DNA from: Hormiphora californensis
Taxonomy: Eukaryota > Animalia > Ctenophora
Assembly (NCBI GenBank): GCA_020137815.1
Contig: CM035361.1
Location: 1,674,001 to 1,738,000, forward strand
DNA: 64,000 nucleotides
Reading direction: 5' to 3'
Part shown: positions 1 through 64,000 of the stretch, piece after piece
How positions within the stretch are numbered: position 1 is the stretch's first letter
Layout of the letters: every line of letters begins with the position of its first letter
Program-made: the position numbers and the translations under genes
Notes under the pieces: model-generated
What the model saw: the letters and a program-made list of their open reading frames with translations, nothing else
The model's database searches: none
What the model was told of the DNA's origin: nothing

Positions 1-1356
1 CGAAATGTACCTGAGGGCATGTAGACAGAAACATCTGGGCATTAATTTAGCTGGAGACACGGAGACTACAGTTGGCCTGCCTCACTCTATCCAAGAGGGT
101 TACAAGATCCTGAGGAGGCATCTTTATAGGTAAATTGTTGTTAACTCACCCCCGTCCCCCACTGAAAAACATTGTTGTAGCCCCCCCCCCTCCCAGAAGC
201 ACCTATGATATATCCACTCCCCTCCCCCCAGAAACACGGCAGATCTTGCGATGGAGCATCATGAGCAGCAGATGAACACACCGATGAGGAAGCGGAAGGC
301 ACTCTACTATCACCCTGCCGCTGAGGGGGTGTTCAGGAGCATGTTACCCAAAATGGAGGATTATATTATCTCCCTGCTAAAGGTACGTGACGTCATCATT
401 AAGTGACGTCACATGACCATATATGGAATAATGTGGTGAAGAGGCACCCTCCAAAACTAGCAGCTTTTGTCTCGCATCCCTAACTTGGTCAATGTACAAT
501 GTAGAGAGAGATATCTCAGTGTGTGACGTCACATATTATGTAACACATTTTGTACAGATTATTATAATGAGATCTGATCAGGATTAAATAGGGAGGAAAC
601 TAGAAAAATATCTGGCGAGGGCCGGGCTCGAACCGACAACCTCTGCATTACATGTACATTGCTCTAACCTATTGAGCTACCTCGCCTACAATTTATCTAC
701 ATTTCCTCTCTCTATATCACTGATCATGCCCTTAGATAGGGCGTGTTGTGTGAGAAAGGGCGTGTTGTGTGAGAAAAGAGAGAAACGTGAGAATGCAGCG
801 AGTGAAGATACTATCTATCTTGTTCCCACATTTTGTACAGAGATATAAAATAACGTCTTGGGCAAAAAAAATGTTGTAGAGAGTGTGTGACGTCATAGAT
901 CACACACTTGTAGAGAGATATATCTTGTAGATCACACACTTGTAGAGAGAGATATCTTGTAGATCACACACTTGTAGAGAGATATATCTTGTAGATCACA
1001 CACTTGTACAGAGATATATCTTGTAGATCACACACTTGTACAGAGATATAAAATAACGTCTTGGGCAAAAAAATGTTGTAGAGAGTGTGTGACGTCATAG
1101 ATCACACACTTATAGAGAGTGTGTGACGTCACATGTATAGCATGTACTTGAGAGGTGTGGCAGTTATTTTACAAAGGAGTATCTGAGTTAAAATTATAAT
1201 AAAATAAAAGCAGATCTCAGCCTCCCCAGCGTGTTAAATCTGGGTTTGAAATCTTTAATCGTGATAGGAGGAGGAGTCTTGTATGCGTGTGTGTGTTCGT
1301 TTGTTCGTGGTATGTTGTTGTTTTTGGAATGCTTCACACGCAGATAATATGCACAG

Positions 1357-1445
<89 letters not shown>

Positions 1446-4400
1446 CTCTCTCTCTCTTTCTCTCTCACCCGCCCCCCTCTCTCTCTCTCTCCCCTGACCC
1501 CAGCATCCTCTCACTCTCTCCAGGTCTTGCTAGCCTCAGCGTCTATCCCTGGTAACCCTCTCACTAAGGCCCGTGCCAATGGATCTCTCAACATTCTATC
1601 TGATGTTATACCAGAACACAGCCAGGGCTCAGCGGACCCAAAACGAGATTTACAGAGACACAAGGTAACGAATTGTAAACTCAGTTTTATCAAACTGAGG
1701 CCTGAGCTAGTCCTATTTCTTCACTTCAGATCATACATTGTTCCGTGTTAACCAAAACATTGTTCCGTGGTAACCATGGTAACCATTGTAACCAATACAT
1801 TGTTCCATACAGTAACCGTGAATCACCCCTCTCTCAGGAGATCATTACCAAGGCGGTATCTGGATCCCTACTACTGCTGCTAAAACACTTCCGCGTTAAC
1901 CACATCCTACAGTTTGAGTTTGTGTGTCAGTACATGTTCTATGCTAACTGTATTCCACTCGTTCTAAAGTTTCTCAACCAGGTAATCCTTTAGAGTTCAG
2001 GACAGGGGGAGTGGGGACTTTATTATTTAGTTCGAGACAGGGGGCCTTTATATTACTAATCCTTTAGAATTAGGGGCAAGGGGTCTTTATTACTAACTAC
2101 TGATACCTCGCAGGAGGGGGGGGGCTATCTCGCTAGATTATATGACTTCGCAGTTTAATCCACTGATTGTTCCAGGACATGAACGCTTTCGTTACTGCTG
2201 ACAACAATATTCCAATGCAAGAGTTCCCCATCTGCCTGTTCTATGTTCCCGAACCCCAGGTTGGTTCAACCAATGTTCCGTGGTAACCATGGTAACCAAT
2301 ACAATATTCCGTGGTAACCATGGTAATCCATACAATGTTGCGTGGTAGTAACCATGGTAACCAAAACATGGTTCCATGGTAACTGCTGTTTTCCTGGGTT
2401 ATCACTTATCACTATCCACTACTAATCAGTGATGAGTCTATCTATCTATCTAGAAACAAACACCCGTCTAACAAACACCCCTCTCTCAGCCCAGTAGAGT
2501 GATCTCTGAAGATGGAGAAGAGTCAACTGTTGGTCCTGTCTGCTGGAGAAACATGTTCAGTACTATAAACATGCTGAGGTAATTACTGCAATTAATTAGT
2601 TCAGCACAACTAACATGATGTGGTAATTAGGCAATTAATTAATCCATCACAACACGCATGTTGAATTGTGGTTATTATCCAGTTAATTAGTCAACCCCCC
2701 TCTCTCCACAGAATACTACAAAAGTTTACCAAGTGGAGGGCTCCCAGAGTTATAATGCTGAACGTTTTCAAAAGCCCGCCGATACTGAAGAAAACTCTCA
2801 AGGTAGATATGACACCTCTAGACTCATCTTAGATTCATCTTATCTAGACATCATGACATGGTGGCATTTGTTGACATATTTAAAGAATGTCCAATTATCA
2901 TTATTTTACCCCGATCTAACGGGCAAAACCCTTTCTCCCGAGCACCCTGGTAAATCGATAGTACGTACGATACTTCGTAATGATAGAATCCTCAACACTG
3001 CTATTAAGGGTACGCTAACCAAAAATTTTTTTCGAGTGCAGGGAAATCTCTCACCGTAGGGTTGTAGGCCATACCAAGGAGACCTCAAATATGTAATTTT
3101 AGCCCTTAAGTCGAATTCATATTTTTGCTACAGCTGTTTAAAATATGTCCTGTAAATACGTTTTTGGCATCTCAAAAAAAAATTTTAAAAGATAGGAGCA
3201 TGAAAATTTGGGGATTTGAAGAGGACATGAAGGTGAATAACCACAAAAATTTTTTTTGCAATCCGAGCTGATTTCCGCTCCTGAGATGGATTTCTTTTTT
3301 TCCACTTTAACGCCCTTTTTGGAAAAGTTCCGAAAACATGTGAAAGCTGTAAATTGGTGAAAAGTTGCGTCTAACGATTATCTAAGTGGCCATAAATTTT
3401 GGGCGTGTCCTTATTTGAGATAAGCTGTACAGAGTTTTTTTTGTGAAAGCCATCATTTCAGAAATAAATAAATTCCCTGTATCTCAAAAACGACTGATCG
3501 TAGAGACCTGAGACTATGCTTAAACGATTCAGAAGGTCCGATTTTGGGGGGGTCTTCTGAGAGACATTTTGCTCCTACTTCAACCGTTTTTGCTGTAATT
3601 GCGAAAAACAAATTCTATGAAAAGGGCAAAAGCTAAAATCCAATATCCTGTAATTAGGGAATTTTAGCTAAGAAAGGACCGAACCTATGGAAAAATGTGT
3701 AACAAGCTAATTCCTTCACTATTTGGTCCATATGGGTCCCTATAATCACCAAAAACAAAATCACAAAAAATCCACGATGGCGAAGATGGGTTTTTGTTTT
3801 TCGCAATTACAGCAAAAACGGTTGAAGTAGGAGCAAAATGTCTCTCAGAAGACCCCCCCAAAATCAGACCTTCTGAATCGTTTAAGCATAGTCTCAGGTC
3901 TCTACGATCAGTCGTTTTTGAGATACAGGGAATTTATTTATTTCTGAAATGATGGCTTTCACAAAAAAAACTCTGTACAGCTTATCTCAAATAAGGACAC
4001 GCCCAAAATTTATGGCCACTTAGATAATCGTTAGACGCAACTTTTCACCAATTTACAGCTTTCACATGTTTTCGGAACTTTTCCAAAAAGGGCGTTAAAG
4101 TGGAAAAAAAGAAATCCATCTCAGGACCGGAAATCAGCTCGGATTGCAAAAAAAATTTTTGTGGTTATTCACCTTCATGTCCTCTTCAAATCCCCAAATT
4201 TTCATGCTCCTATCTTTTAAAAATTTTTTTTGAGATGCCAAAAACGTATTTACAGGACATATTTTAAACAGCTGTAGCAAAAATATGAATTCGACTTAAG
4301 GGCTAAAATTACATATTTGAGGTCTCCTTGGTATGGCCTACAACCCTACGGTGAGAGATTTCCCTGCACTCGAAAAAATTTTTTGGTTAGCGTACCCTTA

Positions 4401-7158
4401 AAGCTCTATTATTATAGTTCCATACGTTCTCTGCTAGGTATCATCTTTCATTTGTAATGCTGCAGAGGGGTATCTGCTTTCATCCTAACTCTCTATCCAC
4501 CCTCTCACTGTATATCTGCTGTCAGGGCATAGTAATTGTGTGATAGTGTTACACCAGCTCTCCCACTATCTACCCTCCCCTCCTCGATCATGTCATGTCC
4601 CCTCCTGTTACTCCTTGAACATTATCTGCATACCCTGTAGGACTGTTATATTCCGTTACATGTTATCCTGTTATAGGACCATTATTTTCCCTGCTCTTCA
4701 ATATATTGTTACACTTTTAGCCTTTACGCTATGTTGTGATAAGAGTTTCCGTGCTCCAATCTCTGTAACTTACGTCATTTCAGCAATGCCATCACATAAT
4801 TGAGCTTACTTTAATAGGTTTCACTGCTAGTTGTGACGGCCAGTTGTCTCTATCTCTATTCTCTCGCTAGTCGCTAGTTGTGACGGCTTTCTGCACTCTC
4901 AGATTCTATACATACCATGTTTAGTACTCAAGGTTTAGTTTTGTTACTTTTGATTTTTGAGTTGAGTCCATTCCAAATTACAAATCTTGGTCCTCAACAC
5001 AGCCGTTTCGTCTCAAGTTAAAAGTGAAAATCTGGCCAGAAAATACATCTTAAAATACATATGATATGGCTCAATAAACAATAGATGGTGAAATAGTTGG
5101 ATGACGTATAGCTAATAGCGAACTGAGCTTGAGATGTTGGAATTCACTCATATCACACTACAAAATTGCACTTCCTAAATAATCCCATTATTAAAACAGA
5201 GAAGTAGATGACCAGGGTATTTACTAAACTTTAAGATACGAAATATTCAGGAACGTATTATAACCACTTCCGCAGGTGTCACACCCAATGGTGCAGTTAT
5301 ACGTGCTAAAATTGTTCAAGGGACAGGCACGGTACATGGGGAAGAATTGGAGGAAAGCCAATATGCGAATCATGAGTGCAATATACCAACACGTTAGACA
5401 CAGGTTAGTGTTCAGGATAGAAAGAATCCTTGGGAGTTTAGACTTTTACAATTTACTCAATCTTTGATAATTGAATATATTTAGAAAAAACTGTTTTTAG
5501 GTTATTGGATGATTGGGCGTATGGCAGTGATCTTGATACTCGTCAGTGGGAGACACCACATGAGGAACAACAGCTGAAACAAACCATCCAACATTACATG
5601 GGTGTGTCTCACCAAATTGACACCAAAATTTCAAACTCGGAGAATTTCAAAAAAAAATATATCATCTGAAAGCGGGTAAAGGACTGATCATTTCGGTATG
5701 TCGCGTCAGTTTAATTGATTATTAATTAATTAATTATTAATTAATTAGCGACCGTAACATTGGTAACGACCGTAACGTTTCGGTCGTTACAGTGTATTTT
5801 ATTTAAAATTACACATAAAATGGTCGTAACGACCGTAACGTAACGGTCGTTACATATGTAACGACTGTAACGTAACGGTCGTTACATTTGTAACGACTGT
5901 AACGTTACGGTCGTTACATTTGAAACGACCGTAACGTTTTACCACCGTAATGTTACGGTCGTTGCCTAAAATGACCGTATTTTGTAACGACCGTAACGTT
6001 ACGGTCGTTACAAATGTAACGACCGTAACGTTTCGGTCGTTACATTTGTAACGACCGTAACGTTTCGGTCGTTACATTTGTAACGACCGTTACGTTACGG
6101 TTGCTGTTACGGTCGTTACAAATGTTACATCTCCAGATTGTTCAGGCAGCCACGGCCATACTTTTTGGACTAAGGCTTTAGAATTCAGACAGGAGAAAGT
6201 ACTCAGTCACAGCTACCGCTGAGTACCAGTTTCAACTTCGTACGATAACTACAACCGATTCTATGATCGTTCAAAAATGCGTTACGGTCGTTACGGTCGT
6301 TACGTCAACGCCAAAAAAAGGCATTTTTTGGCATATTATGCATCATAATTCAGCTCAGTGATGCATAATTATCATAATATTTAGTAATTCAGTAGTTCAG
6401 ACATTTTCTGACAGTTTGGTACCAAAATTAACAAAATTGGCCAATGTTTAGGTGGTCTACGGACCTGTACAAAATTTCCAAACTCGAGGTGTCAATTTGG
6501 TGAGACACACCCACATGGGTATACTGGGCTATACTCCTTCATAAAACTAACTATGTATTACCCATGCTCCTTCATCAAACTAACCATCGCCTCTGCTCCT
6601 TCATAAAACTAACCATCGCCCCTGCTCCTTCATAAAACTAACCATCGACCCTGGTCCTTCATAAAACTAATCATCGCCCCTACTCCTTCATGAAACTAAC
6701 CATCGTGCCCTACTCCTTGTTAAAACTAACCATCGACCCTGGTCCTTCATAAAACAAACCATTACCCCTGCTCCTTCATAAAACTAACCATCGACCCTGG
6801 CCCTTCATAAAACAAACCATCGCCTCTGCTCCTTCATAAAACTAACCATCGCCCCCTGCTCCTTCATAAAACTAACCACTCTGCTGACCCACCAGGTATG
6901 TGGTATAAAGACCTCTACTCAGAGACGATCCCCTACCCACCGCACCACATTGACGACGAACACATAACAACTGATGTTGATGAGTTCATTGCTAGTGTAC
7001 ATGTTGAAATGCCTCGAGACTTCCACGAAAACTGGGAGGAGTGGGTGCAGAAGGAGGTCATTGACACTCAACATGATTGGGATGCACTACTTAAAAGTTT
7101 TGATAAAGGAGTAGATTTTGGAGAGAATTACAACAGTCATGATAATGAACTACATTAG
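1..7158 (+). CDS. STRIP1: Striatin-interacting protein (STRIP1/2, FAM40/Far11), 3' part; multi-exon, 5' end outside window
   Basis: GT-AG exons ~<1-129, 232-382, 1524-1664, 1838-1981, 2176-2259, 2490-2578, 2712-2802, 5276-5403, 5501-5601, 6896-7158. They splice to motifs VGLPHSIQE, RHKEIITKAVSGSLLLLLKHFRVNHILQFE, FYANCIPLVLKFLNQ, CWRNMFSTINMLRILQKFTKW, QLYVLKLFKGQARYMGKNWRKANMRIMSAIYQHVRHRLLDDWAYG, collinear with the human STRIP1 C-terminus as I recall it. Confidence 0.95.
613..686 (-). tRNA. tRNA-like gene, anticodon TGT (Thr), probably a pseudogene or SINE head
   Basis: Reverse complement GGCGAGG TA GCTC AATAGGTTA GAGC A ATGTA CATGTAA TGCAG AGGTT GTCGG TTCGAGC CCGGC CCTCGCC A folds as a cloverleaf with A/B boxes and is followed by a TTTTT Pol III terminator. 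Position 33 is A rather than U and the anticodon stem has a mismatch. Confidence 0.7.
840..1135. repeat. Intronic minisatellite (~31 bp, agatatatcttgtagatcacacacttgtag)
   Basis: Several near-identical tandem units are visible directly. Confidence 0.85.
3008..4397. mobile_element. Non-autonomous foldback DNA transposon with ~600-bp TIRs and TTAA TSD (Kolobok-like)
   Basis: TTAA|GGGTACGCTAACC...GGTTAGCGTACCC|TTAA. Arms ~3008-3612 and ~3793-4397 are nearly identical inverted copies around a ~180-bp spacer. Purine termini with TTAA fit Kolobok better than piggyBac (CCC termini). Confidence 0.85.
5600..6512. mobile_element. MITE with perfect 25-bp TIRs, 4-bp TSD (ACAT) and internal palindromic minisatellite; inserted at a STRIP1 exon end
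   Basis: ACAT|GGGTGTGTCTCACCAAATTGACACC...GGTGTCAATTTGGTGAGACACACCC|ACAT. Interior has repeated GTAACGACCGTAACGTTACGGTCGTTAC units. Confidence 0.9.
6530..6880. repeat. Intronic minisatellite (~30 bp, ctccttcataaaactaaccatcgcccctg)
   Basis: About 12 tandem units. Confidence 0.9.
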
Positions 7159-8035
7159 CCGTAGTATTATGCACTATGCTGCAGGGACATCACACACACA
7201 CATCACCCACACACATGATATTGATCAAGCCTGAACTTGACATATTAATTGAATTACAACAGTTAGCCGGAATTATATATAATATGTGTTTTGTGACAAA
7301 ATAAATCGTAGCTCAAAAGTATATAAAACTCCTAAATTCGGAAGGTTCAAACACAGAACCTCACATTTCTCTCTCACTAAGAGACGTTCCAGAATTATGT
7401 ACGCCATACTATGTGTATGTTCAAATTTGTGAATTCACCAACAACGGAATAACCCAATTAAAAGTTGTAGCGGATTAGACTGTCCATTTCTCTTTGCCGC
7501 TCTCTGTGTGACGTGTGTGCCCTGTAAAATTTGTGGAATTTTGATTGCGATCTGGGATTGTGTTTAATATATTATTAAAGCCATGATATATCATGTATTA
7601 AATAGTTTGAGATCATTTTTAACAAGCAGCTATACCCTGGAGTTTTGTTATTCCCCCTGCAAGTACCACCCCGCCCCCCCCCCCCACTGTTCAGTATCCA
7701 CCTTTACTATAACCTGGAGTGTTGTTATTCCCTCTGCAAGTGTCACCTCTCCCCAATAACTATCTCTACCCCGGTCCCCGGTATTATTATTGCAACTGCA
7801 AAGAACTCTCCCACTACCCCGATGATAATGAACTCTATTCCCCCACTAACATACCTCGATATATCTAGCCATGTTATAACATGACCTCAACTCTATGTGC
7901 AATCTGTCTCATAGTGCCCCCACTAACATCCCTCCATATATCTAGCCATAACATGACCTCATAACATGATGTGCCATCTGCCTCATAGTGCCCCCCACTA
8001 ACATACCTCCATGTAATATCTAGCCATGTTATAAC

Positions 8036-8368
8036 ATGACGTCAACTCTATGTGCCATCTGCAGAGAGGGGTTCCTGCCAAAACAGACGGTCGTTAATGC
8101 CAATGGAGTCCAGTGGCACCCTCAGTGCTTCGTCTGTGTTCAGGTAAATACAAATAATTTATGATAATAATTCATAATGTTCAGATATTATTATATTACA
8201 TATTATATATACTATGCAAAATATATTATGTAATATCATTTTTATACTCTTCATTTTTGTCTCGTAAACTTTTTTCTGATGTGTGTGACAGTAGCAGGGC
8301 GCCTCATTAATCATCGGATAGCTATTAGAAGAACTTTCTCTCTCGGTGTCTCAGTCTCTCTCTCTCTA

Positions 8369-8408
<40 letters not shown>

Positions 8409-8418
8409 CTCTCTCCTC

Positions 8419-8467
<49 letters not shown>

Positions 8468-8480
8468 TCTCTCTCTCTCT

Positions 8481-8567
<87 letters not shown>

Positions 8568-9465
8568 ATCTCTCTCTCCCTCTCTCTCTCCGATCCAGTG
8601 CCAAGAACACTTGTGTGGTTCACTAGAAATACACGCAGACAATCATTATCCATTGTGGTGATCCATGTTGTATAATCCCATGGGGCTATAATAATAATAA
8701 TTGCTGCATATTTATATTGGTGCAGTCGGACCCCGATTTACTGGGATGCTTCAGGGGGAAGAGGGTTTTGCCCGGTAAATCGGGGTCCGAAACTAAAAAG
8801 GTGACACTTCCTCGCAGTTGAACAACTTAAACTGCTGCAGCTCTATTTTTAGATACCACCCTCTCCTCGCCCCCCAAAACGAATAAATCTGCCCCTGTTT
8901 AATCACTAGACAAAGTACCCTGCCCCCGCTATTTCTACCATTTTTCTACCTTTTTATAACAGGTTACATAATCCCCCCCTTTTACTAACCCCACCTATAA
9001 TATCAATATTATTTTTTCAGTGTCTGCAGCCATTTCCAGAGGGCCTATTTTTCGAGCACGAAGGACGGAAGTACTGCCAGACAGATTATGAATCTCTTTT
9101 TGCACCTATCTGCCATGAATGTGGTCAATATATTATAGGTAAATGGGGGATGTGGTCAATATATTATAGGTAAATGGGGGATGTGGTCAATACATTATAG
9201 GTAAATGGGGGATGGGGTTAATACATTATAGGTAAATGGGGGATGGGGTTATAAAGGACTTTTGAGAGCGGGAAAAAGTGAAAATGGTCAGAGAGTTATA
9301 CTTTAGTACTACCTACATCAAGTTTCTATAATTCTGTTTTGGTGTAATGAGTAATTGACGGGTTGTAGTACACAATAGGAAAGATTTTCCGGTTGGTCCT
9401 TCATAACACGCCCCTCGGTGAGATCCATATTACAACATGAGTGTGTGAAGTGTGAAGTGTGTGTG

Positions 9466-9522
<57 letters not shown>

Positions 9523-9867
9523 GTGTGTGTGTGTGTGTGAAGTGTGTGTGTGAAGTGTGTGTGTGAAGGGTTTGGAAACTATGATACCTGGGTTTATCAG
9601 AGTATTATCAATCTACTGTTCTTAATTGAATATTATTATGTACTGAAAAATTGTTGCTGTATTGTTAGACTATTTTAAATCTAACAGCAGACTTGTTATT
9701 CAACTAATTAATACCCCCTAATTAACTAGTTTCTAATTAATACCCCCTCCTCTTCAGGAAGGATATTTGCCCACAAGAATGCTAAATGGCATCCAAAGTG
9801 TTTCACATGTTACATGTGCAGTAAAGAACTAAGTGGAGGATTTGTAGTACATCAGGTTAGTTAGATG

Positions 9868-9962
<95 letters not shown>

Positions 9963-10050
9963 ACTTCTGCTCTCTCTCTCTCTCTCTCTCCTAAACTCTC
10001 ACTCTCATCTTCTCTCTCTTCCCGTCTCTCTCTCTCTCTCTATCTCATCT

Positions 10051-10082
<32 letters not shown>

Positions 10083-11033
10083 TCTCTCAGACACAATATA
10101 GGTGGGTATGTGAGGTATATAATATTTATTATTTATGGAGAATATTTTGGCCTTTTCTACGGAAGCCCCCACTTTGAACTCCAATTTCCTATTTATATAG
10201 CTGGGGTGATCAAGGTCCTATTGTGTAATAATAACACCAATCGTACCTCAATACTTTCAATTTCACTCTCTTTCTCTCCCACTCAGTAAATAATATCCCT
10301 CCTAATCCCCTCTCCTTATTCCTCTCCTCCTCCTCCTTACCCCTCTCCTCCTCCCCTCCTAACTCCTCTCATAACCCCTCCTCCCCCTCCTAACTCCCCT
10401 CCTAACTCCTCCCATTCCCTTCCTAACCCCTCTCCTCCTCCCCCTCTCCTAACCCCTCCTCCCTTCCTAACCCCCGCCTCCAACCCCTCTCCCCCTGCCT
10501 AACCCTCCCCCACCCCTTCCTAACCCCCCCTTAACCCTTCCTCCTAACCCCTCCTCCACCCCCTCTAACCCCTCCTCCCCTTAAAAACCCCCCTCCTCCC
10601 CCCTAACCCCTCTTCTCCTCCCCTTCTTCCCCCCTAACCCTCCTGCTCCAACCCCCCCTACCCCCCTCCCCTTTTAAGACCCTTCCTTCCCAACCTCAAG
10701 CTCCAATCCTGTTCCATAAAACCCCTTTCGTCTGCTCTTAAAAAAATTTTAAATCCCCCCCTTTTTCCCCTTTTTTTCCCCCCCCAAAAAATTTTTTTCC
10801 CCCCAAATTTTTTTTTTTTTTTTTTAAAAAAAATTTTTTTTCCCCCCTTTAAAATTTTCCCCCTATTTTTTTTTCCCCTTTTTTTTCCCCCCCCCAAAAC
10901 CCCCTCCCCCTCCCCCCCTTTTTTTTTTCCCCCCCTTTTTTTTTTCCCTTTTTTTCCCCTTCCCCCCTCCCCTTTCCCCCCTTTCCCCCTCCCCCTTTTC
11001 CCCCCCTTTTTTTTCCCCCCTTTTTTTTTTTAA

Positions 11034-11069
<36 letters not shown>

Positions 11070-11074
11070 CCCCC

Positions 11075-11108
<34 letters not shown>

Positions 11109-11182
11109 CCCCGGCCCAAAAAAAACCCCCCCCCCCCCCCCCCCCAAAAAAAACCCCCCCCCCCCCCCCCCCAAACCCCCCC

Positions 11183-11250
<68 letters not shown>

Positions 11251-12947
11251 CCCACCCCCCCCCCCCCCCCCCCCCCCCCCCCTTTTTCCCCCCCCCCCCC
11301 CAAAAAAAAGGGCCCCCCCCGGGGGCCCCCGGGGGCCCCGAAGCCCCCCCGGCCCCCCCCAAAAAAAAAAAACCCCCCCTTTCCCCCCGGGGCCCCCCAA
11401 AAAAAAAAATTCCCCTTTTTTCCCCAAACCCCCCCCCCCGGTTAACCCCCCCCCTTTTTGGGAAAAAAATTTTTTTTTAAAAAAACCCCCCCAAAAAAAA
11501 CCCCCAAAAAACCCCCCCCCGGAAAAAAAAAATTTTCCCCAAAAAAAACCCCCCAAAAAAACCCCAATTAATCCCCCAAACCCCCAAAAAAACCCCCCCC
11601 CCAAACTTTTTTTTAAAATTTAAACCCCCCCCCCCCCCAAAAAAAAAAACCCCCCCCAAAAAAAACCCCAAAAACCCCAATTTCCCCGGGGGGCCCCCCC
11701 CCAAAAAACGAAAAAGGGCCCCTTTCCCCCCAAAAACCCCCCCCCAAAACCCCAAAACCCCAAACTTTTTTTAAAACCCCCCAAAAAAAACCCCCCTTTA
11801 AAAAAAACCCCCAAAAAAACCCCCCCCCCCCAAAAAAGGGGCCCCCCCTTTTTCCCAAATTTTTTTTTTTAAAAAAACCCCCCGGCCCCCCCCCAAAAAC
11901 CCCCTTTTTTTTTTTTTAAAAAAGGGGTTTTTTTTCCCCCCCTTTTCAAAAAAAAACCCCCCCCCGGGGGTTTTTGGGGGAAAAACCCCCCCCCCCCCCG
12001 TTTTTCCTTTTTTTTCTTTTTAAACCCCCCCCTTTTTTTTTTTTCCCCCTTCTTTTCCCCCTTTTTTTTTCCCCCCCCCTTTTTTTCCCCTTTTTTTTTT
12101 CTTTTTTTTTTTTTTTCCCCTTTTTTAAAAAAAAATTTTTTTTTGTTTCTTTTTATTTTCCCTTTTCACCCCCCCCAATTTCCCCGGGTTTTTTCCCCCC
12201 TTTTTTTTTCCCCCTTTCTTTTTTTTTAAAATTTTTAAAGGGGGTTTTTTCTTTAATTTTTTCCCTTTTTTTAAAAATTTGGAAAAATTTTTTTTTTAAA
12301 AGGGGTTTTTTTTTTAAATTTTTTTAAAAAATTTTTTTTAAAAGGGGGTTTTTTTTGTTTTAGACTCCCAACTAATCCCCAACTAATCCCCAACATAACC
12401 CCAACTAATCCCCAACTAACCCCCACCAACCCCAACTAAGATCCACTAACCTCTCAACTAACCCAACCTAACTCCAACCTAACTAATCCCCAACTAACCC
12501 AACCTAACCCCAACACAACCCCAACCTAACTCCAACAGGGCGAGCCATACCATCCACACCATTTTGATTGTTTTGACTGTCACCGACCCCTGACTCACCA
12601 CGCCAAGGAGCTACACGCCCATCTCTTCTGTGCTCAGTGTTACGACACCAAGGAAATAAGGTACGTCAGGGCCCTAACTAGAGAAGACTCACTAGATCAG
12701 GGCCCTAACATCATGGAACTAGAGGGCCCTCATCTAACGTTATCTGAACTTAATTATCTTATTCAACAGTCAACATAGTTCATGGTTTCACTTTTTTCAT
12801 TCTTATTCTCTCTTTTTTTATACAGCTCTTTTTAATACAAGCTCTTTTTTATATGTCTAGTCGTTTCTAAACGTTCGCTTCCTTTCTCTTTGCATCATAA
12901 GTTGCAGGTGGATCTCTCTCTTTCTCTCTTTCTCTCCCTCTCTCTAG

Positions 12948-13043
<96 letters not shown>

Positions 13044-15557
13044 CCCACTCTAACGATTACACTGTACAGTTTAACTACTAACAGTTCTTTGCTTGTTCGT
13101 GTCACTATAATGTTCACAAGTCTATAGAACACGTACCTACTCACTTGACACATGTCCGTGTGTGTTGGGAGTTATGTGTGTTTGTCGGATACCTTCCTTC
13201 AGTAAAATTTATACAAATATTTGTTGGTATAGTTGGTATAGTAGCTAGTGGTATAGTAGTGGTAGTGCGACAATATCTGGGTAACATTACACCCACAAGT
13301 CACATAGCTGATCATTGGTTCTCGTTTTCTACTAGTTGGCTTAGCACAATGTTTATACAGTACACATGTACACAGTCAACAGTGTACATAGTGTACATTG
13401 TGCGTGTGTTTGTTTGTATTGTATATAAAAGTGTGTTCGTGTGTGACAAACATTATAGTGTGACACTTCTGGAATCACCTGTCATCACTACTACACACTT
13501 TTACACTCAGTATTTCTCTCACTCTTTCTATCTGTCTCTCTCTATTTGTCTCTCTCTATCTGTCTCTCTCCTCCCTCCTTTCTATTTCTCGGTCTCTCAC
13601 AAGCTAACTTTCGATATCCAGGACTAGCAGTATCTCTCCCCCTCTCTCTCTATCTCTCTCTATCGATACTAATCCCTTCTACCCTGTAACCTTCCTCTCT
13701 CTCATAAGTCTACTACTATTTTATTCCATGTCTATAATATAGATAACCCCGGCTAGTAGAGGGATGAAATCTGATATACCACCCTGTCAGGGTGGTATAT
13801 CAATACGATATCCACGAGGAGCAACGCGACGAGGGGAATATCGTGTGATAATCCCCGTAGGGGATTATCAAATTTCATCACTTTACTAGCCGTGGTTATT
13901 TATTATAAAACGACCCCGGGAATTATGAAAGGTGTGAAAACAGAGGGAGAGAATTATTTGATATACCACAGTAGACTGCGGGAAATATCAGCAGGGGGGG
14001 TGGTTTATATCTATTTCTCTATCCCTCTCTATCCCTCCCCTCACCCTCATTTCTAACTCCCCTATATCCCTCACCTCACCTCTATCCCCTCACCTCTATC
14101 CCTCCTCCACCTATCCCTCTCTATCCCTCCCTCCCCTCACTTCTTCCATCTCAGTGTATGTGCAGCTTGCAAGAAGCCCATAGAGGGACGGGCAGTGTCA
14201 GCACTCGATAAAAAGTGGCACCCCGAACACTTTGTGTGTGGACATTGTGAACGCCCCTTCGCTGGGGAGAGATTCTACGAACATGGCAGTAAGTGGCTTA
14301 GTGGCTTACAGTTGGAAAGGACGGTCTTATATGAGAAAACAAACAATATGGGTTCAATGTACGGTCAGACACCGATTTACCGGGATAATCGGGGGATTTG
14401 GGGTTTTGCCCAGTAAATCGGGGTTCCAGTAAACGGGGATTCGGGGTCCGACTGTACATTGAACCCATATTTGGCATGTTTGGCACTTGTCACCAAGGAA
14501 TAATAATACTTTATGTAACTACTGTAAAACTAGAAATTTTCGTGAGATTTTTATTTTCGCTCTTTATTTTTGGCTGAAAAATCCGCGAAAATTAATTCCG
14601 CGAAAATATTTTGGACGATTTTTTTACAGAAAATAATGGTCATGTGACCACTGCTCTTATACGTGGCAAGGGATTCAGTAGGAGTTGTAAGCCAATGAGA
14701 TGTGAGCCTTTTCTGTCTCATCCCTGATTGGCTATCTCTTAGAGCCAATCAGCAATGAGAAAATGCTCATATTTCATTGGTCTACGCCAAGCAGGTCTGG
14801 TGTCTCATGGCAATGATGACTGCACTCTTGGCGTAATTAAGTAGACAATAGACTAGGACCGTGAAATGGGGGTAGCAGTGGGATTAGCGAAAATTAAAAT
14901 CGCGAAAATAGTAAATTTTGATCGAATCGCGAAAATAGTAAATTTTGATCGAATCGCGAAAATTAATTGCCTCGAAAATATCTAGTTTTACAGTATCACC
15001 TTTTCAGCAATGGCGTACTGTGAGTTACATTACAGGAAACTATTTGGGGAACCTTGTTTCTACTGTTGTAAATCTGCTGCTGACGAGGTAAAGTAGATCC
15101 TGTACACCCCTCTTCTCTCTATCTCTCTCTCTCTCTCTCTCTCCTCTCTCCCCCTCTCTCTCTCTCTCTCTTTCTCTCTCCTGTCTTCCTCCTTCTCCCC
15201 TCTCTTTATTCCCCTACTCTATAATACCCTACTCTCTCTTCAGATAGTGCAATTTAACAAGACCTGGTGTGAGAACCACTTTTTCTGTCATGGTTGCGAT
15301 GTTCATATAAAATATTCAAATTCGAAATTCCTGGAAATTGACTTCCTGTAAGTATATTCACTTTACATTCCGTGTACATGTGTGACAGCACAGTGCAGAC
15401 ATTTTCTCTAATTGTTCTTAATTCATATCTTCACAACCTGTTCTCTCCATTCAGGCCGTACTGTAAAAAGTGTTATGGGAAATTACCTGATGAGCTGAAG
15501 AAGCGGCTGAAAAAAGCTGCTGAGAGTCTAGAGAGGAAAAAGCAGGGTAAAAAGTAA
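8036..15557 (+). CDS. LIMS1: PINCH / LIM and senescent cell antigen-like protein (five LIM domains)
   Basis: Exons ~8036-8143, 9021-9138, 9758-9855, (part lost in corrupted 10.1-12.4 kb), 12539-12660, 14155-14288, 15008-15087, 15244-15347, 15455-15557. Motifs [57 protein letters not shown] and [20 protein letters not shown] match PINCH. Confidence 0.95.
10260..12360. other. Low-quality, homopolymer-corrupted assembly segment
   Basis: Almost entirely long runs of C/T/A/G with no coherent structure. The missing part of PINCH LIM2/LIM3 should lie here. Confidence 0.85.
13743..13899. mobile_element. Small cruciform inverted-repeat element with nested hairpins
   Basis: Outer IR ATAACCCCGGCTAGTAGAGGGATGAAAT / ATTTCATCACTTTACTAGCCGTGGTTAT encloses hairpins GATATACCACCCTG-T-CAGGGTGGTATATC and GATAATCCCC-GTA-GGGGATTATC. 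Confidence 0.6.
14362..14454. mobile_element. Tc1/pogo-type MITE, CAGTCGGACCCCGATTTACCGGG family
   Basis: TA-flanked degenerate copy. Other copies lie at ~2908-2956, 8723-8790, 27573-27740, 29100-29250, 42039-42106, 48874-49045 and 59320-59439. Confidence 0.75.
14522..14993. mobile_element. MITE with TA TSD and TIR CTGTAAAACTAGA (Tc1/mariner-type)
   Basis: TA|CTGTAAAACTAGAAATTTTCG...CGAAAATATCTAGTTTTACAG|TA, with subterminal CGCGAAAAT repeats. Confidence 0.8.
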
Positions 15558-15690
15558 GTGGGTTCTTCTTCCTCTCTTTTGTAACGTTTTAACTTTTTAA
15601 CCAGATTTCAATCGCAGGAGACTCCTGTTTTGTGGATTAGGGTAACTGACTCAATGTTTCGTACTATTAATCCCTGTATCAACCAAATAA

Positions 15691-16000
15691 TCTCTATTAT
15701 AATTTGGAGATGAACGTCGAAGTCGAAGTCGTTCGTTCAGTGCGTTTCTACGCGACAGTGCTCCTTCATAAAACACTTCATATGACCAAAGCTGTAAAGC
15801 TGTTGCTCACACTTTTGGAACTTCCAGTGGAAATTTCTTAATATTTCGAATGACTTTTAACAGGCCAGTCCCCATAGTTACCAATTCAGTTGCCATGGCA
15901 ACCGTGTTATTGACGTTGAAAGTGGCAAAAGGAACCGCCCGGCGAAGCCGGGTGGGTTATCAAAAGCCCTTACTTGAGGCGCACCCAATGGGTGCGCTAG
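15691..16000 (+). mobile_element. Non-autonomous Helitron (~310 bp) just downstream of the PINCH stop
   Basis: A|TCTCTATTATAATTTGGAGATGAACGTCG ... hairpin GCGCACCCAATGGGTGCGC ending in CTAG|T. Inserted between A and T with no TSD. 5' end is shared with the elements at 50437-52059 and 59972 onward. Confidence 0.8.
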
Positions 16001-17362
16001 TTAATATTAACAGTGTATTAATAACGTGTACTGTGTCAAATAATGTGCTTTGTAAAATGTATTTACAGGGGACAGCTTCACTAATTGTATAACTCTGATA
16101 CATGTATTGTTCCCAGGTAGCGTGTAATTTCTAAGGACATGAAGAGAGATATTTCTACAGTTTTTATACGGGGCTGTTCACTCTTTTAGAGGAGAGAGAG
16201 AGAGGCGTTATTAGGCCGGGGAATTGAACCACCCTGAGCCTCCAAGAAGACGAAGAAGAAGACGAAGAAGAAGAAAAAGAAGAGAATTTATTAATTAATT
16301 AATTAGTTATTGTTTAGTTGCAAATGTTGGACAACAATTGTTTTAGTAGGACAATGAACACATAATTCTTTTTGCATGTATCTCACTATATTTTATCCCA
16401 ATTTTTCGTTGACCAAAGAATGTTAATTTGTTGTCGTTTTGTGTTCCCATGAATCAATCAAAAACCGTTCAGTTGTCGACCCTCGAGCTGTTTTCCGCAC
16501 AACGACTAGCACAAAGTGGCCTCGCAAGAGTCCAAAGTACCCCGGTTCTCGCGCGCCCCTGACCGTGGGAAAATATAGCGCGCGTGAAGTACCCTGGAGT
16601 GTGTAGAATTGTTCAGGCTTCCCCGGTATGGCACTTTCTCACTCTCTCACGCTTCCTTGATTTAATTTTAGGTTTCTGCCAATAGGCTCGGTATGTAGGT
16701 TTTCCCACGGGGCTGTGAGAATTGATTAATGATTCAAACAGAGAGAGAATTGCTTGGTTCCTACCCTCAAGATAAGATATGGATTGGTTAGAGAGAGAAT
16801 ATCCATTTTTCACTTCCTCCCCCCCCCCCCCCCCCCCCATCTTGGGGATAACTCGTCTACTTCTAGACGGGTACCTTCCAGACAACCTTTGCGTCTAAAC
16901 CTAAATATTCGACCCTGTCTAATGAATAGACCAGCCGGTTTTGACCACCTCTCCTTGACTTGAGTTCATCATAAAAGTCTTGGTTAAATAAATTAAACCG
17001 TAAATAAAGGTTATACAGTCAATCAGTTTCTCACAAAACAACACAGATATTAAACTTCAACTATCACAACAAAGATACTATAAACACGACAACAATATAC
17101 AACTCAAGATAGTCTTTCTTTAGTTTCTGAGTCCGCTACTTAGCACTGTTAGGACTGGTTGAACAATAGGCAATATGTCAACTCAAGGGTGTATAAATAC
17201 TGGTTCTCCCGGCCCTAATAGGACTTATAGGACCGCCCTATACAATCGGATATACTGCTATACAATAATAGGGTCGCGATACCTTCCTACACGCATATGT
17301 ATTTGTGTGAAGAGAGTATAGAAATATTCACACTCTCATTCTCTAGGAGATACTACAGTTTT

Positions 17363-20300
17363 TCAGATGAATTGTTTCGTTGAGTTCTCTACACTAGGTG
17401 TGTTGACTGGGGAGCTGACTTGTGACGTCATTGGTAGGGTGGTATTTGGCTGACTTGAACCTGCAGGAGAGAAGGGGATAATGTTAGATTATTAGGAACA
17501 TTGTTTTGCTACTAAATCGTTAATTTAACAACCTTTTCATTGATTTATTCAGTTACAGTATTTTGACTGCAAGCAGCACTGTAACAGTGCTGCTTGCTTA
17601 GTGTTACCTGAGTTATTGGTGGGATGTTGTTTCCGTGTTTTTGAAGCGAACTTTAGCACTGATTTTCTGGCCACATCGTGGGCATTACGGGCAGGGTAGG
17701 GGAGACTTGCTGAGTTACGGCGCTTCTTGCTCCCTTCCTGGAACTATAGAATATAAAGCGGTGTGTTAATTAACTGAAAGAGGCAGCAACTGGACCCCCC
17801 AATCACATTCCCCGATTTTATTTATTAAAAAGCGTGCTCAGATTGGGCCGCTGTATGTATAATGGTTAGAGTCTATTTTTTATTTACGCACACGAGTTTG
17901 GGCCTGACCAGTTGAATAAAAATGAACTCTAGAACTTAGACTAAGAGGATCCGAGACACACGTCACATATCAAGTCCACTAGGTGACTTACCGCGTTGGT
18001 CACCTTCACGTGATCCATTGTGATTCGAACAAAGTTCTTCTTTTGCTGGGTAGGTGGTGTGGAAATATGGCTCTCACAAATACCTAGTGGACATAATGTA
18101 GTTAACAGGAACTGACCGAAACAATTAAACAACCAATCAGAACTCGTTATTTAGGTCACGTGACTGGTTAGCAGCCAATCAGGGACCAGTGTTCCCAGAT
18201 TCGGTCGGTTCCTGGTAGTTAATTATTTGATTTGTTGAGTAGGATGCAGTAAGAAATGATGTCATGTGACAGGTTTTTCTAATACACGAGATCACGACTG
18301 CTGCTGCAACTTACTTTTCTTGGTGTCCCCAGGTAGACCATTACTAATGTAACTGCCCCTCCTAGAATTGGTGGCACTAGTTGCTTTAGCTTCTGCGATC
18401 ATCTTCTGTACTTTGTGTGTTGAGGTTGAGTTCAGCATCTGATAACAGGGGATGTGGGTGTTAGTAGTGCAGTTTTGGATTAGCTGCAAACGAGGTCTGG
18501 GGTCTGAGAAGCAAGGGGGAGTCGAGAAGGGAGTTGGTCACGTGTACGCAGTGAAACAAGGGAGTAGGAGGAAGGGATGAGAAGGGCGGGGATGAGAATC
18601 AAGGGGGAGGGGGGAGGGGGTGTCGAGAAGGGCAGCCAGGGCATCTTACCTTTACGAAGTTATTGCTGACTGTATAACTTTGAGCTTGGCTTGAGTTTCC
18701 TGGACTCGACACGGTGGCGTCTATTAGTTGAGTCAGGGTTTTCTGTAGGATGGGAGGAATCAGGGTCAGTATAATTATCTATTTATCTTTTACTTTTTCC
18801 AGAGACGATTTTTCTCAGTTCAGCACCCCGCCACCCCGTTTTGATTCTCCGAATAATATTTAATTCTAATAAGTTACCTTTAGTTTGGGGTTCCTGTTTG
18901 GACTTCGTTTTCCCGCTGCAAACTCGAACAAGAACACCACGATACTAAGCGCCACTACGGGGGCAATGATAGCCATCGTACCAACAACGCTGAATACACT
19001 GATCTCAGACGAGCCTGGGAGGTGAGGAGGGATGAGGGACTAAGGACTTGGCCTGAGGAGTAAGGGGTGAGAGTAAGGACTAAGGGGTGAGAATGGATCG
19101 GATGATTTGTTGACTGTTGTGAAACCCTTGCTCAATTACTTCAGCCGTGTGATTTAAAAACAGCTGGATCATGTGTGTCTCTTGTACCTGGTTCAGTGCT
19201 GAGGGTACCATCACAAGGTCCACTGGCCCAATTCCTCCAACTTGGTAGGATTTCATTCTTCTCCTTCATTTGAATTAGTCCCTTGTTGATTATCTCTATA
19301 ATCGGACTCTCATCTGGTACCTGGGAGATATATAAATTATAGATTCTATAAATTATAGATTCTATAATGTGTTCGATCCCTCCTGTCGTTCCAGTGCTAT
19401 ATATTCTATAATATAGAATATCTGATTTGAGCTGTCAGAGCATTGGCCTGACAAGATTTGAGTACAGGGATACTTGTAGAAAACACTATATTACTGTTTT
19501 ACGCGGTAGTGCACTGGAACGACAGGAGGGATCGAACACATACGCACACTACACTGTTTTTGATTTGTTTGACCCTCTCTCCCCCTGTCAGGCCAATGCT
19601 CTGACCACAGTTCTCGTGCGCTCCGGAGAGAAATGAGAATAGGGTCAGGCCAATGCTCGGACAGCTCTCCCATCGTTTTAACAACACAAAATGTCTCCTT
19701 ACCGCAAATGCCAGCTCGTAACTGAGGATATTGGTTTTGGTGACTTTTAGCCCGCACGGTTTCTGGTTACTGGAGTAAGTTAGTGGGGCACTACCATACA
19801 GAAACACGTATCTACCGGTCCTGGCTTTCTCTATACCGTGTGTGAAATTATCTGCCTGGGAGGGGAATATCAATCAATTGCATTGTGGTGACTGGTGAAA
19901 ATAAATCAACTCTACTGTAAAGTCTACGGAGCTGGAGCTATTTTACAATCGTCAGAATGGCTTTGTCGACCCCTTACTCAACAAGAATGTCGAACTAATT
20001 GAAATTACCATTTTAGCATGTCGGTAAAGAGACTCGATCTCCCGATCACTAGTATTACTAAGCAGCATATCAGTCACTGTACCAGCCACTGTACCATAGG
20101 GCAGACCGGAATCTTTCAAATCGTGTATCGTCTCGAACTCCTGAAGAAGTTTAAGATGGTTATTGGTTAGGTGATGACTCATAATTGGCATGTTCCTTGC
20201 CTGTCAGCTCTCACACCGGGCCTTCGGCCCGGTGTGAGCTTACGCGAGCCCGAGGCGCTTAAAGTGCCGAACAGACAGACTGCACAGCATGGCAAACTCA

Positions 20301-23300
20301 TAATGAGTCTTGAGAACTACTTGAGATGGGTGTGTGGCAATTGTCAATTGATTAATCAACTAACCTTGTTAATTAAATTACCTTGTTGATTCTGGTGACG
20401 GTGAGATAAGCTGCCAAGTTAGCAGTGTAGAGGGAGATTAGGACGAGACAGATCAACCACCAGGCGGTAATCAGCACCCTGGTTGACCAGCACTTAGGTG
20501 TGGCATCAGGGGGTCCAACCTGTGGGGGGGGGGGGGTGTTACACTTGGGTGTGGCATCAGGGGGTCCAACCTGTGGGGGGGGGGGGGGGGGGGGTGGTGT
20601 TACACTTGGGGGTGGCATCAGGGGATTCGACCTAGGGGGGGGGGGGTGGTGTTACACTTGGGGGTGGCATCAGGGGGTCCAACCTGTGGGGGGGGGGGGG
20701 TGTTACACTTGGGTGTGGCATCTGGGGGTCCGACCTAGGGGGGGGGTGTTACACTTGGGGGACCAAGCTGTGGGGGAGGGTGTGTTACACTTGGGAGTGG
20801 CATCTGGGGGTCCAACCTGTGGGGGGGGGGGGTGTTACACTTGGGTGTGGCATCTGGGGGTCCAACCTAGGGGGGGGGTGTTACACTTGGGGTCCAACCT
20901 AGGGGGGGGGGTGTTACACTTGGGGGTGGCATCAGGGGATCCGACCTGTGGGGGCGGGGGTGTTACACTTGGGGGTGGCATCAGGGGGTCCAACCTGTGG
21001 GGGCGGGGGTGTTACACTTGGGGGTGGCATCAGGGGGTCCAACCTGTGGGGGCGGGGGTGTTACACTTGGGGGTGGCATCTGGGGGCCCAACCTGTGGGG
21101 GGGGGGGGGTGGTGTTACACTTGGGAGTGGCATCTGGGGGTCCAACCTGTGGGGGGGGGGGGGGTGTTACACTTGGGGGTGGCATCAGGGGGTCCAACCT
21201 GTGGGGGGAAGGGGTGTTACACTTGGGGGTGGCATCTGGGGGCCCAACCTGTGGGGGGAGGGTGTTACACTTGGGGTGGCATCAGGGGGTCCAACCTGTG
21301 GGGGGGGGGGGGGTGTTACACTTGGGGGTGGCATCAGGGGGTCCGACCTGTGGGGGGAGGGGGGGTGTGAAGATATCAGGAATATCCAATATTTTTTACT
21401 GACAAAAGATGCGTGAGTACAAATTGTCAGGCACTCGCCACTCAGGCATCCTTTGCAAAAAGAGACACCCATGGGTTACCTGCAAGAAGGAACAAATAAC
21501 CAGCCAGACTGTGTTCATCAGATTCAGACTCTTCATTTCGTAGTGGATGCCTTGTTGATCATCAAACGGACACCCCTTAACTGCGAAATCACCACTTAAA
21601 CTTGCCTGCAGGTGGGTGGGAACAATTAGTAACGATGGGACTTGCAGTGGGGTCTGTAGGTTGAAATAATAAACCAAAACCGTCCAAATCCCTGTACTGC
21701 TTAACCTGCTAAACCTGACTTCATTATCACAGCAGCATTAGCAGTGGTACAGAGATTCGACCATATAATCTAACCAGTTATACCTCACACTGTTCACATT
21801 TGCAGCACAACAGCTTCTGTCTGGTGCCCCCATAGAACCCATAGGGACTGAACTGGTCAAATACGTAGATGAGGGCACAGAATATACACCCAGCAAGGAC
21901 AATAGCAATCCATAGCTCCCGGCTGAAGGGGGTGGATATTAGTCGGATTAGTGGATATTAGTTGGGGTGGGAGATATTACTTGGGAGTTGGGGGTAGGGG
22001 GATGGATATCATAATATTATTATTTGGGGGTGAATATTAGTTGGGAGTTGGGGATGGGGGGTATTATTTGGGGTGGGGATATTAGTCAGGGGGGGGGGGT
22101 GGATATCATAATATATTAGTTGGGGTGGAGTCTAGTTGGGGTTGGGGGATATTAGTTGGGGTGGGGGATGGTGGTGTTTCGAACATTGTCACTTGTCAGG
22201 TGGGTGGATATTAGTGTGAGAATGAAGCAGAGAGATAATTAATGTTATATGTAGTTATCTCTCTCTGGTAATTAGGATAAATATCATACACACATATTCG
22301 GTCAACATATGTAATATGACATCTTTATGAAGGATTCTCACAACAAGTTAGATTGAGTAGGCAGATGTGGTTGTGTAAACTTGTGAGTGACACACAGTCT
22401 TATCCGACTTTGTGTAGTTAACACTGCATTTCATAAAGCGAAATCGCTCTGTGAGAGTTCGGCAGATCATTGTAGATATATCTACCTTGGTGACATTGAT
22501 ACCTGAGTGAGATCGACGTCCCGTGCAACTGAGATCGATCTCACATACTAGAATAGGTTGTAATGGATCCAAATATCTACCTGAATGGCCGGAGGAAGAA
22601 GAAAGAATCACTTTTGAACATGGTAAGGGGGTCAAATTCACCATCAGCGCCTGCTGGAGGTCCCTCTTGTCTAGCCATCACTACACCACCTGAGGGGGTA
22701 CATATGGATCATCAGTGTTTGTTTGTCTTGGGGAACCTGGGTGTTTTTGTGAGTCGGTCCCTTAGGAACCTGGAAAGTGGAACTAATTACATTAATTAAA
22801 ATAATCATCAATTACCTGTTAGTAAGGGGACTGTAAAATCTACAACTTGTTCCCTCGCGGTGTTGATTCCAAATGCCACGATGCCAATATCGATTTCTTT
22901 CCTGACCAGCATCCCAATCAATCCATCCCATTCTGCCTCACCTGTTCCTTCAACCTGGAGAGTTTGACAAATTAGGGAGGTTAAATAGGTGCAAAACGTT
23001 CAGAGACCGGGGAGGTTGTTAACCCTTTGAGGCCCATAACGATTGGCTAAACAACTTTCCAATTTTTTGTGGAGGTAGTTATGAGAATGGGAGCTGGGGA
23101 CAATGTTGTTCTTACCGGACTGCCGAATTTTCCGTTAGGCTCTTCAACAAATTCATAACTAAATGAAAACTTCTCAGCCAATTTTTCAATGATATCGATA
23201 CTAAGCCCCTCGTAACATTTCATCTTATTCTCCAGTTGGCAGGATTTGTGACCGTCTTGTCTGTACCGGTAGGTGACAAAGGGGGCATCCTCAACTATTC

Positions 23301-25389
23301 CTACCTACAGGAGAGAGAGAACATGAATCACTATCAGTGGTTTTACCATATTAAACCTTGCCCATGGCACTTATCTGACGATCCAGGATCAGACTTTGTC
23401 AACGGTACAGCTTGGTCACTGGTTAGGCGTCGCACTGACCCTTTCTCGCTTTGAGCAGAGTTAGGAGATTGGTCAGGCGTATCGCGCCATTTGTGTACCT
23501 TCAGGTGGCTAGCTATGTTGTCCTTGATGTTTGTCTCTCCTCCAAAGAACTGGGGTTTCCTAACTATAGCAACTCCCTGACTCTCCTCAAACTGTCCAAT
23601 ATCCATGGGGGCACCTAGAGAGAGAAAGGTTGGGGGAGAGGGGGCACCTAGTGGGATAGAGGTTGGGGGAGAGGGGCACCATGTGGGGGCACCTAGAGGA
23701 GCGGGGGTACTACAGCGCTGGACACTAGTTCTTCTTTAAGTCGCAAAACAAAGCAGCCTCTAAGATTCAGCAGCAGTGTGTCTAAGATTGATAAAATTTG
23801 GCAGCATAATACGTGACAGCACTATCTAAAATGTGTCTAAGATTGATAAGATTAATAATGTGACAGCACTATTTAAAATGATTTACAACTCACCGGTTCG
23901 GACGTTCACCACAGTATAAATATCTCGTTTAGGTCCTCCGCTCCAGGAGAATGAGATGTTTCTAAAACTGACCCCATCAAACTCTATCTCTCTGAGTGCA
24001 CGTGCTATCTTAATCCCTCCCACTCGATCGAAACTCCCCAGTTGTAGATACTCTCGGTCGGGTCCGCCCGGCACTGCTGTTGGGTTACAGGAGACATTGG
24101 CATCACCGAAATCCAGCTCACCCTGTGGGATTGGGGAAAATTAGGGGATTATATTAGGTCTTCAATTGGTATTATATAGCTGTGGCCTAAATTTCATGGA
24201 ACTCCTTATTAGCTGCAATCATACCCAACTTTCTCTCCCTCTACCTGTTTATCAAGATGGTCTAGTGCCATTATTAGTGCCATTGTACTATCATACACCT
24301 TAGCAGAGAGTGTATCTACCCGCTGTATCCTGACATTTAGTGCATCCTCCATTGCCGTCCTGTAGCGTGCGTAATGTTACAGTTGAATGCAGTATGACAA
24401 TGTAGTTAGTGGTACACGGTTCGATAATCGATAATTAAATAGCTAAAGCAAATTAACTTATTGTTGGGACTTAATTCATTAGCTAGATGTATATGGGTAA
24501 GAAAGTATAAATTGGAAGTGAGAACTGACCGTAAGTGAAGATACTCCTCCGTTTCATCGTTTGATATCTGACTGATTAGAAGAAGACCGTCATAGAACAC
24601 TGGCTGCTTGTTCTGGTGGTTATCCTAGATAGGAGGAGGAGCGTCAAAGGTAATGGAAAATTTTGTGGCTCACAAACTGGATTTTATTTCATAATATCGT
24701 GCTCTGTGAGGGTTCGACAGATCTCAAATGGGATAGTGAAGAATGATATCCCTCTTCAATTTTTCATACTGAATGACTGTGATCTTCATATTGAAACTCA
24801 CCAAATCCCAGCTCTATGGATGAGTGAATGCTGTTTTGACCCCCCCCCCTTCCATGACCCATGCAAACTCACCAAATCCTGACTGGCACTACTTCCACTA
24901 ATCCAGAGGTACTCAGGTCCAATAAGGCCTGCTGCATCAGCTTGCTCCAGTATTGGTCTCACAAACTGAACCGATACAAACATAATGAACACTCTGATTC
25001 TTTGTTCCTTTAGTTGCTTCATCTTGGATCTGTAGAGAGGTGGGTGGATGGAGTTAACTGAGGAAAAGGTTTAAGATCCTGATTGCCAAGTCAAGTCGGG
25101 CAGTTGCATCTAGCCTAGAAGGAAGTGGGGACTGGGGCTTTGTGGTGTGGGAGAGGGTGTCGGGAGTTTCATAAACTATTATTCCTGTAGTTGGTGACCC
25201 AGTTCAATTTTAAAGCTGCCACGTCATATCTTACCCGAGATCCAGTTTGGTAGGGAACATGGTGCTGGCAGGAATTATAACATACTGTCGGATCACAACT
25301 CCTAGCTGATGGGCCCGTACCTCGAAATTAGATCGGAGCCCCAATCCTGTAGAGGGAAAGGGAGAGAGAGAGAGAAAGGGAGAGAGAGA

Positions 25390-25446
<57 letters not shown>

Positions 25447-26330
25447 GAGGTGAGAGAGAGCTGGATGATGAGAGTAGAGCGCAGCTCATAGGATGAAGAG
25501 CGAGAGGAACTCGGAGGACTCTCGTCGCCTCGACGGTCGAGTCTCTCTCTCTCTCTCGCTCTCTCTCCTCGTCCTCTCTCCTCTCTCTCCTCTACTCTCT
25601 CTCTCGCTTCTTTCTCCTCGCGTTCCCTCTCTCCCTCATCTCCGTCTCTCTCTCTCGCTCTCTCTTCTCTCTTCACCTCTCCCTCCCTCTCTTCTCTCTC
25701 TCTCTCTGGCTCTCTCTCTCTCTCCTCTCTCTGCTCTCGTCTCTCTCCTGCAAAATCGCGACGTAAGAGTAGTCGAAGCAGAGATTAGTGTAACACGGCC
25801 GGTCATCTGATTTAAAAATCGGCCGGACGCGGCCAAAATTTGAAACTGGAAAATCGAGATCTCGCTCACCATAGGAATCGTCAGTATTGATGAGAGCCAC
25901 AGGACTGTCCTCGAGACCCAACATCTTCAGGATCCCCAGCACTGGTTCTATCTGTTTACCATCAATAGGTGTCAAATGGAACATGAACCTCAGATTTAGA
26001 GGGTCCTCCAGGTGCACACCTAATAGAGAGCAACTTGGTTGTTTGTTTGTTTGTTTGTCTGTTTGTTTGTTTGTTTGTTGTATTAATCAAAGGTCTACTG
26101 CACATATATTCCGGTATAGTAGCCCTTACTACTCAACCTCGTTAGTCGTTACGAATGGACAATTGGACATTGGACAATGTTAAAGATACTGTAAGCATTC
26201 CCCACCTACCAGAAGCGGTTGGTGAGATGTTGGGTATTCCAAGTCGGCTGGTCACGGAAGATATTGCTTTGGTTTGCTCCTGATGGTAAGGTCCTACTAT
26301 TCCTAACCCCATCCCTTTCTTAATGTTCAA
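17363..26330 (-). CDS. Ionotropic glutamate receptor subunit (ATD-S1-M1-M2-M3-S2-M4-CTD); 5' end lost in low-quality sequence
   Basis: About 20 GT-AG exons. [34 protein letters not shown]; S1 EDAPFV...[47 protein letters not shown]; M2 [12 protein letters not shown]|VGPPDATPK; M3 [12 protein letters not shown]; S2 [16 protein letters not shown]; M4 near 18880-19015; stop TGA at 17363-17365. Confidence 0.93.
18106..18214. mobile_element. hAT-type MITE with 8-bp TSD GTAGTTAA
   Basis: GTAGTTAA|CAGGAACTGACCG...CGGTCGGTTCCTG|GTAGTTAA. Same family as 53425-53526. Confidence 0.9.
19428..19667. mobile_element. MITE with TIR GAGCTGTCAGAGCATTGGCCTGAC
   Basis: Inverted copy GTCAGGCCAATGCTCGGACAGCTC at the right end. 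Fragments of the same family at ~29970, 40570-40710, 41920-41995 and 43690-43750. Confidence 0.7.
20185..20295. mobile_element. ~110-bp hairpin-rich mini-element with 8-9-bp TSD
   Basis: Flanked on both sides by ACTCATAA(T). Short imperfect TIR TTGGCATG/CATGGCAA. Internal hairpin CTCACACCGGGCC-TTC-GGCCCGGTGTGAG. Confidence 0.65.
20490..21365 (-). repeat. Tandem array (~18 x ~49 bp) of the iGluR pore-exon splice acceptor plus exon start
   Basis: Unit on the minus strand is poly(C)-(C/T)AG|GTTGGACCCCCTGATGCCACACCCAAGTG-TAACA. Only the leftmost copy continues into the M3 exon. Confidence 0.92.
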
Positions 26331-29300
26331 AGGGGGGGGGTTTTTAAATTTTGTTTAAAGGGCCACCCCCCATTTTTTTCCAGCAAAAATAGGGGGGTAG
26401 GGGGGTTTTAAAGGGGCAGTTAATAATGAGGGGGGGTTTATTGGGGTTTAAGGGATTGGGGTAACCCCTTATTTGTAAACTCAAACCATATATATATGGG
26501 CTCACGGGCACAACCCCTCCTTGGGGGTAAGGGGTGAAATTTTTTTTCGAGAAGTCTCCACCCCTAATCAACCAGGAAACGGGGTTGGTTGGCGCTTAAA
26601 AGCCTTGAAAGGCGTTTCTGGGGTTATTTCGGGACAAACCAAAAAATATACTTTGGGTCACCCCATAAACCCAAAATGTAAAACAAAAAAACTTTAAAAA
26701 ACCAAAAAAACCCCAAAACACCTCTAAAACTCAACTATTAAAATCACAAAAAACCAACTGATTTCTTTCAACCAAGCCACAAAACACTTTAACCCTTTCA
26801 CAAACCGTGCAACTTATTAATATATTCCCGAAAACCATGAAAAAAGCAAACTCTAAATTTTTGGGGTATTCCCCCCCAAAAGGTTAAAAAACAAGGTCAA
26901 ACTATAAAACCACAAAATCCACTTACAAACAAAAAAACCAAAAAAACCCCTTTTAACACAACAAGGGGCCAACGGGACTTTTTTTTAAAAAACTTTAAAA
27001 AAATAAAGAAAGTTTTTTTTTCTTTGTTTTTTTTTTAAAACCCCCCCCCCCTTGGGGGTTTCGGGGGGGGTGGTTTTTTACAACTTTTGCGCTTCCCCTG
27101 TTCAGTCATTTCTGTTTTGTTTTGTGTGTAAGGTGTAAACACGAGGGGAAACACTTTTTTTTACTTATATCCCCTACCCCTATTATTCTCACGCCCCCCC
27201 CCGCGGAAGCGGGTGCATTTTCCCGTGAAAAAGGGTCGCCGGAGGGGGGGAGTGATATGTGCACTCGCGGTATATATTGGGCATCACGTGACACACATCA
27301 ATCACCATCAATGACCTGGATCTTTCAACACACATTTTTGTTTCATTCGTGATCAGCAATTCCATTGTTTTGCGTTGTCGAACAAGGCAAGTTTTGCGTG
27401 TGTGCGATGCGTCGAATAGGGTTAATTAAGATCACTGCAATTTGCATAATCAGATTAGTGTTTTGCAGGCGTGTGAAGGGAGTGTAACACACCATGTGAG
27501 TGTATATAAACCGGGTATGAGAGATAAATTTTAGTAATTTTCAACCATGGATTATTTAAGGAAATACTGTTACAGTTGGACCCCCCGATTAAAACCCGGG
27601 AAAAACCCCTTGGGGGAAAGGGGTTTTGTCCGTTAAATGGGGTTTTCCGCTAAATCGGGGGGTTAAAATTGTTAATTTTCTATATTGGGGGAAATTTTGG
27701 GGTCCGTTAAATCGGGGTGCCCCTAAACGGGGGTCCGCCCGTAATTACCAAATTTTTAAAATTTACTAAAGCATCGCTGGTCCAACTATCAAACATTAGT
27801 GCGTTCTAGATCCTATTTTAGGTTTATGATCATCTAAGGGTTCAATTTCGCAAGAAACTGGTATCTGGAACAGACCTGATTGAAAACCGGGACGGTTTTT
27901 TCCCAAAACGAAGCCCCGGGAAAGCTAAAAACCTTACAAAACCACTAACCAAGATTTGAACCCCTTTTTTTCCCTACTGGACCGAAAGGTTTTTTTTTAA
28001 AACTAATTCTCGAATTTTTTTTGGGGGGTGATACAGGTAAAGGGTGCGGGTTTGTGGGCCCCCCATCATTTTTTTGGGGAAATAGGTTTGGTTTGGGGGA
28101 AATCAATAGGAGAAGGACACAAAACCCAATAATCCCTTAAGGTTTATTTAAAACTTTTTTTTTTACCCCCAATTTTTCCTATTTTTTCTAGAAAATTTCT
28201 ATTACAAAACTTTTATATCTAAAAAAGGGTGTTTGTCCCAGGCTGAGACCCTATTCACCCGGGGAAAATAATGATTTTCACCAAACTTCAAAACACCCCT
28301 AAGTGAGTGCCCCCCAAAACCCATTTTTCCCAAAAGGATTCAATCAAATCTCAGAAAATTAGGCTAAAATTTATAAAACAAAAGATTTTGCTGCTGGACC
28401 CAAAATTTTGGCAAATCTCCAATCAAATGCCCCGGGGGAAAAGGGGCCTTTGGTCCCCCCGTGGATTGGTTCTCTCTCTTCTCAGCCCAAAAATAAAAAA
28501 CCAGTCCATGTTTGCGTGGGGAGCTTTGGGTTTCCCCAAACGGGGTCCGGGAAAGGGTTTAAAAAATTTTCTGGTACAAAAAGGTTGTCAAAAAAAACAG
28601 AAGAAAAAAGGGAGAAGAGAGAGAAGAGAGAGAGAGAAAGAAGAGGATTACGGCGGATAAAACCCCTTTGTCTCCCCCGTCAAAAGAAAATGGGGGGATC
28701 TCTCTTCCTCTCCTCTGACTCCCTTTTTCCCCCCCCTTTGGGGGGCCCCTCCTCCCCTTCTGTTTTTTTCCTCTTTTCCTTGTCTTCTCTCTCTTCTCTC
28801 TTCTTTTCCTCTCTCCTCCCCCTTTCCTTCTTTCTCTTCTCTCGCCCCTCTTTGCAAAAGAAAAGAGAGGAAAAAGATAAATTTTTTAATTTTACTCGTA
28901 AGTTTTTATCTCATTTTTTAGAAAAATTAGGGCCCCCCCGAAACGAGGGTTATTTTAAAAAGAGCATAATTTTATTTTTAAAATTTTCACCCCACCTTAA
29001 ATTGAAGTTCCTATTAGAAGGTTTTAAAAATTAGCCAATAAATCGCTCTGAACTTTGCAAAATAAAGACAAAACTGAAAATCATCCGGGTGTGGATATAA
29101 CATCGGCCCCCCCCCATTTCCCGGGGAGAATAAATTTCCCCCCGATGTGGGAAATTAAGGGTATTTAAAACCGATTACCGGGAAACCCCCCCGATTTTAC
29201 CGGAAAAAAACCCTTTTTCCCCCAAGATCCCGGAAATGGGGGTCCGCCTGCCGCTGTAAACACATTTTGACCATTAACCAAGAATTTTTACTCGCCCCCA

Positions 29301-29800
29301 AAACCCAAATAATTGTCTGAAATGCCAATCTTTACAAAGAGCGTTTTTAAAAAAAAAAGTTTTGTCAAGAATAGACAAAATGGAAAGAAGAGGATCAAAA
29401 ATGTCGAATTTATTATCATGAAAATTTGGAACAACACTCGATTGCCTCTCTTTTAAACTCAGGGCACTGATAAATGCTCGTATTGCAATGTGCTCTCAAG
29501 AACCCAATTCCTACTTAAGGACTTTTTAGGACTATTCAAAAGGAAATAACGGAATATAAAAAAAATAAACAACACTCAACAGAAATGCCCGCCTAGATAA
29601 ATTAAAAAACTACGATTTTTGGGGGAAAAGACAAATGAAAAATTGTAAAGGGACAAATAAAGGGAAAAAAGGAGGGATTTTTTAAAATTTTTTTGGGGGG
29701 GGGGCCCCTTTAAAAAAATTTTTAAAAAATCTCCCTTTTCCCCCAAAAAATTTGGCAATTGTCTAATTACAAAAAACCTTTTAGGGGGGGGGGGGTGGGG
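26330..29800. other. Largely low-quality, homopolymer-inflated assembly segment
   Basis: Garbled copies of the pogo MITE (27573-27740, 29100-29250) show run-length corruption. The iGluR exon at 26330 degrades abruptly. Confidence 0.75.
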
Positions 29801-30774
29801 GGAGAGAGAGAGAGAGGGAAAGGGAGAGAGAGGAGCTGAAGCTCACGTACAACTCTTCCACTCATATAATGCAAAAAGGTTACTACTAAGAGTGGTGGAG
29901 GACCCCGATATACCGGCATACCTGGATGGTGGACCCCCATGTAATCATATATACCGGGAGGCGGGATACCCTGTCAGAGCATTGTCCTGAAAGGAGATAC
30001 TGCAGTACTTACAATAATGATGAAGACTTCGAATTTCCCTACTCAACACTTCCAGCAGTTTCAAACCATTCCAAGCTGTTTATCAAGTTGATTCCTGCAG
30101 GAGGTTAGATTAGATACAATAATGGAATATTGGAATAAAGATGGGAGAGTGTTTCAACTCGATGAGGCAACATTTAGATAGTTTTTGGGGTAAGGGGAGG
30201 GGGGTAAGATTAGCACAGCCTGGAGTTAGAAATGATGGATTAAAGGGGAGAGATAGTAGTTTATAGGAGATAAAAGATAGGGGAGTCTTAACAGTGCTGC
30301 TTGTAGTGGGAATATAACGGTGTCTGAATAATACGGTATTTGACCATTACGGTTTCTGAAATACGGTTAAAGTTGGGATAATAGCTCAAGAGAGAGGGTG
30401 GCGTAGGATATTAGCTCTATAGGGAGAGAGGGTAATTAACGTGGGAATGTTTTTGGGTGTTGCCTAATTGCCCTCCCAATAATAGTGTTGTCATGGTAAC
30501 CACTGAGTGATAAAGCACCCACGGAACGTGTCTAACCGATCGTTAACACATCTTTACTTTCACATGCGTTAAACTAACCGGCTTTCCACTTTCCAGTCAG
30601 ACCTCCATTTACCAGTATCCTTGTTGGTAGCCAAGTTATGCCTTCTAAAGCAATGTGAGGGGAATTTCGTTACGAACCAGTCTCCTAGAGGACCTAGGGG
30701 GAATGTTTTTTCTCTAGCGAGCGATGATATTACAATATGATGATAACTTAAGTAAATTTACCTTCGTTAAGCAC

Positions 30775-32938
30775 ATGTTCGTTCTCATCTTTCTTCTCCT
30801 CCTACCACTCAATAATGGGGACTATATCAAATCTGGGTCCTCCAGTGCGTTCAGGGGGGCTACCTCAAGAAGCAAAACCTCCAGCAGTTCACCGCTCAAT
30901 GCTATGGATAGCGATCCTAGTAAATTGTATCATTCAAAGCTTGATGATCAACCTGGGGCTCTTCGACGAAACTTTAAACACACTTAAAAACGTTGCGTAA
31001 CTCTCCTTTCACACCTTCTAATTGATTTTCACACCCCTTAAGCATGGTTTGTGTCGACGAAACTTTTTAGAAATCTTGCTTAGTGAAAATTGAGGGGTAG
31101 TAAGTGAAGTTTTACACAAGCTCTCCAAACCTTGCGTAACCCCCTAATCACGTGGTAAAATCACGTGATTTGGGCCAAATTGAAGCGACAATGACGTCAT
31201 AGTTCACGCAATATCTCACTCAAATATCGAGAAAAGTGAGGTTTGTTAAGTCTCCTCCAGAGGAGACTTAATGGTAGACAAGACAGCGCTGGCAAGTAAA
31301 AGATGCTACAAAACAGTGTATATTTTGCTTCTCACATGTAGAAAAAAGATAAAATGGCACTCCTTGTCCCCCAGTTAGCTATCTCTACTCAACCACAATA
31401 TTGAGGCACTAGTTTGGGGTTTCAGCCAAGCCCATACTGCATACACCATCTGTATTAGACTCTCACAGTCAGATAAAATGTGGATGAATTCAGTTGTTTT
31501 CCTTCTGGCAGGACAAGATTAACAGTGAACTACTACTATGCTTTCACTGTTTATCTCTTCATCTAGCAGCCTATCTATTCATCTCATCCGGCCTAAATAA
31601 TATTGCAAGTTATTAGTGTATAGGTTTATTGATTTTTCATTATGAACAATCAATGTTAGATCTCTATTTGTCCGCTATAACATTCATTGCCAGCTACTGT
31701 AAGAGTACACAGAGTTTTGAAGATTTGAAATTTCTTGAATCTTGAGAAATGGAAGTCAAACTTCTTCTTCACCCCCAATCTGGTGTGATATCTCGCTAAC
31801 ACTATTGGCTGGTGAACCCTACACGTGACCAAATTGACGCCTGTGTAAACCCATGTAATGGAAATCCTATCACGTGTCCAGTTTCGATCCCCTGATTGGT
31901 TTTCTACACCCATACACGAGGGGTGATCCGGGGCTTCACGTGGTATACACGTGGTTCACACCAAGGACCTAAAGTGAGGTTTTGGAAAGCGTTCGACGAC
32001 ACCCCTCTCGAGACAAGTCTGAAAAATTTTCCTTGTGTAACTCTAAAGAGAGCTTATTTATTAAGTGTGCTTTAAGTTTCGTCGAAGAGCCCCAGAGTGG
32101 CTGATGTTGACGCTTGCTAGACACCAGTTAAGAGTGGATAAAGTGGTTGTGATTAACAGGTATTTGAAACCAATTATAGAATTCTCGACCACTCATAATG
32201 TGGCCTTGCTCAACTCTTGCTATATGTGTGAATCATATATTGTGTGAATTTTGTGAACGGGTGAACTCTTTTCAAATGACACCGAGATATATACTTACCA
32301 CATTATTTACAGGGTGGTAGGGTATTACTACACCACAAGTCGACTACTGGGTACACAAGTGTCTCTTATCGGGCCAAACTCGAACACATCCTGTGGGACT
32401 ATCAACTCTCTCCATTCTGATCGCAGATCTCTAGAGGACCAAACATACACCATCTCCTGTCCGGATCGAACAGAGCCCGCCCTTGCAGTTTTCCTCTACG
32501 ATGACGTGATGGAGACGACTAATGATACTGAGAAGAATCAACTAATCATGAACATTGGAGAAGTGTACATTCTTACACAGCAGGGTAATTATTTTCTTAA
32601 TTGTAGTCTTTTTATTGAAAGGTTCCGATTGAAGGGCCTTCAAGTTCTATCGGGAACTGGAAGTCGGGGCTTATGTCAATTTAATTTTGGTAATTATTTG
32701 GTGGGCGAGCCAATCAGAGGCCGGAAATCAAAATTTCGAAATCCAGATTTACAAACTAACCAAGATATCATTAATATATTTTATGTTACAATACAAGTTA
32801 TTAAATTAAAACTCGATAGTTTTACCGCGTGAGGTGGTAATCCAGATCATTGATGTGTTAAACGGAAAAGGAAAACCAATTAGGACTAATTTACTTTTCA
32901 ATTCCATTAAGGTTTCCTGTTGGTTTAATGAGTTACTC

Positions 32939-32991
<53 letters not shown>

Positions 32992-33003
32992 CTCTCTCTC
33001 TCA

Positions 33004-33098
<95 letters not shown>

Positions 33099-33111
33099 AA
33101 TCGTAGTCTGA
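30775..33111 (+). pseudogene. Secreted F-type lectin (fucolectin / F5-F8 type C-like) gene interrupted by a MITE
   Basis: Signal peptide MFVLIFLLLLPLNNG. Removing 30956-32095 joins NAMDSDPSKLYHSKLDDQP-EWLMLTLARHQLRVDKVVVINR; an intron (32160-32312) is followed by ...SRLLGTQV...CGTI...YTISC...MNIGEVYI, the FTLD pattern. The last mini-exon (33107-33111) is uncertain. Confidence 0.7.
30956..32092. mobile_element. PIF/Harbinger-like MITE (CWG target) inside the lectin coding exon
   Basis: CTG|GGGCTCTTCGACGAAACTT...AAGTTTCGTCGAAGAGCCC|CAG. Confidence 0.8.
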
Positions 33112-34654
33112 GTAGGCATCGTTTACTATGCATTTTAGGGAGAAATGATGTAAGTGTAACATAAGTGCATGTGTCATTTGCATAATGACTTCTAGATGAC
33201 TCGACCAGTGCAATATTGTTAGGAATATTGTTGATTGCTTTTAGTCTGATATGTTAGTCTAATTTGCATTTAACTCCCATGACACAAGTTCTGGTAAAAT
33301 ATTCATTCGAAAATATCATCATCATCATCATATTCATTTGAAGGAGTCGGAAGGAGCTATCATTTCTACAGATCATCACCATCAATTAATTATGTTTTTG
33401 ATGATGATGACATATAGGTACAATGATCTCACTGAATAATTTACATAAAACGGTTTACAGATCATGATCTAATTTTCTAGTTGCTATGTTGCGCCCCTAT
33501 CAAATATCACTACACGGTCATGTAGGTGCCACTTTTGCATAGCTGCGTTTTAATTTACTCGTGTTGTTGTTTTATGATCGTGTGCAGTTCCAGCAATCTA
33601 CATCATGATCTTTGAAGTTTGACTTCACCTTTTGTATACAAAGACAGCCATTTGAACTGCAAGTCTAAAGTGATGTGCCAATGTGTGTAACATGCGTCTC
33701 AATATTTGCTTTGTTTTGTTTCCCTAGCGATTCAAGGATCTTTGCATCGTAGAAACAGTAACACACTCAGAGGTGTTATAGGAATAGGGGGCATCACTAT
33801 ATAGGAACATCACTACTATTATTATAGTGACAGCGTTTCAAGGTGCTCTGTGTCACCATAGCAATGAACACAAATGACAAATCACCTTGAAACGAATTCT
33901 GTCAGTGTGCCAGGGGGTGTGCCGTGGCATTGTAACCTAATTTTCTATAGATAGGGTGTCCTTACTTCCATACGAGATGTGTAGATAGGGTGTCATACAA
34001 GCTTTCCATTCCACTGGTGTCTGACGTGGTATCACTCTATTCAGCTTCCTTATATCCTAGCACTCACTATATATTCGATATACTGCTCCCGTTCACAATT
34101 CGGTATAATTGTAGAGGACCTGCAGGCCTGTACACTTACTACACCAAGTATGATTGATCTGATTAACAGTGTAGTTCGTGTGATCTTGTTCAGACTCTCT
34201 CTGTCTCACACAGCCTCCACTGGAGGCTCTGCACTCTGCAGTGGGGATCGCGGGACAGTACAAACACACTTCAATGTGATCTATAATACACAGAGCTGCT
34301 GCTGTAGTGCTTGCTGATCTTGCTTGTTGTTATTGTAGAGAGCTAATACTACTGTGCAACACCGCATAGAAATCTTCATGGCTCGATATTTTAGGATTTT
34401 TTTGCAACTGATTTCTATACTTGGTAATGGTATAATTTCTTTGCCAGTGGCAGTTCTAGACCTCTTCATGGTTCCAGGAGACCTTCAGTCACGTACTTTT
34501 TGTTTACCTTGAGAGGCAGAATGTTTGTTTAATACAGTGCAGCACGAGAAGTATGGCTCTAGCTTCTTCTCCTGCCAGACAGCTACTAAAATTCAAAATA
34601 ATTATCAGCTCACCAGACGGCATATGTTTCCGCAACATGAATAAGATGTGAGGA

Positions 34655-34830
34655 GGTGGCGTGAAATGGAACTTAGAATTCTGTTTGGTGGCGTGAAATG
34701 GAAGTTAGAATTCTGTTGAGTGGCGTGAAATGGAAGTTGGAATTCTGTTGAGTGGCGTGAAATGGAAGTTGGAATTCTGTTGAGTGGCGTGAAATGGAAG
34801 TTAGAATTCTGTTATGTGGCGTGAAATGGG
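34655..34830. repeat. Minisatellite (~33 bp, gtggcgtgaaatggaagttagaattctgtt..)
   Basis: About 5.5 tandem units. Confidence 0.9.
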
Positions 34831-35286
34831 AAAAAGAGTGAAAGAGGAACTACCCTGTAACATAAAATTATCTCTGGACCCTCACCAAATGTCCAGCTGA
34901 GAGAATGGCCCAAGATTGTTCCTATATATCCCCACTAGAAATGTGTGTATTGTATGCACTATGCACTTCCCTCTTACATGGAGGGCTAGCACTTTCAGTC
35001 ACGGGAGAAGGAGACAGTCCTACCTTCCTAGACCCTCTGCATGGCTGCAATACACACATTGTGTTTGTTTGGCTCCCCCACAGCTATATTGTCAACATGA
35101 CGTGTCCCCTGCATTATTCAAATATCCTATTCCAGCGGGTGTCATTCACATGGAAAATTCACACAAACGTGTGGAGAGTGTATCTCGAGACTAGCTCGTG
35201 CTGACAGGAATTTGTAAACTGTGAAATCTTTGCAAAAGCTTACTTCTGAATTCTTTTAAAAGTTCTATAAATCTAGATAATATAGA

Positions 35287-36629
35287 CTAGTAGGCCCGTT
35301 CGCCCTACGGGCGAATTTCGGGGAAATGGTAGCTGGATTAGGGAACGCTGACATCACCTGCACGATCCGTTCCTAGCCTATCTCTCACTTTCTCCCTACC
35401 CATGTTGTTGTACGCTCTGGGCTTCCTGACAATGTCAAGGTGCGAATTTAAGAGATCAATGTCATGGAGGTGCAGTGCTGTTCCAAAAACTCATCACGTG
35501 AAAACTTGGCCGCTATGTAGCCGATTTGTAGATTTCTATATTCGACTGGAGTAATCACCCTTGGGTGACGTTGGGTAAAGCTATCCGTAGTCGTTGATTG
35601 GCTTGCTTGAACACGTTGGCGTAATCTGTCATATTCTCTAGCCTGCTCCATGACAGCAGCAGATCTTCCGGACCCAGATGCCCGTTGCCGAATAGCGCTT
35701 GGGGTTGAAGAGTTAGACATAAGGACAAAAGTAAAAGAATGCACGTGCAGAATTGAATTTCCCTTAGTACCCAAAACTGCAACTGGGAGTGAGGTTTCTA
35801 AGTTGCTCTAATAATTGCACGTGCAGGTGTAGTTGCTAGGTGATGTAGCACTGACAATTTGAATAGTAAGTAGTATGATTTGATATATATTGTCGGCGAG
35901 CTAAAAGTTGATGCCTTAGTTAATAATTTTGATAGTTATATGTTGGCCTGCAGCTTAATATGCATTGAATATAATCTTCACACGACAGTAGGACTGTGTT
36001 TTATAGCTCTGCAGTGACGTTGTAACATGCACAATACAGAACGTTTCCTTTGCAACAACTGTGAAACAACAGACATGAAGTTATATTTAGTTAATTAATT
36101 AATTTTGCTTTTGATTTTGTTTTTAGCCCGGTGCTATGGAGAACCAATTATAGAACAGTAGCGGAATGCCGTTTTTGGTGTGCATGTGTATAATACACAC
36201 ACGTGTAGCTTGTCTGGCATGTGTTTCCTAGTGCTGCAGTTGCAGTTGGCATGGCCCTTTCTAAACACCAACATTTTGTTTGAACAGGACACTGGTATAA
36301 TGGAATGGATGTTATTAATATTATCCCATTACAATTTGAATATTTGGTTGAGGCAATTTATCATCCGGATGATAAATTGCCTCAACCAAATTGCCTCAAC
36401 CAAATATTCAACAACAAATCATTATTTGAATTTAGGCCACCTGCCAGAGCTTCGCTCACACATCGTGATGTATAGTTCCATTCAAATTCCAAAAGTCTAG
36501 GCCTAGACTTTTGGAATTTGAATGGAACTATACATCACGATGTGTGAGCGAAGCTCTGGCAGGTGGCCTAAATTCAAATAAAGATTTGTTGTTGATTTGT
36601 TCTCTTTGCTATGTACTTATATATATAGA
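35287..36629 (-). mobile_element. Internally deleted, non-autonomous Helitron (~1.34 kb)
   Basis: Minus strand A|TCTATATATATAAG ... GCCCGT-AGGGCGA-ACGGGC-CTA-CTAG|T. Contains a short Arg/Gln-rich ORF (35448-35774) and a 188-bp palindrome. Confidence 0.7.
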
Positions 36630-37224
36630 TTAAATTAGATAAAATTAGTTTGCCTAAATTTAATTTATAAAACATAGATTTTCGAGTTGATACAATATAA
36701 CCCTGCGTTTTGTTTTGTTAGATTTGTACAAAATTGACCTACTTATCATCAGTAAAATTTGGAGGCATTGATTTCTCTGAATACTTATTAAACTAACATA
36801 TCTGAACTATAACAGGATGGTAAGTGGAGGAGATGATGTAGTGAAGCCGCTTCCTATTACCGTCATATTCAAAGGGATCCTCCTATTCTTTCTCAGTGTG
36901 GGACTCGAGATTACTGGCTGGTTCTTTTCAGGTAGGCAACAGCTGCCATGTTTTATCTTTTATTTGTTTGTAGGCAACAGCTGCTATGTTTCATCTATAT
37001 TATTATTTGTTTGTCTAAAGGATCGTCTTCTGTGTTATAACAACACACCCAACTGCTGTCTGGCCCCCCGTGGACCCCGTCTGAGCGCACTGAGAATCAA
37101 ATTGTGCCAGAGAGCCCAACATTGGAGACAGGGACCAGACTATGGAATATTCTTTGAGATTAGCATTATGTATGTTCATACTTTATATAGGAAGATGAAT
37201 TCATGACATTCAACCGCCCTACCA

Positions 37225-37371
37225 ACTCCGCGAGAAGAGAGAGAAGTGTGTTGAAGTTGGTGACATAGACACCAAGTGTTGAAGTAATTTGTCTGTTCTA
37301 TAGAATCTATAGATTCTCTAGAACACACAAATTACTTCAACACACTTAGCTTCTCTCTTCTCGCGGAGCTC
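37225..37371. repeat. Palindromic inverted-repeat element centred on CTATAGAATCTATAGATTCTCTAG
   Basis: CTCCGCGAGAAGAGAGA.../...TCTCTTCTCGCGGAG and GTGTTGAAGTAATTTG.../...CAAATTACTTCAACAC arms. Confidence 0.7.
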
Positions 37372-37404
37372 GTATAATTTGTTGAGCATAGCTTCTAATC
37401 CAGA

Positions 37405-38367
37405 ATGTACACTCTACTTCTACCCTTCCTGAGGCTCCTAACCAATGCCACCGAAGAAGTTACGGATACTAACATAGTGTTTCCATTCCCTGTGTTCACC
37501 CTTCAAGTAGGAAAAGGAGACCTAGTTACTGAGAATGGAACTCGCAACGCAACAGGAAGTATCGTCATCAACAACTCATCCCTTCTTTGCCCTCCCAAGA
37601 GGGGAGGAATGTACCCGAAACAGGTCCTGGACGTGATCTGCCGTGGTAGTGGGTTTGAAGGAGCAGTGAGTGTCCGACCACACCGAATGGCAACCACCAA
37701 ACAGTCCCTGTCTTGTTCGACCTCGGAGGAACTACCAAACTGGCTCTCTCTAAAAGTTGTCTGTCCGGAGAATCCAGTTGGACCTGAGGACTGTATCTGG
37801 GGCCCCATGACCCACACAGGACGGGACTGCAACATTGATGATACCCTCGTTATTAGATGTTCTACCGAGCGATACCAGGTCATTGATGTCGATCTTTTTG
37901 CTAACCCAGACGGGGCACTAACAGGAAATGTGACCACACAGAAAGGTTCAATGGTGGCTACAGTGTTTGATACACGTTACAAAGTTGAGATGCTGAGTCT
38001 CGTTAAGTTCCACCTCGAGGGCTACCATTACCAGTACCTTCCCAAGCTGGCATGCCAATATCTTGGATACGAAGCTTACCGGACCAAGGCGGTACCGCAA
38101 AGTGATCAGGACTACAGGAGGAAGTTGAGCTGTGGGTATATCAAGGAGAATGAGATGAAGATGATGGTGGAAGTGAAGTGTCTGCATGATGCACGTTCTT
38201 TTGAGTCAGGGTGTTCTTGGGTTGTGGGTGAGGGAGCGAGGTTCGGTATTGAGGAGGCGACGACGATTGAATGTGGCGGGAGATACAGTGAGGAAGAAGA
38301 AGAGGATAAGGAAGATGAAGATGAAGAGTTTGATTATGAGGATTATTATGGTGGTGAAGAGTTGTGA
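37405..38367 (+). CDS. Single-exon secreted Cys-rich protein with two divergent SRCR-like domains and an acidic tail
   Basis: 320-aa ORF with a hydrophobic N-terminus. Twice-repeated SRCR-like pattern (DVICRGSGF...LKVVC...DCIW...C...VIRC; KLACQYLGY...EVKC...GCSW...TIEC) and a D/E-rich C-terminus. Confidence 0.75.
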   Translation: MYTLLLPFLRLLTNATEEVTDTNIVFPFPVFTLQVGKGDLVTENGTRNATGSIVINNSSLLCPPKRGGMYPKQVLDVICRGSGFEGAVSVRPHRMATTKQSLSCSTSEELPNWLSLKVVCPENPVGPEDCIWGPMTHTGRDCNIDDTLVIRCSTERYQVIDVDLFANPDGALTGNVTTQKGSMVATVFDTRYKVEMLSLVKFHLEGYHYQYLPKLACQYLGYEAYRTKAVPQSDQDYRRKLSCGYIKENEMKMMVEVKCLHDARSFESGCSWVVGEGARFGIEEATTIECGGRYSEEEEEDKEDEDEEFDYEDYYGGEEL

Positions 38368-39448
38368 AATGTGGCAGATGCAGTCAGAGCTTGTTGAGTT
38401 AACAAGTCAGACAGAATCTAAATCTGCAGGCAATAGACTCAAACTTTTTAAAAAAAGACCCGAATTTTTTACCATTCTTTATTCAAAATATGTAACTGAA
38501 TGGTTTCTAATTTAATCTTTATTCATCACCTGACTTGATTAATTTATGTGTATCAGTACATAATCACATAATTGTAGTAGAAATTATTACTTCGTTATAT
38601 TTATCTGTACGATTTATTACTTAATTACTACTAAGCTAAAAATGCTAACCAACTCCCCCTTCCCCTCAGCTTATTTCTTTATTTCATGCTAACTCAACTT
38701 CCTATCCCCTTCAGCCTATTTCTTCATTGTATGCAAGTTCACAGACAGATTCTACATTCCAACCGCAAGGTACAGTTTATAAATTTATCTCAATAATAAT
38801 AAATATTTTAGTTTTTAGATAAACAATAAAGGTTGCTGTTCATTCCCAGCTACTATCATGGGAACAAGAACTTCTACTTCCAGAATTTGATACTCCCATC
38901 TGAATTCGATTTTCTAAAAGATAATAATAATTGACTCTCTTTTCTCTAAGATAGTAATATTACTTGTCCCTTACTTTTGCATTTTAGCCGTGACGTCATC
39001 CCTTTTCAGTGATACCACGCTACAAGAATCAATGGACAAGACATCGTGACAACTTTGGTAGATGTGGTGTGTGATCTCCAGCCCGGACTCTGACCACATC
39101 ATCTCCCTACTGTCTGGCGCCGCGACCCCATCTGATCGCACTGTCGCCATAAAGTCCCTATATTGTTTATTCAGGTCGCTATATGGGTCATTTTATAAGC
39201 AGAGAACTTTCTAGACTCTGATGGCTTTCACTTTTGAATATATGCAACTTTTTGAAAGTATGCCGGAACTCTTGAAGCCATTGTCAGGCCACTACTCTGA
39301 CAGTGAAGCCATATAATGGTTGACATGTTCCCAATCTGTCGCGGCTCTCACGACGGACAGCTTGTGTAGCATGGCAACCATTTGCAATTACTGAAACTCT
39401 TAATTATATTGGTAAATTATATTGCCTCCCTTTTCGGCCAGGCATGTA

Positions 39449-40324
39449 CCGTGTGGGGCAATAAAAATGCCCCCCCAAGTCTACCATAGTTCCAGATATG
39501 GTGGAGCGCTAAAATTTGGTACAGTAACTCTATGAGACAAATAAATAACTTGGCCAAAATTTCAGACCTCTAGCTCAAAATTCATTTTTTTGATAGGAAT
39601 GAACATTGTCATTCATTCCAGGAAAAAATATTTTCCGGTCCAAAATTTAACTAATTATGTTTGGCTATCGATTTGCTTTCCAATGGGACCAAGATCAGCT
39701 AAATTGGACAAACACAAGAGACACAGTGTCATGTTGCTTTAAGTTAGTCAGGTCATGTGATCTTCACCGAATCGTTGAGTTTCCCGGATTGCTAATCGGG
39801 CCAAGGGGCAAAGGAATCTCGTATCATGGTCGCTAATTGGGTATGTGTACCAATACAGGGTGATGTGATTCGAGGAAAGAGGACATTTATCAAAGAGCTA
39901 CAGATCTCATGACCAATCAGCATCGTCATCCCTCATTAGCAGATGTGATACGTGATTCTCTACCACTTATACCAATTCGTAATACTGAACACGATCAACG
40001 ATTCAGTGAAGATCACATGACCTGACTAACTTTAAGAAACATGACACTGTGTCTCTTGTGGTTGTCCAATTTAGCTGATCTTGGTCACATTGGAAAGCTA
40101 ATCGATAGCCAAACATAATTGGTTAAATTTTGAACCGGAAAATATTTTTTCCTGGAATGAATGACAATGTTCATTCCGATAAAAAAAAAGAATTTTGAGC
40201 TAGAGGTCTGAAATTTTGGTCAAGTTATTTATTTGTCTCATAGAGTTACTGTACCAAATTTTAGCGCTCCACCATATCTGGAACTATGGTAGACTTGGGG
40301 GGGCATTTTTATTGCCCCACACGG
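39449..40324. mobile_element. Tc1/mariner-type MITE with ~330-bp TIRs and TA TSD
   Basis: TA|CCGTGTGGGGCAATAAAAATGCCCC...GGGGCATTTTTATTGCCCCACACGG|TA. Confidence 0.9.
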
Positions 40325-40990
40325 TACTACAAATGTTAAACACGTTGTATGGTGTCTGTATGTTATCGCTACTATCGTCACAAATCGAGTTGTCGATATA
40401 AAACTGCAATCTGGTTTCAACTAGTTGTTATTTTATCAGGGAGGGAGAGAGAGTGGGTGCTTCGTTTTTATAGTGTTCAACTTTTGGTTATGTTTGTAAT
40501 TATTACAGTTCACTGAAATCAACGAGTTTATAATTTTTAAGTTTCAAACGGTTTGGTGCAGTGGTGTCTGTCAGGCCAATACTTGTTTTGTTCAAACCCA
40601 TTTTTTTATAAGACAGAGAGGGTCGAACAAGTACAAGGCAAGCCAATGCTCTGACCATGGTTCTCGTGCACTCCATATATTTGAAAGAAATGAGAATATG
40701 GTCAGGCAATCAGGCAATAATATGAAGTATTTGATGAAGGAGCAACATTGTAAATTGTTGTCCCTCGCAACTGAGCGTGTTACAGCCAGTTTTGTGACCG
40801 GGACACCTCACTAGTATGTAAACTTGTCGAATTCTAAACCCCTATGCCTTTTTACAAAAGGCATCCGGTTGAATGCCTTCGGCATTCACCCGGGCGGGGA
40901 AATAAAATCAGTCAGATCTGATGGAATCAGTCAGATGTCATCTTTAATTCTCCCATTTTCTCCCACCCTTACTCAACAACTATTTTCCAG

Positions 40991-43900
40991 ATGAACCTCC
41001 GGCCGGCTCTCACGAGGGCATTGCTTCAAGCATTCCCACGCAGATCTCTCACAATTTCCACAAAGGTAAACATAAAATAATCATAATTGTTGCTTTCTTT
41101 CCAGCATGCACCAGACCCGTTCTTGCGTGTGTCTGAAAGAAAGGGTCGAGGTACACACCAGACAGGTTGCTGCGGGGGATCTCCAAATAATTAATTGATA
41201 TTTATTAATTAATCCCTAAATCTAAAGCTTTCTATTAATTCAGGAACTACCAGAAGGATCGAGGTTCACGGTATCACAGCAGGGTTTAGTGGATGACCAC
41301 ACAGGACGAACCATCCTACACATTGAGTCACGTGACTCCTGTCGGTGTGACACATGTTGGAATAGACACAGGTACATTTGCATTGACAAGGTGGGTGGGA
41401 CTAAGTTTTTTATAATGAAGCTTTTGGCCAGATCAAAAAGTTCAGATTTCAGGGCGGGTTTGGCTTTTTATGCCCCCTCCTCCCATAATCTAAAATTGTT
41501 TATTTTCCCGTAGTAACCAGTACAGATCTAACTACAAAGACGGTAATGTGAAGATAGTGGATGTGATACGTAGTGACGCTAACTTCGTTCATTTGGTAAG
41601 AAACCCGTGAACTATCAAAACATGCAGAGTCTCTGTGGATGAACTTCCTAGGCCAAAATCACCTCCATCTATTTTGAGATCACAATGTGTTATGTCTGGC
41701 GCCGACCCGGCCTCAGCGTCAAAAATGGGGTTTAAAACGTACATTCCCTTGCTGCAGGAATGGAGTGATGGGCATGTGGGACAGTACGCGATAACTCCAG
41801 AGGGTGTTTATGGGAACGGAACCAAACCCGCACCCTCTGATGAAGATGTGAAGGTATATGCAGAACTCTCTTTTTAGAAATCATGATTCGATTTAGTAAG
41901 AGCTATACAGGCCCGCTACCAGGCTGATTGCTCTGACCACAGTTCTCACGCTGATAGAAATGAGAATAGGGCCAGGCCAATGCTCTGACAGCAAGCTCGT
42001 GACTTATTTCTGTCGTTTCTCGGTCCATGATATGTATACAGTCGGACCCCGATTTACCGGGCAAAACCCTTTCTCCCGAGCATCCCGTTAAATCGGAGCC
42101 CAACTGTACCACTACTATACCTACAGGTGACACTACGAGAGAGGTTGGAGTTGTGGCCCCAGCAACCCCAGCCTCACTGCGGGTTTCTGGCTAAACAGTG
42201 GGACTGGGAGGAGCTAGTGAAGGAGAAGGAGGGTGTCAGACAGATGTTATTACACTTTATGAAATATGGAATAGCTTTCATACATGGTGTTCCAAAAGGT
42301 AATATACAGGAGTTCAATCGAGGGACAGTTTTTCAATTTTTTTGGGCACGTCAGGCGCTCTGTGTTCGTGCACGAAATTTCGGAGCGGGCCTGCTACACA
42401 ATACACATAACCAAAATGGTTTTGTGTTATATTGACTTTGTATTTCGGGGAGTCATTCCTGGGGATGAATACCTTGCCATGCTACTCAGTCTGTCTTCGG
42501 TCCGGTGTGAGAGCAAACAGACTGGGAAAGTGTCAAGAATAATTCGCTTTGATTTCAGAAAAGGGCTTGAGAGACATTGTAAACAAGGACTTGGCGTGCG
42601 GACCAATATGGGATACAATATTTGGGACTTCGTCAGAGGTAAACAAAGAAACAAAGAAACAAAGAAACAAACAAAGAAACAAACAATCAAACAAACAAAC
42701 AAACAATCAAACAGACAAACAAACAAACAAACAAACAAACAAAATGTTTACAGGTGAAAGCAGTAGCTAATGCGAGTAATGAAGCGTATAGTAACGATTA
42801 TCTAGAGGCTCACATTGACCTCCCCTATTATACCCAGCCACCCCCAGTCTTCTACTTTTATTGCAAACACAACACAGCCATGGTATGAGAATAATTAATT
42901 ATGACAGTGATGATTATGGAGGGTCCAGCCCTAAAAAAGCTAAGCCATCGGCCAAAATCAGGGTACCATTAGCCTTTTTTAGGGCTGGACCCCCCCCCCC
43001 CAACTATAACTATTAACTAATAATTTATCTAAGAAAGGTCAATTAATGTCAATTGATGTAATATTGTTTTCAGGGCGGTGAAAGTTTCTGGGTGGACACG
43101 TTTTCTATTTTGGAGCGACTTCGTGTAACCCACCCTGACTACTTCCTCGCTCTCACTAGGACTAAAGTCACATTCCACGCCTTTAGTCCGGGGTTAGATA
43201 AAGTGTTTATTAAGGGGACCTACCCCAGTGTTGAGCTGAATGATTCAGGTAAGATTTATTTAGTAAATGAGTAACTGGTTGAGTGGGGGTCTTATTACTC
43301 AACAAGGTAAAACAGGACATGCAAACTGTATAGGTCTTGGTAACGAAGTTACCCCTCCCTTGCCGGCGCGGCGTGCGAAGCACGCCAAACGAAGGCCGCG
43401 AAGCGGCCTGAGTGTGAGGTGTCTTCGATACCAAGTATAGGTCATAATATAACAGATCTTTATCAATCGCTTTAGGCCAAAGAAGTTACTTTATGTCTAG
43501 CTAGAATAATCAAACATTTTCAGGTTCAATATACCGGTATCGTGACCTGTTTTTCGCTCGAGACAACTATCAGTTTGTGAATGAGGTACCGGTAGAAGAG
43601 AGAGCACTTTGGTGGGAGGCTTATCTGTACCTCAGAAGACAGGTTGGTAACTCAGGGTGATATACTGAGATACATCATGGCAATCCGTCTGTCAGGCCAA
43701 TGCTCTGACCGCGGTTCTCGAGTAGGGTCAGGCCATTGCTCTGACCCCTCCCTTTTTGTTAAGTTAGGGATTATCTCAACAACTCCTTCCACATTGCCAA
43801 GCTAGACTGCCTTATAAAATAAAATAAAAAGGGGTTGAACAAAACAACTTCCACACAGGTTGATAATGAGGCCCACCAGTTAGAACAGAAGCTACAGAGT

Positions 43901-44038
43901 GGCACACTGGTTCTAATAGATAACTGGAGGGTAATGCATGGGAGGAAGGAGTTCGTACCCAACAGTGGAGGGAGACTTATGGAGGTGGCTTATGGGGATT
44001 GGAATCATCTTCAGAGCAGGGTTCTATACCAAGAATAG
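40991..44038 (+). CDS. BBOX1: Gamma-butyrobetaine / trimethyllysine dioxygenase family (TauD-like 2OG-Fe(II) oxygenase), with mitochondrial-type presequence
   Basis: Multi-exon. Start MNLRPALTRALLQAFPRRSL; N-terminal RDSCRCDTC and EWSDGHVGQY; KYGIAFIHGVP; EAYSNDYLEAHIDLPYY (HxD); GGESFWVD; DNWRVMHGRKEF (distal His). BBOX1 versus TMLHE orthology is not certain. Confidence 0.85.
43337..43434. mobile_element. ~100-bp mini-element with 9-bp TSD and two GCGAAGC hairpins
   Basis: GTATAGGTC|TTGGTAACGAAG...CTTCGATACCAA|GTATAGGTC. Internal GGCGTGCGAAGCACGCC and AGGCCGCGAAGCGGCCT. Confidence 0.75.
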
Positions 44039-44409
44039 TGTGAAGACGGAGAGCAGGATTCTTGTATACCAATAATAGTGTGTGAAGTCATGGAGAGAGA
44101 CGGAGGGATTCGATACCAAGAATCGTGTGGACAGAGGGGCGGGGGTGTTCTGTTTAGACTTGCAAAGAGCGCTACATAGGGCATTAAAGAATCTGGTTAT
44201 GTAGTTTTTATTAAAATTACTTTGGACGAGTTTCATGACGTGAAATATTGTTTTGTCACCACCCTTCAAAACGTGTTGTTTTGTCCCATGATCCCACCTC
44301 TCGCTCACGAGTGAAATGTGTGTTGAAATTATACAGGACAAAGTATAAAGACGGGAATTTAAAACAGTCGGGACAACTATAGACTATTGTGACAAGTGAA
44401 AACAAGTTT

Positions 44410-44466
44410 TTTACACAATCAACAAATGTTTCACGCGAATGCGATCGTCAGGATTAAAAATGTAAA
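44410..44466 (-). ncRNA. Mirror copy of the hammerhead ribozyme in the left Penelope arm
   Basis: Reverse complement of 45751-45807. Confidence 0.75.
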
Positions 44467-45750
44467 CTTGTTTACTCGTTAACAGTCCTCTGCTCCTTCA
44501 TAAAGTTGGATGTTTCATGAGTTTAACGGCTAGATACTTCCTCTTGTGCGGACACTTGTTTAACAGTTCGCTCTTCCTGTTTATCAGGTCCTTCCCTCTG
44601 AGGATGTGGTACTTTTCCGCCAGACACAGATTACAGGTTATATTACCAGGTTGATATGTGCGAGCTTTGGCTAATAATCGCCATGTTATGTCATGTCTTA
44701 TGTCTCTGTCCTTTAGTCTCCAGACTAGTTTGGACAGTTCTGTCTCGTTTTTGTATCTTTCGTGTCTGAATGTAGTTTTGTGTGTGTTCAGTCTGGATTT
44801 AAACGTCCCCTCGGCCATTCCGACGTATTTTGACTCCTTGTTCCCGTGCTTCACAGTAGCCTCGTACACTACCCCTGTTGTTAGGCACTTTTTATTTACG
44901 GGGCATGATTCGGCTTTCCTGCAGTTGCATTCCTTTCCCTTCCCTTCGTGCATCTCTTTTGCTTTCTTCAGGAGCTTCTTGTTGGTAGCCTTGACGATGC
45001 TGTCCATGTTCATCATGGTAGAATATGACAATTTTACCGTCTTTTTGTTGAAGAGCCGGTGAAATGGGTGTTGGGGAGGAAAGTGCAGCCTCAGTAGGTC
45101 GAAAAACTGTTTTCCGATATCCGTAGCCACATTTTTCGAGAATGGCGGGTTGAACCAAATGATTTTCAACAAAAAGACGGTAAAATTGTCATATTCTACC
45201 ATGATGAACATGGACAGCATCGTCAAGGCTACCAACAAGAAGCTCCTGAAGAAAGCAGAAGAGATGCACGAAGGGAAGGGAAAGGAATGCAACTGCAGGA
45301 AAGCCGAATCATGCCCCGTAAATAAAAAGTGCCTAACAACAGGGGTAGTGTACGAGGCTACTGTGAAGCACGGGAACAAGGAGTCAAAATACGTCGGAAT
45401 GGCCGAGGGGACGTTTAAATCCAGACTGAACACACACAAAACTACATTCAGACACGAAAGATACAAAAACGAGACAGAACTGTCCAAACTAGTCTGGAGA
45501 CTAAAGGACAGAGACATAAGACATGACATAACATGGCGATTATTAGCCAAAGCTCGCACATATCAACCTGGTAATATAACCTGTAATCTGTGTCTGGCGG
45601 AAAAGTACCACATCCTCAGAGGGAAGGACCTGATAAACAGGAAGAGCGAACTGTTAAACAAGTGTCCGCACAAGAGGAAGTATCTAGCCGTTAAACTCAT
45701 GAAACATCCAACTTTATGAAGGAGCAGAGGACTGTTAACGAGTAAACAAG

Positions 45751-45807
45751 TTTACATTTTTAATCCTGACGATCGCATTCGCGTGAAACATTTGTTGATT
45801 GTGTAAA
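45751..45807 (+). ncRNA. Minimal type I hammerhead ribozyme in the Penelope 3' UTR
   Basis: AATC-CTGACGA-T-CGC-ATTC-GCG-T-GAAA-CATTTG-TT-GATT: CUGANGA and GAAA core, short stem II, minimal stem III, GUU site, stem I AATC/GATT extended by TTTACA/TGTAAA. Confidence 0.75.
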
Positions 45808-46074
45808 AAACTTGTTTTCACTTGTCACAATAGTTAAGCTCTCCGCATCCCCGGATCGAGCACTCTACCAGGATACTAACTTCTACATCTAGCTAGGACA
45901 ACTATAGACAATACTTTGTACACAGAAATCTTACTAAAAATACAGTCCAAATAGCAGAACAGTCCTAAATAACTCTGGCCCTAATAATAACTCTGAGATT
46001 TTCAACACTTACAATGCAGCTACCTAATAAATCTTATACTTACGATGCCACCTCAATTAGGTTTTATTGAATTG

Positions 46075-49000
46075 TTACGCTACGATCTCCACTGGTGTGA
46101 GACTGGCTTCACTGGAACTTGTTATACTGGCTAAACTGGATAGTTCACCTAGAATTGAGTTATAATGTTACGGAGGGGAGGAGATTTCGTTGTGAGGGGT
46201 ACTAGGCTTATACCACCCGGATTCCGGGTATAAACCGCATAACCCGAAACCCTCCGTACGAGGATAATATTTGTTATGTTCTAACCCTCGGGGCGCCCGA
46301 AACACAGTCTAGCCAGGCAAGCTCAAGAGAATATTTCTGGGGAACTGGATTTACTATGATAGTAATCTTGAGAATAAGTGCCTAGGGGGACATACCGTGT
46401 GATGCCTTTATTGCCAGTCGTTTGGAGAGATGTTTCTTATAAAGCTTCGTCAGTTCACCCTCATATTTAACCTGCAGATGGACATGATGAAAACTATATG
46501 GTATAAGCTTGTTGAGTAAGGGGAAGACTGACTCTTCCCCCTTATATATATTATATATATTATATATTACTCAACAAGTATAGGCCAGGTATAGGCCAGG
46601 TATAGGCCAGGTGTAATGAAATTCCTCTCCGTGCAAGCTCACGGTAAGAGGATTGCCAACGAAAAATGAACACACCAGGTAGTACCAACTACCAACCTGT
46701 TCATCGTAGGGGTACTCTAGAAGGGTCACCTCACCTAGTCCACCTGATACTAGCGTCTTCCTGGAGGGAGAGGGAATTAGAAACGAGTTAATTAGTTCCA
46801 ATCAATCTTTCCTGCAATGTACCACTATCTGGCGCTGCCAGACCAATCATGATAGTGAAATGTATCTCCCGCCCCCTATATGTATTATAGTGCATATACC
46901 TCCGGGGTACATCTGCATCATATCCACTGGGTGTTATTGGAGAGAACTTCCACACCCGCAACGCCTTGTCAGCCCCAACACTCACTATACTGCTGTTCGT
47001 CACCTGAAGAATCGCACAATCATGGTAACAACATTTGTTATAGGGGGTCCTGAGTATCATCAGTTTCATTCAAACCCATTTATGGTCATGTATATCTGAC
47101 CAATGACCATATTTTTTTTATCGGGAAAACATTTAGAACTGGTATACAAACAATATAAATAAAACGTTAAATATCATCGTCCAAGAGCTCCACCAACGCA
47201 GCTTAGCCACAATTACAGGTGGCACCCAAAACGCTCTTACTCATAATAATTCTTACTAAAAATAGAAGCTAAAATTAGACACACGACTAAAGTTAAGTTA
47301 TTAGATATCTGAATAGGAAGGTTAGATTAAAAACTAAGCCGAAAAAAGAAAAAACATATAGGTTCATAAAATGGATACATCTCACACACTCACACAACCA
47401 CACACTCACAACACACATACTCACACCACACACAGCACACACAACAAAATACAACAAGTTAATAAGTTACGAGAACAACGACATAAAACTGTCAAGTAAA
47501 AGAGAAGCCACTCAAGTAGGAGTAGACAATAACTAGTTAGGGACCTAGCCAAGTAATAGTTAAATTAAAATACAGTCCAGATACAAGAGTGTTTATAGTT
47601 AAGGCCATCTTGCTCAAGCACCACCACACTGCTTTACAAATGTAGAGGGGCTGCTAGCTAGGAGAAGGGAGGGGAGACGAAGGTGTATCCACCGCCGATG
47701 ACCGCCGCTGGAAGAGGGCAACAGATACGCTGAAAACCACGGTTACGGGAAGGGGCTAGGGGTAGAGATAGAATTAAACAAGTGTACCTTGAGCCGATGA
47801 CAAAATGTGGGAAAAGTGGGTGACTGTCTGATAGATAAAGGAAGAGAGTTCCAATAGGAGAAAGAACGATAGAAATAGCTATTCCGGAAAACAGCACTAG
47901 AAGGTTTGACAGTACAGCATAAAGTAGTAAAGTCCGTGTTGTCAATGATATCCCTATTGGATCTAGTAGTGTAGGAAACATCGTCGAGAGACTTGATATA
48001 CAGGTAATTTGGAAGTATCACAGGTCAATGATCAATACCTGGATATCATTGACAACGCCCTTGTGCCCTTCCAGCTTGTGGGCCTCTCCAAAGTTCCTCC
48101 CGTTATCAATTAGCCAGTATTTAACCTGACAGGAAGTTAATTAGGAATAATTAGGAATTCCATGATTCGAGGCGAAAGTGATCTCTTGGGCAACTCACCA
48201 TTCCATCCTTAGAACAGGTGGCCATGACTCCACGAATATTCCTATCATCAGACAACACCAGCCTCACCTTCTCTATCCTGAAAACAATAGTGTTGTCTAA
48301 AACATCTTTTGAACCAGAACATAAATAAGTTGAAAACTGTTGATTCTAATCAGGGTAATTTGATTGACTAACTAACCCTTCAGTGTGAGGTGTGAGATGT
48401 TTAACAGGGAACCCAGTCTCCAGATGGTAGACAGTTACACTGCTGTTGTACACAATCGCTACACAATCCTGAAATCGGGTTCAGATCATGTATCTCAGAA
48501 CTCCCACTCCAACCTTCTAACTCTAAGTGTGCGAGGGTGAGAGGGAACCTCGATGAATTTGAGGAGCATTGAATCGTTCAAAAGTAGCACAGGCAGTTTC
48601 AGGTGAGTGAGCATAGCAACTATACATACCAGTGAGATGGATACGCTCATGACCCATCCGGGAGAGGCCCGTGTTACTGTAATACTCCTCAGACATTCCC
48701 CTGTATCGCAGTTCCATATCTTCACCATCTGATATAAAACACAGGATATTATGTCGCGACACAGGGATGGTATTTACCATCTGATAAAACCAGAATATTA
48801 TGTCGCGATACAGGGAGGGTATTTACCATCTGATATAAAACACAGGATATTATGTCGCGATACAGGGAGGGTACAGTCGGACCCCGATTTACCGGGATGC
48901 TCGGGGGAAAGGGTTTTGCCCGGTAAATCGGGGTGCCCGGTATATCGGGGTGATATACCGTTAATTTCCTATATCGGGGGTAGTTTATCCTCCCGGTAAA

Positions 49001-52000
49001 TCGGGGTTCCGGTAAATCGGGGCCCGGTAAATCGGGGTCCGACTGTATTTACCATCTGATATAAAACACAGGATATTATGTCGCGACACAGGGAGGGTAT
49101 GTTATACAGAAAGGGTATGCCACGATCGTTTACTGTGTGGGGGTACCGACCCGCACATCAAAACGGGGTCAGGACTCAGGTGGCACCGCCATGGACAAGG
49201 AGTTAAAAAAGAAATATAAATAGTCAGATAGGAAGAACAAAAAGGAGGATATTACCTTGTCAGCTCCACCAGTAACAAGAGTATCACCTTTAGCATCAAG
49301 TGAGAACACTGAACCAGCGTGGCCAGAGAACAGCTGCACTTGCTCGCACCTAGGCAGTAGTAGGATATTATTAGTGGTAAACTCAGGGTAGTCCAATAGT
49401 GCCCCTTTCGAGACAGGCTACCAAGTGCATCGTTTTAAACGGTTTGAAACAATGCACTTGAATCAAACCCACCTGATCAGGCCTAAAACCTGATCAAGGG
49501 GGAGAAAACCAGTAGAATTATGTACCGTTTTATGTCCCATGATCGTGCCATCTTGTCCTCGCCCCCGGTAAACATCATATCCCCGTGACACTTGAGTACC
49601 CACACTTTCTGACCATCATGGGCCCCATCTGCACTCTTTTGACACAATCCTGTGTGGAGGAGGGAGGTAGGGTTGGCAATATGGAAATTCCATATGGAAA
49701 TTCCATACTCCATATATGGAATTTGAAACAACATGGAACGGACAACCCTAGGTGCAGGTCATTAGGGAAGAGTGAGGGAGGGAGAGATGTGAGTATCTTG
49801 GGGGAGAGGGGTGGGGTTCTGATTCTGGTATTGTTTTTCTGTCCGTGTTATATTGGGATTACTTGAGGGGAGCAGAACAAAACACCAATGTGTGACATCG
49901 TACCTTTTTTAACATTCCATATCTTGATAGATCCATCGGAGCTACAAGAAACTAGACAGGCTGTTTTAAACCACTCCAAGCACCACACACCTTTCTAAAC
50001 AGTAATAAATTAAAATTAAATTATCGGTCAATAGTAAAAACCGTGGCTGCAACGCCATTGAAACGGAGATCGGATGACCGCGACATATCTGAATTTATCA
50101 AAGTACCGACTTGCCAGAAATATCCAGATAACCCCAATTATTTATAGCGTATGAGGGATATTGAGACCCATGATTTATACCGTATGAGAGATGAGTGTGG
50201 TATTTAGTGTCCCACCACTTTTCCCCAGACTCCATATTTTAATATCGCCATTCACCAGACCAGTAGCCATCTTACCCGTCTTGGGTTCGTATGCAACTGA
50301 TAATAACTGGGAAGGGAGAGATATTGGGTTCGTATGCAAATGATAATAACTGGGAAGGGAGAGAGGTAAAATATTTCTGGAAAGGGTTTAGTACATATAC
50401 CAGCTGCAGATACCTGCTTAATTAATTTATTGATTACTAGAAAGCCCATTGAAGTCCTGCAACAGCCCCCCCCCCAAACCGGCTATCTTCCCCTCTCAAT
50501 CTTTGTCTCTCATGTCAGGGTAAAGAATACGGAGGTTGGTAGTGCTAGAGCGCTGGTGATAAACATCAAGGGAAATTCCGCTGAATAACATGTAGAATCA
50601 TGTGATAAAGATCCGTAGAATTGTAGATGTGTAGAGAATCAACGGGGTACGTAGGTAGAAAAGCTTTGGCAATCATGGGGGCAGCAGTAGTAGATCCCAA
50701 AACACCACAGGAACAACACAGGAACACACAACAAACAACCAACAACATGCACGTGCAGTATCCCCCTCCAACACCCATCCCAAGCCACCTCCTTGGCAAC
50801 CCCCCTCTATTTGCACGTGTGGATACTACAGGGTGTCCCACTGTCTTTGCGTGACCTATGATTTTGGGTGATGAGTGGGTTCCATTCAAATGCTCATAAC
50901 TCATCGAAAAATTGGTCAAAACGGCTCAACCAAAAACAGTGTTGTAGAGAATTGTCAGGCGAACATTTGGGTACAAAATTGATGTTCCAAGTCTTACCAA
51001 CCGTCAGATATATTGTCTTAAAGTCAAAAATACGAGTTCATGAAATCCGACCGGGGTTCACGTTTTGAAAAATTCACATATGCAAAGTTGCTCGGATCAC
51101 ATTGCATGCCTCATAAGAGTTGTAGGAAATTGTCTGGCGGTCACTTTGGTACCCGGGTTTTTGTCCTAGCTTAATGTTTAGACTGTCTTATGACTGTCTA
51201 AAGACGAAATTCAACCAACATTTTTGAGGGGATCACGTGTCATCAACAAATGGGTAAAATGGTTTGAAATTTATAAGAGCTTCATTGGAATCGTCTAAGG
51301 TTCATTTTGATACCATGATTTTATCCATAGCTCTACGTTTTAGTTGCGTTATGACTGTAGGAACATAAAGATTTGTCTACGCTGAGTCTTAGTTGGTATC
51401 GGCTCACAACGCCTAATTAGGTGGCTCGGTGTCGTGTAATCCCATGATAATCAGCACATATCGTCTCAATTTCATCTAGACACTTGACAGGGTTGTTATG
51501 ACGATTTGGCAAGGCCCCTGTTAATGTGTAGGATACGCAAGTGGTCTATCTCAATCCTATCATGCACTAAGATGTTATTCAAGCAGCAATGAGCTTCAAA
51601 ACAGGGCAAAATGTAATGCGATACCTGAGACCACTTTTGTGAAAATTCCAGTTCTGACAGTCATAAGACACTCTAAACATTGAGCTAGGACAAAAACTCG
51701 GGTACCAAAATGACCGCCAGACAATTTCCTACAACTCTTATGAGGCATGCAATGTGATCCGAGCAACTTTGCATTTGTGAATTTTTCAAAACGTGAACCC
51801 CGGTCGGATTTCATGAACACGTATTTTTGACTTTAAGACGATATATCTGACGGTTGGTAAGACTTGGAACATCAATTTTGTACCCAAATGTTCGCCTGAC
51901 AATTCTCTACAACACTGTTTTTGGTTGAGCCGTTTTGACCAATTTTTCGATGAGTTATGAGCATTTGAATGGAACCCACTCATCACCCAAAATCATAGGT

Positions 52001-55000
52001 CACGCAAAGACAGTGGGACACACATCATCACGCCACGCATTTGCAAATTATAATAAGGATAACTGGGACTATTTTAAAACTACCTTTTGAGAGACAGGTG
52101 AAATGCAGTGTGCTCTACACCTCCCTTCTTGCCACTGTTTAGCTAACAGGACACTACGTTTGAACACCATCTGGCAGGGCATAGAACCATCTGAAACGAG
52201 GAAATCAATTTTACATAAAACATGGGTCATCATTTAGTGAAACTTGAAATATAGTAATGTTCCCGGATCTCTACACCAAATATTTGGCTGATAGATATTA
52301 TAGAAATATAGAGGTATTTAAAGCTCAAAGTTTTCTACCAACCCCCCCCCCACACACACACCACATGATATGTCCTCCTGAATAACACTAAACTCGAGCA
52401 CACCGTTGGGGGGGGGGGGGGGGGGGGGGTGCAGCCCCAAAAAATCAAACTTTTTCCGAAACCCAGGGTATGGTTGGTTTTTTTTGGTCTTTTTTGGTTG
52501 AAATTTCTTTGATTTTTTTTGGTCTTTTTTGATTTTTTTTGGTCTTTTTTGATTTTTTTTGATCGTTTTTGATCGTTTTTGATCGTTTTTGATTTTTTTT
52601 GAATTTTTTTGATCGTTTTTGAATTTTTTTGATCGTTTTTGATTTTTTAAATGTTTAATGTTTTTTGGTCGTTTTTGATTTTTTTGGTCATTTTTGAATT
52701 TTTTTGATCGTTTTTGAATTTTTTTGATCGTTTTTGATTTTTAAATGTTTAATGTTGAACAAAAAAGTTCAAAAACGATCAAATAAAATCAAAAACGATC
52801 AAAAAAGTTCAAAAAAAATCAAAAACGATCAAAAAAAATCAAAAAAATCAAAAAAAATCAAAAAAGATCAAAAAAAATAAAAAAAGATCAAAAAAAGTCA
52901 AAAAAAATCAAAAACGACCAAAAAAAATCAACACTTTTGAAAATCCAGGGTATGGTTGGTTATTTTTTGGGCTGCACCCCCCCCCCCACCGTTTAAACTC
53001 CTCTCTGTCTCTTCCCCGGCGTCTACACCCGTCTAAGAATAAATCTCTGCCTCAGTCTTTGTTTGAAGCTTTCAACTATCTACACGCCTCTCTTCAAGAT
53101 GAAAAGTATCTATCTTATTTTCCTGTTTTGTACTGGTAAGTGATGAAAAATTTGTCTAGTTTGGCCTTTTGCCAACTAAACAAAACAATATCATTATCAT
53201 TCTAATTTGTTCCTTGAATATCTGTATGTATTCCCAGTGGTTCACACAGCAGTTGATACAAGCTGGAAGCATGTGAAATATGGATGGAACCCATTTGATT
53301 TGGAATCATATCCTTTGGATGTTCTAACGACTGGTGATATTGGCCGTGTTAATATTGTCATGTATAGAAAGAACGAAACCAATCGTTTTGCGTTTGGAGA
53401 CATTCTCGGTCATATTAAACTAACCAGGAACCGACCGTAAACAACCAATCATAACTCGTTATTTAGGTCACGTGACTGGTTATCAGCCAATCAGGGACCA
53501 GTATTTTCTGATTCGGTCGGTTCCTGAAACTAACCCTGGTGCCTGATGAACCAATGGATGTTCTTGTGAAACCTGGAGATGAATTTCAGGTGCAACTACC
53601 AGATGACAATAGTACTAGGATTTGGAGAATTGCCAGAACCTCAGCTGGCTTTGTGATAACATGTAATGGCGTAGGGCTGGTTAATTACACCCACCCTGAG
53701 CCACACGCAGATCAATGGAACAAATACAAAGTTGGGCAGATAAGATTTTGGGAAAAATATACAGGAGATCCAAAACGTGATACGTTGTCACAGAAATTCA
53801 GAGGTAAAATAAGATATAGTGGAGTTTAAAAAACATTTCATCCAAATTGTTTAATAATTTCAGTGGGACACGGCTGTTCTACAATTATCGACAGTGCCGG
53901 ATTGAAGGAGCCAATACCGCAATCAGACCTGTACCCACCCCACACAACTTGTAATCTTGTAATCTTGTAATCTTCTTCGTGTACAAACTACACAGGTGTC
54001 AGTTCCTCACAGAGCCTCCCCCTCCCTGGAAACGATCCGTATCCAGTCCAAGATTGAATTGTTGTTTTGTTTTGGGTATCCGAGAACCGGTGGGCGATCC
54101 GGAAATCTCGTCATCCATTTCCCTAGTAGTACCTTGAACGACGGTAGGTTTTCCGCTAAGTTCACTTCCCTGGGTAGTGTGTTCCATAGTCGAGTCGCTC
54201 TACAGATAAACGAGTTGTGGTACTTCGTCGCGACTGACTTCTGTGTGTTTGTGGGACATGTTGGGACCTCCGCTTTTTTCCCGAGACGGTTGTTGTTATA
54301 AAAGCGGATGCCGATGTTGTTGGGTGCGTTGCCGTTTGCCATCTTCCACATCATTATGATGTTGTAACGTTCTCGGCGGCGTTGAAGGGAAGTAAAATTC
54401 AGCTTTTTCAAACGCTCCCAGTAGTTTAGTTCAGCCATTCCCTTGATCCGTTTGGTGAACTTCCGCTGGATTGCTTCAACGTCCTGGATGTCAGAGATCT
54501 TTGGCGAATCCCATAGTGGACAGCAATATTCCAGTTTACTGCGGACCAGGCTTTTGTACAGGATAGTCATAGTTTTTTCCTCCCTTGTTTTGAAGGCCCT
54601 CAATACCCATGCACTTATCTTTCGGGCGTCAGATGTCATTTTTCCTATTTGATGTTCCCAGGATAAATCATCTGACAGTTGGACCCCTAAGTCACGGACA
54701 CAATGTTTTGGTTCAATCTTGAGTCCCTCTGGAGTATAGTACGTTTGGAGGTCTTGGGTGAATGGTAACTGTTTAAGTAGTTGAGTTTTGTTGAGAGAGT
54801 ATTGCAAAACCTCAAACTTATCTTCGTTCAGACTCATGTTGTTGGCCTTCGACCAAATTCCCACTTTTGTCAGGTCCTCTTGGAGTTGGTCATGTGACAC
54901 TTCTCTTTCAATTCCCTTTATGAGTTTAGTGTCGTCGGCAAGAGTTTTGGTTGTTGAGTGTACAACGGCTGAGTTTAGGTCCGCAACATATATGATGAAG

Positions 55001-58000
55001 AGTATTGGCCCGAGTACGGTTCCTTGAGGAACTCCACTAAGCACTTTCTCCAGTGATGAGAGTTTTCCATCCACCACGACAGTTTGGTATCTGTCGGTCA
55101 GGAAGCATCTGATCCAACTGAGAACTTTTCCGCGGATACCGTAACGTTCTAGCTTTGCCAGGAGAACGCTGATGTCGACCTTATCAAATGCCTTTGCATA
55201 GTCGACATATATAACGTCGACTTCGTTTCCCTCCCTTAGTTCTTTTAGGATTGTATCCACGTGTTCAATCAACTGGGTGAGACAGCTCCGTTGCTTCCGG
55301 AACCCATGCTGAGATTCGGGAAATAGGTTATTCTCCTCGAAGTGTTGGACAAGGTGTTTCTTCATGACACGTTCGAATGTTTTGATGACATTTGACGTGA
55401 GGGAGACGGGGCGGTAATTCGCAGCTTTGGTTCTATCTCCTTTTTTGAAGATGGGTACTACTTGTTGTTTCTTCATAGACGGTGGGATGACTTCCTCTTC
55501 CATTGATTTGTTCCAGAGGAGCCAAAAAGGGTAGCAAAGCTGTGCTCTGCACTCGTAAAGAATCCTAGCCGGGATGTCACCGTCCGGTGCCGCTCCATAC
55601 GGATCAATTTCCTTTAGGGCGGACTGGATATCCTCTGGCGTAAAGTCAAAGTTTTCAGTGACCAGATTTGGTTCCGACTTAATCCAGGTCAGGCTCTTCT
55701 CAGCGTCTACATCAGCAGGGTTGCTGAACACTCCTACATATTGGTTTTGTAGTAGCTGTGCTTTCTCAGCACTGTCGGTTGTCAGGCTTCCATCCTGTCT
55801 CCTCAGTGGTGCGATTGTTGAAGCTGTTTTAGACTTCTTTTTTGCATAAGTGTAGAAGAAACGAGGGTTGATTTTTATCGTTCCGACTGCGTTTATCTCC
55901 TCTTGGTCTAGGTTTTCAAGGATCTTCTCCTTCCTTCTGACAGTTAGGAGGTCCAGTTCCTCATAAAGAGTTTCCTTACTGAGTGGGTCAAGATCTCCTT
56001 CTAGTTTCTTCTTTATTTTTCTTGACTTCCGTTTAAAAGATTCAGATATCCTCTGTGTATGCCGTTTACCTTTTCCGTGTTCGGCCTTACCAGGGAGGGT
56101 TTCTTCTGCAATTTCACGTACGATTTGGGTTACGTAGGTCTTGAACTGCTCAAGGTCATAAACATCACCATTTTTGCAGAGCTGGAGTAGTCCATCCCAG
56201 TTTATTTCGCACAGTTGTGTTTTCATTGGGAGGTAGTCAACATTATGTATCTTCACTTTTCTGAAGGGGTCATCTTCAGTTTTAGCGTTAACCACACTGT
56301 CCAATGGGTTGTATGCCATGGTACATTCCACTACACGATGGTCAGATATTTTGCTATCTACAGTTGTCACATTTGCAAAGTATTCAGGGGTGTTTGTGAA
56401 CACCAGATCCAGGATATTCGTTCCTCTTGTTGGGGTTGTGACAAGTTGTGTAATGAAATTCTCGTTGACGAATTCAAGAGTTTGGTGGTAAGGGCCAGCC
56501 TCTCTTCCTCCTTGGGATGGAAATGTCATTGTTTCCCAATCTATGTTTGGGAGATTGAAGTCTCCGATGATAACAATCTCTGGTGTTCGCCCATCATTTT
56601 CCTCGATAACCGAGTTGATCTCTGCTTGGAGTTTCGTTAGAGATTCTGCATACGATTTTTCCTCTGTGTCTGGTGGTCGGTACATACAGGCAAAGAAAAG
56701 GTTTTTCTGTTCGGAGAAAGCGGTTACAAGACTTGTCTGGCGGTCACTCCATGAAAATTGTTTTGTAATCGGCACGTCTTTGTTGATGTATAACAAGCAA
56801 GTTGCTTGAAGCAACCTCCTCCGACTTTCAATTCTCTATCTGCTCTCAGAGTAACGTACCCGGGAATCGATATTTGGGCATCTGATATGTAACTTTTTAG
56901 CCACGTTTCGGTGATACCCACTGCTAAAACAGGTGGTTCGTTTGAGTTCGGGGACATCAGTGTTTCCTGGATGTAGGGGAGTTTCCATTTAGTCTCCCCA
57001 CCAGCTGCCGGTGAGATCGACCTGCAGTTTAGTAGAAGGACCTTTGAGATCGGTGAGTCAGAGGATGGAGTGTCTGTAGCTCTCCTATTCTCTCTGTTGG
57101 TATCATGTAGTCTGGCATAATCCCTGAGTGGTCCATGGTGAAGGGTTTGACCGGAGAGCTTGTATCCCTTTGGATTAGGGCTTTCATCAGCTGTTGAATC
57201 TGTTGACCCTGATATAGGAACCCTTCCTTCATTTCCTTTACCAGGGATTTCAGAAAAACCGATGTTTCGGAGGAATCCCGTCCCTCCGGGGTGTGGTTCA
57301 GTGCATCGGTATAGGGATGGGGGTGGGTATGGGGACGGGGGCTATTGTCCTCGCTCCTCTGTGTAGTTGTTTCCCTTCCAGTAGTAGGTGCCACTGGTCG
57401 TGTTCCGAGCCGAGTTCCTTCCGTGTGAAAGAACTTACATGTGGTGGGGTTTGGGCAGACCTTCTCTTTAGATTCAGATCCTCTGCAAAGTTTTGGGTGA
57501 AGGAACTCGCATTGTGATCCTTTTTTGCATCCGTTTTTCCCGTACGCTCCCTTCCTAAGCTTTCTGCAAATTTTAGGATGTCTTCCTGGGCACACCTTTC
57601 CACCTCTTTTGATTTTGCCATTGATTCCGTGCTCACATCGTCCATACTGAACAAACACCCTACAGTCAGTTTCGGTAGGCTGGCCCACGGCTCCAGCTGG
57701 TGGTTGGATAGGGGTGATTACTGGAGCTTTGTGTTCATATCGACAGGTCTGTCCGTCTACTTCCTTGGTCCCGTCTGGACCGTGTCGACAATTTCCTTTG
57801 CGGAAGAAACTACATGGCTTGGAGATCCTTTCAAAGGGGGGTTCCTCTTTTTTCTCCACTGGTTTTGGTTCCCCTTCTTTCTCCACTTGTTGAGAGGCAT
57901 CAATCTGGGAGAGGTCGATGGTGTCGGATTGTGAATATTCTCCAGCTGGATCATTCTTTTCATCTTTATGATCTTCTGGGGGGTCTCGTCCTATTTCGTA

Positions 58001-59900
58001 GAGGGTCAGTGACTTTCTGAGAGAAAGACTTGTTTTTTCTGCACATTCCAGGCAAAGCCATTTGAAGCCATTGCTTGCTCCAATTTTTGAGATGGCCTCT
58101 CCGAGCTCACTGATAACTTCACAGTCATGGGAGTGACGGTAACATGACCAGCATGTGAAGATGGGTGTCTCTTCAAAATCGGGTTGGTATAAGGCGGGAC
58201 AGTCAGTACACCGAGCCGGGAACAGGCTTTCTATCTTCTTGATGATCCGGTGGCTCAAGGTTTGCCTATTTTTGGCCGGTCTCTTACCACCAGAGCTAGA
58301 GGTATCGGTATCCTGTATTATACCCAGGAAGGCCGCGGCCTCCAAAGCTTCAGGGCGGGAGGATTTACCCAGGTTGGTGATATTGGTTGTTATACTCGCA
58401 CCAAATTTGTAGGCTAGGAGCGTTTTTTGAGCGAGCGGGTGGGTTTGGGCAGACAACGATACCAGTTTGACGATCACAGCTGCGGCTCGGTCCTCCATTT
58501 CTTTCTTGGAGATCGGCTTATCGGCTGATTTTGGCGCCGGCTTGGTTTCAGGATCCTTTGGGCTATCGATGCCCTCCACTTTGGTGTTTGACATTGTCTA
58601 CACGGGAAATTTGAGGGAGGGTGCCGCCTCAAATTAATTTGTTTAAAGTAGTGTTGAAAAGTTTGAAACTCTACCTATACCCTGCTACCTATACCCTGCT
58701 CCAACACTGCATCTCTACACCCTCTCTACTGTTTACCTAACTACACATGGTCGCCCCATGATTGTACCACTATGATTGGTGAGTTTTAAACAAAGACCTT
58801 AATTCACCCTTCACCGTTCATTATCAAATCATGAATTCCCCCAACCATATCCCATGCCAAGCCAAGCCAAGGTGATTGCAATCGATTGTTAGATCAGATG
58901 TTTATAATTAGAAAACTAAAAATATTAGACCGTGCAGTATACCATGCAAAAATATTTCATCCTAAGATTCCGATAAATCAAGGTTTGACTGCATACTTAG
59001 TAAGATTGAAGTAGTTATCAGGACTGTTATAATTAACTTACCAATTTCTGTAGGAGGGGTGCTCTTCTTTCCCCCAAATCATAGTTATCAGCACTGTACT
59101 TACCAATTTCTGTAGGAGGGGTGCTCTTCTTTCCCCCAAATCATAGTTATCAGGACTGTAATTAACTTACCAATTTCTGTAGGAGGGGTGCTCTTCTGAA
59201 CACACTTGATCCCCCAAATCATGTCTGATGTACAGATCTTGTACCAATCACGGGATACCTGATAGAGTAGAGGGGTAGTTAGCACTAGCTGGTAATATGG
59301 GGGAACATTTTTCTTTCTACAGTCGGACCCCGATTTACCGGATAAACTCTCCCCGATGTAGGAAATTAACAGTATTTGACCCCGATATACCGGGCAAAAC
59401 CCTTTCCCCCGAGCTTCCCGGTAAATTGGGGTCCCACTGTAGTCTGTACTAACATGGGAGAAGTAGAAAAGAGAGATGGTTAGTTAGCTACAAAAAAGAA
59501 GGAATGTTTTGATCACCTCGCTCGCATTAATCAGGTCCTTTGCCGTCAGATAGGATAGGATTTTTAAGGTTAAATCTGTTGGTAACTTGGTCACAAAGTC
59601 TCTATACCTTCGTAGCTGGGGGAGGAATCTTTATTAACTTAACCATTACGTGCAACTAATTATCAGATTCTATAGAAGTAGAAGTTGCATACAGTGTCAA
59701 TTTAATTCTGCTGAATGTATAATATACGGTCATTTCAAATTATTCTCTTTGAAATTTTGCCAGTTGTTACTCTACCGAACCCTCACAGATTTGTGATGTG
59801 AACTACAAAGTACTCACATTGAGAAGTAGAGTTGTGTAGTATAATTCCTGGACAGACAGACGGCATAAGATGAGATACAGAGACTCCAACTTTTCTTTGT
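46075..59900 (-). CDS. F-box/WD40-repeat protein (FBXW family); start exon not identified
   Basis: D-domain-like exon 59818-59900 (EKLESLYLILCRLSVQEL). F-box RDFVTKLPTDLTLKILSYLTAKDLINASE|VSRDWYKI. WD40 exons GDIKIWS, SCSSDGSIKIWN, TGGEDKMARSWD, GHAGSVFSL...TGGADK|MVKIWN, SVGADKALRVWK. Stop near 46075. Confidence 0.88.
47110..48025 (-). mobile_element. 5'-truncated CR1/L2-group LINE (ORF2 C-terminus plus 3' UTR)
   Basis: ORF ...FRNSYFYRSFSYWNSLPLSIRQ...F..RLK is a typical CR1-group ORF2 tail. It is followed by a long 3' UTR and an A-rich end, with imperfect flanking repeat CAATGA(C/T)CA. Confidence 0.75.
48874..49045. mobile_element. Tc1/pogo-type MITE (best-preserved copy of the CAGTCGGACCCCG family)
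   Basis: TA|CAGTCGGACCCCGATTTACCGGG...CCCGGTAAATCGGGGTCCGACTG|TA. Confidence 0.9.
50437..52059 (-). mobile_element. Single non-autonomous Helitron unit interrupted by a nested MITE
   Basis: Minus strand A|TCCTTATTATAATTTGC ... CAATGGGCTTTCTAG|T. Homologous to the tandem units at 59972-61576. Confidence 0.8.
50829..52021. mobile_element. Tc1/mariner-type MITE with ~390-bp TIRs nested in the Helitron
   Basis: TA|CAGGGTGTCCCACTGTCTTTGCGTGACC... and inverted ...GGTCACGCAAAGACAGTGGGACAC (right tip eroded). Confidence 0.85.
52408..52988. mobile_element. Foldback element: GGGGGTGCAGCCC ends with inverted (TTTTTGATCG)n / (CGATCAAAAA)n arrays
   Basis: Terminal IR poly-G-TGCAGCCC...GGGCTGCA-poly-C. 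A second copy lies at ~62023-62647. Confidence 0.7.
53099..53949 (+). pseudogene. Nested antisense gene for a secreted uncharacterised beta-rich protein, disrupted by a hAT MITE and a LINE
   Basis: Exon 1 MKSIYLIFLFCT|gtaagt (signal peptide). Exon 2 (53238-53803) is open once the MITE and one TSD are removed (FDLESYPLDV...IKLTLVPDEP...IWRIART...ITCNGV...W...IRFW...DTLSQKFR). Exon 3 from 53864 runs into the LINE tail. Confidence 0.7.
53425..53526. mobile_element. hAT-type MITE with 8-bp TSD AAACTAAC inside a coding exon
   Basis: AAACTAAC|CAGGAACCGACCG...CGGTCGGTTCCTG|AAACTAAC. Confidence 0.92.
54007..57050 (-). CDS. LINE ORF2: APE endonuclease plus reverse transcriptase; one frameshift at ~56800
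   Basis: LLNCRSI, GITETWL, CMYRPP, IIGDFNLP, LDLVFTN, SDH, NYRPVSLT, QHGFR, DYAKAFDKV, SGVPQGTVLGP, LADDTKL, RDLGV. Confidence 0.92.
57029..58594 (-). CDS. LINE ORF1 with a PHD-like finger and tandem CCCH zinc fingers
   Basis: 521-aa intact ORF: CTDC...CWSCYRHSHDC...WLCLEC; CSFFRKGNCRHG...C..H; CKKGSQCEFLHPKLC; CKFFH. Confidence 0.9.
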   Translation of the reverse strand: MSNTKVEGIDSPKDPETKPAPKSADKPISKKEMEDRAAAVIVKLVSLSAQTHPLAQKTLLAYKFGASITTNITNLGKSSRPEALEAAAFLGIIQDTDTSSSGGKRPAKNRQTLSHRIIKKIESLFPARCTDCPALYQPDFEETPIFTCWSCYRHSHDCEVISELGEAISKIGASNGFKWLCLECAEKTSLSLRKSLTLYEIGRDPPEDHKDEKNDPAGEYSQSDTIDLSQIDASQQVEKEGEPKPVEKKEEPPFERISKPCSFFRKGNCRHGPDGTKEVDGQTCRYEHKAPVITPIQPPAGAVGQPTETDCRVFVQYGRCEHGINGKIKRGGKVCPGRHPKICRKLRKGAYGKNGCKKGSQCEFLHPKLCRGSESKEKVCPNPTTCKFFHTEGTRLGTRPVAPTTGRETTTQRSEDNSPRPHTHPHPYTDALNHTPEGRDSSETSVFLKSLVKEMKEGFLYQGQQIQQLMKALIQRDTSSPVKPFTMDHSGIMPDYMIPTERIGELQTLHPLTHRSQRSFY

Positions 59901-59971
59901 CTGAGAGAGATGAGACGGATTACTGTTACTGTTTCGAGAAAGCCAGATTTGAAAGAAGGGTTCATACCTTA

Positions 59972-61576
59972 TCCTTATTATAATTTGCAAATGAACGTCG
60001 TAGTGATGAGGAGTATGATGACCTATCATCACGTGCAAATGGTGGGGGGTTGCCAAGGAGGTGCCTTGGAAGGGGTATTGGAGGGGGATACTGCACGTGC
60101 ATGTTGTTGGTTGTTTGTTGCGTGTTCCTGTGTTGTTCCTGTGTTGTTCCTGTGGTGTTTTGGGATCTACTGCTGGGGCCCCCATGATTGCCAAAGCTTT
60201 TCTACCTACGTACCCCATTGATTCTCTTCACATCTACACTTCTACGGATCTTTATCACCTAATTCTACATACATTATTCAGCGGAATTTCCCTTGATGTT
60301 TATCAACAGCGCTCTACCACTCTACCAACCTCCGTATTCTTTACCCCAACATGGAGAGACAAAGAGTGAGAGGGGGGGGCATAGAGACGGGTGGGGGGAG
60401 GTGTGTTGTAGGACTTAACAATGGGCTTTCTAGTCCTTATTATAAAGTACAAATGCGTGGCGTGATGAGGATGGTGACCTATCCTCACGTGCAAATGGTG
60501 GGGGGTTGCCAAGGGGGTGGCTTGGAAGGGGTATTGGAGGGGGGATACTGCACGTGCATGTTGTTGGTTGTTTGTTGTGTGTTCCTGTGTGGTGTTTCGT
60601 GGTGTTTTGGGATCTACTACTGGGGCCGCCATGATTGCCAAAGCCTTTCTACCTACGTACCCCGTTGACTCTCTACACAGCTACTACAATTCTACGGATC
60701 TTTATCACCTGATTCTACATATGTTATTCAGTGAGATTTCCCTTGATGTTTATCACCAGCGCTCTACAAGTACTAAACTCCGTATTCTTTACCCCGACAT
60801 GGAGAGACGAAGATCAGTAAGAGGGGGGGGGGGGCATAGAGACGGGTGGGGGGGGGGGGGGGGGTATTGTAGGACTTAGCAATGGGCTTTCTAGTCCTTA
60901 TTATAAAGTACAAATGCGTGGCGTCGTGATGACCTATCCTCACGTGCAAATAGAGGGGGTTGCCAAGGTTGGAGGTTTTGGGGGATACTGCACGTGCATG
61001 TTGTTGGTTGTTTGTTGTGTGTTCCTGTGGTGTTCCTGTGGTGTTTTGGGATCTACTGCTGGCGCCCCATGATTGCCAAAGCCTTTCTACCTACGTACCC
61101 CGTTGATTCTCTACACAGCTACAATTCTACGGATCTTTATCACCTGATTCTACATGTTATTCAGCGGGATTTCCCTTGATGTTTATCACCAGCGCTCTAC
61201 CACTACCAACCTCCGTATTCTTTACCCCGACATGGAGAGACGAAGAGTAAGAGGGGGGGGGGGGGACATATAGTCGGGGGGGGGGGGGGGGGGGGGTGGT
61301 GTTGTAGGACTTAACAATGGGCTTTCTAGTCCTTATTATAAAGTACAAATGAACGTCGTGAGGAGGATGATGACCTATCCACACGTGCAAATAGAGGGGG
61401 TTGCCAAGGAGGTGGCTTGGGAGGGGTATTGGAGGGGATACTGCACGTGCATGTTATTGTTTGTTTGTTGCGTGTTCCTGTGGCTGTTGTTGTTGGTGTT
61501 TTGGGATCTACTGTGGGGGCCGCCATGATTGCCAAAGCCTTTCTACCTACGTACCCCGTTGATTCTCTACACAGCT
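59972..61576 (+). mobile_element. Head-to-tail tandem array of ~450-bp non-autonomous Helitron units
   Basis: Units 59972-60433, 60434-60894, 60895-61329 and 61330-~61576 (truncated). Each junction is ...GGGCTTTCTAG|TCCTTATTATAA... Confidence 0.85.
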
Positions 61577-62022
61577 GGGGGGGGGGGGGGGGCCCGCGTA
61601 TTAAATTGTCCGTGTTTATTTAGGACATTAAAAGACATTAAAGGACATTATAAGACATTAAAAGACATTAAATTATAACTTCCATAAACCATTCCAAAAT
61701 GTGTTACCAAACATGTTTACCACCAATGTACTACTAAAGGTCCCATCTTTCGATTCCAATGAATGTCATAAATGTTCACTGGTGATTAGGCTTGCTTTTG
61801 CGTGGGTGCGGTACCTTTTTTACATACATGCATATTTCAAGCCTAGACGATATCTCAAAATCATCTTATGAAACGAGTAGAAAAGACACCGAAGGCTTTA
61901 GAGTGAGAGAGAACAGCCCCGATTTTGATGAAACTTGGTCAGAATAGTGTTTGGTGTCAAAAAAAATTTAGTGCTCAACTCCTAAATTTACGATTTTTAG
62001 GTTTTTTAGGTTTTTTGGTTTT

Positions 62023-62647
62023 TGGGGGGGGTGCAGCCCCAAAAAAATTCAAACTTTTTCCGAAACCCAGGGTATGGTTGGTTTTTTTTGGTTTTTTTTG
62101 GTTGAAATTTCTTTGATTTTTTTTGGTCGTTTTTGATTTTTTTTGGTCGTTTTTGATTTTTTTTGGTCGTTTTTGATTTTTTTTGATCTTTTTTTGATTT
62201 TTTTTGATCGTTTTTGATTTTTTTTGAATTTTTTTTGAATTTTTTTGATCGTTTTTGAATTTTTATGATCGTTTTTGATTTTTTTTAATTGTTTAATGTT
62301 GAACAAAAAAGTTCAAAAAAAATCAAAAACGATCAAATAAAATCAAAAACGATCAAAAAAATTCAAAAAAATCAAAAACGATCAAAAAATTCAACAAAAA
62401 AATCAAAAACGATCAAAAAAAATAAAAAAAGATCAAAAAAAATCAAAAACGACCAAAAAAAATCAAAAAAGATCAAAAAAAATCAAAAACGACCAAAAAA
62501 AATAAAAAAAATCAAAAACGACCAAAAAAAATCAAAAAAGATCAAAAAAAATCAAAAACGACCAAAAAAAATCAAAAACGACCAAAAAAAATCAACACTT
62601 TTGAAAATCCAGGGTATGGTTGGTTTTTTTTGGGCTGCACCCCCCCC
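62023..62647. mobile_element. Second copy of the GGGGGTGCAGCCC foldback element
   Basis: Same ends and internal inverted microsatellite-like arrays as 52408-52988. Confidence 0.7.
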
Positions 62648-62821
62648 GTTTTTATGGGTTTCAGGAACTTCCTAGAACAAAATGAATAGAACCATCTTTC
62701 TCAGCGTGAAATTCTGTATCGATTTTAGTGGCTATAAACCTTTCTATGACGTAGAGTTATCCCAAACGGGTACATGTTATAGGGGCGGGTACATGTTTTA
62801 GGCTAACGGGCGAACCTCTTG

Positions 62822-63780
62822 TCTATATTATAAAGCAGAGAACAGTGCAAGACAAAATTTGGAGGAGGGGGTTTTAGGGTTTGCACGTGGAAAATTGGCG
62901 TGTTGTTAGGGGTGGTTGGTGGGGGGTTTGGGGAGTTGCCATGATGGTGGGCAAGAGTGTTAATACTGCACGTGCATGTTGTTGGGTGTTGTATTGCGTG
63001 TTCCTGTGGTGTTTTGTGGTGTTTGGCCATCTACTGCTGCGGCCCCGATAAATGCCAATGCTTTTCTACCAACGTATCCCTCTACACAGCTCCAGTTATA
63101 CGGATCTTTATCACCTGATTCGGTATGTTCTTCAGCAGTACTCTAAAGATTTCCCTGTACCAGCTCCCATATTCACCAGCCCGATATGAAGAGACGACGA
63201 TAGAGAGAAAGAGGGGGAGAGAGAGATAGATAGATATATAGATAGATAGATAGATAGAGAGAGCGAGAGAGAGAAAGAGAAAGAGAGAGAGAGGGGGAAT
63301 CGAATGATGGGGTAAGTGGGATAGAGAGAGAGAGGGGGATAGGGGGATAGATGGAGACTATCCATTGGAGAGGGGACTTGGAAAGAGAGGGAGATGGAGA
63401 GGGGGAAAGAGAGACATATAATAGACGGGGGGGGGGTGTTGTAGGACTCCAACTGGCTGTAAGGGGGTTATGGGGTGATTTGGTTAACATAGCCCGGGGG
63501 CGGGGGAAGGAGGGTGTTGAGGAATGAGTATTCAATAATGTGGGGCGAAAGCAGTCAATAGATATTGAAAGGATTTGATAGGGGTGGGGGGGGGGGAGTC
63601 AGTAGGGGGCGAGAGGAGTTTTGGGTCTTTTGCCTGGGCTCTCTAGTCTATATTATAAAGCAGAGATGGTTGCAAGACAATTGGTTTTTGGGGGGTTTTT
63701 AGGGCTTGCACGTGGAAAATTGGCATGTTGTTAGGGGTGGTTGGTGGGGTTTGGGGCGTGCACGTGCGTGTGTAAAGCCT
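62822..63780 (+). mobile_element. Diverged Helitron units of the same family, again head-to-tail
   Basis: TCTATATTATAAAG start at 62822. Junction GGGCTCTCTAG|TCTATATTATAAAG at 63646/63647. Interior homologous to the 59972 units. Confidence 0.7.
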
Positions 63781-64000
63781 TTCTAATGTTGGAAATTCAT
63801 GGCTCTTTTGAAAGAGCTTGATATTATCTTTCCAATGAGCTTTGGTATTTTGAAATTGGTTGCGAAATGACAGAGTTATGGCGAAAATGGTGAAAAATTA
63901 GGGAAAATTTGGGGTTCTGAACTGCACTTCAGATCACAGATTGAGAGAGGAGTGAGGGGAGTATTCAGTATGGCGTTAGGGGAGTGAATTGAGGGTAAGA

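Follow-up and report, generated by a model that had tools for sequence, protein, structure and literature searches.

A 'mirage' minisatellite of 17 acceptor copies beside the pore-loop exon of a ctenophore ionotropic glutamate receptor gene, with a modest excess of silent variants

The closest described systems are the 'mirages' of amphioxus, minisatellites whose tandem units run across an intron-exon boundary and whose extra copies lie within the intron. They were described in Adh3, in the globin genes BflGb6 and BflGb9, in troponin C and in PGBD5; unequal crossover probably accounts for their variation in length, and RT-PCR pointed to normal splicing of the genes (PMC3087553, PMC3902484). 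According to the globin paper, the cluster boundaries are exempt from homogenisation. A related case is the 37-bp VNTR in intron 7 of human F7, of which the first unit spans the exon-intron boundary and the further identical splice sites are silent (PMC1557585), and a third point of reference is the model of Rogers (cited in PMC3087553), in which introns are gained through the tandem duplication of AG/GT proto-splice sites. Our literature search, which included PMC8527503 and extended to few subscription papers, returned no report of a mirage in a ctenophore. Within the same scope we found no paper on silent-site bias or exon exchange in such repeats, and the original Adh3 paper, which lay beyond that scope, may discuss unit variation.

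We examined a window of 64,000 nucleotides from the ctenophore Hormiphora californensis, and detected an array of this kind on its minus strand, in an ionotropic glutamate receptor (iGluR) gene. The array lies between an upstream exon that ends in M2 (...SFLQ; 21480..21605, aligning colinearly with M2 in the closest homologues), with a phase-0 GT donor at 21479, and a 139-nt live exon that comprises the iGluR pore loop and M3 (20381..20519; Pfam and database match) and whose silent sites are highly polymorphic among contigs. Alignment of the units identified 18 acceptors, 17 intronic and one live, and TRF reported 17 copies with a period of 49. The 17 intronic copies and the C-tract of the live acceptor occupy 20520..21376 (TRF, unit alignment and DNA contigs), preceded by a unique 5' part of the intron (21377..21479). 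The intron measures 960 nt from the donor to the live AG and starts with about 100 unique bases, and 132 nt separate the donor from the AG of copy 1, which is likely the ancestral intron end.

Each unit consists of GTAAC, a C-tract, CAG or TAG and the first 28–29 bases of the exon, with a total length of 33–61 nt. The first exon-like bases of copies 1–9 are at 21347, 21295, 21248, 21198, 21146, 21092, 21043, 20994 and 20945, and those of copies 10–17 at 20898, 20866, 20816, 20767, 20734, 20683, 20631 and 20570, followed by the live exon at 20519. The AG is kept in all 17 copies and, across the 18 units, the acceptor is CAG in 14 and TAG in four. Fourteen of the 17 copies are full-length; a single nucleotide is missing from copy 2, and stretches inside copies 10 and 13 are deleted. 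Amino acids are changed in two full copies, copy 9 (20918..20966), with the missense variant VGSP, and copy 16 (20604..20655), with two missense variants (VESP) and a TAG acceptor. A previous reading of this DNA, made from the letters alone (hereafter the sequence-only reading), had described about 18 tandem acceptors of CAG or TAG type, two amino-acid-changing full copies, two internal deletions and one single-base deletion, and our alignment agrees with it on all these points.

As in amphioxus, the units are tandem and intronic, cross the intron-exon boundary and mostly carry an AG, and several loci per genome are affected; the unit length is inside the 10–72 bp quoted for Adh3. The BflGb6 mirage, like ours, combines an intron 3' end with an exon start, although it has 3–6 copies and our array 17. 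Turnover is attributed to unequal crossover in amphioxus, and the units described here likewise recombine, with seven pairs of sites violating the four-gamete test among the 14 full copies and the live unit; the units are thus mosaics, i.e. they turn over by recombination. Normal splicing was supported by RT-PCR in amphioxus, whereas in our case it is likely, judging by frame and loop length. The F7 repeat resembles the array in that its extra splice sites are potentially functional, and they are unused in F7. However, it duplicates a donor, of which the first is chosen by 5'-to-3' scanning, while here the last of 18 acceptors is required, a choice for which scanning from the donor gives no explanation. 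The model of Rogers shares with the array a unit that contains CAG/GT and an origin by local duplication, but it yields a new intron, whereas the array only lengthens an older one. The structure is therefore ordinary for the mirage class, and the silent footprint and apparent sharing with live alleles, which are not part of the amphioxus mirages as described in the text available to us, are part of the value of the locus.

The assignment of the host gene was supported by PF10613 (E 6.5e-9 and 6.8e-11) and by Lig_chan, PF00060 (E 6e-14 on 20376-20570). The M3 exon was identical (100% over 46 residues) to P0001, a database model with an 'sb' identifier; such identifiers we take to be Pleurobrachia bachei gene models. 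The identifier of P0001 was absent from the supplements of PMC6307864, and peptides of this iGluR gene were found in none of the 12 supplement files of that paper, where long alignment rows are stored incomplete, so that the cloned P. bachei receptor mRNAs may yet contain the junction. P0001 carries none of the sequence upstream of the live M3 exon, a gap in which a role of the array is conjectural, and longer matches to this model were mostly driven by its repeat-derived tail. The exons show a cysteine-rich M1-M2 loop, an early cysteine pair of the ligand-binding domain and the M3 gating motif, in which they resemble the ctenophore Epsilon receptors, for which PMC6307864, in the part consulted, describes a cysteine-rich M1-M2 loop. 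From these sequence features the gene is likely an Epsilon-type iGluR. The metagenome search recovered at least eight distant iGluR loci, with no close relative among the matches listed. At two of these distant loci (L001 and L004), inspection by eye points to an intron close to the position of the array-bearing one, which suggests that the intron is older than the array and was merely lengthened. As separate observations on the same gene, P0001 differs from the window at three residues close to an exon boundary in S2 (19850-20010, minus strand) and its tail matches a dispersed repeat, and two iGluR introns contain very high-copy short elements with inverted ends (19548-19685 and 20146-20329). 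The second insertion looks polymorphic, since contigs of both samples skip 20186-20346.

The array was recovered independently of the assembly in the DNA contigs. Joins between units were present in both samples, the join of copy 1 with the unique intron part was seen in three of the four runs (X1, X2 and X5), and array variants recurred in the contigs, namely ACT with CCA in X5 and TCC with TAG in X6. The count of 17 copies and the lengths of the C-tracts are values of the assembly, as no listed contig extends over the array or the complete live C-tract, and the reads were compared with stretches containing one unit; summed contig depth was rejected as a measure of copy number. The sequence-only reading had named an assembly artefact among the findings that would overturn it. 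Noisy long reads or collapsed haplotypes might indeed generate an array or its variants, and the window does contain two stretches of long homopolymer runs with a low-accuracy look (10771-12356 and 26344-29800, the second of which is entered by the 5' end of the iGluR gene). The unit-to-unit joins and the same variants in the contigs of both samples largely refute the doubt about existence and make this explanation barely credible. The array is real and present in two samples.

We then considered which acceptor is used. In translation, the acceptors of 16 of the 17 copies lead to a stop within 5 to 72 codons; for copy 1 (21320..21376), the first AG past the donor, the stop comes after 21 codons. 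Copy 17 (20543..20603) is the sole copy that keeps the frame open in the assembly, and its use would add 51 nt, or 17 residues, in agreement with the in-frame insertion that had been proposed for the nearest copy. The frame of copy 17 hangs on a run of 13 C, and contigs show run lengths of −3 to +1 that are unassignable to one copy. With the live acceptor, the pore-loop span between the M2 tryptophan and the M3 tyrosine comes to 39 residues in a count by eye, as opposed to 56 with copy 17. Among seven close homologues examined, two were off-pattern and the remaining five had a span of 39 (four) or 38 (one); from another anchor, 27 of the 28 measurable homologues (58 motif matches) fell at 38–39 and one at 47. 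Only the live acceptor matches the loop length of the close homologues. Frame and loop length together indicate that the spliceosome likely skips the copies and uses the last acceptor. The search for a transcript-derived model joining both exons found none, with no candidates for the M2 exon and one match among three for the M3 exon. Two further runs, X7 (another organism) and X8 (possibly RNA), yielded no matches to the gene, which for X8 carries no information on expression.

Some copies could nevertheless be used deliberately, copy 17 to lengthen the channel by 17 residues next to the Q/R/N site, or upstream copies as a poison splice that adjusts expression via NMD. Every copy has a C-tract and an AG, copy 17 is in frame, and a scan for the first AG would meet copy 1 just 132 nt from the donor. 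The early stops from 16 copies, the dependence of copy 17 on a C-run of a kind that varies among contigs and a span of 56 residues, far from that of the homologues, make such use improbable. Retention of the AG, which the sequence-only reading had taken as a non-neutral signal, is expected by chance (P 0.53–0.67, for 8–12 variable sites among 40–45), and we rejected it as a sign of selection. Because 16 of the 17 copies give early stops, selection at the protein level cannot act on their codons, and the other proposal of that reading, that the silent bias comes from use as alternative acceptors, fails for the same reason.

Recursive splicing is a further route by which the AG of a copy could be used, as the GT that follows would rebuild a donor (CAG/GT) and splicing onward to the live acceptor would yield a correct mRNA. 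The upstream exon terminates in CAG, and 16 of the 17 copies keep the GT of the exon start. The rebuilt donor, GTTGGA or GTCGGA, is a poor match to the usual donor consensus. Moreover, other letters open the exon in five of the six other acceptor mirages of the window, so in those the last acceptor is chosen without a recursive route, and we consider this explanation very improbable here.

The differences among copies were counted by codon position. The 14 full copies contained seven distinct variants, five silent and two missense. With an expected silent share of 0.26–0.29 (transition weights 1 to 5), five of seven corresponds to P 0.017–0.025, and six of nine, after adding the damaged copy 13, which additionally carries a first-base G>C change, to P 0.013–0.022. 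Counted per site, four of six variable sites were at third positions (P 0.056–0.079), and fourfold sites only gave P 0.018. Diversity among copies was 0.20 at third positions, compared with 0.02 at the other two. A loose end in X6 (one contig) showed an extra silent array variant, AAG>AAA, beside a copy with the missense TCC. This serine variant was found in the second sample too, and missense variants thus also persist in the array. The synonymous excess is modestly above chance and small, and the P values flatter it, since the pattern was chosen by eye and post hoc. The third-base variation that had been reported at V, G, P and T codons was recovered in the unit alignment, but the CCT/CCC difference does not vary among copies: at exon base 24, CCC is found in every copy retaining the codon and CCT in the live exon only. 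The statement that nearly all differences are synonymous holds as an excess of silent variants when variants are counted (P ~0.02), and falls short of significance when third-position sites are.

These numbers leave room for an ordinary mirage that was seeded once from one live allele and evolved neutrally, the silent excess being an accident of small numbers together with mutation at the edges of C-runs. The full copies hold only the seven variants, the total basis is 7–10 variants, several of them adjoin homopolymer runs, the P value by site is 0.056–0.079, and the pattern was picked from about ten such arrays in the window. The P value of about 0.02 by variant, the tenfold higher diversity at third than at other positions and the additional silent variant in the second sample argue against neutrality, and we regard this explanation as rather unlikely, though it deserves serious weight.

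The live exon provided a second line of evidence. Among the differences listed, all 12 that could be placed in the live exon were silent, in 11 codons; the change at 20454 is silent only jointly with that at 20456, and contigs show equal depths for both. Another live allele and the window differed at 11 of 133 bases; if silent, these differences amount to about 0.25 per codon, which is close to the third-position diversity of the copies (0.20). Six of 11 and five of nine differences in the other live alleles were unplaced, differences within about 30 bases of piece ends are hidden, and the letters of these alleles at exon bases 3, 6, 12 and 21 are not displayed. ACA at base 21 is common to the live exon and copies 11, 14 and 17. 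Two contigs in X5 had an unaligned last letter at 20496, a position at which the exon of the window is unlike every copy, so this base varies in the live exon.

The ends of the contigs were informative about the identity of alleles and copies. In a 31-mer graph of the window, the private base at 20496 predicts that contigs of the window's live allele end at 20526, and for a live allele that equals any of the full copies the predicted end is 20520. The window's allele ended at 20526 in X2 and 20529 in X1, a second live allele ended at 20520 (X1, record 2) and 20519 (X2, record 8), and a different live allele in X6 (record 23) ended at 20520. Judging by these ends, two other live alleles likely agree with an array copy throughout their first 29 bases. 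The sharing, of whatever extent and direction, rests on base 24 and on the contig ends. Two distinct live alleles that each match a copy would count against the neutral explanation, although an array that simply descends from a single common live allele would fit the sharing as well. Thus the exchange with the live exon that had been postulated by the sequence-only reading gains indirect support from the mosaic units, the silent polymorphism of the live exon and the apparent identity of alleles and copies, with simple descent as a fitting alternative. Its further description of the copies as an 'archive of viable alleles' was overstated, as amino-acid changes or deletions affect five of the 17 copies and the second sample contains the serine variant as well. 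That reading also overlooked that the array belongs to a described class, the mirages, of which this window has many.

On balance we favour, with moderate confidence, an array that arose as a minisatellite from the intron-exon junction, is likely skipped by the spliceosome, and likely received its silent variants by exchange with the polymorphic live exon. The first duplication across the junction would have created a unit with its own branch-point-like TAAC, owing to which the last acceptor may have stayed usable. Misaligned crossover, conversion or slippage would then expand the array. Mispairing between the live exon on one haplotype and a copy on a different one would bring the sequence of a live allele into the array, and the entering variants would be silent because live alleles have already passed purifying selection. 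New mutations within the array would add the few missense changes and deletions, and selection would act on the live exon only, with the copies inheriting its footprint. The last acceptor is probably picked by pairing with the donor 139 nt downstream, as in exon definition.

About ten further junction-spanning repeats were identified in the window from our own reading of local repeats: in four the exon is supported by Pfam (two LIM and two weak WD40), two lie in the same iGluR gene and four were judged by eye. An acceptor mirage of three units precedes the first LIM exon (7840-8062, plus strand; Pfam LIM E 7e-8) of a gene that is presumably PINCH-like, and its far copy differs from the live exon by three silent and no missense changes over 27 coding bases. 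A donor mirage of four units follows the next LIM exon (9119-9249, plus strand), with one silent and two non-silent changes, and decays with distance from the live exon. The iGluR gene itself contains an acceptor duplication with three units (23607-23698, minus strand) and a donor duplication with two (24794-24879, minus strand). A WD40-like gene on the minus strand, with weak Pfam matches, has acceptor mirages of four (48724-49086) and two units (50281-50364), one unit being broken by a short inverted-repeat element that recurs near 59320. Finally, probable junction-spanning repeats, with exons and frames assigned by eye, were found at 2568-2653 (plus), 34655-34829 (minus), 38642-38728 (plus) and 59012-59197 (minus).

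Differences between copies and live exons in these other mirages were silent in four of seven cases in Pfam-supported frames and in seven of 13 in all frames. Against a null of 0.28 this corresponds to P 0.10 and 0.044, respectively. The proper null for comparing copies with a live exon is 0.44, as it takes silent change in the live lineage into account, and against it the values are P 0.37 and 0.33. We therefore rejected the other mirages as independent proof of exchange, and their failure to beat the proper null is a further point for the neutral explanation; they show that the class is common in the window, not that exchange is general. Other repeats of the window include about 11 copies of a 29-nt unit with a CTAAC branch-point-like motif (6534-6878, plus strand), an array that has its AG outside the unit and stops just ahead of a probable acceptor, and two similar long palindromes (52478-52931 and 62078-62595), each formed by a T-rich and then an A-rich 10-nt tandem array that face each other.

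The array likely brings ctenophores into the range of mirages, which are densely spaced here. In an animal with short introns, it is also a natural test case for the way in which a spliceosome selects the last among 18 nearly identical acceptors. Its silent-site footprint provides a simple test of exchange between intronic copies and an exon and, on the practical side, gene models can be disrupted by arrays of this kind. We tentatively raise a bolder possibility, less probable than the account that we favour, namely that the mirage is a two-way reservoir of alleles for the pore loop, which takes up, keeps and returns the sequence of live alleles. If so, the reservoir would raise silent diversity and would sometimes deliver missense or frameshift changes, and many live alleles would be preserved side by side on one chromosome, outlasting their residence in the exon. 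Given about ten arrays in 64 kb, ectopic exchange would then shape the evolution of exon ends across the genome, and past alleles could be read from the mirages.
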